NCBI GenBank assembly: GCA_015064545.1 | Contig: SVSA01000003.1 | Coordinates: forward strand, 1-49,126 | Direction of reading: 5' to 3' | Length of the DNA: 49,126 bases | Source: Oscillospiraceae bacterium | GTDB taxonomy: Bacteria > Bacillota > Clostridia > Oscillospirales > CAG-272 | Shown here: positions 1 through 49,126 of the stretch, piece by piece | Numbering within the stretch: the first letter of the stretch is position 1 | How the letters are laid out: every line of letters starts with the position of its first letter | Position numbers and translations under genes: made by a program | Notes under the pieces: model-generated | Database searches by the model: none | What the model was told of the DNA's origin: nothing | The model's input: only the letters and a program-made list of their open reading frames with translations

Positions 1-15
1 ATATTTTCTTGGCAT
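1..15 (-). CDS. 5' end of a gene running off the left edge (MPRKY...)
   Basis: CAT at 13-15, with a GGGGG RBS-like run on the minus strand at 23-27. Only 5 codons are visible. Confidence 0.4.
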
Positions 16-152
16 ACAATTACCCCCTTGATATGGTATTTTAATTCTACCACATCAAGGGGGCTTTTGTCTATTGTCCGTTTTTAACGGACTTGTTCAA
101 TTTACGCGGGGCAACTTTTTTATGTGTTAAGTAACTGCGGAGTGAAACCGAA

Positions 153-1406
153 TTACTTGCGCTTCTTGGCAACCACGGCAGTGCCGAGAATACCGATCAC
201 AGCAACGAGTGCTACGACAGAGAGTACATCGCCCTGAGGAGGAACGACAACGTCATCGGTGGATACTTCGGGAGCCTGAGTTTCGGGAGCAGGAGCCAAT
301 GTGCTGTGAATGTCAGCGAGCTTTTCGGCAACCGACCAGTTCAAGCTGTAACCGGTACCATAATCAGTACCGTCGGCCTTAAAGTGAACACGGTTGGGGA
401 AAGCGTGGGTGTCGGGCAAGCCAAGATCGAAACCGTCCAGAATCATCTCGAGCTTAGTGCCATCCTGTGCCTCAACAGTTCCGAAGAGGCGAACATCAAG
501 GTTAGCAACATTGTTCGCAGGATAGAAGCCGTTGACGATGTTAACTTCGTTGAAGTAGGAGTTTGAACCATCCTTAGCGGCGGCAAGGTAAGCGGAGTTG
601 GTGAAGCGCCAAACATAGTCGTTGACAACCTCAATAACATCGGAAACATTGTAAGCCCAGTTGGAGTAAGTCCAGTTACCGGTGACGGCAATCTTAACGT
701 CAGCTGCAGGAGCCTTCATCGGCTTGTTGAAGACAACGTAAACATACTCGTGCTCCCAACCGTCGGCGGTCTCATTTTCTTTAGGAGAGAAGGCAACAGC
801 AGTAAGAGGATTAAGGCTAGGAACAGGAATAGCATCCACAGAAGCGGCGGTGCCCTTGAGGAGCTTATAGCCATGACGGGCATCACCGTTCAGAGCGTCG
901 TTCAGAAGATCTTTGGTGGTATCAAGGGCAAGGGTTTCGGAACCATCGGCGGTCGTAACCGTACCGATCAGTGCATAGTAGAAAATAGCATCGATGCCAA
1001 CATTGGTCTTGAAGTGATTCTTTTCGCCAGCTGCACAGTTGGTCAAAAACCAGCTACCGGCTGCACCCTCAGAGGGGGTATTGATATCAAACTTCCAAAC
1101 CTGATCGGAAACAGCGGTAACAAAGGGCTTATCCATGCGGCGAGTGTAGCGCCAGTTTTCAGTAGGCTTGGATTCGTCGGTCGGCCAAGCGTAACCAACG
1201 AGGGAAAGAGCAACACCGTCTTCAGCAACAGGGGCCTTAACCTTCTTGTTGAATACAACATAAGCGTATCCGGGATCGTTATCTACTGTGTAGAAAGCGG
1301 CGGAGAGGGGAGCGGAAGTGCTGGCAGCCGAAGCACTGACAGCAAACATAGCCATCATGCCGACCAGCATGGTGAGTGCGAGGAATACGGAAAAAATCTT
1401 TTTCAT
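153..1406 (-). CDS. Secreted surface protein with two tandem copies of an uncharacterised beta-rich domain and a C-terminal VVPPQGD-TM-KKRK anchor
   Basis: Signal peptide MKKIFSVFLALTMLVGMMAMFAVSASA. Internal repeat YAYVVFNKKVKAP...GTVTTADG / YVYVVFNKPMKAP...GTVEAQDG. C-terminus APETQAP..VVPPQGD-hydrophobic-KKRK. RBS AGGAG upstream. Confidence 0.85.
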   Translation of the reverse strand: MKKIFSVFLALTMLVGMMAMFAVSASAASTSAPLSAAFYTVDNDPGYAYVVFNKKVKAPVAEDGVALSLVGYAWPTDESKPTENWRYTRRMDKPFVTAVSDQVWKFDINTPSEGAAGSWFLTNCAAGEKNHFKTNVGIDAIFYYALIGTVTTADGSETLALDTTKDLLNDALNGDARHGYKLLKGTAASVDAIPVPSLNPLTAVAFSPKENETADGWEHEYVYVVFNKPMKAPAADVKIAVTGNWTYSNWAYNVSDVIEVVNDYVWRFTNSAYLAAAKDGSNSYFNEVNIVNGFYPANNVANLDVRLFGTVEAQDGTKLEMILDGFDLGLPDTHAFPNRVHFKADGTDYGTGYSLNWSVAEKLADIHSTLAPAPETQAPEVSTDDVVVPPQGDVLSVVALVAVIGILGTAVVAKKRK

Positions 1407-1593
1407 ATTCTTTCTCCTTAATATAAATTTGATACCATGATTGGCGTGACATGAAAACGCGAGGCGAATTTCGATACGTCTGCCAATCGGTTATTATCAT
1501 TATAACAAAGGAACAGGTTCAAAACAATGTCACATTTTTACGTGCAAAGGACAAAATTTGTCTTTTGAACAATTTGTGGACAAAAAATGTGCC

Positions 1594-1632
1594 AAAAAAA
1601 AGACACGGAGTGTGCGCAGGGCACACTCCGTG
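1594..1632 (-). terminator. Rho-independent terminator after 1641..2513
   Basis: 12-bp stem cacggagtgtgc/gcacactccgtg, followed on the minus strand by a U-tract. Confidence 0.85.
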
Positions 1633-1640
1633 AAAGCGGA

Positions 1641-2513
1641 TTATTTCTTTTTCTTGGCAACAACAACGACAACGATGACAACGACGACGACAACAGCGGC
1701 GACGATGCCGATGATGAGGCCGAGGCTGCTGTCTGCGGCCGGCTTTTCAGCGGGATCGGTCGTAGGAGCGTTGGTGGTGGCTGCGGGCTCGGTATCGGGA
1801 GCGTCGGTCGTGCCGGGCTGCTGAGTAGCCGGAGGCTCGGTGGCGGGGGGCACAGTGGCAGGGGGCTCGGTATCGGGCTTATCGGGAATGAATTCGTAAA
1901 CCGAACCAACGGTCAGAACCGCAAAGGTGGAGTTGTCCTTATCGGTCTTGATGATCATGTGACCGGGCTGGGTGGTCATACCATTGGGATCGTCAACGGC
2001 GAGCTCATACTCAAAAGCCTGAACGCCATTAGCGGTGGTCAGCGGATCGCCGAGAAGAGCGTAGTACCAGTAGCCACCATGAGGATCAACGGCGATGGGA
2101 CCCTCGGCATTGATGTTCAGACCGCCGAGACCCCACGGAATGTGGTCCATGGAGGGAGCGCCGTTCTGCATATTGGCAAACTTCATGACCTTGCCGCTTT
2201 CACCAACCATGCCCTGGTAGGTGTATTCAACGCGGGAAATGTCGCGAATGGTTTCGGGGTGATCGTCGCCCTCTGTAGGCCAACCCAGTGCGCAAAGCGA
2301 GAAGATGACGGTGGCCTCCTCAGCAGGCTCGGACATCGGCTCGTCGAACAGCAGGTAGACATAGGGATCGTTGGCAACCGAGTAGATTCTTACGCCTACA
2401 TCGGCGGTAACAACCTCTTCGTCGGTGCCTTCGGCCGAAGCGCTGACAGCAAACAGAGCCGTCATGCCGACCAGAAGCGAGAGTGCGAGGAACAGTGTAA
2501 GAAGTTTCTTCAT
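1641..2513 (-). CDS. Secreted, C-terminally membrane-anchored protein; paralogue of 153..1406 with one domain copy
   Basis: Signal peptide very similar to 153..1406. Shared motifs IYSVANDPYVYLLFDEPM, GWPT, YYALLG..TTANG. Pro/Thr linker, then SSLGLIIGIVAAVVVVVVIVVVVVAKKKK. Confidence 0.85.
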   Translation of the reverse strand: MKKLLTLFLALSLLVGMTALFAVSASAEGTDEEVVTADVGVRIYSVANDPYVYLLFDEPMSEPAEEATVIFSLCALGWPTEGDDHPETIRDISRVEYTYQGMVGESGKVMKFANMQNGAPSMDHIPWGLGGLNINAEGPIAVDPHGGYWYYALLGDPLTTANGVQAFEYELAVDDPNGMTTQPGHMIIKTDKDNSTFAVLTVGSVYEFIPDKPDTEPPATVPPATEPPATQQPGTTDAPDTEPAATTNAPTTDPAEKPAADSSLGLIIGIVAAVVVVVVIVVVVVAKKKK

Positions 2514-2756
2514 ATTCGTTCTCCTTTGGAATCAGGGGAGGGAAATCCCCTTGTAATTACATTCATTTTAACAAAAAAAACGGGTGAAGACAATGACGTT
2601 TTTTTACCTGCCGTGGACGGATTCTGCTCTCTTTGAAGTTGTCGGGGTGGGGAACAAGGCTTGATGGCTTGGGATGGCCGAAAAAGGGACTGAACGGCGG
2701 TTTTTGCCCGGGTTTTAACGAAGATTTCATGAATCGGAACATATCTTTGTCAATTG

Positions 2757-2822
2757 CCTACTCATGTAACATTTTTTTGTTAGTTTTGACAGGCACAAAA
2801 GTCAAAATGTTACATGAGTAGG
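2757..2822. promoter_or_regulatory. Perfect 19-bp inverted repeat (candidate operator) just upstream of the catabolic operon promoter
   Basis: cctactcatgtaacatttt (2757-2775) and aaaatgttacatgagtagg (2804-2822). Confidence 0.6.
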
Positions 2823-2835
2823 TAAAAAAATACCA

Positions 2836-2864
2836 TTGACAAATGGGGGGTAAAACAGTATAAT
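2836..2864 (+). promoter_or_regulatory. Sigma-A promoter of the 3025..10750 operon
   Basis: TTGACA (2836-2841), 17 bp spacer, TATAAT (2859-2864). Confidence 0.85.
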
Positions 2865-3024
2865 AAATTATGGAAAATTAAGAAAAATATAAGCCCGTCT
2901 TTCCTTGTCTACCGTAACGGAAAACGCTTGTATGTCAGTGCCGTTTCGCTATGGTCGAAGCGGCATTCCGTGTTTTTACGGAACATGTTAATTTGTGAAC
3001 TTTATTAAAGGAGATATAAATTTT

Positions 3025-4392
3025 ATGGAAGCAAAAGTGTTTGTTGGTGAACTGATTGCCAAGGCCAGAAAGGCGCAGCAGGCGTACGAGTCCTTCACGC
3101 AGGAGCAAGCGGATGCGATTGTCCGCGCTTGCGCCAAGGCCGTCTACGATAATGCCGAATATCTCGCGCGTCTTGCCGTTGACGAGACCCGCATGGGTGT
3201 GTACGAGCATAAGATTCAGAAGAACCTCGGTAAATCCAAGGTCATCTGGAACGACCTGAAGACCAAGAAATCGGTTGGCATTCTCAGCCGTAATGAGGAG
3301 ACCGGTATCACCGAGATCGCCCGTCCTGTCGGTGTGGTAGCCGCGATCACGCCCTGCACCAATCCGGTTGTTACTCCCATGTGTAATGCCATGTTTGCGC
3401 TCAAGGGCTTGAATGCGATTATCGTCGGCCCGCATCCCCGTTCCAAGAAGGTTTCCACCGAAACCGTCCGTCTGATGAACGAGGCAATTGCGAAGCTGGG
3501 CGCTCCCGAAAACTTGATTCAGATTATCGAAGAGCCCTCGGTCGAGCTGTCGGCAGAGCTGATGAAGGCGGCCGATGTGGTCGTAGCAACCGGCGGTATG
3601 CCGATGGTTCGCTCGGCATATTCCAGCGGTAAGCCCGCTTACGGCGTCGGTGCCGGTAACGTACAGTGTATCTTTGACCGCGGTATCGACTACGCCAAGG
3701 AGGTTCCGATGGCTGTAGAGGGCCGTGCCTTTGATAACGGTATCATCTGCTCGGGTGAGCAGACCGCTATCATTGCCGAGGAAGATTACGAGACGGTTAT
3801 TGCCGAGTTCGTCAAGGCCGGCTGCTTCTATATCGACGATGAAGCTACGGTTACCAAGCTGACCGAAACCATCTTCCCCGATGGCGTGATGAATAAGAAC
3901 CTTGTCGGTGTTTCGGCGCTCAAGATTGCCGAGGCGGCCGGTATCGAGGTGCCGGAGGGTACCCGTGTCCTGCTCGTCAAGGCACCCGGCTACGGTAAGG
4001 GCTTCCTTCTCTCCAAGGAGAAGATGTGCCCCGTCATCTCGACCTATACCTACAAGACCTTCGAGGAGGCTGTGGCAATCGCACAGGCAAACCTCGATGT
4101 CGAAGGACGCGGTCACAGCGTTTCGCTTCATTCGTATAATAAGGAACACATTGAGTACGCCGGTGAGCGCCTGACGGTTTCCCGCGTACTGATCAATCAG
4201 ATTTGCTCGACCATGAACGGCGGTAGCCTCTTCAACGGTCTGACTCCCACAACGACGCTCGGCTGTGCTTCGTGGGGTAATAACAGCATCTCGGAAAACT
4301 TCTCCTATAAGTTCCTCCTCAATGTCATTCGCGTTGCCTACCGTCTGCCCGACGCCAAGGCTCCCACGGACGAGGAAATTTGGGCGGAGTAA
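3025..4392 (+). CDS. CoA-acylating aldehyde dehydrogenase, succinate-semialdehyde dehydrogenase (succinyl-CoA reductase)-like
   Basis: Motifs TPCTNPVVTPMCNAM, ATGG, FDNGIICSGEQ (catalytic Cys), KEKMCP, TTTLGCASWGNNSISEN. Closely resembles my recollection of the Clostridium kluyveri succinyl-CoA reductase. ATG 3025 follows AAGGAG. Confidence 0.9.
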   Translation: MEAKVFVGELIAKARKAQQAYESFTQEQADAIVRACAKAVYDNAEYLARLAVDETRMGVYEHKIQKNLGKSKVIWNDLKTKKSVGILSRNEETGITEIARPVGVVAAITPCTNPVVTPMCNAMFALKGLNAIIVGPHPRSKKVSTETVRLMNEAIAKLGAPENLIQIIEEPSVELSAELMKAADVVVATGGMPMVRSAYSSGKPAYGVGAGNVQCIFDRGIDYAKEVPMAVEGRAFDNGIICSGEQTAIIAEEDYETVIAEFVKAGCFYIDDEATVTKLTETIFPDGVMNKNLVGVSALKIAEAAGIEVPEGTRVLLVKAPGYGKGFLLSKEKMCPVISTYTYKTFEEAVAIAQANLDVEGRGHSVSLHSYNKEHIEYAGERLTVSRVLINQICSTMNGGSLFNGLTPTTTLGCASWGNNSISENFSYKFLLNVIRVAYRLPDAKAPTDEEIWAE

Positions 4393-4416
4393 TCGTCATT
4401 GTTCAATGTCGCTAAC

Positions 4417-4450
4417 ATCCGCCCGCGCCCGGAAACGGGCACGGGCGGAT
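4417..4450 (+). other. GC-rich intergenic hairpin with GAAA tetraloop and no U-tract
   Basis: atccgcccgcgcccg-gaaa-cgggcacgggcggat between the first two genes of the operon. Confidence 0.6.
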
Positions 4451-4493
4451 CGTGGCGCAAACGATACACTTTGAAAGGAAAAGGAACGAATTC

Positions 4494-5645
4494 ATGGATT
4501 TAATGGAATACAGAGCCCAAGGGTTGTTTGCCAAATTCGGCGTTCCCTGCAATGCAGGTGTTGTCGTGGACAGCCTGGAGGAGCTTGAGGCGAAACAGGA
4601 CGAGCTCCGTTATCCGCTCGTGATTAAGGCTCAGGTCAAGATCGGCGGACGAGGCAAGGCCGGCGGTATCAAGTTCGCCGATAATTTTGAGGAGGCTAAG
4701 GCAGCTGCCGAGGCCATTCTCGGCATGAACATCAAGGGGCATATCGTTAAAAAGCTTATGCTGGTCGAAAAGAAGGAGATTGCTCGCGAGTTCTATCTGT
4801 CTGTTATGCTCGACCGCGGCACAAAGTGTCCCGTTTTCATCTTCTCGCCCGAGGGCGGTATGGATATCGAGACGCTCGCCAAGGAGCAGCCCGAAAAAAT
4901 CTTCAAGACGGTGGTTACACCCGGCTTCGGAGCCAAAGATTATATCGCAAATTATTTTGCCGCCAAGGCCGGCTTAGATAAGGCACAGACCAAGGAGCTT
5001 GCGGTGGTGATCAAGAATCTTTACAAGCTCTTCTGTGACTATCATTGTCTTCTTTGCGAAATCAATCCGCTTGTTCTGGATCCTAACGGACACATTATGG
5101 CTCTCGACGGTAAGGTGTCGATCGACGACAGCGCTGTCGTTAAGCTTCCTGACATTGCTGCGCCCGAGGCAGGCGAGAACATTGAACCCCTTGTGAAAGA
5201 GGCTGCGGATTTCAACTTCCTGTATATCCCCTGCGATCCCGAGGGCGATGTTGCTGTTGTTTCGAACGGATCGGGCATGATCATGTCCTGCATCGATCAC
5301 ATTGCCAAGCACGGCTATAAGGTTCGTGCCTCGCTGGATCTCGGCGGCGGTGCGACGGCCGACCGTATTAAAGAGGCGGTTCGCATTATTCTTGCCGATC
5401 CTAAGATTGATACGCTGTTTATCAATATTTTCGGCGGTATTACCCGTTGCTCCGAGGTTGCGCTTGGCATCAAGGGTGCCATTGAGGAGTATGGTATTAC
5501 CTCGCCGATCATTGTCCGCTTTGAGGGCACCAACAAGGAGATTGCGCTTGAGACGATCAAGCCGCTGACCACGGTTATCTATGCCGACGGTCTGATCTCC
5601 GGCGTCGAAGAGCTCTGCAAGCTGAAAGAGGGAGGAAATCACTGA
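4494..5645 (+). CDS. sucC: Succinyl-CoA synthetase (ADP-forming acyl-CoA ligase) beta subunit family
   Basis: KAQVKIGGRGKAGG, ATP-grasp EINPL, LDLGGGA, NIFGGITRC. Starts MDLMEY. Confidence 0.88.
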   Translation: MDLMEYRAQGLFAKFGVPCNAGVVVDSLEELEAKQDELRYPLVIKAQVKIGGRGKAGGIKFADNFEEAKAAAEAILGMNIKGHIVKKLMLVEKKEIAREFYLSVMLDRGTKCPVFIFSPEGGMDIETLAKEQPEKIFKTVVTPGFGAKDYIANYFAAKAGLDKAQTKELAVVIKNLYKLFCDYHCLLCEINPLVLDPNGHIMALDGKVSIDDSAVVKLPDIAAPEAGENIEPLVKEAADFNFLYIPCDPEGDVAVVSNGSGMIMSCIDHIAKHGYKVRASLDLGGGATADRIKEAVRIILADPKIDTLFINIFGGITRCSEVALGIKGAIEEYGITSPIIVRFEGTNKEIALETIKPLTTVIYADGLISGVEELCKLKEGGNH

Positions 5646-6517
5646 TGAGTATTCTTGTTGATGAAAATACCCGGTTAATCATCCAGGGTATCACGGGCCG
5701 AGAGGGTACCTTCCACTGCGAGCAGATGCTGCAGTACGGTACGAACGTGGTAGCCGGTGTCACCCCCGGTAAGGGCGGCCAGGAGGTTCTCGGCGTTCCG
5801 GTATTCAATACGGTAAGAGAAGCGGTTGAGGCTACCGGTGCCAATGCCTCGGTTATCTTTGTGCCCGCCATGCACACGGCTGCCGGCGTTTACGAGGCGC
5901 TGGATGCCGGCATCAAGACGATTATGACCATTGCCGAGCATGTGCCGGTTCACGATATGATGGGTGTGTATCACGCTGCCCGAATGAAGGGTGCTCGCGT
6001 GATCGGACCGAACTCCTTCGGTGTTATTTCCCCCGGCAAGTCCAAGGCAGGCTTCATGGCACATCGCATTTTTAAGCCCGGTCATGTCGGTCTGATGTCC
6101 CGTTCGGCTACCAACTGCTACGAAACGGTCTTCATGATGTCCAATGCCGGTATCGGTCAGTCGACCTGTGTCGGTGTCGGCGGTGATATGATTCCCGGCT
6201 CCACCTTTACCGATATCCTGCCCCTCTTTGAGGCAGATCCTGAGACGAAGGCGATCGTTATGATCGGCGAAATCGGCGGAAACGAAGAGGAACTGGCGGC
6301 TGAGTACATTAAGAATCATGTGACCAAGCCGGTGATCGCCCTGATTGCCGGTAAGAATGCCCCGAAGGGCAAGAGCATGGGACACGCCGGTGCGATCGTA
6401 TCGGCTGACGGTACCGGCAGTGCCGAGAACAAGGAAAAAGCGCTTCGTGCCGCCGGTGTTCATATTGCCGAAACCACAACGCATATCGTTGATATCCTGA
6501 AATCGTTAAATCTTTGA
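5645..6517 (+). CDS. sucD: Succinyl-CoA synthetase (ADP-forming acyl-CoA ligase) alpha subunit family
   Basis: [24 protein letters not shown] and phospho-His motif MGHAGA. Translationally coupled to the beta subunit. Confidence 0.9.
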
Positions 6518-6534
6518 TACGGAGGCAACATAAT

Positions 6535-7500
6535 ATGGAAAATCAGCAGTTACTCGATATTTATTTTATGATGCATAAGATCCGTAAGTTTGAGGAAAAG
6601 GCTCTTCATCTGTTTGAAGCCAACAAGCTGCGCGGATCGGTTCACCTTTGCATCGGCCAGGAGGCTACGCCTGCTACCGTGTGCTCCCTTTTGAACGAGG
6701 ATGATTATATCACCAGTACCCACCGCGGACATGGACACTGCATTGCCAAGGGTGCCGATGTACGCTATGCACTCGCTGAGCTGATGGGAAGATCCACCGG
6801 TTACTGCAAGGGCCGTGGCGGCTCCATGCATATTGCCGATTTTACCAAGGGTAATCTCGGTGCCAACGCGATTGTCGGCGGCGGTATTCCGATTGCTGTC
6901 GGTGCTGCTCTCGCGTCCAAGATGCAGAATGAGGGCAAGGTTGCCATTTCCTTCTTCGGCGACTCGGCCTCGAACGAAGGTACCTTCCACGAATCGCTGA
7001 ACCTGGCTTCTGTCTGGAAGCTCCCTGTGGTTTTTGTTTGCGAAAACAATCTGTACGGTATCTCGGTTCCCTCGTGGCAGAGCACCTCGGTAAAGGATAT
7101 TGCCGTGCGCGGCGAGGGCTACAATATGCCGTATGTTGTTGTTGACGGTAACAAGCCCGATGAAATTGAAAAGGCGGCTCGCGCCGCCATTGAACGCGCT
7201 CGTGCCGGCGAAGGCCCGACGCTGATTGAATGCAAGACCTACCGTTGGCTTGGTCACTGGACCGGCGACCCGACACCTTACCGTACCAAGGAAGAGGTTG
7301 AGGAATGGAAGAAGAAATGTCCGATTGCCTACACCAGAAAGCTGCTTGAGGAGCAGGGCGTTGCTCCTGCCGATCTGGATGCTCTGGAAGCCAAGGCGCA
7401 GGCATTGGTCGATGAAGCCGAAACCTTTGCGTTGAACAGTCCCGAGCCCGATCCCGCACAGGTTCTTGAAGATGTATTCTACGACGGGGGTGACAACTGA
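6535..7500 (+). CDS. ThDP-dependent dehydrogenase E1 alpha subunit (acetoin/pyruvate dehydrogenase-like)
   Basis: HLCIGQEA, STHRGHGH, GRGGSMH, ThDP motif GDSASNEG...ENN, TYRWLGH. RBS GGAGG. Confidence 0.9.
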   Translation: MENQQLLDIYFMMHKIRKFEEKALHLFEANKLRGSVHLCIGQEATPATVCSLLNEDDYITSTHRGHGHCIAKGADVRYALAELMGRSTGYCKGRGGSMHIADFTKGNLGANAIVGGGIPIAVGAALASKMQNEGKVAISFFGDSASNEGTFHESLNLASVWKLPVVFVCENNLYGISVPSWQSTSVKDIAVRGEGYNMPYVVVDGNKPDEIEKAARAAIERARAGEGPTLIECKTYRWLGHWTGDPTPYRTKEEVEEWKKKCPIAYTRKLLEEQGVAPADLDALEAKAQALVDEAETFALNSPEPDPAQVLEDVFYDGGDN

Positions 7501-8483
7501 TGATTAAGAGTTATGCACAGGCGATCAAGGATGTGACCGCCGAAGAAATGAGACGTGACGAAAAGGTATTCGTCATGGGTGAGGACGTAGAGGTTCTTGG
7601 CGGTATCTTCGGATGCACCAGAGGTCTGGCCGACGAATTCGGTGTCGACCGTGTCCGCAATACGCCGATTTCCGAAGCCGGCTTTGTCGGCGCCGGCTTG
7701 GGTGCTGCTTGTTGCGGTATGAGACCGGTTGTTGAGCTGATGTATATGGACTTTGCCCTTGTTGCGCTCGATCAGATCGTGAATCAGGTGGCCAAGACCC
7801 GTTATATTTTCGGTGGTAAGGCCAGAATTCCGCTGGTGATTCGCGGCCAGCAGGGTGTCGGCCGCGGCAACGCCGCCACGCACTCGCAAAGCCTTGAGGT
7901 GCTGTTTACCCATTTCCCCGGCCTGAAGGTTGCGATGCCTTCGACTCCCGAGGATGCGGCCGGACTTCTCCGTACCGCCATCCGCGACGATAACCCTGTT
8001 GTCTTTATCGAGCATAAGGCACTGTATGTGAACAAAGGCCAGGTGCCGGATGATCCCAATTTCATGATTCCCTTTGGTAAGGCCAAGGTGGTACGCGAAG
8101 GTACCGACTGTACTGTTATTGCCACACATACCTATGTGCAAAAGGCAGTTGATATGGCCGAAAAGCTCTGGAAGGAGGAGGGTATCTCGGTTGAGGTAAT
8201 TGATCCCCGTACCCTCGTGCCCTTCGATAAGGAAACCGTGCTGAATTCGGTTAAGAAGACCGGCCGCGCCGTGGTTGTCCATGAAGCACATCGTGTTTGC
8301 GGTATCGGTGCTGAGATCGCTTCGGTTATCCAGGAGGAGGCCTTCCCGTACCTGGATGCTCCGGTGATTCGCTTGGGCGCTAAGCAGTGTCCGTTGCCCT
8401 TCAACCTCGGCTTGGAGAACGCGGTTGTTCCTCAGCCGCAGGATATCTATGACGCCGTTAAGAAGGCGCTCTGGTTGAAATAA
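7500..8483 (+). CDS. ThDP-dependent dehydrogenase E1 beta subunit
   Basis: GEDV, NTPISEAG, ATHSQS, FIEHK, IDPRTLVP. Confidence 0.9.
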   Translation: MIKSYAQAIKDVTAEEMRRDEKVFVMGEDVEVLGGIFGCTRGLADEFGVDRVRNTPISEAGFVGAGLGAACCGMRPVVELMYMDFALVALDQIVNQVAKTRYIFGGKARIPLVIRGQQGVGRGNAATHSQSLEVLFTHFPGLKVAMPSTPEDAAGLLRTAIRDDNPVVFIEHKALYVNKGQVPDDPNFMIPFGKAKVVREGTDCTVIATHTYVQKAVDMAEKLWKEEGISVEVIDPRTLVPFDKETVLNSVKKTGRAVVVHEAHRVCGIGAEIASVIQEEAFPYLDAPVIRLGAKQCPLPFNLGLENAVVPQPQDIYDAVKKALWLK

Positions 8484-8555
8484 AGGATTTGATTACCGGC
8501 CCCTGTCTGCACAAAGCGGACAGGGTTGCCGACATTATGAAAGGAATGGTATTCC

Positions 8556-9488
8556 ATGGCAAATATTGTAATTATGCCGAAGCAGGGCCTTCAGATGACC
8601 GAAGGCTTGATTACCAAATGGCTTAAGGCGGTCGGTGACACGGTTGCCGAGGGTGAGCCTCTCTTTGAAATGGAGACCGATAAGCTGACGATTACTATCG
8701 ATTCTTCGTTTAGCGGTACACTGTTAAAGATTGTCCGTGAGGAAGGGGAAGAGGTGCCGATTACCGAACCGATTGCCGTCATCGGTGATGCCGGTGAGGA
8801 TATCAGTCAGTTGGATCTCGGTGTCGCGGTTAAGACCGAGGACGCACCGGCTCCCGAGACTGAAGCGCCCGCTCCGATTGCCGCTCCCGCAGCGCCGGTT
8901 GCACCGGTTGCTCCTGCCGTGACCGCACCGGTTCCTGCCGCACTGCCCAAGGCTCCCGGTGAGCGTGTTTTCATCACGCCTCGTGCCAGAATGCGCTGTG
9001 CTGAACGCGGCATCGCGGATTATACGAAGATTCCCGGCACCGGCGATAACGGTTTGATTGTTGAGCGTGATGTGTTGGCCTACAAGATTCCCGCTCCGGC
9101 TGCCGCTGATTGCAGCCGTATTACGATTCGTGTAAACATGGCTGCTGTCGAGGACTATCTGAAGGCGGCCGCCGAGGGTGGTTTGGCCTTGACTTCGGCT
9201 GACCTTGTGGCCAAGGCTGCCGTTGCTGCCGCTAAAAAGTATGAGGCTTTTGCCGATCTTCCGGTGAAGGCCTTGAAGGGCTCGGATGTAGAGGAATATT
9301 TCCCGTCGCTTCCTGCTGAGACGAATGCGCTTCTGTCAGCCGGCGGGATCTATACCGACGGTTCGTGCCGTAAGACTGTTCTCTCGATTGCCTTCTGTGA
9401 AGAGCACGTTGAGGCGGATGAGGCTGCGGCTTTCCTGTCTCGCGTGAAGGTGCTTTTGGAGAATCCGCTCCTGATGCTGGCAATATGA
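8556..9488 (+). CDS. E2-like lipoyl-carrier protein with a shortened, degenerate acyltransferase domain
   Basis: Lipoyl domain (METDK), Ala/Pro linker, E3-binding domain (TPRAR..GTGDNGLIVERDV). The C-terminal LSIAFCEEHVEADEAAAFLSRVKVLLENP aligns with the E2 C-terminus but lacks DHRxxDG. Confidence 0.8.
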   Translation: MANIVIMPKQGLQMTEGLITKWLKAVGDTVAEGEPLFEMETDKLTITIDSSFSGTLLKIVREEGEEVPITEPIAVIGDAGEDISQLDLGVAVKTEDAPAPETEAPAPIAAPAAPVAPVAPAVTAPVPAALPKAPGERVFITPRARMRCAERGIADYTKIPGTGDNGLIVERDVLAYKIPAPAAADCSRITIRVNMAAVEDYLKAAAEGGLALTSADLVAKAAVAAAKKYEAFADLPVKALKGSDVEEYFPSLPAETNALLSAGGIYTDGSCRKTVLSIAFCEEHVEADEAAAFLSRVKVLLENPLLMLAI

Positions 9489-10750
9489 TGATGACGAAGG
9501 AACTCAAGTATGGTCGTGGCTATGCGACCGTAGCCTTTGATGAGAAGCATTTGCTTGCTGAGCTGATGCCCAATCCTGTTGAGGTGGGACTAACCGGTGT
9601 TGATGAGGTGAAGCGCTCGCTTGCCGCGCCGATTGGCAGCGAAAAGCTTTCGGTTTTGGCAAAAGGGAAGAAGAACGTGGTTATCATTACCAGTGATATC
9701 ACGCGTCCGGTTCCCAGCTATAAAATTCTTCCATCACTTTTGGACGAGCTGAGTGAGGCGGGTGTGGCCGATGACTGCATTACCGTTGTCTTTGCTCTTG
9801 GCAGTCACCGCGGTCATACCGAGGAGGAAAAGCGCCATCTGGTTGGCGATGCGGTTTATGATCGCGTGAAGTGCATCGATGCCGACGGAACCGATTGTAT
9901 CCGTATGGGTGTGACCAAGGCGGGAACCCCTGTCGATATCTTCCGCAAGGTGGCCGAGGCCGATTTCAAGATTTGTGTCGGTAATGTTGAATTCCACTAT
10001 TTCGCCGGCTACAGCGGCGGTGCCAAGGCAATCATGCCGGGCGTTTCCACCCGTGAGGCCATTCAGTGTAACCATCGTATGATGGTACAGCGCGAGGCTT
10101 GCGCCGGTCATCTTGACGGTAATCCGATTCGCGAGGATATCGAGGAAGCGGGACGGTTGACCGGTATTGATTTCATTTGCAATGTCGTTCTCGATGCCAA
10201 GAAAGAGATTATCAAGGCGGTATCGGGGGATGCGGTGAAGGCTCACCGTGAGGGCTGTGCTTTCCTCGATACGCTCTATAAGGCTTATATTCCGAAAAAG
10301 GCAGATATCGTTATAGTATCTGCCGGCGGATTCCCCAAGGATATGAATATGTACCAAGCGCAAAAGGCGCTGGATAATGCCAAGCACGCCGTCCGTGACG
10401 GCGGTACGGTCATTTGGCTTGCCGAATGCACGGAGGGCTTGGGCGAGCATACCTTTGAGGAATGGATGACCGGACACGAAAAGAGCTCGGATATGATTGA
10501 TCATCTCCACCGTGAATTCAAGCTCGGCGGTCATAAGGCGGCTGCGATTGCGCTTGTGCTGCAGCAGGCCAAGGTCGTTCTGGTCAGCCATTTTGACGAC
10601 GAATTTGTCCGTTCGGTGCATCTGACGCCTGCCCATACTGCCCAAGAAGCACTCGACGAGGCTCTGCAGACCTATGGCCCCGATGCCTCAATCATCCTGA
10701 TGCCGATCGGCGGCTCGACATTGCCTGCCGTGAAGGCCGTCGAACAATAA
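9485..10750 (+). CDS. larA: Nickel-pincer (NPN)-dependent lactate racemase family (LarA-like) 2-hydroxyacid racemase/epimerase
   Basis: SDITRP, ALGSHR, HYFAGYSGGAKAIMPG, GGFPKD..YQAQK. Substrate not determinable. Confidence 0.88.
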   Translation: MMMTKELKYGRGYATVAFDEKHLLAELMPNPVEVGLTGVDEVKRSLAAPIGSEKLSVLAKGKKNVVIITSDITRPVPSYKILPSLLDELSEAGVADDCITVVFALGSHRGHTEEEKRHLVGDAVYDRVKCIDADGTDCIRMGVTKAGTPVDIFRKVAEADFKICVGNVEFHYFAGYSGGAKAIMPGVSTREAIQCNHRMMVQREACAGHLDGNPIREDIEEAGRLTGIDFICNVVLDAKKEIIKAVSGDAVKAHREGCAFLDTLYKAYIPKKADIVIVSAGGFPKDMNMYQAQKALDNAKHAVRDGGTVIWLAECTEGLGEHTFEEWMTGHEKSSDMIDHLHREFKLGGHKAAAIALVLQQAKVVLVSHFDDEFVRSVHLTPAHTAQEALDEALQTYGPDASIILMPIGGSTLPAVKAVEQ

Positions 10751-10795
10751 ACGGTTATGAGGTAGCGATTGTTGCCATAATTATCGTTCTCTCCC

Positions 10796-10825
10796 ATCCC
10801 CCGGCATTATGAAATGCCGGGGGAT
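10796..10825 (+). terminator. Hairpin after the larA-like gene
   Basis: atcccccggcatt-atga-aatgccgggggat; weak U-tract. Confidence 0.6.
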
Positions 10826-10843
10826 ATTGTATTCGAGGGAAAG

Positions 10844-10878
10844 AAAAACCTTGAAGCGATTATCGCTTCAAGGTTTTT
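10844..10878. terminator. Bidirectional terminator between convergent genes
   Basis: aaaaaccttgaagcgat-t-atcgcttcaaggttttt. Confidence 0.85.
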
Positions 10879-10890
10879 TGGTAAAAGATA

Positions 10891-11658
10891 TTATTTTCTT
10901 GTAAAAATGTAGCTTTTGAAGAGACGCTTGTCCGCGATCGCGCGAATTTTTGCGATTGAGATCGAATCGGGCGTGATTTTTATGGCAGAAAGTCCGGGAG
11001 AACCGGGAATGACAGTAACATCGACCTTGAATGTGAATATATCGCTGTATTTTTGCACAAAGTAAGTACCGACCATCGCCACGTCCTGCGGCGTTTGAAG
11101 ATCGCCCAGTTCATAATCTTCGTAGCGATATACGGCGTAGCAATAATCGGTTGAGCTGAAGAGGGCAATTCCCTCAAAGCCTACTACAAAGCTTTGGGCA
11201 TTGGACAAATCTTCGTGCAACTGTTGAAAGAGAGGGAGTTCTCCGATAACAGCGGCGGAATTTTCTCTTGCTAACGTTTTTTCCAATACGATCTTTCCGA
11301 CCAAGGGCCCGATGGCTAAAGTGACGAGGTAAGCAATCAGATTGATCAATAAAACGCCGATCCTGCCGCCGAACAGCGAGGTGAAAAGCAATAAAAAGGT
11401 GTAGGTTAACGCAAAACCTCCGATAAAAAGGCCAGCAGCGCCGATCAGCGTTTTCATTTTACTGAGGATAGAGCTTTTGATCGTGATTCCCCAGATTATT
11501 CCGGAATATGCGGATGTAAACAGTAAGTAAGAAAAACCAATCAGAAATCCACCGATTGCGCAGATGAGGAGTGAAGGAATATTGTTGAGACAGTTATAGC
11601 GGAATCCGCCTAAGGCGGCACCGCCGATAATAAGTAAAGAGCCGAGTTTTTGCTTCAT
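10891..11658 (-). CDS. Hypothetical membrane protein (about 4 N-terminal TM helices plus a soluble C-terminal domain)
   Basis: Four hydrophobic segments. ATG 11658 follows GGAGG. Visibly more AT-rich than the flanking genes. Confidence 0.75.
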   Translation of the reverse strand: MKQKLGSLLIIGGAALGGFRYNCLNNIPSLLICAIGGFLIGFSYLLFTSAYSGIIWGITIKSSILSKMKTLIGAAGLFIGGFALTYTFLLLFTSLFGGRIGVLLINLIAYLVTLAIGPLVGKIVLEKTLARENSAAVIGELPLFQQLHEDLSNAQSFVVGFEGIALFSSTDYCYAVYRYEDYELGDLQTPQDVAMVGTYFVQKYSDIFTFKVDVTVIPGSPGLSAIKITPDSISIAKIRAIADKRLFKSYIFTRK

Positions 11659-11691
11659 AGTCAGGTATCCTCCCAAAAATTAATTATCTAC

Positions 11692-11729
11692 ATTATACTG
11701 CATTTTGCGGTATTTGTCAATACCGCAAA
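11692..11729 (-). promoter_or_regulatory. Sigma-A promoter of 10891..11658 overlapped by an 11-bp inverted repeat (candidate operator)
   Basis: Minus-strand TTGACA (11720-11715), 17 bp, TATAAT (11697-11692). Inverted repeat tttgcggtatt-tgtc-aataccgcaaa at 11704-11729. Confidence 0.75.
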
Positions 11730-11769
11730 GCGCGGTAAGGTATAATATTTTTGAAAGAGGGTGATGTTC

Positions 11770-11982
11770 ATGTTTCGAAGAATTCGAGACCTCAGAGAAG
11801 ACCATGATATGACACAGAAGCAGGTCGCACAAAAGCTGAACTGTTCTCAGCAGGTGTACAGTAATTATGAATTGGGCCAGCGGGATATTCCAACGGATAT
11901 TTTAATAAAGCTCTCGTTTTTGTATCACGTTTCTACCGATTATATTTTAGAAATCAGCAATAACCCAAAGATACAAAAATAA
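11770..11982 (+). CDS. XRE-family helix-turn-helix transcriptional regulator
   Basis: RIRDLREDHDMTQKQVAQKLNCSQQVYSNYELGQRDIP...VSTDYIL. Alternative starts at 11761 and 11764. Confidence 0.88.
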   Translation: MFRRIRDLREDHDMTQKQVAQKLNCSQQVYSNYELGQRDIPTDILIKLSFLYHVSTDYILEISNNPKIQK

Positions 11983-12008
11983 GCCGTGATTTAATCACGG
12001 CTTATTTT
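11976..12008. terminator. Bidirectional terminator
   Basis: aaaataagccgtgatt-t-aatcacggcttatttt between convergent genes. Confidence 0.85.
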
Positions 12009-12046
12009 AATGCTTATAAGCAATTGTTTCGAGAAACCGTATTCGA

Positions 12047-12808
12047 TCAGCGCATCAGCATACCGCCGGTGACGTCGATGGTAGCACCGGTGATATACGA
12101 GGCGGGCTCGGAGGCAAGGAAGGTGATGACATTGGCAACATCCTTGGCAGTCGAGATGCGACCGAGCGGGATGCGCTCCAAATACTGATCCTCGCGCTCG
12201 GCGAGCGCCTTTTCGTTCATCTGGGTGCGCATCATACCGGGGGCAACGCAGGTACAGTTGATGCCGTACTTGGCAACCTCGCGGGCCAGCGAAACATTAA
12301 AGGTAACAAGACCGCCCTTGGAGGCAGCATAGTGAGCGTGACCGGAGGTTGAGCCGTGGAAGGCTGCCTGCGAAACCGTTGTGATGATACGGCCCTTGAT
12401 GCCCTTGGCGATCATGTGCTTGACTACGCGCTGCGTGACAAAGAAGGTGCCGTTCAAATCGATGGCAACACATTTTTCCCACTGAGCATCGGTCATTTCC
12501 TCAACATAAGCGGTCGGCCAGATGCCGGCGCAGTTGACAAGAATATCGATCTGTCCGAGCTCGGCGATGGTTTTATTTACCATAGCCTCATCATCCTCGG
12601 GCTTCGAAATATCGGCGTAGACGGCAAAGCACTTAACACCATAGGTGTCGGCAATATGCTTGGCAAAGGCGATGGATTCCTCTTCCTTTACCACATAGTT
12701 CAGGGCGAGACTGACGCCTTCGGCGGCAAGCAGCTCAGCGGTTGCGGCACCGAGGCCGGTGGTTCCGCCGGTAATCAGACAGGTTTTACCCTTTAAGCCA
12801 AGTTCCAT
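12047..12808 (-). CDS. Short-chain dehydrogenase/reductase (FabG-like SDR)
   Basis: TGGTTGLG, VNCAG, YAASK, ITGATIDVTGG. Confidence 0.9.
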   Translation of the reverse strand: MELGLKGKTCLITGGTTGLGAATAELLAAEGVSLALNYVVKEEESIAFAKHIADTYGVKCFAVYADISKPEDDEAMVNKTIAELGQIDILVNCAGIWPTAYVEEMTDAQWEKCVAIDLNGTFFVTQRVVKHMIAKGIKGRIITTVSQAAFHGSTSGHAHYAASKGGLVTFNVSLAREVAKYGINCTCVAPGMMRTQMNEKALAEREDQYLERIPLGRISTAKDVANVITFLASEPASYITGATIDVTGGMLMR

Positions 12809-13851
12809 ACATCGTTCCTCCAGCAGTCCTTATTGATCACATAAGCGGGAACGGCACCCCCCCAAGCCTTGACAAACTCACGGGTGAGCTTGACGGGGGA
12901 GAGAAGGAAGGCGTCGTTGGAGCCGCCGGCCATGTGAGGCGTGATCGTGACATTCGGCAGCGTAACAAGCGGATGGTCCTTTCCGGGCGGCTCAAGCTCA
13001 AAGACATCGAGCATGGCGCCGGCAATCTTTCCGCTTGCCAATGCCTCGTGCAGGGCATCCTCATCCACCAGACCGGCGCGAGAGGTGTTGATCAGATAGG
13101 CGGTAGGCTTCATCAGCGCGAGCATATCGGCATTGATGAGATGACGGTTGCTTTCGGTCAAACGCGCGTGGAGCGACACAAAATCACTCTTAGCCATCAG
13201 CTCGGGCAGATCTACCATCGTGACACCCTCGGGTGGGTTCTTGCAATAAGGATCGTACACGAGAATGTTCATGTCGAAGCCGGACAGGCGGCGTGCCACC
13301 TTGCGTCCGATCTCACCGATACCGATCAGGCCGACGGTCTTGCCGGGCAGATCGGGGATGATACCCGAATTCGGGTAGGTACGGATCCACTCGCCGTTCT
13401 TAAGTCCGAGATGGCCGCGCGCGATATTTCTGGCCTCGCAGATCATGGCACCGACTGTGAAGTCGGCCACCGAATCGGCGTTACGGCCGGGCGTGTTCAT
13501 GACGGCAATACCCTTTTCGGTGCAGTAGGCCATATTTACGTTTTCATAGCCGCCGCGGAAGACGCCGACAACCTTGAGGTTGGGGCAGCGGTCGATAACC
13601 TTTTTGTTGATGGGGCAGAACTGTGTGAAAACTATATCGGCATCGCCGATGGCTTCGATAATATAATCCGGTACCTCATAGGCCTCTGCGCCGTTTTGCT
13701 CAATCAGAAGATTGATGTTCTGCAAGCCCTGAAACCCGTCGGTTTCCCAATCGATGATGGTGACGTCTACGCCAAGCGCCTCAAGCGGCTTGACGCCGCT
13801 GGCAATGTATTCGCCGGGAATAAAAAGATCGCCGATTCCTACCAGTTTCAT
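12793..13851 (-). CDS. D-isomer-specific 2-hydroxyacid dehydrogenase (SerA/YoaD-like)
   Basis: TPGRNADSVA, GIGEIG, INTSRAG, LDVFELEP, TPHMAG. Confidence 0.9.
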   Translation of the reverse strand: MKLVGIGDLFIPGEYIASGVKPLEALGVDVTIIDWETDGFQGLQNINLLIEQNGAEAYEVPDYIIEAIGDADIVFTQFCPINKKVIDRCPNLKVVGVFRGGYENVNMAYCTEKGIAVMNTPGRNADSVADFTVGAMICEARNIARGHLGLKNGEWIRTYPNSGIIPDLPGKTVGLIGIGEIGRKVARRLSGFDMNILVYDPYCKNPPEGVTMVDLPELMAKSDFVSLHARLTESNRHLINADMLALMKPTAYLINTSRAGLVDEDALHEALASGKIAGAMLDVFELEPPGKDHPLVTLPNVTITPHMAGGSNDAFLLSPVKLTREFVKAWGGAVPAYVINKDCWRNDVWNLA

Positions 13852-14729
13852 GCTCTTCCGTTGCTCCCAAAGACGCGAATCTTATTGCGGATGACTTCCT
13901 TCATCTGCTTCATAGCATCCTCATAAACGAAGCAGGGCCACATCGAGAGGTTCTGAATGGTATTCAGCTTGTTTTTCAAGCCGGTATTGAGCGCGTTAAG
14001 AACCTCGGAGTAGACATTGATCTTGGTGATACCGCGCGCAATGGCACCGCGGATTTCCTCGTCGGGCGTGCCGCTTCCGCCGTGAAGCACGAGCGGAATG
14101 GGCGAATCGGTATTGATGCGGTCAAGCAGGTCCAGCTTAAGCTTAGGAGCCTTGACATAAACCCCGTGCGAGGTGCCGACCGCAACGGCAAGGCAGTCAA
14201 CGTCGGTGCGAGCCACAAATTCTACCACGTCGGAAGGCTTTGTGAAGTTTTCTTCGATTTCCGCGTCGGTGCTGGCGGTGACGAGCGTTTGGTTATTACC
14301 GGCAATGGCATCGCCGACATGACCGAGCTCGGCCTCTACGGTAACACCGTGTGCATGGGCATAGGCGACGACCTCGCGGGTATTGGCGGCGTTCTGGTCA
14401 AAGGGAAGCTTGGAGCCGTCGTACATGACCGAGGAAAAGCCGGCTTCTACCGCACGGATGATGTTTTTCATTTCGGTTGCATGGTCGAGATGCAGACAGA
14501 AGGGAACGTGGTATTCCTGCGAGGCGCGCAGGGCAATATCGCGCATGAAATAGAGGCCGGTGCCGTCCAAATCGGGCTGAAGCCCCATCAGAAGAGCCGG
14601 TGATTTCTCCTCGGCGCATACCTCAGCAACACAGCGGATCATTTCGTAGTTGCTGACGTCAAATGCCGGAATGGCGTAATGATTCTTACGGGCATCAGCC
14701 AGCATTTCCTTTAAAGTAACAAAACTCAT
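13848..14729 (-). CDS. Class II ketose-bisphosphate aldolase (FBA/GatY family)
   Basis: LHLDH, SVMYDGS, EAELGHVG, VGTSHG, LHGGSG, KINV. Confidence 0.9.
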   Translation of the reverse strand: MSFVTLKEMLADARKNHYAIPAFDVSNYEMIRCVAEVCAEEKSPALLMGLQPDLDGTGLYFMRDIALRASQEYHVPFCLHLDHATEMKNIIRAVEAGFSSVMYDGSKLPFDQNAANTREVVAYAHAHGVTVEAELGHVGDAIAGNNQTLVTASTDAEIEENFTKPSDVVEFVARTDVDCLAVAVGTSHGVYVKAPKLKLDLLDRINTDSPIPLVLHGGSGTPDEEIRGAIARGITKINVYSEVLNALNTGLKNKLNTIQNLSMWPCFVYEDAMKQMKEVIRNKIRVFGSNGRA

Positions 14730-14756
14730 TTTCTTTTTCCTTTTCCTTTTCCTTTC

Positions 14757-16232
14757 TTAATGTTCGGCGGCCTGCGCGGCAATGGCGTTAAGGAAGGCCT
14801 CGAATTTTTGTTGATAGAAGTGAGAACGTGCGGGATCGGGATATACGGTTTTCCGTACCGCAATCATGGAGCGACAGGCGGCATCGATGCTTTCGTAGAG
14901 ACCGGCGGCTGTACCGGCACAGATGGCGGCACCGAGCGCTCCGGCCGAATGACCATCCGGAAGCTCAATGGGATGTCCGAGAATATCGGCAAAGATCTGC
15001 ATCCAGACCGCGCTTCGTGTGGCACCGCCTGTCATACGAACGACAGGACGATGAATGCCGGCTGCCTTGAGGTTCTCCAGATGATATCGATGCCCCATTG
15101 CAACACCTTCATACAGAATACGCAACTTTTCAGGCAGGGGTGCGGCCTCGGCTTGCTGCGAAAAGCCTCCCTTGAGAAAAGGCATGGTGGGAAGGGGCTT
15201 GACATAGGGCAGATACAGCGCCTCCGGATTGGTGTGCCAGTCGGTGTTCTCGACCAGCTCGTCGCACGCACGGGGCGTGAGATCGGGATGCCGGCTTAAG
15301 AAGACCTCCAAATTGATGGCCGAGGTGGGGCTGGATTCGATGTTGATGTACTGCGCTCCATCGGCGTACAAATTGCAGGAGAAGAGGCGGTCGCTGATGA
15401 CGGGTGCTTCGGAGAATGCGGCATTGATGCTCCAGGTTCCGGCGGTTACCGAATAGCGATCGGGAAGAACAGCACCGCCGCCGATGCAACAGGCGTTGAC
15501 ATCGAAATTACCGGCGGTAACCGCGGTTCCGACCGCAAGACCGGTTTCGGCTGCGGCCTTCTCGGTGACACAACCGATCAAGCTGCCGGCTGCATAGGCG
15601 GGTGGCAACAGATCGGCAAGCTCGGGAAGCCCGTAGGCTTCACAAAGCGCAGCATCGGTTTGCTTGGTTTTCTGATCAATCAGACCACAGGTTCCGAGAC
15701 TGCCGTAGTCAGAGGAAAGAACACCGCAAAGACAATAATTGATCCAATCGGCGCAAGAGAGAACCGAGCCGATCGCTTGATAACGTGCAGGCTCTGTTTT
15801 CTTTAAGTGCACCAGGATGGGAACCGGCTGGCCGGCCCAGGGAGGGCACAGAATCTTGCGGCGGATGGCCTCAGCCCGTCCTGTTTCCTGCCAATCGGTA
15901 ATAACGGGAGAGGCGCGCAAATCGGTAGAGAGAATGGCCGGCATGAAGGCTTTTCCCTGCCGATCGACGGCGTATACCCCGTTACCGTGACCGGATACGC
16001 CGATCGCGGCGATGGAGTCGGACGGAAGGGTGGCGGTGATCTGCTGCAAGAGACGCTGAACATTTTGCCAAAGAAGGTTCATATCCAGCTCGGCGGTGAT
16101 ACCGTCTTCGGTATAGTAAGCGCCGGTGGGAGCGGAAACGGAGGAGAGCTCCTTTCCTTCGGTATTGAACACACAGATTTTGAGTGCGGTTTGACCGCAA
16201 TCGATGCCGAGAATGTGCTTGGAATTTACCAT
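14757..16232 (-). CDS. FGGY-family carbohydrate kinase (L-xylulose/3-keto-L-gulonate kinase-like)
   Basis: GIDCGQT, SGHGNG, GTWSIN, GGATRS..WMQIFAD. ATG 16232 follows GGAGG. Confidence 0.88.
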   Translation of the reverse strand: MVNSKHILGIDCGQTALKICVFNTEGKELSSVSAPTGAYYTEDGITAELDMNLLWQNVQRLLQQITATLPSDSIAAIGVSGHGNGVYAVDRQGKAFMPAILSTDLRASPVITDWQETGRAEAIRRKILCPPWAGQPVPILVHLKKTEPARYQAIGSVLSCADWINYCLCGVLSSDYGSLGTCGLIDQKTKQTDAALCEAYGLPELADLLPPAYAAGSLIGCVTEKAAAETGLAVGTAVTAGNFDVNACCIGGGAVLPDRYSVTAGTWSINAAFSEAPVISDRLFSCNLYADGAQYINIESSPTSAINLEVFLSRHPDLTPRACDELVENTDWHTNPEALYLPYVKPLPTMPFLKGGFSQQAEAAPLPEKLRILYEGVAMGHRYHLENLKAAGIHRPVVRMTGGATRSAVWMQIFADILGHPIELPDGHSAGALGAAICAGTAAGLYESIDAACRSMIAVRKTVYPDPARSHFYQQKFEAFLNAIAAQAAEH

Positions 16233-16262
16233 GAGCTCCTCCTGTTCTTTCGTTCTGTGTCT

Positions 16263-16340
16263 ATTATAACGCAAATAAAAACATTTGTCAATAACAAATG
16301 TAAATTTCCTATTGACAATCGATAGATATTGTTGTATAAT
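16263..16340. promoter_or_regulatory. Back-to-back divergent sigma-A promoters with a palindromic operator
   Basis: Minus strand: TTGACA 16291-16286, 17 bp, TATAAT 16268-16263. Plus strand: TTGACA 16312-16317, 17 bp, TATAAT 16335-16340. Inverted repeat acatttgt-caata-acaaatgt at 16281-16301. Confidence 0.85.
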
Positions 16341-16452
16341 GACGATGTACCAGAGTGGTTCTATCCTTGCGGTTGGGTGAAATGCATCAAAGAACGGTGC
16401 GTTTTTTCATTCTCGGCAAGCAAACTCCGACAGAGAGAAGGGAGCAGTTTTT

Positions 16453-17430
16453 GTGAACCGGACCGAGAGCAATATTGAGCTGTTACTGAAAGTAGCAGTC
16501 TATTATTATAATGAAAATATGACACAGCAGGAGATTGCCGGAAAGCTTGGCATTACCCGTCAGTCTGTCAGCAAATATCTCGACATGGCGAAAGAGCAGG
16601 GTATTGTGGAGATTAAAGTGAAGAATCCGCTTCCCGAAACGGCGGTGCTGGAGGATGAGCTTGTTGCCGGCTTTGCCGGAAGCCGCCTTGAGCGCGTGGT
16701 GGTTGTTCCTGGCAATTTTTCGGAATATGAGCTGATTCGCCGCGTGATTGCCCAGCGAGCCTGCGATTATTTGGAGGAGCTGCTGTGCGTCGGTAACTTC
16801 CGCCGCATCGGCCTCTCCTGGGGGCGTACGGTGCGGGATATGGTAACACAGCTTCCTCAAATTTGTACCGAAGGTCGTGCGGAGGTTGTGCCGCTTCTCG
16901 GCTCCACCGATAACTCGATTCCGTACTTTATGATTAACGACATGGCAAGAGAATTTGCCTGCAAGATCAACGGCGTTACCCGCCAGATCTTTTTGCCGCT
17001 GGATGCCGAATGCAGCGAGGATTATCAGCATTACACCACAACGCGCCAGTATCGGTCTCTGATGGACCTCTGGATGCACCTTGACCTGGCGATTGTCGGT
17101 ATTGGTGCCAATCCGTTGCGCACGCTTTCGCAGCGCAGTCACTATCCCCGAGAGTCTGAGATTGTTGAAAGCATTGAGCACCGTTCGCCGGTAGGAGATA
17201 TCTGTACGCGCTATTATGATATCAAGGGAAATATTCTGACCAGTAAATCGGATTTTTTGATCTCGATTCGACCGGAAATTCTGACCGATATCCCGCGCGT
17301 GATTGCGTTAGCGGGCGGTATGGATAAAATACAAAGCCTTGCCGGCGCGATCCGTTCCGGCATGATAACCGATATCATTACCGACGAAACGACAGCCAAG
17401 TCGTTGCTTGCTTTGTCCCGTTGGCCGTAA
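16453..17430 (+). CDS. SorC/DeoR(LsrR)-family sugar-binding transcriptional regulator
   Basis: VAVYYYNENMTQQEIAGKLGITRQSVSKYL HTH; GLSWGRT, VGDIC, ALAGG..K, ITDE. Confidence 0.9.
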   Translation: MNRTESNIELLLKVAVYYYNENMTQQEIAGKLGITRQSVSKYLDMAKEQGIVEIKVKNPLPETAVLEDELVAGFAGSRLERVVVVPGNFSEYELIRRVIAQRACDYLEELLCVGNFRRIGLSWGRTVRDMVTQLPQICTEGRAEVVPLLGSTDNSIPYFMINDMAREFACKINGVTRQIFLPLDAECSEDYQHYTTTRQYRSLMDLWMHLDLAIVGIGANPLRTLSQRSHYPRESEIVESIEHRSPVGDICTRYYDIKGNILTSKSDFLISIRPEILTDIPRVIALAGGMDKIQSLAGAIRSGMITDIITDETTAKSLLALSRWP

Positions 17431-17457
17431 TCCTTCTTCTTTACTTCGGAGGCAATT

Positions 17458-19509
17458 ATGAAGACAGAAATTCTTGTTGAGGCCGAAAGTTTTTCTTCAC
17501 TTGGCGGCTGGATTGTGGATCCCGGTGCGATTCATGAGATGGGATCCCCGTATTTGATGGCGCACGGGATGGGTGTTCCGGTGGCCGATGCCGTAACAAC
17601 GGTTGAGGTCGAGGAGGACGGTGCGTATACCGTCTTTGTTCGTACACGCGATTGGACGGCGCCTTGGCAGCATATCAAAAACGGATTGCCGGGCGGTCGC
17701 TTTCAGCTTTTGATCAATGGGGAAGCACTTCCCCATGTTCTTGGCACCAATGGGGCGGCATGGGATTGGCAGGTGGCGGGAAGGGTAAGCTTGACTTCCG
17801 GTGCCGTCACCGTAGCCCTGCATGACTTGACCGGCTTTAACGGCCGTTGTGATGCGATTTGCCTCTCGAAAAGCGGCGTTTGTCCGCCGAAGGAGGGCGA
17901 ACCTCTCGAAAACTGGCGTCATGAGATCAGCGGTCTTACCGTAGTAGAGGATGAGAGGGAATATGATCTCATTGTTTGCGGCGGTGGTATGGCAGGCACC
18001 TGCACAGCGCTTGCCGCCTACCGCAAGGATCTCTCGGTGGCGCTGATTCAGGATCGCCCGGTTTTGGGTGGTTGCAACAGCTCGGAAATCCGTGTGGGAC
18101 TCGGCGGCATGGTGCAGTGCCCGCCGTATCCGCGCCTTGGTTCCCTTGTAACGGAGATCGGCCCGATTTTCGGAAGCGGCGCTACCTACGAAGCGGACTA
18201 TTATGAGGATGGCCGTAAGCGGCGCGCCTTTTTGCCGAATATTCTGATTGATCCCGATACGCGCACTGAGATCTTTCTCCATGCTCCTGTTCCCAATCTT
18301 TGCTTGAATGAGTCGGTCATCCGCGTGGAGCGCGATCCGATGGATGCGGCAAGGATTACGGCGGTGATTACCAAGAATATTCGTACCGGCGTTGAAACCA
18401 GGCGTCGGGCTAAGCTCTTCTCGGACTGCAGCGGCGACGGCTTTGTGGCACGTTCGATGGGCTGTGACTATATGTATGGCCGTGAAGCTCGCTCGGTTTG
18501 GGGCGAGGACATGGCACCGGTTGAGGCCGATCGCTTGGTGATGGGTATGTCGGTTTTGTGGTATACCGAGGACGGTGTGGCTAACGAGCCTTTTCCCGAG
18601 GTGGATTTCGGCATTGCGCTGAATGATGATACTTGTATTGATACCGACCACGGTGACTGGGAATGGGAATGCGGTTTCCGGCGGGATATGCTGACCGAAA
18701 CCGAATACATCCGCGATTATGCATTGATGGTTGTGTATGCCAACTGGTCGTACTTAAAGCATCATGCCGGTACAAAAGAAAAATACAGAAACAAGAAGCT
18801 GGCTTGGGTTTCGCCGATCGGCGGAAAGAGAGAAAGCTGTCGCATTGTCGGTGATTATGTCCTGACGCAGAAGGATGCCGAAGCGGCGTTCTGCTCCTCG
18901 GATGCTACGGCGGTATCCACTTGGGATCTTGATCAGCATATGCCCGAGCCGAAAAACGACGCGCACTTTGAGGAGCCTTTCCGATCCTGCGCTTACCATC
19001 GCGGAACGGTTAATGCCTTTTGTATTCCGTATCGTTGTCTTTATGCCAAGGATGTGAAGAATCTTTTCCTCGGCGGACGGATTATCAGCGTCAGCCACGC
19101 GGCCTTTTCCTCGGTGCGCGTGATGCGTACGCTTGGCGCTTGCGGAGAAGCCGTCGGCCTTGCCGCGGCCGTTTGCCGTCGTAACAATGTCGATCCCCGT
19201 GCGGTTTATACCGACCACCTGCACGAATTCCGCGAGGAGCTTCGCAAGGGTGTCGCTATCCCTCAGCCTCACGGCTATCCGCCTCACGGCTTTGAAACCT
19301 ATCATTTCAAGGAAATCGGAAATCTTAATGCCGATGAGGCGCTGCGGCTTCCTGCGCTGAAGGCGCAGATTGATGCGATGGGTCTCTTACGGCGCTATCC
19401 CGATGAGCATTATTTCAGTGCGGCGTGGGAGGATCTGAAAAATCACAACGGCCGCTACGGTGTTCCGCAATTCCCCCTCGTCCCGGAGGACGACAGTCAA
19501 TCGGAATAA
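17458..19509 (+). CDS. FAD-dependent oxidoreductase (FAD_oxidored-type) with an N-terminal beta-sandwich domain
   Basis: DLIVCGGGMAG..QDRPVLGGCNSSE, DCSGDG, RESCRIVGDY, IPYRCLY, RVMRT. Confidence 0.82.
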   Translation: MKTEILVEAESFSSLGGWIVDPGAIHEMGSPYLMAHGMGVPVADAVTTVEVEEDGAYTVFVRTRDWTAPWQHIKNGLPGGRFQLLINGEALPHVLGTNGAAWDWQVAGRVSLTSGAVTVALHDLTGFNGRCDAICLSKSGVCPPKEGEPLENWRHEISGLTVVEDEREYDLIVCGGGMAGTCTALAAYRKDLSVALIQDRPVLGGCNSSEIRVGLGGMVQCPPYPRLGSLVTEIGPIFGSGATYEADYYEDGRKRRAFLPNILIDPDTRTEIFLHAPVPNLCLNESVIRVERDPMDAARITAVITKNIRTGVETRRRAKLFSDCSGDGFVARSMGCDYMYGREARSVWGEDMAPVEADRLVMGMSVLWYTEDGVANEPFPEVDFGIALNDDTCIDTDHGDWEWECGFRRDMLTETEYIRDYALMVVYANWSYLKHHAGTKEKYRNKKLAWVSPIGGKRESCRIVGDYVLTQKDAEAAFCSSDATAVSTWDLDQHMPEPKNDAHFEEPFRSCAYHRGTVNAFCIPYRCLYAKDVKNLFLGGRIISVSHAAFSSVRVMRTLGACGEAVGLAAAVCRRNNVDPRAVYTDHLHEFREELRKGVAIPQPHGYPPHGFETYHFKEIGNLNADEALRLPALKAQIDAMGLLRRYPDEHYFSAAWEDLKNHNGRYGVPQFPLVPEDDSQSE

Positions 19510-19570
19510 TATGTGTGGCATGACGCATATTATCATAAATCATTTTAACAAGCCGAAAGGAGAATTTCGC

Positions 19571-21127
19571 ATGAAACAGCTATCCCTTCGTTTGACGGTC
19601 ATGTTGCTTCTTGTGGCAATGCTGGCAACAATTTTTGCCGCCTGTCAGACCGAAACCCCCGGAAATACCCCTAAGACAGACCCGGTTACGACCGATGGAG
19701 TTGAGGATAATACCTCCGAGAGCATCGCGGAGACCGATCCGATTCCCGATATCTCGCATTTGGACGGTTTGAATTATAAGGACGAGACCGTTCGGATTAT
19801 GCACCGCGGCGGCGGTACCTTCGATACCGAGTTTGAGGCGGAAGCCAGCTCGGATGATATCGTCGATCAGGCAGTATATAAGAGAAACCGTCAGGTAGAA
19901 GAAAAGCTCGGTGTCGTTTTGGAATACATTCCGAATACCGAAACCGGCTGGCAGAGCACGTATTTGCAGAAAATCCGTGCATCGGTTCTGAACGGTGACG
20001 GTGCATACGACATTTTCTCAGGTCCTGCTTATCACATCACAACACTCATTGTCGAAAATTGCTACTTTAACCTGAATAAGACAGAATACATCGATTTTTC
20101 TCATCCCTGGTGGGCCAACGGTGTTAGTGACGGTATGGCCATTGATGGTAAGGTCTATCTCTGTACCGGTGATATCTCGCTCGGTTTGGTAAAATATCTG
20201 CACTGTCTGATCTTCAATGAGAATTTGCTGGAAGATATTTACAACGATACCTATGATCTGTATCAGATCGTTCAGGACGGCCAGTGGACGCTCGAAAAGA
20301 TGGCCGAGGTGACAATGGGCACTTGGTCGGATGTTGATAAGAACAACGATGTTTCGGATGGCGACCGCTTTGGCTATGTGGTTCCCAACTCCAATCTTCT
20401 TCGTGCCTATATCGATGCTGTAAATCTTAACATTCTTCATGTTGATGAGAACGGCAATGCTGCGTTGTGGGTAGAAAACCAGACTCACGTAACCGAGGCG
20501 ATTGAAACGTTGCACGAATACTTCAATTCGCAGGATGTGCTCTATATTGGCGCCGCTCAGGGCGACCAGTATGCGCTCAATGCCAGCTATGCCGCCTTTA
20601 AGGAAAGCCGTGCGCTCTTCGTACTCGGCCGTCTGACCGATATTTCCTCCACCTATCGTGACATTTCCAGCTTTGAATACGGCGTTCTGCCGCTTCCTAA
20701 GTATGATGAGGACGATGACTACGGCGTAACGCTGTGCGGCTCCGAATCTACCTTTGGTATCAGCTCGGCGCTTTCGATGGATAAGATTAACCGTGCTTCG
20801 GCTGTTCTTGAGGCTCTGTGCTATTACAGCTATCAGGAAGTTACGCCGGTTTACTACGAAGAGGCTCTTCAGATTAAGTACGACCTGTCGGAAGATAAGG
20901 CAATCATGCTTGACTATATCCGTCAGTCGGCTACCTTCAACCCCAATTGCCAGCTCAACATTCTGATCAACAACGGCGATATCTCGGTTGCTCAGAATTC
21001 GACCGACTATGCCGTAACCTATGCGATCATTTACGATTCTTCCTGGATGAATGCTTACGATTCACATAAGGATGCTTGGCAGTTTGGCTTGAATAACCTG
21101 GTTGATAAGATTAAGAATCAGGAATAA
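19571..21127 (+). CDS. Extracellular solute-binding lipoprotein (sugar ABC-type)
   Basis: Lipobox IFAAC, acidic linker, AVYKRN, HPWW, GQWTLE, YGVLPLPKYD, VTPVYYE. ATG 19571 follows AAGGAG. Confidence 0.82.
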   Translation: MKQLSLRLTVMLLLVAMLATIFAACQTETPGNTPKTDPVTTDGVEDNTSESIAETDPIPDISHLDGLNYKDETVRIMHRGGGTFDTEFEAEASSDDIVDQAVYKRNRQVEEKLGVVLEYIPNTETGWQSTYLQKIRASVLNGDGAYDIFSGPAYHITTLIVENCYFNLNKTEYIDFSHPWWANGVSDGMAIDGKVYLCTGDISLGLVKYLHCLIFNENLLEDIYNDTYDLYQIVQDGQWTLEKMAEVTMGTWSDVDKNNDVSDGDRFGYVVPNSNLLRAYIDAVNLNILHVDENGNAALWVENQTHVTEAIETLHEYFNSQDVLYIGAAQGDQYALNASYAAFKESRALFVLGRLTDISSTYRDISSFEYGVLPLPKYDEDDDYGVTLCGSESTFGISSALSMDKINRASAVLEALCYYSYQEVTPVYYEEALQIKYDLSEDKAIMLDYIRQSATFNPNCQLNILINNGDISVAQNSTDYAVTYAIIYDSSWMNAYDSHKDAWQFGLNNLVDKIKNQE

Positions 21128-21156
21128 GTGCAGCAAAATAATATAATAACGCAACC

Positions 21157-24100
21157 ATGTCTGTTATGAATGTAAAACGAACAATTACGCTTTGGTTTTT
21201 GGCCTTGTTATTGGTACTCACTCCCATTCTCCACGCCTGCGGCGTGGAGAATGGCGGGGATGACAATACGGGTGAACCGTCCGGCGAAAGCGAAACCACC
21301 GATTCCTTAACACAGGAAGAAACGCCCGGTTCGGCCGAAGCTGACGGCCGCTATCTTGACGGTATTCGGTTAGCGGATTGGCTCTACCGCGCGGATAAGG
21401 ACAATGAAGGCTTGGAGAAGGGCTGGCATACGAAGTCTACCTCAATCGGATGGACAAAAACGACCTTTCCCGAAAGCTACAGTTATAGCACCTATAGCTG
21501 GTTTTCGCTGAAATTCCGCTGCGACGATCTGGCCCTTAACGAGGGCGAGCGGGCCTTGATTCGGTTTTCCGGTATGCCGTATTATACCGAGTATTGGCTG
21601 AATGGTGAAAAGATCGGCGATCATACCGGTCGCTTTGATGCTTTTACCTTCGATATTACGGAACAGCTCAAGGTAGGAGAGGAAAACTACTTCGCCATCC
21701 GTTGTACCAATCCCGATACCAAGAATGATCTTGACGGCTTGCTGTATAAGCATATCGGCCTTTCCTTTACCGCAAATCCCCGTGTACAGGAGCCGGCCTA
21801 TCTCTATGTTGTTCCCACGGTTTATGCCGAAGACGCCGTTGTCGAGGAAAACTGTGAGGACGGTACCGTTTCGATTCACCTAACGCTTCGTAACACTACC
21901 TCGGAGGCAATGAATGTGGTGCTGGAAAGCGCGATTTCCGAGGAAGCTACCGGTATTCGTTTGGAACGTGTCCGCACGACCGTAACAGCGGCACCGGGCG
22001 TTTCGACACATACCGTCTCGATTAAGCTCAACAGCTTCCGTTATTGGAGTCCCGAAGACCCGTTCTTATATCACAGTGAGGTAACGGTAGAGAATGCCGA
22101 CGGCTCCGAGGATACCCTCAGCCGTCTGACAGCATTCCGTACGCTGAAGGTTAATGAGGACGGTTACTACGAGCTTAACGGTGAGACTTACTTCCTCAAG
22201 GGATTGCTGGTCACCAATGTGTTTGCCGAGTCCTTTGAAACCGGAAAGAATGCCTCGTATTATTATGACTATATTACCTATCTGAAGGCTGCCGGCTTTA
22301 ATACGCTTCGATTCCTTGATACGGTACCTCTTCCCGAAATTCTGGATTGGTGTGACCGTATTGGTATGATCGTGTATTCCGAGCATCCGATGGCTTGGCA
22401 CAAGGTTGACGATCCGCAGGGAAGAACCGAGCAGCTCTTCAAGGATACGGTGATTGCCGCCTTGAAAACGCTTCGTTCCCATCCGAGCGTGTTGATCTTT
22501 GGCTTCCAGAATGAAACCGATATCAAGACGTCGTCAGGCGAAGCCACGATTGATCTTTATGAAACCATCAAGAGCGGCCCCTCTTGGGCGCGCCAATATG
22601 CCGAGGATATGGTATTTATGCTGCAAAGCGGCCGTTTTGACGGCAACCGCAGTCTCGGCTCGGCCTCCAATCCCGGTAGCACCACCTGGGATGGCTATAT
22701 GGGAAATGAGGAGGCAGGAGCATCGGAGGAGCTGATTCCAAGCCATGTCAGCAATATGTATTCGCGAGACATGGGGGATATTCACTTCTATCCGCTTCAG
22801 CCCTATGACAGCGAGGTGCTTGCCAAGTACCGCGCGCTGGAACAATATAAGCGCGGGGTTCTGCTTTCGGAAGCGGGAATCGGTACGCTTTATAACATCG
22901 TTTCACTGCTTGCCAACCGTGAGCTTCACGGTATTTCGACAAACGGTTCGGCGTATTTGCCGCAGATTTCGGAGCTGAGACAGTACTACACGAGCTATGG
23001 CCTTGACCGCATCTTCACGTCACCTGAGGCATTGCTTCGCGCATCGAACAAGATGTCGGCGCTGCAAAAAACACGCCTGATGTCGTATATTCGCAGTATC
23101 GATACGATGAACGGGTATATTATGACCGGCGGCATCGACCTGAATGGTCTCGGCGAGGGCATGGTCGGTGAATACGGCGAAACCAAGGATGGCTTTGCGG
23201 AGGCTTTGGCAAACGGCTGGGAGGATTTACGGTTTTCGATTTTGACCGATTCTCTGACCTATTACCGCGGTGCCTCCATGACACTCGATATTGAGCTTTC
23301 GGATCTGAAGCAGCAGCTGACATCCAACCGCGAGTATACGGCTGTTGTCAGTATCCGCGGTGAAAACGGAACCGTGTGGCAGAAGAAGTATACCTTCAAG
23401 CCTGCGGGTGACCCGTTTAATACCGCCATCTGCAGCGAAACCGTGAAGCTGGACTTCGCCGGCGGAGACTATGTTATCAATGTTGAGTTAGAAAAAGGTG
23501 CGCTTCCGGCCAATAACGAATATGCGATATCGGTTTTTGACCGTGACTCTCAGGCAAGTGTTCGGGGAAAGACCGTGTATACCATCGGTGTCAAAACCGC
23601 GGTAACCGCCTTCTTGACCGAACGCGGGGCGACTGTCCGGTCGTATACGGCCGGGGACACGATCGGTAAGAATGTTCTGCTTGTCGGCAGTAATCTGAAT
23701 GATAGCAGCCTGGCACAGGTTGTGGAGGCCGCCAAGAGCGGTGCTCACGTGATCTTCCTTACCAAGGAAGCCTTTACCGCGAATGCGAAGGTGCGCAGTG
23801 CTTTGGGCGTGAACGGTACGGTTTATACCTATAACGATTGGCTGTATCACGGTGAACGCATTGTCTATCGGAATGCTGTGACGGCGGGCTTACAGAACCG
23901 CTGTCTGATGGATACGCTCTATTATGAGAGTGTTTATTCCCCTACCGGTATCATCAAGGCGACAACGCCCGACGATGTCAGTATCGGCTTTGTGCATCTC
24001 GGCGGCAACGATGTGAACCAGGAGTTCGAGTTCCGCGGCGGCTATCAACTGGCTACCTACCAAAAGGGCTCGGGACAGATGACGCTTTCGACGCTGAATC

Positions 24101-24162
24101 TCAGCGACAACCTGGATTCGCCGGTTGCGGCAACGCTTCTGTTGAATTTGATTACCAAGTAA
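21157..24162 (+). CDS. Glycoside hydrolase family 2, lipoprotein form
   Basis: Lipobox LHAC. GH2 motifs WLNG...H.G.F, WSPEDPFLY, GFNTLR, acid/base FQNE, nucleophile LSEAG. Confidence 0.85.
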   Translation: MSVMNVKRTITLWFLALLLVLTPILHACGVENGGDDNTGEPSGESETTDSLTQEETPGSAEADGRYLDGIRLADWLYRADKDNEGLEKGWHTKSTSIGWTKTTFPESYSYSTYSWFSLKFRCDDLALNEGERALIRFSGMPYYTEYWLNGEKIGDHTGRFDAFTFDITEQLKVGEENYFAIRCTNPDTKNDLDGLLYKHIGLSFTANPRVQEPAYLYVVPTVYAEDAVVEENCEDGTVSIHLTLRNTTSEAMNVVLESAISEEATGIRLERVRTTVTAAPGVSTHTVSIKLNSFRYWSPEDPFLYHSEVTVENADGSEDTLSRLTAFRTLKVNEDGYYELNGETYFLKGLLVTNVFAESFETGKNASYYYDYITYLKAAGFNTLRFLDTVPLPEILDWCDRIGMIVYSEHPMAWHKVDDPQGRTEQLFKDTVIAALKTLRSHPSVLIFGFQNETDIKTSSGEATIDLYETIKSGPSWARQYAEDMVFMLQSGRFDGNRSLGSASNPGSTTWDGYMGNEEAGASEELIPSHVSNMYSRDMGDIHFYPLQPYDSEVLAKYRALEQYKRGVLLSEAGIGTLYNIVSLLANRELHGISTNGSAYLPQISELRQYYTSYGLDRIFTSPEALLRASNKMSALQKTRLMSYIRSIDTMNGYIMTGGIDLNGLGEGMVGEYGETKDGFAEALANGWEDLRFSILTDSLTYYRGASMTLDIELSDLKQQLTSNREYTAVVSIRGENGTVWQKKYTFKPAGDPFNTAICSETVKLDFAGGDYVINVELEKGALPANNEYAISVFDRDSQASVRGKTVYTIGVKTAVTAFLTERGATVRSYTAGDTIGKNVLLVGSNLNDSSLAQVVEAAKSGAHVIFLTKEAFTANAKVRSALGVNGTVYTYNDWLYHGERIVYRNAVTAGLQNRCLMDTLYYESVYSPTGIIKATTPDDVSIGFVHLGGNDVNQEFEFRGGYQLATYQKGSGQMTLSTLNLSDNLDSPVAATLLLNLITK

Positions 24163-24279
24163 GGCTTCTTTTGTGATTGAGACAATGCGATGCCGCGTTT
24201 TTGGACACGGCACGCATTGTCTGCCTCGGTTTTTTGAGAATTTTGCAAAAGAATTCGATTTCATGCAAAGGATAACATT

Positions 24280-27204
24280 ATGCAGACACACCGAAAAACG
24301 GTTATGCAAACCATTACCGAGGGATGGCGGTATCGCTGTGATCCCGACGGCATCGGCTTTGAGGAACAATGGCAAAACGGCTTGGGTGAACAGGCTCAGC
24401 CGGTTGACGTTCCCGGTCTGGCGCCAAGCTATGCGCTCTATACCTGGTATGAGGTTGCGTTTGTGCCGATCTTGCAGCCTCAGCCGGGGGAACGGGTTTG
24501 CCTGTGCTTGGCGGGGGCTCCGTATGAAACCGAATATTGGCTGAACGGTGAGCCGATCGGCTCCCATACCGGACGCCATGATGCCTTCTATTTCGATGTG
24601 ACCGATTATCTCGGTCAGACCTGTCGGCTGACGGTGATGACAGCCAATCCCTCTGTACATAAGGCGTATCGGGGATTGACGCAGGCCCATGTCGGTGTTA
24701 CCTTTGTCTCGCAAGCCCGTTTTCAACAGCCGGTGCGTTTGGTATTGCGCCCGGAAGTGCGGCTAGAGGATGTGTTTGTTCGCGCGGACATCGCATCGTC
24801 CTCGGTAACCGTGACGGCGACGGTCTTGAATGCCTCCCCGCGAAAAACCTCCGGTAAGCTTTCGGTTACGGTTTCCGAAAAGGGACAGACGTATTTGTGC
24901 GGGTCCTCGGATCTTGTTTTTGAGACCGATGTCGGAGAAACGACGGTAACCGCTTCGGTTCCTATGGAGCGTTTTTCTCTGTGGTCTCCCGAGCATCCCT
25001 CTCTGTATACCGTGACGGTCGTGCTGTCAGATGATGACAGCGGCCTCTCGGATATCCAAACGTTTTCTACCGCATTCCGTTCGCTCCGGGTGAATGCCAA
25101 CGGCTATTTTGAACTGAACGGTAAGCGGATTTATCTCAAAATGACACATATGGCCAATACCTGGCCGCTTTCTCACGAAACCGCAAAAGATCTGTCCGGC
25201 TACCGTCGGATGCTGATCTATTTAAAGTCCTGCGGCTTCAATGCCATCCGCCAGTTAGCTTCCTGTCCGCTTCCGCAGCTATTGGACCTTTGCGACGAGC
25301 TGGGCTTGATTGTTTATGGTGAGCATCCGATGGCATGGCATAAAAAGGATTGCGAGCAAACCGCATCCCTTTTTGAAATGACCGTGAAGGCCGCGCTGCG
25401 GCGCGATCGAAACCATCCCTGCTTCCTTCTGTTTGGTATGCAGAACGAGACCTTGATTCGTTCTGACGGTCCCTCACCGACGGTCAAGCTGTATCAGGCT
25501 GTCCGTAACTCTCTTTCTTATGCCCGTCCGCCGGCACCCGACGTGGTATTTCTTTTACAAAGTGCCCGCTTTGACGGTAACCGCAGTCTCGGCTCGGCCT
25601 GCAATCCCGGCAGTATTCGCTGGGATGGCTATATGGGCGATGAATCGCCCGATGCCCCCGATACCGTGGTTGACCATCATATTCCCAATTATTTTACGCC
25701 CGGTATGGGAGATGTTCATCTATATCCGGTATTGCCGCACGGCAAGCGTACCAAGGATACCTTGGCCAGCTTTGACAGTATGCGACGCGGTGTCTTCTTC
25801 TCGGAGGCCGGCGTCGGTTCCTTGGCTAACGTGTTCGCGTCTAAGCTGTATTTGGAGCAGTACGGCATAACGCCGCGCAGTCCCGAGGAGGCAAGAATTG
25901 CCGAGCATTGTGAGCAATTCCGTGCCTTCTATACCGCGTATCGTTTGGATCGCATCTTCGCAACACCGGAAGCAGCCTTCCGCGCCAGCTATGCCCTGCA
26001 GGGTAAGCAACGGCGACTTTACTTTGATTATATTCGTCGGGTCGATCGTTTCAGCGGCTACAGCATGACGATGGCGTCCGATGCCGAATATAAAGGGGAG
26101 GGTATTGTCGGTACCTTCCATGAGCCGAAGACAACGATGGCCGACGTCATGTATGACGGATGGTACGATCTTCGCTTCTGCATAACCGTAAATCATACGG
26201 TCTTGTGGCAGGAGGATTTGCTTGAACTGGATATCGTTCTGTCAGATTTTGGTGTCCTGAAGGAAGGGCAATCGTATCCGATTGCCGTTACGCTGAACGG
26301 TGCCGACGGCACCGTGTGGAGCAAAACACTGACCTTCGTGCCGCGTGTCGGCGCGAATGGCGAGCTACCGTTTGCCACAACGCTTCTGAACGAAAAGCTG
26401 CCGCTGAGGGAGCTTCCTCCCGGTGCTTATACGATTGCCGCAGAGTTTCTTGCCGGCGCTTATGCGACCGGTGGCGAACGCACGGTGTATGTGAGAAGCC
26501 GTAAGGAATTGCCGACGCTCGGCACGGTTTACGGCAAGGACCTTCCCCATGAGGTTGTGTCGCTTCTTCATGCTTGCGGTGCCCACGTGGAGGCTTCCCT
26601 GCCGCATCGTGCGCCGGCGGGACGAGTCATACTGGTTGGCAGTAACAGTCTGTATGATCGTGAATTGACCGAGCTCTATGCGCTGGCCGAGGCGGGTGCC
26701 CATGTGGTGATTCTGACACCGGAGGCGCTGATCCGTACCGCGGCCATGAAGTCCGAGGATGAGGGTACGGAGCGCATCGACTTCAGCCTGGCCAAGGTGA
26801 ATGATATCCGTGTGCCGTTTAAGGCCGCCGGCTCCTTGTCCCACTTTGGAAACTGGCTGTATCATTACGAATATGCTGTGCATGAATCCCATGCGACGGC
26901 CGGATTGCCGTCGCGCTGTCTGATGGATCCTGAGTATTATGAGCAGATTTGGTCAAACAAGCTCTTTCGGTTTACCGATGTGCCGCAAGAGCCGGCGGTT
27001 TCCGGCTTCCTTGCCGGACACGATATGACCGGTGATCTCAGCTTCAAATGCGGTTTTCAGCTTGGCACCTTTACCTACGGACGCGGCCTGATCACGCTCA
27101 ATGCGCTCCGCCTGATCGAGAGCGTCGGTTCGCCGGTGGCGGACTTGATTCTCTGCAATTTGGCGGCTTATATCCCCTACGCAGAATCGGAGGAATTGCA
27201 ATAA
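24280..27204 (+). CDS. Glycoside hydrolase family 2, no signal peptide (cytoplasmic paralogue)
   Basis: WLNG..GSHTG, WSPEHPSLY, GFNAIR, MQNE, FSEAG. Shares RFDGNRSLGSA.NPGS..WDGYMG with the upstream GH2. Confidence 0.85.
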   Translation: MQTHRKTVMQTITEGWRYRCDPDGIGFEEQWQNGLGEQAQPVDVPGLAPSYALYTWYEVAFVPILQPQPGERVCLCLAGAPYETEYWLNGEPIGSHTGRHDAFYFDVTDYLGQTCRLTVMTANPSVHKAYRGLTQAHVGVTFVSQARFQQPVRLVLRPEVRLEDVFVRADIASSSVTVTATVLNASPRKTSGKLSVTVSEKGQTYLCGSSDLVFETDVGETTVTASVPMERFSLWSPEHPSLYTVTVVLSDDDSGLSDIQTFSTAFRSLRVNANGYFELNGKRIYLKMTHMANTWPLSHETAKDLSGYRRMLIYLKSCGFNAIRQLASCPLPQLLDLCDELGLIVYGEHPMAWHKKDCEQTASLFEMTVKAALRRDRNHPCFLLFGMQNETLIRSDGPSPTVKLYQAVRNSLSYARPPAPDVVFLLQSARFDGNRSLGSACNPGSIRWDGYMGDESPDAPDTVVDHHIPNYFTPGMGDVHLYPVLPHGKRTKDTLASFDSMRRGVFFSEAGVGSLANVFASKLYLEQYGITPRSPEEARIAEHCEQFRAFYTAYRLDRIFATPEAAFRASYALQGKQRRLYFDYIRRVDRFSGYSMTMASDAEYKGEGIVGTFHEPKTTMADVMYDGWYDLRFCITVNHTVLWQEDLLELDIVLSDFGVLKEGQSYPIAVTLNGADGTVWSKTLTFVPRVGANGELPFATTLLNEKLPLRELPPGAYTIAAEFLAGAYATGGERTVYVRSRKELPTLGTVYGKDLPHEVVSLLHACGAHVEASLPHRAPAGRVILVGSNSLYDRELTELYALAEAGAHVVILTPEALIRTAAMKSEDEGTERIDFSLAKVNDIRVPFKAAGSLSHFGNWLYHYEYAVHESHATAGLPSRCLMDPEYYEQIWSNKLFRFTDVPQEPAVSGFLAGHDMTGDLSFKCGFQLGTFTYGRGLITLNALRLIESVGSPVADLILCNLAAYIPYAESEELQ

Positions 27205-27241
27205 TTCTTCCCATCATCATTTTTGGAGAGGAGCTTCGACC

Positions 27242-28228
27242 ATGAAAAAAATTCTGTTTTCGATGCTATGTTTATCGCTATGTCTCTTCTTGCTTCCGAT
27301 GACGGTTGCGGCGGGCAGCACCACGGTTGCAACTGCCGACCTGAATACCGGAGCCGGTCCCTATGAAACCGGATGGATGGGCGTGGCACAGGTCAATGCC
27401 ATCAGCGGTAAGGCTGTCTTCGCCAAGGCGATCAATGCCTTCAGTCCCGGTTCTCTCGGTAACGATGTCGATGATAACAGTCTCTTGGGACATGGCGGTT
27501 ATTCGAACGGTACGCGCCGTACCAAGCTTTATCCGTTGTCACACAAGGTGGCGGCCGGCACGTATGAAATTACGGTCTGGGTGCTGGATCCCGACGGAGC
27601 CAGAACCCATGAGGGGTCGGATTTCGGCTTTATGCTGACCTTCCATAGTGCGGATCTTGAGGATGATGCTCTGAAAAACGACTGGAATGATTCTGCCAAA
27701 ACCCACGGTGCCCTGATGGTGTTTAATACGCATAAGCCCGCATCCGATGAGGTGCTCAGCGGCGAAAAGCACTGGGACGGCTACGACGGCACCAAGGCTC
27801 AAATGGCTCCGACGGGACGGGTACAGCTGATTGGCTCCAGCTCGTGGGAGGAATATAAGGCAACGATTGAATTGACTGCCGAAAGCGGCAAGATTGCTTT
27901 TTGGCTCTATCAGTGGGCAGGGTATGACAACAAGAGTGCCCTCCAATTCTATGTGGATGATGTCAAGGTCTCGACGGTCGGCAGTGAAGATACCACGATC
28001 ACGACCGAGCCGATGACCGATCCCGAGGCAACCACTGAGCCCACGGTAACTACCGATCCCGCGACAACGCAGGCACCGCAGAGCGAGAGCAAAGCGCCTT
28101 CGGCGGACAGCTCAGCGGAGGTACAACCGTCGAACCCCGGCAGCTCGCTGCCGATGATTCTGACGATTGTGGTAACGGTTCTGCTGGTTGCGGTTGCGCT
28201 GATTACGGTGCTGAAAAAGAAAAAATAA
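27242..28228 (+). CDS. Secreted, membrane-anchored protein with a CBM-like beta-sandwich domain (paralogue 1)
   Basis: Signal peptide. Motifs NGTRRTKLY, AGTY.ITVW, MLTFH, AFWLYQW, FYVDDV. Thr/Pro linker, then SSL-TM-KKKK. Confidence 0.8.
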   Translation: MKKILFSMLCLSLCLFLLPMTVAAGSTTVATADLNTGAGPYETGWMGVAQVNAISGKAVFAKAINAFSPGSLGNDVDDNSLLGHGGYSNGTRRTKLYPLSHKVAAGTYEITVWVLDPDGARTHEGSDFGFMLTFHSADLEDDALKNDWNDSAKTHGALMVFNTHKPASDEVLSGEKHWDGYDGTKAQMAPTGRVQLIGSSSWEEYKATIELTAESGKIAFWLYQWAGYDNKSALQFYVDDVKVSTVGSEDTTITTEPMTDPEATTEPTVTTDPATTQAPQSESKAPSADSSAEVQPSNPGSSLPMILTIVVTVLLVAVALITVLKKKK

Positions 28229-28309
28229 CTTACTCTGTTCTTAATGTCTGACGTGTTCGCAGACACGGCAGGCGTTCAGATAAAAAATTTTATGAAAGGA
28301 ACTGTTCTT

Positions 28310-29215
28310 ATGAAAAAGACAATCCTCGCATTGACCCTCGCGCTTTCTCTTGTTCTTTCCTTTGCTGCGCTTACGGTTGCGGCAGAGGAGCCGATTGCCA
28401 TCTGCCAGTACGACGAGCATTCTGCTCCCGCGTACAAGGGCACCGGCTTGATCGCCAAGGCGACTGGTTCGGTTCTGGGTGAAAGCGGTACCTCGGTTTA
28501 CGCTAAGCCCTTTGCTGCTCAGGGCGGCTTTGATGCAACGGTAGCTTCCGGCCAGACCGGTACCCGTCGCTCCAAGCTGTATTCGCTTTCCTCCACCGTT
28601 CCTGCAGGCACCTACACGGTTGACATTTATTTGTATGACCGTGCCGGCATGCTGAAGGTGGAAGGCAACAACTTTGGTCTCATGCTGACGCTGCATGGTG
28701 CCGAGGTAACCGACGATACCCTTGACTACGCTTGGAATGAAGAAAGCCTGACCGCTTTTGTCGGCATGATTGAGCATACTGCCGGCACTCCCGAGCAGGA
28801 TCCCAGCCGCGGTGAGCTGGTAACCGACTACTTCAACTACAACGACGGCAACAAGGTTACCTTCACCAAGACCGAAGAAACCAAGCCCGGTACCAATGGA
28901 ACCACATGGATCAAGTATACCGCTGAGGTTACGCTGACCACGCCAGTTGCCAAGACCGCTTTCTGGCTCTATCAGTTTGATGCCGGTTATAAGTGTGTCA
29001 GTGGCGCTGACTTTGTGTTTATCGATGGCCTGACCATCACGCCCAAGGCCGCTCCCGAAACGCAGGCTCCTGTTACCCAGGCTCCCGCTACCCAGGCTCC
29101 CGCGACCTCGGATACGACTGTCGTTCCTCCGCAGGGTGATATGACCGCTGTCGTCGCTCTGATCGCTGTGATCGGCACGGCCGGTGTTGTCTTCGCTGCG
29201 AAGAAGAAGCACTAA
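28310..29215 (+). CDS. Surface protein (paralogue 2) with TQAPA linker and VVPPQGD-TM-KKKH tail
   Basis: Signal peptide MKKTILAL. Motifs GTRRSKLY, PAGTY, MLTLH, AFWLYQF, FIDG. RBS AAGGA. Confidence 0.85.
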   Translation: MKKTILALTLALSLVLSFAALTVAAEEPIAICQYDEHSAPAYKGTGLIAKATGSVLGESGTSVYAKPFAAQGGFDATVASGQTGTRRSKLYSLSSTVPAGTYTVDIYLYDRAGMLKVEGNNFGLMLTLHGAEVTDDTLDYAWNEESLTAFVGMIEHTAGTPEQDPSRGELVTDYFNYNDGNKVTFTKTEETKPGTNGTTWIKYTAEVTLTTPVAKTAFWLYQFDAGYKCVSGADFVFIDGLTITPKAAPETQAPVTQAPATQAPATSDTTVVPPQGDMTAVVALIAVIGTAGVVFAAKKKH

Positions 29216-29299
29216 GCAACTATTTTCCTTCCTCCGCCTCGGCGGAGGAAGGAATTGGATATCGGCGGTCTCTCTGCGTGAGGGGAGACTGCCGAATAC
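29042..29299 (+). repeat. Direct repeat copy A (linker, anchor and 3' UTR hairpins), near-identical to 30207..30479
   Basis: Aligned by eye from cccaaggccgctcccgaaacg to gccgaatac. Contains three 15-bp TQAP(A/V) units at 29060-29104. Confidence 0.92.
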
Positions 29300-29417
29300 C
29301 TCAGTAACGGTTGCCGTCTGTGGCCTTGTTGTTGCCAAGAACGCGGTATCCTCGTTTGTCCGATTTATGCCGATCGGCATAGAAAAATAAAAAAATTTTA
29401 GAAAGGAACTCCTCGAA

Positions 29418-30395
29418 ATGAAAAAGACTCTTCTCGCACTGATCCTCGCACTTTCCCTTGTGTTTGCTTGCACGGCTGTTCTCAGCGTTTCGGCTGAGGA
29501 AACCACAAGCTATCTTTGCAATTTCAGTACCTTTGGCGGTGGAGCTGCGAAAACCAGCTGGACCGGCGGTATGGTAGGCCGTACGGCGTATAACTATGAC
29601 AATGCTTCTTCCGGTAACGCCGTGTATGTTACCCCCAAGCTGGTGGGCGGTCTTGGCGACCACGAAACGAAGCTTACAACCTCCGCAGCTCTCTTTACCA
29701 ACGGTACGCGCAGAACCACCCTCTTTGCCTTTGACAAGACGGTTCCCGCCGGCACGTATACGATGACGGTTTGGGTTTGCGATACCAACAATTTCTTTGC
29801 GGAGACCTCCGAGCAGCGCCTTGGCCTTCTTCTGACCTTCCATGCGCCCAACATCATCGATGGCGCGGACAATTCTCCTACCAATGAGGAAGACGAGCTG
29901 TATCTCGACTGGAATGATACCGCTAAGACGAATGCGGCTGTCATGATCGCTGAAAATCTGGATGAAAGCCAGCTGCAGAATGTTTCTGACAAGGCGTTCC
30001 ATACCTGGAACGGCAACAAGTTCTCTATGACCAAGACCGAGGAATCGGTTACCACGGGTGCTAAGACCTGGTTTAAGTATACCGGTGATATTACCCTGAC
30101 TGCCGATTGCTCCAATGTGGCATTCTGGCTGTATCAGTGGTCGGGCTCGAACAATAAGGTTATGGGTGATTCCGCTCATATCTTTATTGACGACGTTGTT
30201 CTGACTCCCAAGGCCGCTCCCGAAACGCAGGCTCCCGCTACCCAGGCTCCCGCTACCCAGGCTCCTGCTACCCAGGCTCCCGCGACCTCGGATACGACTG
30301 TCGTTCCTCCGCAGGGTGATATGACGGCTGTCGTTGCTCTGATCGCTGTGATCGGTACGGCTGGTGTTGTCTTCGCTGCGAAGAAGAAGCACTAA
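29418..30395 (+). CDS. Surface protein (paralogue 3) with TQAPA linker and VVPPQGD-TM-KKKH tail
   Basis: Signal peptide MKKTLLAL. Motifs NGTRRTTLF, PAGTY, LLTFH, DWNDTAKT, AFWLYQW, FIDDV. Confidence 0.85.
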   Translation: MKKTLLALILALSLVFACTAVLSVSAEETTSYLCNFSTFGGGAAKTSWTGGMVGRTAYNYDNASSGNAVYVTPKLVGGLGDHETKLTTSAALFTNGTRRTTLFAFDKTVPAGTYTMTVWVCDTNNFFAETSEQRLGLLLTFHAPNIIDGADNSPTNEEDELYLDWNDTAKTNAAVMIAENLDESQLQNVSDKAFHTWNGNKFSMTKTEESVTTGAKTWFKYTGDITLTADCSNVAFWLYQWSGSNNKVMGDSAHIFIDDVVLTPKAAPETQAPATQAPATQAPATQAPATSDTTVVPPQGDMTAVVALIAVIGTAGVVFAAKKKH

Positions 30396-30479
30396 GCAAA
30401 TCTTATCCTTCCTCCGCCTCGGCGGAGTAAGGAATTTGATATCGGCGGCCTCTCTGCGTGAGGAGAGGATGCCGAATAC
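30207..30479 (+). repeat. Direct repeat copy B
   Basis: Same as 29042..29299 but with four 15-bp TQAPA units (30225-30284). Confidence 0.92.
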
Positions 30480-30503
30480 GTATTTGAAAGGATTATTTGA
30501 ACC

Positions 30504-31208
30504 ATGGAAAGAGTTGTATTTATTACCGGCGGTTCGTCGGGCTACGGAAAGGCAATGGCAAAGAAGTTTGTCGCTTCGGGCGATACCGTTATCATTGCCG
30601 CTCGCAATGAGGCCAAGCTGATGGCCGCGAAGGAAGAGGTTGGCGCTGCGGAGGCGCTCGTTATGGATGTCACCTCGGTGGCCGATTGGGAAAAGGCCTA
30701 TGCGCTGGTTGCTGAAAAATACGGTAAAATTGACGTTCTTGTCAACAATGCCGGTTCGGGCGTTGCCATCAAGGAGGTTGTCGATCAGTCGATCGAGGAT
30801 ATCGATTGGTGCATCAAGCTGAACCTCAACAGCGTGATCTACGGTTGCCGTCAGTTTGCGCCGATGATGAAGAAGCAGAAGGCGGGCACCATCATCAATA
30901 TTTCGACCGTCTGCGCTCGTCAGTGCTGGCCGGCTTGGAGCATTTATGCCGCCGCTAAGGCCGGTGTGCTCAATTTCTCCAAGGGTCTGTATACCGAGCT
31001 TCAGCCCGACAATATCCGTGTTACCTGTGTTATTCCTGCGGCCGCTTCGACCGGTTTCCAAGCCGGCTCCGGCATTGGCGAAGTGGATAACATTCTGTCG
31101 GTCGATGATATTGCCGATACGGTTCTCTATGTGGCCAATCTGCCGGCACGTGCCGTCGTGGAGGATGTCACGGTTTGGGGTATTGACCAGGTGGTTAATC
31201 CGCTGTAA
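30504..31208 (+). CDS. Short-chain dehydrogenase/reductase
   Basis: TGGSSGYG, VNNAG, YAAAK. Confidence 0.9.
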   Translation: MERVVFITGGSSGYGKAMAKKFVASGDTVIIAARNEAKLMAAKEEVGAAEALVMDVTSVADWEKAYALVAEKYGKIDVLVNNAGSGVAIKEVVDQSIEDIDWCIKLNLNSVIYGCRQFAPMMKKQKAGTIINISTVCARQCWPAWSIYAAAKAGVLNFSKGLYTELQPDNIRVTCVIPAAASTGFQAGSGIGEVDNILSVDDIADTVLYVANLPARAVVEDVTVWGIDQVVNPL

Positions 31209-31219
31209 GGACATTCATT

Positions 31220-31248
31220 AAGGGAGATCTGATTCGGTCTCCCTTTTT
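31220..31248 (+). terminator. Rho-independent terminator
   Basis: aagggagatctgattcggtctccc followed by ttttt. Confidence 0.8.
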
Positions 31249-31444
31249 GTGTGAAACAATATGCAAAGATTGTGTAAAAATATGCAGGCATTTCGCGCGC
31301 TATCGAGAGAGGCGGTTCGCTTTTTCCGGCGGCTTGACCTGTCGAAATATTGCACAAACTTCCGCTGTTATTATTATTTTTTATAGTCAACCCATTTATT
31401 TGTAAAAAAAGAAAAAATGTGTCGCTAAAGCGCAAAAATAGACA

Positions 31445-31473
31445 TTGACAACCAATTTTTTCTTGTGTATAAT
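31445..31473 (+). promoter_or_regulatory. Sigma-A promoter of the 31576..35553 operon
   Basis: TTGACA 31445-31450, 17 bp, TATAAT 31468-31473. Confidence 0.85.
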
Positions 31474-31575
31474 AAGAGGGATATCATGAATATTTTGCTT
31501 CGTGTGTCAATAACGGCATGACAGCCTTGCTTGACGCACGGTAGGGAATGTATTTATAACGTAAGGAGAAAATCT

Positions 31576-32337
31576 ATGGAGTCTTTTGCTTCTTATCTGC
31601 ACCGTTTTAAGGTGGCGGAAGGACAAATCGGCGTTTTTTGGCTCGGTCAGGCCGGCTTTGCTTTTAAGAGCGCGGGCGGCACGGTGATTGCTGTCGATCC
31701 GTACTATTCCGATTGCTGTAACCGCTATTTCGGTTTCCGCCGTCTGATCCCGTATCTGATGACACCGACCGATATTGAGTTTGATGCCATTGTTTGTTCG
31801 CATGCGCATTACGATCATTTTGATGTTGACGGCATTCCCCATGCGCTCAGTAATGGCAATACGCGCCTGATTTGCGCAACCGATTGCCTTGTGGAATGTG
31901 AGCGCTTGAATATTCACGATCGTATTACCACCCTTGCGCTTGGCGAAAGCACGGTCTGCGGCGATTTCACCATCACCGGTATGGCCTGTGATCACGGTGA
32001 GTTGGCTCCCGACGCCCTGGCTTTGCTTATCGAGTGCGACGGAAAGAAAATCTATCTGATGGGTGATACCTGCTTCCGCGCCGATCTTTTGGAAAATGAA
32101 GTGCTTCACGGCACCGATCTGTTAATCCTGCCGATTAACGGTGCCTTTGGTAATCTGAACGAGCGGGAGGGCGCTGAGGTATGTAAGCTGCTGAAGCCCA
32201 AGCTGGCGATTCCCTGCCATTTCGGTAACTTCGCCGAGCATGGCGGAAATCCCGGTCTGTATGCCGAAATTATGAAGACCGAGGTGCCTGAGGTTCCGTA
32301 TCGCCTGATGCGCGTTGGTGAAGGCATCCGTCTTTGA
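31576..32337 (+). CDS. Metallo-beta-lactamase-fold hydrolase, UlaG (sugar-phosphate lactonase)-like
   Basis: WLGQAGF, VDPY, SHAHYDHFD, MGDT, PING..GNL, IPCH. Confidence 0.85.
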   Translation: MESFASYLHRFKVAEGQIGVFWLGQAGFAFKSAGGTVIAVDPYYSDCCNRYFGFRRLIPYLMTPTDIEFDAIVCSHAHYDHFDVDGIPHALSNGNTRLICATDCLVECERLNIHDRITTLALGESTVCGDFTITGMACDHGELAPDALALLIECDGKKIYLMGDTCFRADLLENEVLHGTDLLILPINGAFGNLNEREGAEVCKLLKPKLAIPCHFGNFAEHGGNPGLYAEIMKTEVPEVPYRLMRVGEGIRL

Positions 32338-32375
32338 TTTTCATTTCCGAATGGAACGAAAGGATATAACACATT

Positions 32376-33419
32376 ATGAAAGCTTTAACCGTATACGGTC
32401 CCTATGATGCCTCCTACGGCGAGACTCCCATTCCTAAGGCTGAAGGCCGTTTTATGACGGTCAAGGTCGAACGTGCCGGACTCTGTGCGACCGATATTTC
32501 GATTTGGACCGGTAATTCCAGCTTTATCACCGATGGCCTGATCAAGTATCCCTGCCGTTTCGGTCACGAATGGGCCGGCACCGTTGTTGCTGTCGGCGAC
32601 GATGTCAAGGGATTCAAGGTCGGTGATCGCGTGTATTCGGACAGCGGTATTTCCTGCGGCGAATGTGCGGATTGCCAGGCCGGCCGTTATCACAAATGTC
32701 AGTATACCCGTTCGGTTGGCACGGTCAACTGCTGGGATGGTTGCTTTGCAGAATATATGAGTATTCCGGATTACAACGCGTATCATGTGCCGGATGCCAT
32801 CTCGTTTGATGAGGCAGCCTTGATTGAACCGCTCTCCATTTCGCTCGATGCCTTCCATAATGTCAAGGTCGGCGAGGACACAACCGCCGTTGTCATCGGC
32901 AGCGGCGCTATCGGTCTCGGTGCCGTTTGGGTTGCCAAGTATCTTGGCGTCGGCCGCGTCGTCTTTATCGGACGCAGCCCGCGCAAGATGGAGGTTGCCA
33001 AGCAGCTTGGCGCAGATATCCTCATTAACAGCAACGAGGTGGATCCCGTCGAAGAGGTCCGCAAGATGACAGGCGGTGCCGGCGCTGAGCTTGTGGTGGA
33101 AACCTCGGGCGCTTACAGCGCGCTGCTTCAGGCCTTGTACATGACGGCTAAGGACGGACGTGTTTCGATCCTCAGCTTCTACGAAAAGAATCTTGATAAT
33201 TTCCCGATGGATTATCTGGCGCTCAACCAGATCTCGGTTGTCGGCGGTGCCGGCCGTTACGGTAATCCCCAGCAGATCGCCGAAATTATGGCGACCTATT
33301 CGGTTAAGGCGACGCCGATTATCAGTCACCATATTGCCTTTGAGGACATGCATCAGTTCCTAAAGGATCTCGATCAGTATAAAAAGACCAAGATTAAGGT
33401 CATGATCGAGTTCAAATAA
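32376..33419 (+). CDS. Zinc-dependent medium-chain alcohol/polyol dehydrogenase
   Basis: GLCATD, GHE, CGECADC...C structural Zn site, GSGAIG. Confidence 0.9.
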   Translation: MKALTVYGPYDASYGETPIPKAEGRFMTVKVERAGLCATDISIWTGNSSFITDGLIKYPCRFGHEWAGTVVAVGDDVKGFKVGDRVYSDSGISCGECADCQAGRYHKCQYTRSVGTVNCWDGCFAEYMSIPDYNAYHVPDAISFDEAALIEPLSISLDAFHNVKVGEDTTAVVIGSGAIGLGAVWVAKYLGVGRVVFIGRSPRKMEVAKQLGADILINSNEVDPVEEVRKMTGGAGAELVVETSGAYSALLQALYMTAKDGRVSILSFYEKNLDNFPMDYLALNQISVVGGAGRYGNPQQIAEIMATYSVKATPIISHHIAFEDMHQFLKDLDQYKKTKIKVMIEFK

Positions 33420-33454
33420 AACAAAAACATTTATTTTTAAAGGAGATTTCTATC

Positions 33455-33874
33455 ATGGAAAAACTCAAGCCCACCGTTGTTGATGTTGCCAAGGTTATGC
33501 CCCTTACCTTTGGCCCCGACTACGACTCCCGTATGATCCTCGACCACGTGATCACCGGCCGCGACAATGTCATTCAGGTTAATCACGGTACGGTTAAGCC
33601 CCACTATGCTTTGGGTGGTGCCGCTCACGAGGAAGATGAGATCTACTACATTCTCTCCGGCCACGGCAAGTGCAAGCTCGATGACGAGGTTATCGACGTT
33701 TATCCCAATCAGATCATCTTCATTCCCGCCGGCGTGTTCCATGCTCTGGATAACTCTGAGAGCGACGAGGATCTGACGCTCCTCACCATGTGGCGTGACT
33801 ATCGCTACAACGATGCGTATGAAGCCCGTATGAATCTGTGGGGCAAGTCCTTCCGTACCATCGACGAAGAGTAA
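33455..33874 (+). CDS. Cupin-domain protein
   Basis: HEEDEIYYILSGHG...FIPAGVFHALDN. Confidence 0.85.
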   Translation: MEKLKPTVVDVAKVMPLTFGPDYDSRMILDHVITGRDNVIQVNHGTVKPHYALGGAAHEEDEIYYILSGHGKCKLDDEVIDVYPNQIIFIPAGVFHALDNSESDEDLTLLTMWRDYRYNDAYEARMNLWGKSFRTIDEE

Positions 33875-33894
33875 AATACGAAAGGAAACCCTAT

Positions 33895-34560
33895 ATGAAG
33901 CCGTTAAGTAAGTATGTTGACCATACGACGCTGAAGCCCTTTGGTACCAAGGAGATGGTGGAGCAGTTCTGCGCCGCTGCGATTGCCAATGATTTTGCTT
34001 CGGTATGTATCAATCCCTGTGACATTGCTTTGGCCAAGAGCCTTTTGGCCGGAACCGATATTAAGGTTTGCACCGTTATCGGTTTCCCGCTTGGCCGTAA
34101 CCTGACCGCTATCAAGGTTGCTGAGACCGAGGCCGCTTATGAGCTCGGCTGTGACGAGTTTGATATGGTCATCAATGTCGGTAAGCTGAAGGATCGCGAA
34201 TACGATTATGTCAGAGACGAAATTGCCGCCGTTGTAAAGGCCGCCAAAGGCCGTCTGGTTAAGGTGATTATCGAGACCGGACTTCTGACCGATGAAGAAA
34301 AGGTGATCGCGACCAAGCTCTCCTGCGAAGCCGGTGCCGGCTATGTCAAGACCTGCTCGGGCGTTTCTGCCGGTGTTGCTACCGTTGAGGATGTCGCGCT
34401 GATGAAGGCGAACTGCACGAATGGTGTCAAGGTGAAGGCTTCCTCCGGTATCCGTTGCTATGAGGATGCCAAGAAGCTGATTGATGCCGGTGCTGAGCGT
34501 CTCGGTACCTCGGCCGGTATCGTTATTCTCGAAGGCGCTAAGGCCGCAGGCGATCTTTGA
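33895..34560 (+). CDS. deoC: Deoxyribose-phosphate aldolase family
   Basis: DHTTLKP, SVCINP, TVIGFPLG, DMVIN, KVIIET, Schiff-base region YVKTCSG, RLGTS. Confidence 0.88.
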   Translation: MKPLSKYVDHTTLKPFGTKEMVEQFCAAAIANDFASVCINPCDIALAKSLLAGTDIKVCTVIGFPLGRNLTAIKVAETEAAYELGCDEFDMVINVGKLKDREYDYVRDEIAAVVKAAKGRLVKVIIETGLLTDEEKVIATKLSCEAGAGYVKTCSGVSAGVATVEDVALMKANCTNGVKVKASSGIRCYEDAKKLIDAGAERLGTSAGIVILEGAKAAGDL

Positions 34561-34617
34561 TTCTTCTCTGTCACAAGTAAGCGGCTCAATGAATATGATA
34601 CTGTAAGGAGAACCACT

Positions 34618-35553
34618 ATGGGAAAAGTTATTGGACCCGGCAGTCTGATTGTTGACGTTGCCGCATATGCCAAGCATTTGCCGGTAGACGGTGAAACCGT
34701 CATGGGAAGCTCGCTGAAGCTCGGCCCCGGCGGCAAGGGAAGCAACCAGCTGACCGCTGCCAAGCGCGCCGGTGCAGAAGCGATCATTATCGGTGCTGTC
34801 GGTACCGACAGTCTGTCGTCGATTCTGACCGATCATTATGCTCGTGAACAGATGTCCACGAAGTATATGAAGGTGTCGGAAACCTCCGCCACCGGTGCTG
34901 CTGTAATCGAGATTGACGAAATCTCGGGACAAAACCGAATCATTATCGCTTCGGGTGCCAGCATGGAGGTTGTCGGTGAGGATGTTCTCAAGGCTGAGGA
35001 GGATTTCGTGGACTGCGGCGTAGTTCTCTGCCAGTTTGAGACGAGTCTTGAATCGATTCTGGAAGCCAAGCGCCTTGCGAAGAAATACGACAAGCCGTTT
35101 ATCCTGAATCCCGCGCCCTTTATGCCGGTGCCGGAAGAGGTCTTTGACGGGGTTGACTATCTGACGCCCAATGAGACCGAGGCCGAGTTCTTTACCGGTG
35201 TTCACATCGATACCATCGAGGACGCAAAGCGTGCCGCCGAGATTCTGCTTGCCAAGGGCGTAAAGAAGGTCATTCTGACGCTCGGCAAGAAGGGATCCTT
35301 CTATTATGACGGCGAGCATGAGCTGCATTTGCCTTGTCTGCCCTTGAAGGCGGTTGACACAACCGGTGCCGGTGATGCCTTTAGCGGTGCTTTGGCCGCG
35401 GCAATTTCGGAGGGCCTTGATGATGAGACGGCGCTCAAGTTTGCTACCTGTACCTCGAATATTTCGGTAACCAGAAAGGGCAGCTCGCCCTCGATGCCTT
35501 ACCGTCATGAGATTCTTGCGTTGATGAAAGAATCGTACGGGATCGAGCTTTAA
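34618..35553 (+). CDS. rbsK: Ribokinase (PfkB family)
   Basis: GGKGSNQ, LNPAP, TPNETE, VDTTGAGDAF. Confidence 0.85.
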   Translation: MGKVIGPGSLIVDVAAYAKHLPVDGETVMGSSLKLGPGGKGSNQLTAAKRAGAEAIIIGAVGTDSLSSILTDHYAREQMSTKYMKVSETSATGAAVIEIDEISGQNRIIIASGASMEVVGEDVLKAEEDFVDCGVVLCQFETSLESILEAKRLAKKYDKPFILNPAPFMPVPEEVFDGVDYLTPNETEAEFFTGVHIDTIEDAKRAAEILLAKGVKKVILTLGKKGSFYYDGEHELHLPCLPLKAVDTTGAGDAFSGALAAAISEGLDDETALKFATCTSNISVTRKGSSPSMPYRHEILALMKESYGIEL

Positions 35554-35568
35554 TACGTGTTTTGTTTG

Positions 35569-35600
35569 TGCGGCAAGCCTGGCGGCTTGCCGCATTTTTT
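35569..35600 (+). terminator. Rho-independent terminator
   Basis: tgcggcaagcc-tggc-ggcttgccgca followed by tttttt. Confidence 0.85.
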
Positions 35601-35734
35601 GTTTTCGCTTGGCTTTGCTGCATAAAAGTATGCAAAATATGGGGCATATTGCACAAAAACCTTCATGGCGCTTGGTTCAAATAACCAAAAAGAGAAGAGA
35701 AATGTGTCGAATTGTCAAAAAGAGCAAAAAACAC

Positions 35735-35763
35735 TTGATTTTTTTCGAAGTTTATGGTAAAAT
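35735..35763 (+). promoter_or_regulatory. Extended -10 sigma-A promoter of the M23 gene
   Basis: TTGATT, 17 bp, TAAAAT with a TG extension. Confidence 0.55.
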
Positions 35764-35813
35764 GATAAGCGGTTCAGTATGCCATGAGATCATGACGAAA
35801 GGAGGCGTTTCCC

Positions 35814-37256
35814 ATGCAGATAAAAACGAAGGCATCGGCCTATATCAAACGGCATATTTCCGCGTTGATTGGCTGGATGCTGGCTTTGGTCTGTCTTGCG
35901 GCAGGCGTCACCTGTATTGCTTCGGTTGCGGGACGTGAGCTGTCGCTTGTCCTTTGTGTGGACGGGGAGCCTGTCTGTCAGGTGGAAAGCCGTTCCGTTG
36001 TGGACGAGGCGATCCGCGTTCTTGACGAGCGTCTTATGGCAAACGGTATTACCGATTTGGATTTGGCATACGAGCTTTCCTATTGTCTATCCGACAAGGC
36101 AACCGTTTCCAAGGCCGATGTCGATGCCTGCGTGGAGCTTCTGTATTCGCGTTCGGTGAATAGTTATGTCCGCGGCTACGTGATTGCGGTCGAGGGCATT
36201 GAAATTGCGGCGTGTGCCACCTATGCCGAGGCCGAAGAGGTTGTAAATGCCTTTAAGAAGCACATTGTCGAGCAGGTGCAGGCCTCTCACGGCGATGGTA
36301 AGGGCGAGCAGATTGAGCTGACGACCGAGTTTGAAATTCGCTCGGTTTTCTGCAAGCGCGACCGCATCGCAACGGCAGAGGATATTAGCCGTGTGATGAT
36401 CAACGCCGGCGGTACGTACGATCCCGATTCTGCCGATGGGATTTCGGATAGCCGCGTAACGGCGAACGGAAGCCTTTCTATTCTGTATGCCGATAAGAAT
36501 CTCGATTTCGGCTTGATTAAAAACGAGATTCAAGCCCCCCTGCCCGAGAACGATTTTTCGTTTAACATGAGCGGCCTTAACTCGGCCATTGAATATAAGA
36601 CGGTCATTATTGAAACCTATTCGGAGATTATTGGTTACGAGACCGTCTACCTCGAAAGTGCCGATCTCTATTTGGGCGAAACAGCGATTCAATACCCCGG
36701 CGAAAACGGCCTGGCCGAAAATGTCTATGAGGTATCTTATATCGATGGCGTCGAGGTGTCGCGTCGCTTGGTTTCTTCGACCGTGATTTCACAGCCCAAG
36801 GCACGTGTGGAGCTGATCGGAACCAAGGAACAGCCGTCCACCGAGCCGACGGGGGCCTTTATGTGGCCGGTTAATGTCAATTTTGTCATTACCTCCTACT
36901 TTGGCTCTTACCGCCACCAGTTTGACGCGCCCGGTACCTCCCATTACGGCTTGGATATTGCCGGTATGCGGATCGGTACGCCGATCTATGCCGCTGACGG
37001 CGGTACGGTCATTTTTGCCGGATCCAACGGCAGTTACGGTATTATGGTAAAAATTCGCCATGAGGATGGCGTGGAAACCTATTATGCGCATATGCGCCGC
37101 GCCATGGTTAAGGTTGGCGATAAGGTCTATAAGGGTCAGCAGATCGGCGAGATCGGTATGACCGGTGTTACGACAGGCCCTCACGTCCATTTTGAGGTGC
37201 GGATCGGCGGCAAGCCCGTCAATCCTCTCTACTATCTCCCCTCAAGCAAATCCTAA
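35814..37256 (+). CDS. M23-family peptidoglycan endopeptidase with G5 domain and N-terminal TM
   Basis: HYGLD, YYAH and GPHVHFEVR (HxxxD/HxH). G5-like segment GENG...YIDG.EVSR...IGTK. Confidence 0.9.
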   Translation: MQIKTKASAYIKRHISALIGWMLALVCLAAGVTCIASVAGRELSLVLCVDGEPVCQVESRSVVDEAIRVLDERLMANGITDLDLAYELSYCLSDKATVSKADVDACVELLYSRSVNSYVRGYVIAVEGIEIAACATYAEAEEVVNAFKKHIVEQVQASHGDGKGEQIELTTEFEIRSVFCKRDRIATAEDISRVMINAGGTYDPDSADGISDSRVTANGSLSILYADKNLDFGLIKNEIQAPLPENDFSFNMSGLNSAIEYKTVIIETYSEIIGYETVYLESADLYLGETAIQYPGENGLAENVYEVSYIDGVEVSRRLVSSTVISQPKARVELIGTKEQPSTEPTGAFMWPVNVNFVITSYFGSYRHQFDAPGTSHYGLDIAGMRIGTPIYAADGGTVIFAGSNGSYGIMVKIRHEDGVETYYAHMRRAMVKVGDKVYKGQQIGEIGMTGVTTGPHVHFEVRIGGKPVNPLYYLPSSKS

Positions 37257-37260
37257 GACA

Positions 37261-37295
37261 AAGTCCAATCTTTCTTACGGGAGATTGGGCTTTTT
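37261..37295 (+). terminator. Rho-independent terminator
   Basis: aagtccaatctttc..gggagattgggc followed by ttttt. Confidence 0.7.
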
Positions 37296-37401
37296 CGATG
37301 TTTTTACGGGTTTTCTTGCGGTTGATCGGGGGAATACGAGCGTATACGCAACTTGCATACAAGAGTAAAAGAAAATTATTAAATATTTTTGCAAATAATC
37401 G

Positions 37402-37430
37402 TTGATTTCGCGATCAAATTCAGCTATAAT
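37402..37430 (+). promoter_or_regulatory. Sigma-A promoter of the NifU-like/GGGtGRT pair
   Basis: TTGATT 37402-37407, 17 bp, TATAAT 37425-37430. Confidence 0.6.
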
Positions 37431-37466
37431 AATAAAGAACAATAAAAAACTCAAAGGAGATATCAA

Positions 37467-38174
37467 ATGAGCGAATGTCCCTACGCTTTAACTTCCGAAG
37501 TTGAAGAAATGACCTATGTCGCTAAAGGACCGTACCACGGTCCCGCGCCCATTCCCGAAGAGGGCAGATGGGTTCAGGTAAAGGAGATCAAGGATGTCAG
37601 CGGTTTCACCCACGGCATCGGTTGGTGTGCTCCTCAGCAGGGCTGCTGCAAGCTGACCCTCAATGTTAAGAACGGCATTATCGAGGAAGCTCTGGTAGAA
37701 ACCCTCGGCTGTTCGGGTATGACCCATTCGGCTGCGATGGCTTCCGAAATTCTGATCGGTAAAACGCTTTTGGAGGCGCTGAATACCGACCTTGTTTGCG
37801 ATGCGATCAATACCGCCATGCGCGAGCTCTTCCTGCAGATCGTTTACGGCCGCAGCCAGTCTGCCTTCTCGGAGGACGGTCTTGCTGTCGGTGCCTCTCT
37901 GGAAGACCTCGGTAAGGGGCTTCGCAGTCAGGTTGGTACGATGTTTGCCACCAAGGTCAAGGGACCTCGTTATCTGGAAATGGCCGAAGGCTATGTTACC
38001 CGCGCAGCACTCGACGAAGATGACCAGATCATAGGCTATGAGTTCATCAATCTCGGTAAGATGATGGACTTCATCAAGAAGGGCGACGATGCGAATACCG
38101 CGATGGAAAAGGCCAAGGGTCACTACGGCCGTTTCGATGGCGCTGTCAAGTATATCGATCCCCGTCACGAATAA
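37467..38174 (+). CDS. NifU/IscU-like Cys-containing protein (GGGtGRT-associated)
   Basis: HGIGWCAPQQGCCKLTLNVK, GCSGMTHSAAMA, NTDLVCDA. RBS AAGGAG. Confidence 0.82.
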   Translation: MSECPYALTSEVEEMTYVAKGPYHGPAPIPEEGRWVQVKEIKDVSGFTHGIGWCAPQQGCCKLTLNVKNGIIEEALVETLGCSGMTHSAAMASEILIGKTLLEALNTDLVCDAINTAMRELFLQIVYGRSQSAFSEDGLAVGASLEDLGKGLRSQVGTMFATKVKGPRYLEMAEGYVTRAALDEDDQIIGYEFINLGKMMDFIKKGDDANTAMEKAKGHYGRFDGAVKYIDPRHE

Positions 38175-38189
38175 GAGGAGGACAGAAGA

Positions 38190-39188
38190 ATGGCTTTGTT
38201 TGAAGGTTACGAAAGAAAAATCGACAAGATCAACGGTGTCCTTGCTCAGTACGGCCTGAACTCGGTCGAAGAGTGCCGTGAGCTTTGCGTGGCGAAGGGC
38301 TTTGATCCCTACGAAATCGTGAAGAGTCTGCAGCCCATTTGCTTCGAGGACGTTGCTTGGGCTTATTGCGTTGGCGCTGCCATCGCCATGAAGAAGGGTG
38401 CCACCAAGGCAGCCGATGCCGCTGAGGCAATCGGTATCGGTCTGCAGGCCTTCTGTATCCCCGGCTCGGTTGCCGAGGATCGTAAGGTCGGTCTCGGCCA
38501 CGGTAATCTCGGTGCAATGCTGCTCCGCGATGAAACCAAGTGCTTTGCGTTCCTGGCCGGTCACGAATCCTTTGCCGCTGCCGAAGGCGCAATCGGTATT
38601 GCCCGTTCGGCCAACAAGGCACGTAAGGAGCCCCTGCGTGTTATTCTGAACGGTCTCGGTAAGGATGCCGCCCAGATCATTTCGCGTATCAACGGCTTTA
38701 CCTATGTAAAGACGCAGTTTGATTATTATACCGGTGAGCTGAAGATCGTTGAGCGCATCCCGTATTCGAACGGTGAGCGCGCTGCCGTTAACTGCTACGG
38801 CTGTGACGATGTCCGTGAGGGCGTTGCCGTTATGCGCTATGAGGGTGTTGACGTTTCCATCACCGGTAACTCGACTAACCCCACTCGCTTCCAGCATCCT
38901 GTTGCCGGCACCTACAAGAAGGAGTGCATGGAGCAGGGCAAGAAGTATTTCTCGGTGGCCTCGGGCGGCGGTACCGGCCGTACCCTCCATCCCGACAACA
39001 TGGCAGCCGGCCCCGCTTCTTACGGTATGACCGATACGATGGGCCGTATGCACGGTGACGCACAGTTTGCCGGCTCTTCCTCGGTTCCCGCTCACGTTGA
39101 GATGATGGGATTCCTTGGCGCAGGTAACAACCCGATGGTCGGTATGACCGTTTCGGTTGCGGTTGCAGTGGAAGAGGCAAGTAAGTAA
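38190..39188 (+). CDS. GGGtGRT protein (conserved, unknown function)
   Basis: Literal SGGGTGRTLHPDNM motif; GHESFAAAEG. Confidence 0.9.
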   Translation: MALFEGYERKIDKINGVLAQYGLNSVEECRELCVAKGFDPYEIVKSLQPICFEDVAWAYCVGAAIAMKKGATKAADAAEAIGIGLQAFCIPGSVAEDRKVGLGHGNLGAMLLRDETKCFAFLAGHESFAAAEGAIGIARSANKARKEPLRVILNGLGKDAAQIISRINGFTYVKTQFDYYTGELKIVERIPYSNGERAAVNCYGCDDVREGVAVMRYEGVDVSITGNSTNPTRFQHPVAGTYKKECMEQGKKYFSVASGGGTGRTLHPDNMAAGPASYGMTDTMGRMHGDAQFAGSSSVPAHVEMMGFLGAGNNPMVGMTVSVAVAVEEASK

Positions 39189-39528
39189 TTTTGATCAAAA
39201 GAAAACGGACGCACGATTGATATGCACCCACACCCGTGTCACCGAGCACACCTTTGACAATGGCGTAGTTACCCAAACCCCCACACTTGACACCGCAGGA
39301 GAAAAAACGTATACTTGCACGGTTTGTGGTACTACCAAGGTCGTGGAGCTGGAATACTACGTCCCCGAAATCTCTACCGAAACGGAGGCAACCGTATCGG
39401 AGTCCGATTCCTCCTCTCCCGCCGAGACGCAGGGCGACGGACTCTCGATCGTTTCGATTCTGATCGGTGTTGCCGTCGGTGCGGTGATAACCGCCGGAAT
39501 ATTCCTTGTGGCAAAAAAGAAGAGATAA
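39189..39528 (+). pseudogene. C-terminal remnant of a surface protein (Cys/His repeat, linker, TM, KKKR)
   Basis: HTFDNGVVTQTPT...GEKTYTCTVCG repeat and ETQGD-TM-KKKR. No RBS, credible start or signal peptide; the frame begins at the GGGtGRT stop. Confidence 0.6.
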
Positions 39529-39530
39529 CG

Positions 39531-39566
39531 AAAAACGGCTCACCGACTGTTCGGTGAGCCGTTTTT
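39531..39566 (+). terminator. Terminator with A- and T-tracts (bidirectional type)
   Basis: aaaaacggctcaccga-ctgt-tcggtgagccgttttt. Confidence 0.88.
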
Positions 39567-39610
39567 GGGTGTATAGCTTCTCTCAAAAGTAAAATGCGAG
39601 GAAGTTCCTC

Positions 39611-39639
39611 TTTACAGTATTCACGTGATGTGATATAAT
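39611..39639 (+). promoter_or_regulatory. Extended -10 sigma-A promoter
   Basis: TTTACA, 17 bp, TATAAT with a TG extension. Confidence 0.65.
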
Positions 39640-39663
39640 GGAAACAAATCGGAGGAAACGATT

Positions 39664-40131
39664 ATGGTATTGTATATGAAACAAGCGGTTTTTACCTTTG
39701 GTGATCGTTTTGCGATCTACGATGAAGCGGGAAATGACTGCTTTTATGTTGAAGGGGAGTTTTTTTCCTGGGGGAAGAAGCTTCATCTGTATGATCGAAA
39801 CGGCGCAGAGCTTGCCTATGTGGAGGAGAAGCTCTTTCGCTTCCGTCGTTGCTATGAGATATATCGCGGAAACGCATTTTGCACTGAGGTGATTCGCGAA
39901 TTCTCCTTCTTGTCTCTGCGCTATTCGGTGCCAAGCTATGGATGGCAGGTGGAGGGGGACTTTTTGGCACATGACTATGCGATTGTCTCGGAAACTGAAG
40001 CCATTGCCACGATTTCTAAGGAATGGTTCACGCTGGGGGATGCCTATCGGATTGAGATTGGCAGAGCGGATCCGATTACCGTATTGGCAATCGTTCTGAT
40101 TCTGGATGCCTGTACCGAAAAGAATCATTAA
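39664..40131 (+). CDS. LURP-one-related/tubby C-terminal-like (YxjI-like) protein
   Basis: LYMKQAVFTFGDRFAIYDE, VEGDFLAHDY, ISKEWFTLGDAY. Confidence 0.8.
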   Translation: MVLYMKQAVFTFGDRFAIYDEAGNDCFYVEGEFFSWGKKLHLYDRNGAELAYVEEKLFRFRRCYEIYRGNAFCTEVIREFSFLSLRYSVPSYGWQVEGDFLAHDYAIVSETEAIATISKEWFTLGDAYRIEIGRADPITVLAIVLILDACTEKNH

Positions 40132-40140
40132 GGAGTTTTT

Positions 40141-40926
40141 ATGAAGCGAACCGCGATCACTGTCGATCTTACTCAATATCCGACGGCCTATCACCGTCTG
40201 TTGTGCGATGCTTCTCTTTATGATAGCAGTTGCTCCCCCGAGGCACGCGTGATTTATGTGGAGAAGGATGAGGGATATTATTTAAAAACAGCACCGAAGG
40301 GAAGCTTACGGCAAGAAGCGGAGTTGACGGCCTGGTTTTTCCAAAAGGGGCTGGCGGCCGAGGTACTGGACTACCGTTCGGAAGTCTGCGATTGGCTGTT
40401 GACAACCCGTGTTCCCGGTGAAGATGCCACCGATGCTTGCTATCTGGCCGAGCCTCGGCGGCTGGCGGTCACGATGGCAACGCTTCTTCGAACGCTTCAC
40501 GAGGTTGAGGTCGACGGTTGCCCCGTTCCCGATCGTATGGCAGAGTATTGTCGGACGGTTGAGGCGAATTATCATGCCGGTGCTGGAGATATTTCGCTGT
40601 TTTCCGGATGCTGGGGGGTTACGACCTTGGAGGAGGCCTGGGCCATCTATGAAAAGGGCAAAGAAACATTTCGACGTGAGGTCTTGCTTCACGGAGACTA
40701 TTGCCTTCCCAATATTATTCTGGACAACTGGCGCTTTCGCGGTTTTATTGATTTGGGAAACGGCGGTGTGGGGGATCGCCATGTGGATATTTTTTGGGGG
40801 CTTTGGACGCTGCAGTTTAATTTGCATACCGACCGATACCGTAACGATTTTCTGGATGCTTACGGACGCGATCGCGTGGAAGAGGACAAGCTTACGCTGA
40901 TAGCTGCCGCCGAGGTGTTTGGCTGA
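40141..40926 (+). CDS. Aminoglycoside 3'-phosphotransferase-family kinase
   Basis: YYLK, Brenner motif HGDYCLPN, FIDLG..GVGDRHVD, FLDAYG. Confidence 0.85.
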   Translation: MKRTAITVDLTQYPTAYHRLLCDASLYDSSCSPEARVIYVEKDEGYYLKTAPKGSLRQEAELTAWFFQKGLAAEVLDYRSEVCDWLLTTRVPGEDATDACYLAEPRRLAVTMATLLRTLHEVEVDGCPVPDRMAEYCRTVEANYHAGAGDISLFSGCWGVTTLEEAWAIYEKGKETFRREVLLHGDYCLPNIILDNWRFRGFIDLGNGGVGDRHVDIFWGLWTLQFNLHTDRYRNDFLDAYGRDRVEEDKLTLIAAAEVFG

Positions 40927-40942
40927 GTATATGAAAACAGAA

Positions 40943-40980
40943 CGCCGACGATCCGATTACTCGGATGGTCGGCGCTTTCT
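40943..40980. terminator. Hairpin between convergent genes
   Basis: cgccgacgatccga-ttac-tcggatggtcggcg. Confidence 0.65.
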
Positions 40981-40981
40981 G

Positions 40982-42253
40982 TTATTGGAACTGAACGAGG
41001 AACAGGTAAACCAGCGATTCCTCAAACCAGTAGTACTGATAGCTAAAGGGAATTCGCGTTTCGCTATACCATTCGTTGACGATGGTTTGGATATGGGAGG
41101 ACATAGCCGAGAAATCCTCGGCAGAGGCAAAACGAATACTGAAGGTAGCCTCCTTTTGTGAGGAATTTTCGGTTAAGAGACGCTTGAGAATTGTTTGGGC
41201 CTCGGCAAGTGTTGTGGCGTAGGCACCGTTTTTGATATGGTAATTCTCTGTGGTGGCGGTACGGTCGGGCAGGGGGGCGAGCAGCGTACATTCCTTCCAG
41301 AGTGTGTAGCTTTCGCGGTGCATCGCCTCGGTTACATTCAGGTGAGAATAAGCGTTTGGCAGAGGATTGCCGGCGGAATCGGTCGTGATATCGTGGGTGA
41401 TGTCGACATCGTAGTAAGCATCGCCGAGCTTAACGATATTCCAGCTATGGGCAATATCGCCGGTTGTGCTGTTGGCAAAAACCGAAAAACAGGGAATATC
41501 AAGCTTACGGAGCAGATAAACAAAGGTACGTGAAAAGCCCTCGCAACGGGCAACGCCGTTAATCAGTACGCCGTAAGGGTTGTGAGCTTCCTCTGCCTCA
41601 TAGCGATAGGTGCAGGAGGAGACAATGTGATGGAACAGATAACGCTCGGCTTCGTAGGGCGAAAGGGAATGAACCGTTGTGATCAGTGTCTCGATTTCGG
41701 CGTCAAGCACGGCCTTTTTGGTTTGAAATTCCTCTTTCGTCATGCAATAAGGCGGATAAAAGCCTTTCACCGTGGTATTGGTAGCGTCCGACCACAGGAA
41801 GGTATAGGTGCCTTCCTCGGTGGCAAAGTAAAAGAGCTCCGGACAGTCATGCTCAATATATACGACGATCGATTGCAGCTCCTCGGGCGTCAGCGGCTCG
41901 GGGAGGGCGATATAGTCCTCAAAATTGAGAACACCTTGATAAACGGCTAAAAAGGAGGACAACAGCTTGCCGGAGAGACGGCTGATATAGTAATGCTGAT
42001 CAAGATTGGGGATCAGCGCTTGCAGCGTAGCCTTGAGCGATTCTTCGGTAGGCTCGGTTTCGGGCGGCTCGGTTTCGGGGGCCTCGGTCGTGGACGGCGC
42101 GGATGTCACGGCTTCGGTGGTTTCCGCACTCGTATTGCTGTCGGTTGTGAGTAAATCATCCGGTAACGACGGCAACAAAGAGCAGGAAGTCAGAAGAATG
42201 GCAAGCAGGAGCGGCAGCAGAGCGGTGCGTGCCGTGGAAAGAAACGGTTTCAT
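40982..42253 (-). CDS. Transglutaminase-like domain lipoprotein
   Basis: Lipobox LTSC, Thr/Glu/Pro linker, DCPELFY, triad motifs ARCEGFS / HSWN / YYDVD. Confidence 0.85.
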   Translation of the reverse strand: MKPFLSTARTALLPLLLAILLTSCSLLPSLPDDLLTTDSNTSAETTEAVTSAPSTTEAPETEPPETEPTEESLKATLQALIPNLDQHYYISRLSGKLLSSFLAVYQGVLNFEDYIALPEPLTPEELQSIVVYIEHDCPELFYFATEEGTYTFLWSDATNTTVKGFYPPYCMTKEEFQTKKAVLDAEIETLITTVHSLSPYEAERYLFHHIVSSCTYRYEAEEAHNPYGVLINGVARCEGFSRTFVYLLRKLDIPCFSVFANSTTGDIAHSWNIVKLGDAYYDVDITHDITTDSAGNPLPNAYSHLNVTEAMHRESYTLWKECTLLAPLPDRTATTENYHIKNGAYATTLAEAQTILKRLLTENSSQKEATFSIRFASAEDFSAMSSHIQTIVNEWYSETRIPFSYQYYWFEESLVYLFLVQFQ

Positions 42254-42460
42254 AGCGATCTCCTCAAATAAGATACTATCATGATACCGCTTTTTTCGTG
42301 CTTTGTCAAGTGGGGGGATGATGTCCGTTTGGCAGCGGGGTAGGATACCGCGGTATGTACGAAAGAAGATGCTTACAGGAAGGATCTAAAACAGAAAACG
42401 ATAAAAAGACTCTTTTTTGCGATATTTTTCGTATGTTTTTGTGTTTTTTAGCGTTAAACA

Positions 42461-42489
42461 TTGCATTATTGTCGTGTTTATGATAAAAT
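42461..42489 (+). promoter_or_regulatory. Extended -10 promoter of the HTH-PAPS reductase-ParB operon
   Basis: TTGCAT, 17 bp, TAAAAT with a TG extension. Confidence 0.55.
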
Positions 42490-42580
42490 AGAACATATCG
42501 GTCGGTGCGATCACAGGTATAGAATGGGTGAAACTCGTGTCTTTGGGTATACTGTGAAAACAGAACGGAGGGATGAATCC

Positions 42581-42808
42581 ATGTCTATCAGCTATAAAAA
42601 ACTGTTTATTCTGTTGATCGAACGCGATATGACCAAGCAGGAATTACGAAAAAAAGCCGGCTTTTCGGCAGGAACGATGACAAAGCTGAACCGCGGAGAG
42701 CCGGTGACGGTGGAGGTGTTGCTTCGCATTTGCGAGGTACTCTCTTGTGATATCGGGGATATTTGCTCGGCGCAGCCGAAGTCCGCTGACGAGGAGGCGC
42801 CGCATTGA
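42581..42808 (+). CDS. Small Cro/C1-type (XRE) HTH regulator
   Basis: ISYKKLFILLIERDMTKQELRKKAGFSAGTMTKL...ICEVLSCDIGDI. RBS GGAGG. Confidence 0.85.
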   Translation: MSISYKKLFILLIERDMTKQELRKKAGFSAGTMTKLNRGEPVTVEVLLRICEVLSCDIGDICSAQPKSADEEAPH

Positions 42809-42815
42809 GGCATTC

Positions 42816-44132
42816 ATGATTAAACAGTATATTGATAAAAATGTATATGAGGCGCTTCAGGAGCGGTTACACTTTCTGTTTGAGGAGTTTGATAATATTT
42901 TTGTCTCTTTTTCAGGCGGAAAGGATAGCGGCCTGCTACTGAATCTGACGCTGGATTTCCAAAAGCGCTATTATCCCACGAAACGGATCGGTGTCTATCA
43001 TCAGGATTTTGAGGCGCAATACCGCATGACCACCGAATACGTTACCAGGACCTTTGAACGAATCAAGGACGAGGTTGAGCCGTACTGGGTTTGTCTTCCG
43101 ATGGCGACACGAACGGCTGTCAGTAACTACGAGATGTACTGGTATCCTTGGGACGACACCAAAAAGGAAGCATGGGTTCGTCCGCTGCCCCGCTATCCGT
43201 ATGTGATTACGCTGGAAAACAACCCAATCACCACCTATCAATACCGCATGCATCAGGAGGATTTGGCCAAGCAGTTCGGACGCTGGTATCGGCAGAGCCA
43301 CGGCAATGGAAGGACGGTTTGCCTTCTCGGAATGCGTGCCGAGGAATCGTTACGGCGGTATAACGGCATTGTGCATAAAAAATACGGCTACGGCGGTATG
43401 CCGTGGATCAGCCGGCAGTTTCATGAGGTGTATACCGCCTCTCCCTTATATGACTGGACCGTGAGCGATGTATGGCATGCTAACGCCGTTTTCGGATATG
43501 ACTATAATCGGCTGTATGACCTGTACTTTAAAGCCGGATTACGGCCGGAGCAAATGCGCGTGGCCTCCCCCTTCAACGATTATGCCAAGGAAAGCCTGAA
43601 CCTTTACCGTGTGCTGGATCCCGAGATGTGGGCCAAGCTGGTCGGCCGTGTGCGGGGGGCCAATTTTGCCTCTCTCTATGCCGGAACCAAAGCGCTCGGC
43701 TATCGGAAGCTGACCTTGCCCGAAGGGCATACCTGGAAATCCTACACGAAGTTCTTGCTCGACACGCTGCCGACGCGTTTGCGCAGTCAATACATCAAGA
43801 AATTCCGTACGTCGATGGATTTCTGGCATCGCACGGGCGGCGGCTTGGAGGAGAGTGCCATTGAGGAGCTCCTTGCTCACGGGTATCGTATTCAACGAAA
43901 CGGCGTGTCAAACTATACCGTGATGAAGCTTTCGCGCGTGATTTTTCTGGATCGGATTCCCGATCATACCGACGATATCAAATCAACGAAGGATATTCCG
44001 AGCTGGAAGCGGATGTGCTATTGCATTCTGAAAAACGATCACACCTGTCGCTTTATGGGTTTTAGCCTGACACGAGAACAGCAACGGGCGGTGGATGCGC
44101 TGAGAGAAAAATATCGAAAGGTGGGGGAATAG
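42816..44132 (+). CDS. PAPS-reductase-family / DUF3440 protein (IbrA/YbdN-like)
   Basis: PP-loop SFSGGKDS, GMRAEESLRR, PLYDWTVSDVW, MRVASPF, PSWKRMCYCILKND. Confidence 0.88.
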   Translation: MIKQYIDKNVYEALQERLHFLFEEFDNIFVSFSGGKDSGLLLNLTLDFQKRYYPTKRIGVYHQDFEAQYRMTTEYVTRTFERIKDEVEPYWVCLPMATRTAVSNYEMYWYPWDDTKKEAWVRPLPRYPYVITLENNPITTYQYRMHQEDLAKQFGRWYRQSHGNGRTVCLLGMRAEESLRRYNGIVHKKYGYGGMPWISRQFHEVYTASPLYDWTVSDVWHANAVFGYDYNRLYDLYFKAGLRPEQMRVASPFNDYAKESLNLYRVLDPEMWAKLVGRVRGANFASLYAGTKALGYRKLTLPEGHTWKSYTKFLLDTLPTRLRSQYIKKFRTSMDFWHRTGGGLEESAIEELLAHGYRIQRNGVSNYTVMKLSRVIFLDRIPDHTDDIKSTKDIPSWKRMCYCILKNDHTCRFMGFSLTREQQRAVDALREKYRKVGE

Positions 44133-44729
44133 ATGGCTTTTAAAAGTCCCGTTTACGCCGTGAGGGCGGTTCCGATCGAAAAGATCGTTCCCAATACATA
44201 TAATCCCAATAGCGTGGCGCCGCCCGAGCTGAGACTGCTGTACGACAGCATTAAGTCGGACGGGTATACCATGCCGATTGTTTGTTATTACGATGCCGAC
44301 AGGGATGAATACATCATTGTCGACGGCTTCCATCGCTATCGTATTATGCTGGATTACCCGGACATCTACGAGAGGGAAGGGGGCAAGCTGCCGGTTTCGG
44401 TGATCGATAAGCCGTTAGCCAATCGCATGGCCAGCACCATTCGTCATAACCGCGCCCGCGGTTCACACGATGTGGATTTGATGAGCAATATCGTCAAGGA
44501 GCTTCATGAGCTTGGACGGAGCGATGCCTGGATCTCCAAGCATTTGGGAATGGATCGTGATGAGATTCTTCGTCTCAAGCAGATTACCGGCTTGATGTCG
44601 CTGTTTCAGGATGTCGACTTCGGTTCATCGTGGGTGCCGGTCAGCGAAGAGGATGGTGTCGATGACGAGGACCTTTCCCGCCTTGACTCGGATGATACAC
44701 TTCACGGAACGACGGTTTGCTTGCCGTAA
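44133..44729 (+). CDS. ParB/Srx-domain protein (IbrB/YbdM-like)
   Basis: PNTYNPNSVAPPE, DGYTMPIV, IVDGFHRY, ASTIRHNRARG. Confidence 0.88.
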   Translation: MAFKSPVYAVRAVPIEKIVPNTYNPNSVAPPELRLLYDSIKSDGYTMPIVCYYDADRDEYIIVDGFHRYRIMLDYPDIYEREGGKLPVSVIDKPLANRMASTIRHNRARGSHDVDLMSNIVKELHELGRSDAWISKHLGMDRDEILRLKQITGLMSLFQDVDFGSSWVPVSEEDGVDDEDLSRLDSDDTLHGTTVCLP

Positions 44730-44751
44730 GAGACGCGTCGATTATCAGAAT

Positions 44752-44787
44752 ACAAAAGATCCCGACAGTGCTGTCGGGATCTTTTGT
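44752..44787. terminator. Bidirectional terminator
   Basis: acaaaagatcccgacag-tg-ctgtcgggatcttttgt. Confidence 0.88.
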
Positions 44788-44815
44788 TATCGGGGTATAC
44801 GGAAAACAGAAAGGA

Positions 44816-45754
44816 TCACGTAGGATCGGTTTCTTGACGAAGGATTTTGGCACAGGCCTCTCGGCAACAGGCCTCATCGATTAAATAGCTTAAGCCATGA
44901 CCGGCCCCCTCCACCAACAGAAGCGAGCTTTTTTCCGGATTGGCACGATGCAGGCGAACGCTGTTATCGGCGGGGACAAAATCATCCTCGGTTCCGTGAA
45001 TCAGCATGACGGGCACTTTGGCGTTTCGAATGGCCTCCTCGGCGGTCAGCTCCTTCAGGTCAAAGCCGGCATAGAGCCGCAGAGCAAAGCGCATCAGATG
45101 CAGAAGAGGAAAGGAAGGGATGTGCATGGTGCCGGCGACACGGCACACAATGTCCCATGGAGAACTGAAGCCACAGTCGGCAATAACGCCGCGTACGGTG
45201 GGAGGCAGCTCAAGCGCGGAGGCCATCACAACGGTGGTGGCTCCCATGGAAATCCCGTCGAGTACAATCGAAATGTTGTTGCCGTAGCGGTGCATCAGCT
45301 CGCGGCACCAGCAAAGGCAGTCGTAGCGCTCTTTCATACCGAACGTGATAAAAGCGCCTTCGCTTTTACCGTGTGCACGCTGATGAACCAAAAGAACGTG
45401 ATAGCCTTCCTGTAAAAAGAATTCTACTGCGCAGTCAAAGTCGTTAAGCGAGGATCGGAAGCCATGCATACAGACAATATAGTTATTCGAGGGCTCATCG
45501 GGATGATAGAGCGCACCGTACAGTGTCAGACCGTCATCGGATGTGGTGGTGATGCTTTCGGATGTTCGCTTGGCGTTGGCATCGCGGCCGCGTTGAATTC
45601 TGGCTAATTGATCGGGATGATCCCGGAGGACGACATTGAGATCGTAAATCGCCTTGCCACGCCCAAAGAAATGCCTGGCAACCAGCCATAGAATCAGAAA
45701 AAACAGAGCAGTAACAGCAGCAAGAACAGATAAGACAAGAAAAACCGGACTCAT
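44816..45754 (-). CDS. Alpha/beta hydrolase with N-terminal TM (YqkD-like)
   Basis: MHGF, RAHGKSEG, nucleophile GISMG, IHGTEDDFVP, GAGHG. ATG 45754 follows AAGGAG. Confidence 0.88.
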   Translation of the reverse strand: MSPVFLVLSVLAAVTALFFLILWLVARHFFGRGKAIYDLNVVLRDHPDQLARIQRGRDANAKRTSESITTTSDDGLTLYGALYHPDEPSNNYIVCMHGFRSSLNDFDCAVEFFLQEGYHVLLVHQRAHGKSEGAFITFGMKERYDCLCWCRELMHRYGNNISIVLDGISMGATTVVMASALELPPTVRGVIADCGFSSPWDIVCRVAGTMHIPSFPLLHLMRFALRLYAGFDLKELTAEEAIRNAKVPVMLIHGTEDDFVPADNSVRLHRANPEKSSLLLVEGAGHGLSYLIDEACCREACAKILRQETDPT

Positions 45755-45861
45755 AACAAGCTCCTTTGCGGGCAAGGATAAACGATTGGTTTTTACCATT
45801 GTAGCACAAAAACGATATCGTTGCAAGGGTTATTCCAAGAGGTTTTCTGTTTTTTAAAAAA

Positions 45862-45895
45862 ATACCTTGTCTTACGTGACAAGGTATGATATAAT
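45862..45895 (+). promoter_or_regulatory. Promoter of the MoxR operon with an overlapping 10-bp inverted repeat
   Basis: TTGTCT 45867-45872, 17 bp, TATAAT 45890-45895. Inverted repeat ataccttgtc-ttacgt-gacaaggtat at 45862-45887. Confidence 0.6.
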
Positions 45896-45986
45896 ATCGG
45901 TAACCATACATGGTTGGAACTTTTTTTCGAAGTAGTCGTCTATGTGTGTAAATAACCGTTGACTTGAGGTCGGGAAGGGATAACCT

Positions 45987-46979
45987 ATGAACCATACCGT
46001 TGAAGCAGCAAACGAAATGACGGCCGTTTACCGTATTGCCGATGCCTTGTGCGCCGAGGTAGGCAAGGTGGTAACGGGAAAAGAACGTGAAATTACGCTT
46101 CTCGTGGCGGCGTTGATGGCGGGTGGCCATGTGTTGATCGAGGATGTTCCCGGGGTTGGTAAGACAACCTTGGCCGCCTCCTTGGCCAAAGCGGCCGGCC
46201 TGGATTTTTGCCGTGCACAGTTTACACCGGATGTTATGGCGTCGGATATCACCGGGTTTAATGTTTATAATCGCAAGACCGAGAGCTTTGAGTTTCGCCC
46301 CGGTTTAGTGAATACCAATATTTTGTTGGCCGACGAGATCAACCGCGCTTCCCCGAAAACGCAGTCGAGCCTGCTGGAGGCCATGGAGGAGGGACGCGTG
46401 ACGGTGGATGGGACAACCTACGAAATTCCCCATCCGTTCATGGTCATTGCCACCCAGAATCCGATCGGCTTTGTCGGAACCTATCCCTTGCCCGAGGCAC
46501 AGCTCGACCGTTTTGCCCTGCGTCTTCGTATGGGATATCCGACTCCCGAGGAGGAGATTGCCATTCTTCGACGCCGCCAGTCGGGGGATCCCTTTGCATC
46601 AATCACGCCGCTTCCCGGCAAAAAGGCGGTTCAGCTTTTGAAGCAGGCGGCCGAGAAGGTGGTGCTGTCGGCAGAAATTGAGCAATATATTGTTTCACTT
46701 GTCGCGGCAACGCGCCACCATTCGGCGCTAACCCTGGGGGCAAGTCCTCGTGCTTCGCTGACCTTGATGCGTATGACGCGTGCGGTGGCCGTGCTGGCTC
46801 ACCGTCACTATGTGCTGCCCGAGGATGTGGCCGATCTCTTTTTTGAGACGGTTGCACACCGTGTTACGCTGTCTCGTGAGTCGGTGGCCGGCGGTGTATC
46901 GGTGGAGACTGTGCTGTCGGACATTCTTTCGCAGACGCCGGTGCCCTTCCTGACGCGCTCCCGTCGGACAACCGTATGA
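45987..46979 (+). CDS. MoxR-family AAA+ ATPase
   Basis: EDVPGVGKT, QFTPD, LADEINRASPKTQS, ATQNP, LPEAQLDRF. Confidence 0.92.
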   Translation: MNHTVEAANEMTAVYRIADALCAEVGKVVTGKEREITLLVAALMAGGHVLIEDVPGVGKTTLAASLAKAAGLDFCRAQFTPDVMASDITGFNVYNRKTESFEFRPGLVNTNILLADEINRASPKTQSSLLEAMEEGRVTVDGTTYEIPHPFMVIATQNPIGFVGTYPLPEAQLDRFALRLRMGYPTPEEEIAILRRRQSGDPFASITPLPGKKAVQLLKQAAEKVVLSAEIEQYIVSLVAATRHHSALTLGASPRASLTLMRMTRAVAVLAHRHYVLPEDVADLFFETVAHRVTLSRESVAGGVSVETVLSDILSQTPVPFLTRSRRTTV

Positions 46980-48241
46980 AAAAAACGAGCTTGAAGCACC
47001 CCAGCCGTTCGGTGACCGTGCGTCTGCGGTGGGGAACGCTTATCTATTTGTGCTTTTTGGTGTTTTGCGTCATCTTTACCCAGGCGCTGTATTCGCCGGT
47101 CTCGGCTGTCATTTTCATTTTTGCTTTGCTGTTGCCGCCGGCGGAGCTTCTCCTTTTTGCTGTGTCCTGCTTTTTTGTTACGGTAGAGGTAGAGGATGGA
47201 CGTAAAACCATTGTGCGCGGTCATCGGCTGTCGCTTCCGGTTCGCGTGATCAATCACGGATTGATTCCGGTATCACAGTGCGAGGTGGTGCTTTCGGCGC
47301 CCAAGCCGTTTTCGCTGCATTCGATGCTGTTGCGAAAAAACGTGACGTTGCCTTCGTTTTCTGCCTGTGAGGCGGATCTTGCGATTCCCTTTGCCCATCG
47401 CGGCTTGTACCAGGCAGGGGTGGAGGAGATCTATCTCAGCGACTTTTTACATTTGATCCGTGTTCGCCGTCGTATCCGACGGTATGCGGAGGTTTGGGTT
47501 CTGCCACGGCATCTGGATGGCTATGGCGTTTTTCAGCCGACGGAGGGAACCGTAACCTCGGCGCACAGCCCCGAGCGGCATACGCATGCGGATTACGGTG
47601 ACATTCGGGAATATCGGCCGGGCGATTTTATGAAAAGTATCCACTGGAAGCTTTCGACCAAAACGGAGGAGCTGCAGGTTCGAAAGCGTTCCTCAGATGT
47701 CGGACGTACGGTTCTGATTGTTTGTGATCTTGGCGGAAAGCAAGAAGAAGCCTTTTCCTTTATGCCGCATACCGATATCCATTCGGATGACGGGGTGGTT
47801 GAGGAGGCTTTTGCCGTAGCTTGCGAGGCGGCAGCACTCGGAGCCAGCGGGATCATGGCGTTTACGGCGAACGGCGAAAGCCGAACGCTTCACTTTTCGG
47901 ATCTTGCTTCGGCTGAGCGATTGCAGGAATCGCTGGTGGTGGCGGAGGGAGAGGTTTCTTCCGAAGTCTTTGCCCGTTTGGTTGAGACAATGCCGGTTTC
48001 AGAGGGGGTCTCGGTTCTTTATGTAACGGCCTTTTTGTCACATGCCTGTGAGGAACGCTTGATGCTTGCCGCACGGCAGGCGTCCGGTCTTTCCTTTACG
48101 ATCTGCCTTTGTGACAACAAGGCGTATGCGGCGCCGGAAAGACGTCATACCTATGAAACCGAGCGGGAAGCCATCTGCCGTCGTTTCTCTTCGGTCGGTA
48201 TTCGCGTGGTTGTTCCGCGGCGAAAGGAGGATGCGTCATGA
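46976..48241 (+). CDS. DUF58 protein
   Basis: IREYRPGD..KSIHWKLS motif, N-terminal TMs, directly downstream of MoxR. Confidence 0.88.
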   Translation: MKKTSLKHPSRSVTVRLRWGTLIYLCFLVFCVIFTQALYSPVSAVIFIFALLLPPAELLLFAVSCFFVTVEVEDGRKTIVRGHRLSLPVRVINHGLIPVSQCEVVLSAPKPFSLHSMLLRKNVTLPSFSACEADLAIPFAHRGLYQAGVEEIYLSDFLHLIRVRRRIRRYAEVWVLPRHLDGYGVFQPTEGTVTSAHSPERHTHADYGDIREYRPGDFMKSIHWKLSTKTEELQVRKRSSDVGRTVLIVCDLGGKQEEAFSFMPHTDIHSDDGVVEEAFAVACEAAALGASGIMAFTANGESRTLHFSDLASAERLQESLVVAEGEVSSEVFARLVETMPVSEGVSVLYVTAFLSHACEERLMLAARQASGLSFTICLCDNKAYAAPERRHTYETEREAICRRFSSVGIRVVVPRRKEDAS

Positions 48242-49126
48242 AAAACAAATCCCTATCCTCCGACAGCCCCGAAATTTCGGTTTCCTTTGAAACCAAGCGC
48301 CCGCATCCGCAGTACACAATTCTTTGGGAACGTCTGTGTTTGTATGTGGTCACACTTGTGGCTGCCTGTGGTATGAACTGGCTGATGGAAGATGCGCTTC
48401 GCTTGGATGTGAGCTTGGGCGTAAAGCTGGGGCTGCCCTTACTGTTTTTGCTCTTGTTATCCTTACTGATTCCGTCCCGAAAGCCGTTTTGGAAACAGAA
48501 ATCCTTCTGGCTGGGCGTATCCTTAACCGCGGTGGCGGCATGGTTGCTGTCGTTAGCGGCCGATATGAATCCGATTCGGTATCTTCTGGCGGGAGGAGCC
48601 AGGCTGTGGAATCATGCCATGCGCTTGATTGACAGCTTTGGCTTTGTAACATTAGCACCCTTTGCACTCGGAGAAAAAGTGCAGGATAGTGCGATCTTTG
48701 TGCTGCTGTCTTGTCTGACCGTGACGGTGTTTTTTGGTTCAACACGTCGCAAAACCCGTCTTCTTCTCCCCTTCTTTTATTGTCTCGGTTTTTGCTCACC
48801 GCTGTTTGTCTATAATATGATGAGCCATAGTATCGGGTTTGCGCTGGTGGTGTCCGCACTGTTGGCACTCCTTGTGATGCGCTTGTCCGAAAAACGCGCC
48901 GAGGGGGCGGTGCGCGCCGATGTGACCGGCATTACGGCATTGCTCTTGTCCTTACTGCTGTTCATTGGTCCTGTTGCCTCGGTTCGCGAGCCATGGCGGA
49001 CGATTCCGTATGTAACGGAAACCGTGGAATATTTCCGCCAGATCGTTACGAATCTGGTGGAAGGGAAGCCGCTGTTTCCCACACCGGGAACCGGCAATGT
49101 CGCCGACCCCCGCTCGGCGGTTGCCA
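48238..49126 (+). CDS. Polytopic membrane protein, truncated at the window end; probably the transglutaminase-like third gene of the MoxR/DUF58 operon
   Basis: Not in the ORF track. I translated it from ATG 48238 (RBS AGGAGG, ATGA overlap): MKNKSLSSDSPEISVSFETKRPHPQYTILWERLCLYVVTLVAACG..., open to 49126 with many hydrophobic segments. The product call rests on gene context only. Confidence 0.8.
   Translation, partial: MKNKSLSSDSPEISVSFETKRPHPQYTILWERLCLYVVTLVAACGMNWLMEDALRLDVSLGVKLGLPLLFLLLLSLLIPSRKPFWKQKSFWLGVSLTAVAAWLLSLAADMNPIRYLLAGGARLWNHAMRLIDSFGFVTLAPFALGEKVQDSAIFVLLSCLTVTVFFGSTRRKTRLLLPFFYCLGFCSPLFVYNMMSHSIGFALVVSALLALLVMRLSEKRAEGAVRADVTGITALLLSLLLFIGPVASVREPWRTIPYVTETVEYFRQIVTNLVEGKPLFPTPGTGNVADPRSAVA

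Follow-up and report, generated by a model that had tools for sequence, protein, structure and literature searches.

The DNA analysed here, referred to below as the window, is a stretch of 49,126 nt (positions 1 to 49,126 of the forward strand of contig SVSA01000003.1, assembly GCA_015064545.1) from an Oscillospiraceae bacterium, a gut anaerobe represented by a metagenome-assembled genome that is 82% complete. The operon under study spans positions 2836-10825 and consists of one consensus promoter, seven close-set genes and one terminator. All seven ORFs lie on the same strand; four of their junctions abut or overlap, and the two intergenic gaps measure about 60-100 nt and 72 nt. The sigma-70-type promoter, TTGACA-17 nt-TATAAT (2836..2864, + strand), matches the consensus at 12 of 12 positions, and its position is kept in an alignment of related upstream regions. 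Directly 5' of the -35 box is an inverted repeat with 16-nt arms (2752..2830, + strand), which reads as a long hairpin. Its right arm lies in a stretch partly conserved among related operons, the columns directly 5' of the -35 box being conserved in at least 70% of six aligned upstream regions, and GTCAA is found at this place in the window as well as in loci L011-L013 and L015. The repeat is a candidate operator. Within the 5' leader lies a terminator-like hairpin with a T run (2937..2967, + strand), which is seen only in the window and is missing from five related leaders in the upstream alignment; a comparison of the leader with Rfam gave no family above threshold. The operon ends in an intrinsic terminator-like hairpin (10796..10825, + strand) with a 13-pair stem containing eight GC pairs.

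The first gene (3025..4392, + strand as for all seven), with its ATG preceded by AGGAG, encodes an aldehyde dehydrogenase (ALDH) assigned to the CoA-acylating SucD type. It is followed by genes for a SucC-like ligase beta subunit (4452..5645), a SucD-like, CoA-binding ligase alpha subunit (5645..6517; TIGR01019, 391 bits, cut-off 353), a ThDP-dependent E1 alpha subunit (6514..7500; E1_dh, 282 bits), an E1 beta subunit (7500..8483; NF006667, 378 bits, cut-off 321), a short E2 of 310 residues with matches to Biotin_lipoyl and E3_binding and none to PF00198 (8556..9488), and a LarA protein of the malate racemase type (9485..10750; NF052593, 575 bits, cut-off 500). Family matches of the SucC-like protein start at residue 15, and its true start is probably near position 4494. 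The start of the LarA gene overlaps the end of the short E2 gene via ATGA, and by this arrangement LarA is predicted to be translationally coupled to the short E2. No E3 and no lipoate/biotin ligase was found among the 41 ORFs of the window (14 + 27) scanned against Pfam. A preliminary description of this DNA had reported a single promoter driving seven co-oriented genes of these identities, with neither E3 nor lipoate ligase in the window, and the ORFs, the promoter match, the Pfam scan and the family profiles confirm it on each of these points.

Enzyme families of the operon

The best solved relative of the ALDH is the succinyl-CoA reductase SucD of Clostridium kluyveri (8cei), which it matches over the full length with 539 bits, compared to 337 bits for AdhE and 313-337 bits for acetaldehyde dehydrogenases. 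In the alignment the catalytic Cys is retained together with the equivalents of SucD Lys70 and Ser243, the residues that bind the distal carboxylate, in place of which the short-chain enzyme PduP has hydrophobic residues (PMC10249356). The SauS model gave 413 bits, under its cut-off of 600. Judged from its sequence, the protein is a CoA-acylating semialdehyde dehydrogenase of the SucD type.

The SucC-like subunit scores 385 bits with PRK00696 (cut-off 370) and 360.7 with TIGR01016, under the cut-off of 375.55; the malate-CoA ligase model gives 274, under a cut-off of 604, and the best solved relative is a succinyl-CoA synthetase beta subunit (279 bits). We assign the SucC-like and SucD-like proteins to an ADP-forming acid-CoA ligase. 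The combination of an acylating ALDH with an ADP-forming ligase follows the same logic as SqwD/SqwKL of sulfoglycolysis. SucD and succinyl-CoA synthetase of C. kluyveri likewise pair an acylating ALDH with an ADP-forming two-subunit ligase, a pairing that allows substrate-level phosphorylation from an aldehyde. Unlike the C. kluyveri system, the ALDH and ligase of the window probably run in the oxidative direction, and 4-hydroxybutyryl-CoA dehydratase was not found in 6/6 clade genomes searched. The conversion of an aldehyde through acyl-CoA to acid and ATP, as set out in the preliminary description, holds for this pair, and the succinic-semialdehyde-like substrate guessed there is reasonable. 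Since the SucC-like subunit scores as a succinate- and not as a malate-CoA ligase, succinate semialdehyde would fit better than a malic compound, although the racemase would then be idle.

E1 alpha reaches 351.7 with the PDH equivalog TIGR03182, under the cut-off of 393.85, and among solved structures it is closest to human PDH E1 alpha (205 bits). Both subunits are assigned to the heterotetrameric E1 lineage of acetoin dehydrogenase and eukaryote-type PDH. The operon shares the order of E1 alpha/beta and lipoyl-E2 genes with AcoABCL and with the Firmicutes heterotetrameric-E1 PDH complexes, in which E3 follows, and its nearest full-length E2 relatives are from Clostridia, including Clostridium magnum. 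In contrast to these systems, it has neither an E2 catalytic domain nor E3 in cis, its E1 alpha stays under the PDH cut-off, and it adds an ALDH, a succinyl-CoA-synthetase-type ligase and a malate racemase.

LarA gives 467 bits to the solved malate racemase Mar2 of Thermoanaerobacterium thermosaccharolyticum (6d6z) and 233 bits to lactate racemase. With the family model also passed, it is classified as a nickel-pincer-type malate racemase of the LarAH6/Mar2 family, which is more specific than the supplier of some 2-hydroxyacid precursor envisaged earlier. The genes larB, larC and larE, named at that time as worth looking for, were not found in 7/7 gut and rumen carriers searched, so racemase activity in these carriers is itself putative. 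In the published analysis of genomic context (PMC7583248), Mar2 has a genomic association of just 15%, apparently with malic enzyme, and its role in vivo is left open; the LarA of the window, in contrast, belongs to a conserved operon.

Related loci and ancestry of the operon

The window was compared with 80 fetched loci (81 in all) collected via E2 similarity, so that the universal presence of E1 and E2 in this set is by construction. All seven genes recur in identical order, with 54-93% protein identity, in 5 of the 80 fetched loci (L011-L015), and the set is therefore no chance arrangement. By counts that ignore shared ancestry, and with many loci cut by contig ends, ALDH, SucC and SucD adjoin E1 in 33 of the 81 loci, the window included, and lie directly 5' of it in all 33. 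E2 catalytic domain and E3 are both present in 25 of these 33 loci. Both are missing in seven (the window, L011-L015 and L018), and L036 keeps the E2 catalytic domain and has no E3 before LarA. The homologous loci with full E2 and E3 often contain malic enzyme and a GntR regulator as well, as illustrated by L029, in which the order is GntR, malic enzyme, ALDH, SucCD, E1 alpha/beta, E2 (433 aa), E3 (457 aa) and LarA.

Of the seven genes, E1 beta is conserved best, with 87-92% identity inside the short-E2 clade. In an E1 beta tree, for which 47 of the 81 loci were usable, the window and L011, L012, L013 and L014 form a clade with support of 100/99 that nests within a 96/87 clade also holding full-E2/E3 loci. 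From these comparisons we conclude that lacking E3 and the E2 catalytic core is a derived state, and that the operon arose by trimming of a widespread anaerobe operon comprising GntR, malic enzyme, ALDH, SucCD-type ligase, E1 alpha/beta, E2, E3 and racemase. A 282-residue E2 found in another genus has a C-terminus without a match to that of the short E2 of the window.

Type-II GAPDH and/or PGK are found in 13 of the 81 loci and together with ALDH and SucCD in none; the two modules are interspersed across the E1 beta tree. ALDH and SucCD are nearly always paired, the only exception among uncut loci being L032, which has SucCD without ALDH. LarA is present in 20/33 ALDH loci, 10/13 GAPDH/PGK loci and 7/31 loci that lack both modules. 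Twelve ALDH loci contain malic enzyme, as do eight GAPDH/PGK loci and two loci without either module, both of which bear an aldehyde:ferredoxin-oxidoreductase-like gene; it is found in no others. Racemase and malic enzyme thus track the aldehyde modules across loci. The malic enzyme of the host genome lies on contig C98 and shares 72% identity with its operon counterpart in L029.

As side observations, deoxyribose-phosphate aldolase and Zn-ADH or SDR genes recur beside the operon in related loci, AEC-family transporters are found in L060 and L070, and a lipoyl synthase gene is located within some related clusters.

The short E2 and the E2-E3 pair encoded elsewhere

The short E2 consists of a lipoyl domain with Lys43 as the lipoyl lysine, a disordered linker, a peripheral-subunit (E3/E1) binding domain (PSBD) and a 130-residue core remnant from which about 100 residues and the histidine of the DHR motif are gone. 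The lipoyl and E3-binding domains are its best-conserved parts; the lipoyl Lys and the PSBD residues are invariant across the family, and some members have a duplicated lipoyl domain. At least 15 distinct proteins show an open frame of comparable length, although the remnant-domain family is narrow, with three clusters among 1.84 billion representatives. In structure prediction, residues 185-310 fold at a pLDDT of about 90. The C-terminal model aligns with E2 cores at Z 14-16 and an rmsd of about 1.9 Å over 130 residues, with human E3BP (6h60) at Z 13.5 over 127 residues, and with the core-binding domain of fungal protein X (8ohs_C) at Z 8.8 over 92/120 residues. Sequence and model comparisons thus identify it as a probable half-size, catalytically dead E2 core.

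A complex model of the remnant with two core domains of the full-length E2 encoded elsewhere in the genome (see below) scored 0.82, the best control scoring 0.00, but because E2 core complexes have been solved and the domains are homologous, this score may reflect likeness to known structures rather than binding. Of 157 solved complexes, 116 attained this mark, as did 2 of 215 mismatched pairs. The docking runs share at least 95% of their contacts, which are formed by both C-termini and one helix, and the partner pLDDT is at least 88.

A full E2-E3 pair is indeed present in the host genome, on contig C84, in the order DeoR, E2 (429 aa), E3 (453 aa) and the start of an E1, in which the contig ends. 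The corresponding hub locus is complete in genome G003, where a fused E1 of 828 aa follows E3, and the same order was also read in G392, a genome of the second short-E2 genus. Adjacent full E2-E3 pairs were found in 5/5 clade genomes and 3/3 genomes of that second genus; in total, exactly one hub locus each was found in 9/9 short-E2 genomes tested (the host and eight others).

These results modify the E3-less pathway of the preliminary description: the operon does lack E3, but it derives from an operon bearing E2 and E3, which are intact in most homologous loci, and a full pair is encoded elsewhere in the host and in the 8/8 other short-E2 genomes. The near-invariance of the lipoyl and E3-binding domains argues that lipoamide chemistry is still in use and has not been replaced by the ALDH, as had been supposed. 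The short E2 looks like an adaptor of the E3BP/protein X type that would use E2 and E3 activities from a complex encoded elsewhere. With eukaryotic E3BP of the PDH complex it shares a lipoyl, a peripheral-subunit-binding and a non-catalytic E2-core-derived domain in the same order, as well as the predicted docking on a full E2 core domain. It differs in being bacterial, with an independent origin from a neighbouring clostridial E2, in being encoded with its own E1 and not with the core E2, and in presumably delivering an additional E1 to the core of another complex, where E3BP delivers E3 to its own. To our knowledge, E3BP is known from eukaryotes only, and no bacterial E3BP was found in a literature search by titles or abstract openings.

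Proposed route and alternatives

The best explanation overall, to which we give a probability of about one half, is a route from a C4 carboxy-aldehyde to a hydroxy-diacid and ATP, and further through the racemase and malic enzyme to pyruvate, with E1 using borrowed E2 and E3. ALDH and ligase would oxidise an aldehyde of the malic- or succinic-semialdehyde type through its CoA thioester to the free acid, one ATP being gained by the ligase in the step from thioester to acid. The product would be a 2-hydroxy-dicarboxylate, most likely D-malate, which the racemase may convert to L-malate and the malic enzyme to pyruvate. E1 would still load the short E2 at its lipoyl arm. Like E3BP, the short E2 keeps this arm, the E3/E1-binding domain and a core-docking part, and it would depend on the hub E2 and E3 for acyl transfer and reoxidation. 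The substrate of E1 could be pyruvate from the end of the route or, earlier in it, an acyloin or 2-oxoacid to be cleaved. In Acinetobacter carnitine degradation, malic semialdehyde is likewise converted to D-malate and by decarboxylation to pyruvate, and there (PMC11353897) this is done by a non-acylating NAD(P) ALDH, without ATP, and by a D-specific decarboxylating dehydrogenase. The route proposed here, for which the C4 aldehyde is inferred, would in contrast use an acylating ALDH with an ATP-yielding ligase, followed by a racemase and an L-malic enzyme.

Alternatively, E1 may act as a decarboxylase or lyase that itself frees the carboxy-aldehyde: 2-oxoglutarate, for instance, would give succinic semialdehyde, and a hydroxy-oxoglutarate or an acyloin would give malic semialdehyde. 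The ALDH would then replace E2/E3 by forming a CoA ester together with NAD(P)H, and the ligase would make ATP. The invariable position of ALDH and SucCD directly 5' of E1 is consistent with this, as is the predicted SucD-like binding of a distal carboxylate by the ALDH. Operons of this kind lost the E2 core and E3 on at least two occasions (in the window clade and with the 282-aa E2 of another genus), both are missing from L018, and L036 lost E3 alone; this repeated loss also fits an ALDH that makes both dispensable. However, we regard this alternative as unlikely: the invariant lipoyl Lys, the conserved E3-binding domain and the lipoyl duplications are unlike a vestige, the ancestral operons pair the ALDH with intact E2 and E3 (25/33), and the hub E2-E3 is present in every short-E2 genome tested. 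Furthermore, one genome has TRAP transporter, ALDH, SucC, SucD, LarA, Zn-ADH and GntR genes with no adjacent E1, so that the aldehyde in that genome needs no E1.

A 2-oxoacid dehydrogenase route is less likely still. Here E1-E2-E3 would turn 2-oxoglutarate or 4-hydroxy-2-oxoglutarate into succinyl- or malyl-CoA, from which the ligase would release acid and ATP; the ALDH would be a redox side valve, and racemase and malic enzyme would finish the malate. The oxoglutarate dehydrogenase complex is said in older literature to form malyl-CoA from 2-keto-4-hydroxyglutarate, the types of ALDH (SucD) and ligase (SucCD) are suited to succinyl-like thioesters, and each ancestral gene would find a place in one linear route. 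Nevertheless, GAPDH and PGK, which never occur together with ALDH and SucCD, could not harvest a CoA ester in their 13 loci, which indicates that the module acts on a free aldehyde. The nearly constant pairing of ALDH with SucCD (L032 excepted) also speaks against this route, and E1 is of the acetoin/PDH heterotetrameric lineage and not of the E1o type.

Plain malate or acetoin fermentation is improbable. Malate would be converted to pyruvate, or acetoin cleaved, with E1 leading to acetyl-CoA; the ALDH would be an acetaldehyde dehydrogenase and the SucCD-like ligase an acetate-forming acetyl-CoA synthetase. The E1 lineage does take in the acetoin-dehydrogenase type, with C. magnum among the relatives, and the recurrent neighbours include the acetaldehyde-releasing aldolase, the Zn-ADH or SDR and, in two loci, the AEC-family transporters. 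However, the Lys70 and Ser243 equivalents, hydrophobic in PduP, and the bit scores (539 to SucD against 313-337 to acetaldehyde dehydrogenases) speak against an acetaldehyde dehydrogenase, and racemase and the GAPDH/PGK alternative would be left without a role.

That the short E2 is dying and E1 on its way out, with ALDH, ligase and racemase alone mattering, is very improbable: about 100 core-domain residues and the catalytic His are gone and the remnant family is narrow, but the open frame of similar length in so many proteins, the confidently predicted fold, the conservation of E1 beta across the clade and the predicted translational coupling of the short E2 to LarA indicate that the short E2 is not a case of simple decay.

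A conserved operon derived from a complete one

Seven genes are co-oriented on the plus strand between a promoter that matches TTGACA-17-TATAAT perfectly (2836-2864) and a terminator with a 13-bp stem 3' of the last gene (10796-10825). ORF listing and family scans identify them as a CoA-acylating aldehyde dehydrogenase (ALDH, 3025-4392), SucC-like (4452-5645) and SucD-like (5645-6517) ligase genes, E1 alpha (6514-7500), E1 beta (7500-8483), an E2-like protein of 310 residues, hereafter the short E2 (8556-9488), and a LarA homologue (9485-10750), with overlap or abutment at four junctions. The preliminary description of a seven-gene operon with neither E3 nor lipoate ligase in the window is borne out by these scans and by a Pfam scan, in which none of the 41 window ORFs encodes either protein. 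Every enzyme family in the operon is known, and the operon as a whole combines them in a way that the literature searched does not describe; the gene neighbours of LarAH6 tabulated with PMC7583248 may bear on this.

No Rfam family reached its gathering score within 2600-3100, and therefore no riboswitch or other known RNA was recognized in the leader. A terminator-like hairpin with a T run inside the 5' leader (2937-2967) was found in the window only and is not conserved in the aligned upstream regions of relatives. Just upstream of the -35 box, an inverted repeat with 16-nt arms (2752-2830) includes a GTCAA stretch; a partly conserved GTCAA-containing stretch at this position is seen in five of the six aligned upstream regions (the window, L011-L013 and L015). 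Parts of SucC, SucD, E1 alpha, E1 beta, the short E2 and LarA are covered at 95-100% likeness by RNA-library contigs (12 and 4 in two runs of one study), which may include DNA. The operon is real and conserved.

Eighty genome loci fetched through an alignment of the E2 were compared by tblastn and clustering, giving 81 loci with the window. The ALDH, SucC and SucD genes adjoin E1 in 33 of them. The E2 catalytic domain is found in 71 of the 81 and E3 in 66, LarA in 39 and malic enzyme in 22. A typical full form is that of a Christensenellaceae locus (L029), with the order GntR, malic enzyme, ALDH, SucC, SucD, E1 alpha, E1 beta, E2 (433 residues), E3 (457 residues) and LarA. Both the E2 catalytic domain and E3 are present in 25 of the 33 ALDH loci, and both are missing in seven: the window, L011-L015 and L018. 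One further locus, L036, keeps the E2 catalytic domain and has no E3 before LarA. The E1 beta tree took in 47 of the 81 loci, rows with a cut or uncalled E1 beta (such as L015) being excluded. On this tree the window and L011, L012, L013 and L014 form a clade (100/99) inside a larger clade (96/87) that includes loci with full E2 and E3. The E3-less state is thus derived.

A close homologue of the ALDH occurs in 15 genomes of an even sample of 399 from the class. Five of the 14 other genomes with the homologue have the ALDH-SucCD-E1 alpha-beta arrangement, and a sixth, L119, is truncated past SucC where its contig ends. Among those five, three genomes of a single genus carry a short E2 of 282 residues and no E3 in cis. 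The C-terminus of this protein is unlike that of the window's short E2, so that it looks like a second, independent loss. This second kind (L111, 6407-7255; also L112 and L115) has lipoyl and E3-binding domains only, with no matching remnant domain; it lies 3' of ALDH-SucCD-E1 alpha-beta and is followed by a DUF3842 gene. Weak matches to PF00198, the E2 catalytic domain, in frames of 315-335 residues of the same genus (L126 and L127) correspond to no query at a coverage of at least 40%.

The short E2 and a complete complex elsewhere in the genome

The short E2 has a Biotin_lipoyl domain (63.9 bits, Pfam), whose METDK motif with the lipoyl lysine K43 is unchanged in all 18 aligned relatives, and an E3_binding domain (32.6 bits, residues 138-174), in which T141, P142, R143, A144, R147 and R151 are likewise invariant among aligned relatives. 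That the lipoyl lysine and the binding domain are so strongly conserved speaks for continued use of lipoamide chemistry. The catalytic domain PF00198, of approximately 230 residues, is not matched in the short E2, where about 130 residues are left. The position of the catalytic DHRxxDG motif reads FCEEHVEA, and no histidine is conserved across the family. Relatives match PF00198 at model positions 148-230 only. Alignment with full E2s shows the C-terminal part to consist of catalytic-domain fragments, with about 100 residues gone, substrate loops included.

Family members found by protein search have 288-336 residues and 39-79% identity at full length, and variants of 407-420 residues have a duplicated lipoyl domain. 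The lipoyl and binding domains hardly vary across the family. More variation is seen in the C-terminal part, which always closes with a conserved LLENP-LLMLA-like tail. The remnant domain recovered just three related clusters among 1.84 billion representatives in a sequence search, and is a young, narrow family. AlphaFold2 models residues 185-310 at a pLDDT of about 90. The predicted C-terminal fold superimposes on E2 catalytic cores with Z of 14-16 and an rmsd of about 1.9 Å over 130 residues, on human E3BP with Z of 13.5, and on the reduced core-binding domain of fungal protein X with Z of 8.8 (92 of 120 residues). The short E2 therefore shares the architecture of E3BP/protein X, that is, a lipoyl domain, a PSBD and a non-catalytic domain derived from the E2 core. 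We propose that it could recruit E3 or E1 through the PSBD.

A complete complex is encoded elsewhere in the same genomes. In the window genome, a MAG of 1.83 Mb that is 82% complete, another contig (C84) carries a DeoR regulator, a full E2 (429 residues), E3 (453 residues; TIGR01350, 472 bits) and an E1 that is truncated where the contig stops. The same locus in a relative (G003) ends with a fused E1 alpha-beta of 828 residues. One full E2 with adjacent E3 was found in 5/5 clade genomes and in 3/3 genomes of the second short-E2 genus; with the window genome included, an E2-E3 pair lies elsewhere in all nine short-E2 genomes. The order DeoR-E2-E3-fused E1 was read in three of the nine, namely the window genome, G003 and G392 of the second genus. 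Genes of the lipoate/biotin ligase family were not found in the window MAG, probably owing to its incompleteness, and number two per genome in six relatives.

A complex of two core domains of this full E2 with the C-terminal domain of the short E2 was predicted with a score of 0.82, the best control reaching 0.00. This mark is reached by 116 of 157 solved complexes and by 2 of 215 mismatched pairs. The runs share at least 95% of contacts, with a partner pLDDT of at least 88. The predicted contacts involve the C-terminal tails and one helix of each partner, resembling the inter-trimer contact in E2 cores. The prediction shows that docking elements have been kept in the short E2, which may bind the full E2; the high score may also reflect likeness, since E2 cores are among the solved structures.

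The missing E3 is thus a derived trimming of the operon, compensated by the complete complex elsewhere, and the compensation probably runs through an E3BP-like adaptor. We assign a probability of roughly one half to the reading in which the short E2 is an adaptor that borrows the foreign E2 core. The preliminary description had offered another mechanism, in which E1 frees an aldehyde, the ALDH takes the place of E2 and E3 and the ligase makes ATP. The repeated loss of the E2 core and E3 in exactly the ALDH-containing operons is what that model predicts. However, homologous operons carry intact E2 and E3 and the window genome encodes both elsewhere, the two kinds of finding that the preliminary description had named as refuting it, and the lipoyl lysine and binding domain are strongly conserved. 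We therefore consider this mechanism unlikely, and the claim of an E3-less pathway is borne out only in part.

Aldehyde oxidation, the malate racemase and a proposed route

The best solved relative of the ALDH is the succinyl-CoA reductase SucD of C. kluyveri (8cei; 539 bits, full length, residues 3-453), versus 302-337 bits for AdhE-type and acetaldehyde enzymes. The alignment with SucD is gap-free at IICSGEQ and at K66/K70 in EHKIQKNLGKS, and the catalytic cysteine as well as the equivalents of SucD Lys70 and Ser243 are kept. As described in PMC10249356, these two residues bind the acyl group at its distal carboxylate, and PduP has hydrophobic residues in their place. Retention of the two suggests that the substrate of the window ALDH should bear a further carboxylate or an anion like it. 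Judged from sequence, the ALDH is of SucD type and no generic acetaldehyde dehydrogenase. Ligase alpha scores above the succinate-CoA ligase cut-off (391 versus 353), and ligase beta passes one succinyl-CoA synthetase model (385 versus 370) and fails the other (360.7 versus 375.55); the acid substrate is not readable from these matches.

Other roles were considered. The reductive succinate-to-butyrate role of a SucD-type ALDH was rejected, as the 4-hydroxybutyryl-CoA dehydratase family PF11794 was found in 0/6 clade genomes (and in 1/1 Christensenellaceae genome). For the sulfoacetaldehyde route (SauS or SqwD-SqwKL), the ALDH fails the acylating sulfoacetaldehyde dehydrogenase model NF047625 (413 bits, cut-off 600), and no sulfoquinovose genes were noticed in family scans of the window ORFs. 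Inositol as the aldehyde source, with E1 cleaving 2-deoxy-5-keto-gluconate, was rejected for this clade on account of IolB, which is over cut-off in 0/6 clade genomes; IolG-like genes stand beside two spirochaete loci only.

E1 alpha lies below both PDH equivalog cut-offs (TIGR03182, 351.7 versus 393.85; TIGR03181, 242.1 versus 411.35), and E1 beta passes a subfamily model only (378, cut-off 321). The E1 is a member of the heterotetrameric lineage, to which acetoin dehydrogenases and PDH of the eukaryote type also belong. Its sequence would allow it either to oxidize the pyruvate formed at the end of the proposed route or to cleave an acyloin or a 2-oxoacid earlier in it. The identification of locus L072 with the published acetoin system of C. 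magnum was abandoned: the computed masses do not match the values for that system, and C. magnum has three E1 alpha genes.

Across the 81 loci, ALDH with SucCD (33 loci) alternates with a module of archaeal-type phosphorylating GAPDH (NF003251, 422 bits versus a cut-off of 185) and PGK (13 loci); no locus has both, and on the E1 beta tree loci of the one kind lie among those of the other. Some loci have, instead or additionally, molybdenum aldehyde oxidoreductase subunits or an aldehyde:ferredoxin-oxidoreductase-like (AOR-like) gene. Each of these modules oxidizes aldehyde to acid, and in the two pairs the oxidation is coupled to substrate-level phosphorylation. Acylating ALDH with an SCS-type ligase and archaeal-type GAPDH with PGK are interchangeable in this respect, which the literature searched does not describe. 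LarA accompanies 20 of the 33 ALDH loci, 10 of the 13 GAPDH/PGK loci and 7 of the 31 loci with neither, and malic enzyme is found in 12 ALDH loci, 8 GAPDH/PGK loci, 2 loci with the AOR-like gene and none of the others; both sets of counts ignore shared ancestry and contig ends.

The LarA protein passes the curated LarAH6 malate-racemase model NF052593 (575.4 bits, cut-off 500) and scores 467 bits against the solved Mar2 (6d6z) versus 233 against lactate racemase. The stretches SDITRP, GSHRGH, EFHY..GYSGG.K, NH and YQAQKALDNA are conserved with Mar2, and we take them to include the catalytic and cofactor-binding residues. The preliminary description had asked whether larB, larC and larE lie elsewhere in the genome. 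LarC, LarE and true LarB were found in none of the seven gut and rumen carrier genomes searched (the window MAG at 82% completeness, the clade genomes G001-G005 and the near-complete Christensenellaceae genome G008); the LarA motifs are nonetheless intact. All three genes are found in C. magnum and Desulfosporosinus, in two to three sets each, and LarC occurs in 13 of 40 genomes with LarA near an E1 cluster. Cofactor salvage or a novel cofactor-making route is possible in the carriers without larBCE, and a racemase working in such hosts, if true, implies one or the other. PMC7583248 leaves the in vivo role of malate racemases open; the operon gives these enzymes a conserved pathway context that is undescribed in the literature searched.

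We propose that the operon conserves energy as ATP, with a carboxy-aldehyde and malate at the centre of the route. In the simplest chain that accounts for these observations, a C4 carboxy-aldehyde would be oxidized to its CoA ester by the ALDH, and the acid would be freed by the ligase with formation of ATP. This acid would be a 2-hydroxy-dicarboxylate, most likely D-malate, made accessible by the racemase, and an L-malic enzyme, encoded on contig C98 in the window genome, would yield pyruvate. The sequence malic semialdehyde to D-malate to pyruvate is documented for Acinetobacter carnitine catabolism in PMC11353897. The carriers are gut and rumen Clostridia, and the substrate is therefore probably a common plant- or host-derived compound.

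One complete genome has a related operon (L114; G346:C1:3010500-3030499, about 4100-13850, minus strand) with a DctPQM TRAP transporter, SucD-type ALDH, SucC, SucD, LarA, Zn-ADH and GntR. It has no adjacent E1, and the racemase together with the module that takes aldehyde to acid thus makes up a separate unit. This gene set suggests that an imported hydroxy-carboxylate is oxidized via an aldehyde.

A wider proposal joins these elements into a hub-and-satellite lipoamide system of anaerobic Firmicutes. A shared E2-E3-E1 core would be the hub, and a satellite E1 with an E3BP-like adaptor (lipoyl arm, binding domain and docking stub) would plug into this foreign core. The satellite route would lead from an aldehyde of the malic semialdehyde type through D-malate, malate racemase and malic enzyme to pyruvate with ATP, the racemase being active in hosts unable to make the nickel-pincer cofactor. 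Taken whole, this proposal is speculative and rather doubtful. If true, it would provide the first physiological pathway for the largest LarA group. A bacterial protein built like eukaryotic E3BP, of which the literature searched describes no case, suggests that several E1s can share one E2/E3 core via adaptors, and "missing E2/E3" in anaerobe genomes would then have to be read differently.

Neighbouring genes in the window

Downstream of the operon, a minus-strand unit within 12047-17430 encodes an FGGY kinase, a class II aldolase, a D-2-hydroxyacid dehydrogenase and an SDR, with a divergent SorC-family regulator on the plus strand; this unit probably serves a tetrose or sugar-acid route distinct from the operon's. 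Three long ORFs, at 153-1406 (minus), 1587-2636 (plus) and 10891-11676 (minus), have no Pfam or NCBIfam match, and the last is preceded on its strand by a perfect 12/12 promoter match at 11720-11692. The region 17458-27204 encodes an FAD_oxidored protein of 683 residues, an unassigned ORF of 555 residues and two GH2-like proteins of about 1000 residues; in the close relatives L012, L013 and L015, two large genes (about 850-1250 residues) lie just 3' of their operon. Within 37467-39188 and 42747-48241 are a NifU-like protein beside a GGGtGRT-family protein (639 bits), a PAPS-reductase/DUF3440 protein beside a ParB-N-like protein, and a MoxR AAA ATPase beside a DUF58 protein.

Gene kinds that recur beside the operon in relatives (Zn-ADH, SDR, ribokinase-family kinase and deoxyribose-phosphate aldolase) are seen at 32-35.5 kb of the window. 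The genes at 31531-35553 encode a hydrolase of metallo-beta-lactamase fold, a Zn-ADH (threonine-dehydrogenase-like, below cut-off), a cupin, a deoxyribose-phosphate aldolase (246 bits versus a cut-off of 117) and a ribokinase-family kinase, and the same kinds sit directly 5' of the ALDH operon in L018, L026, L054, L079 and L088.
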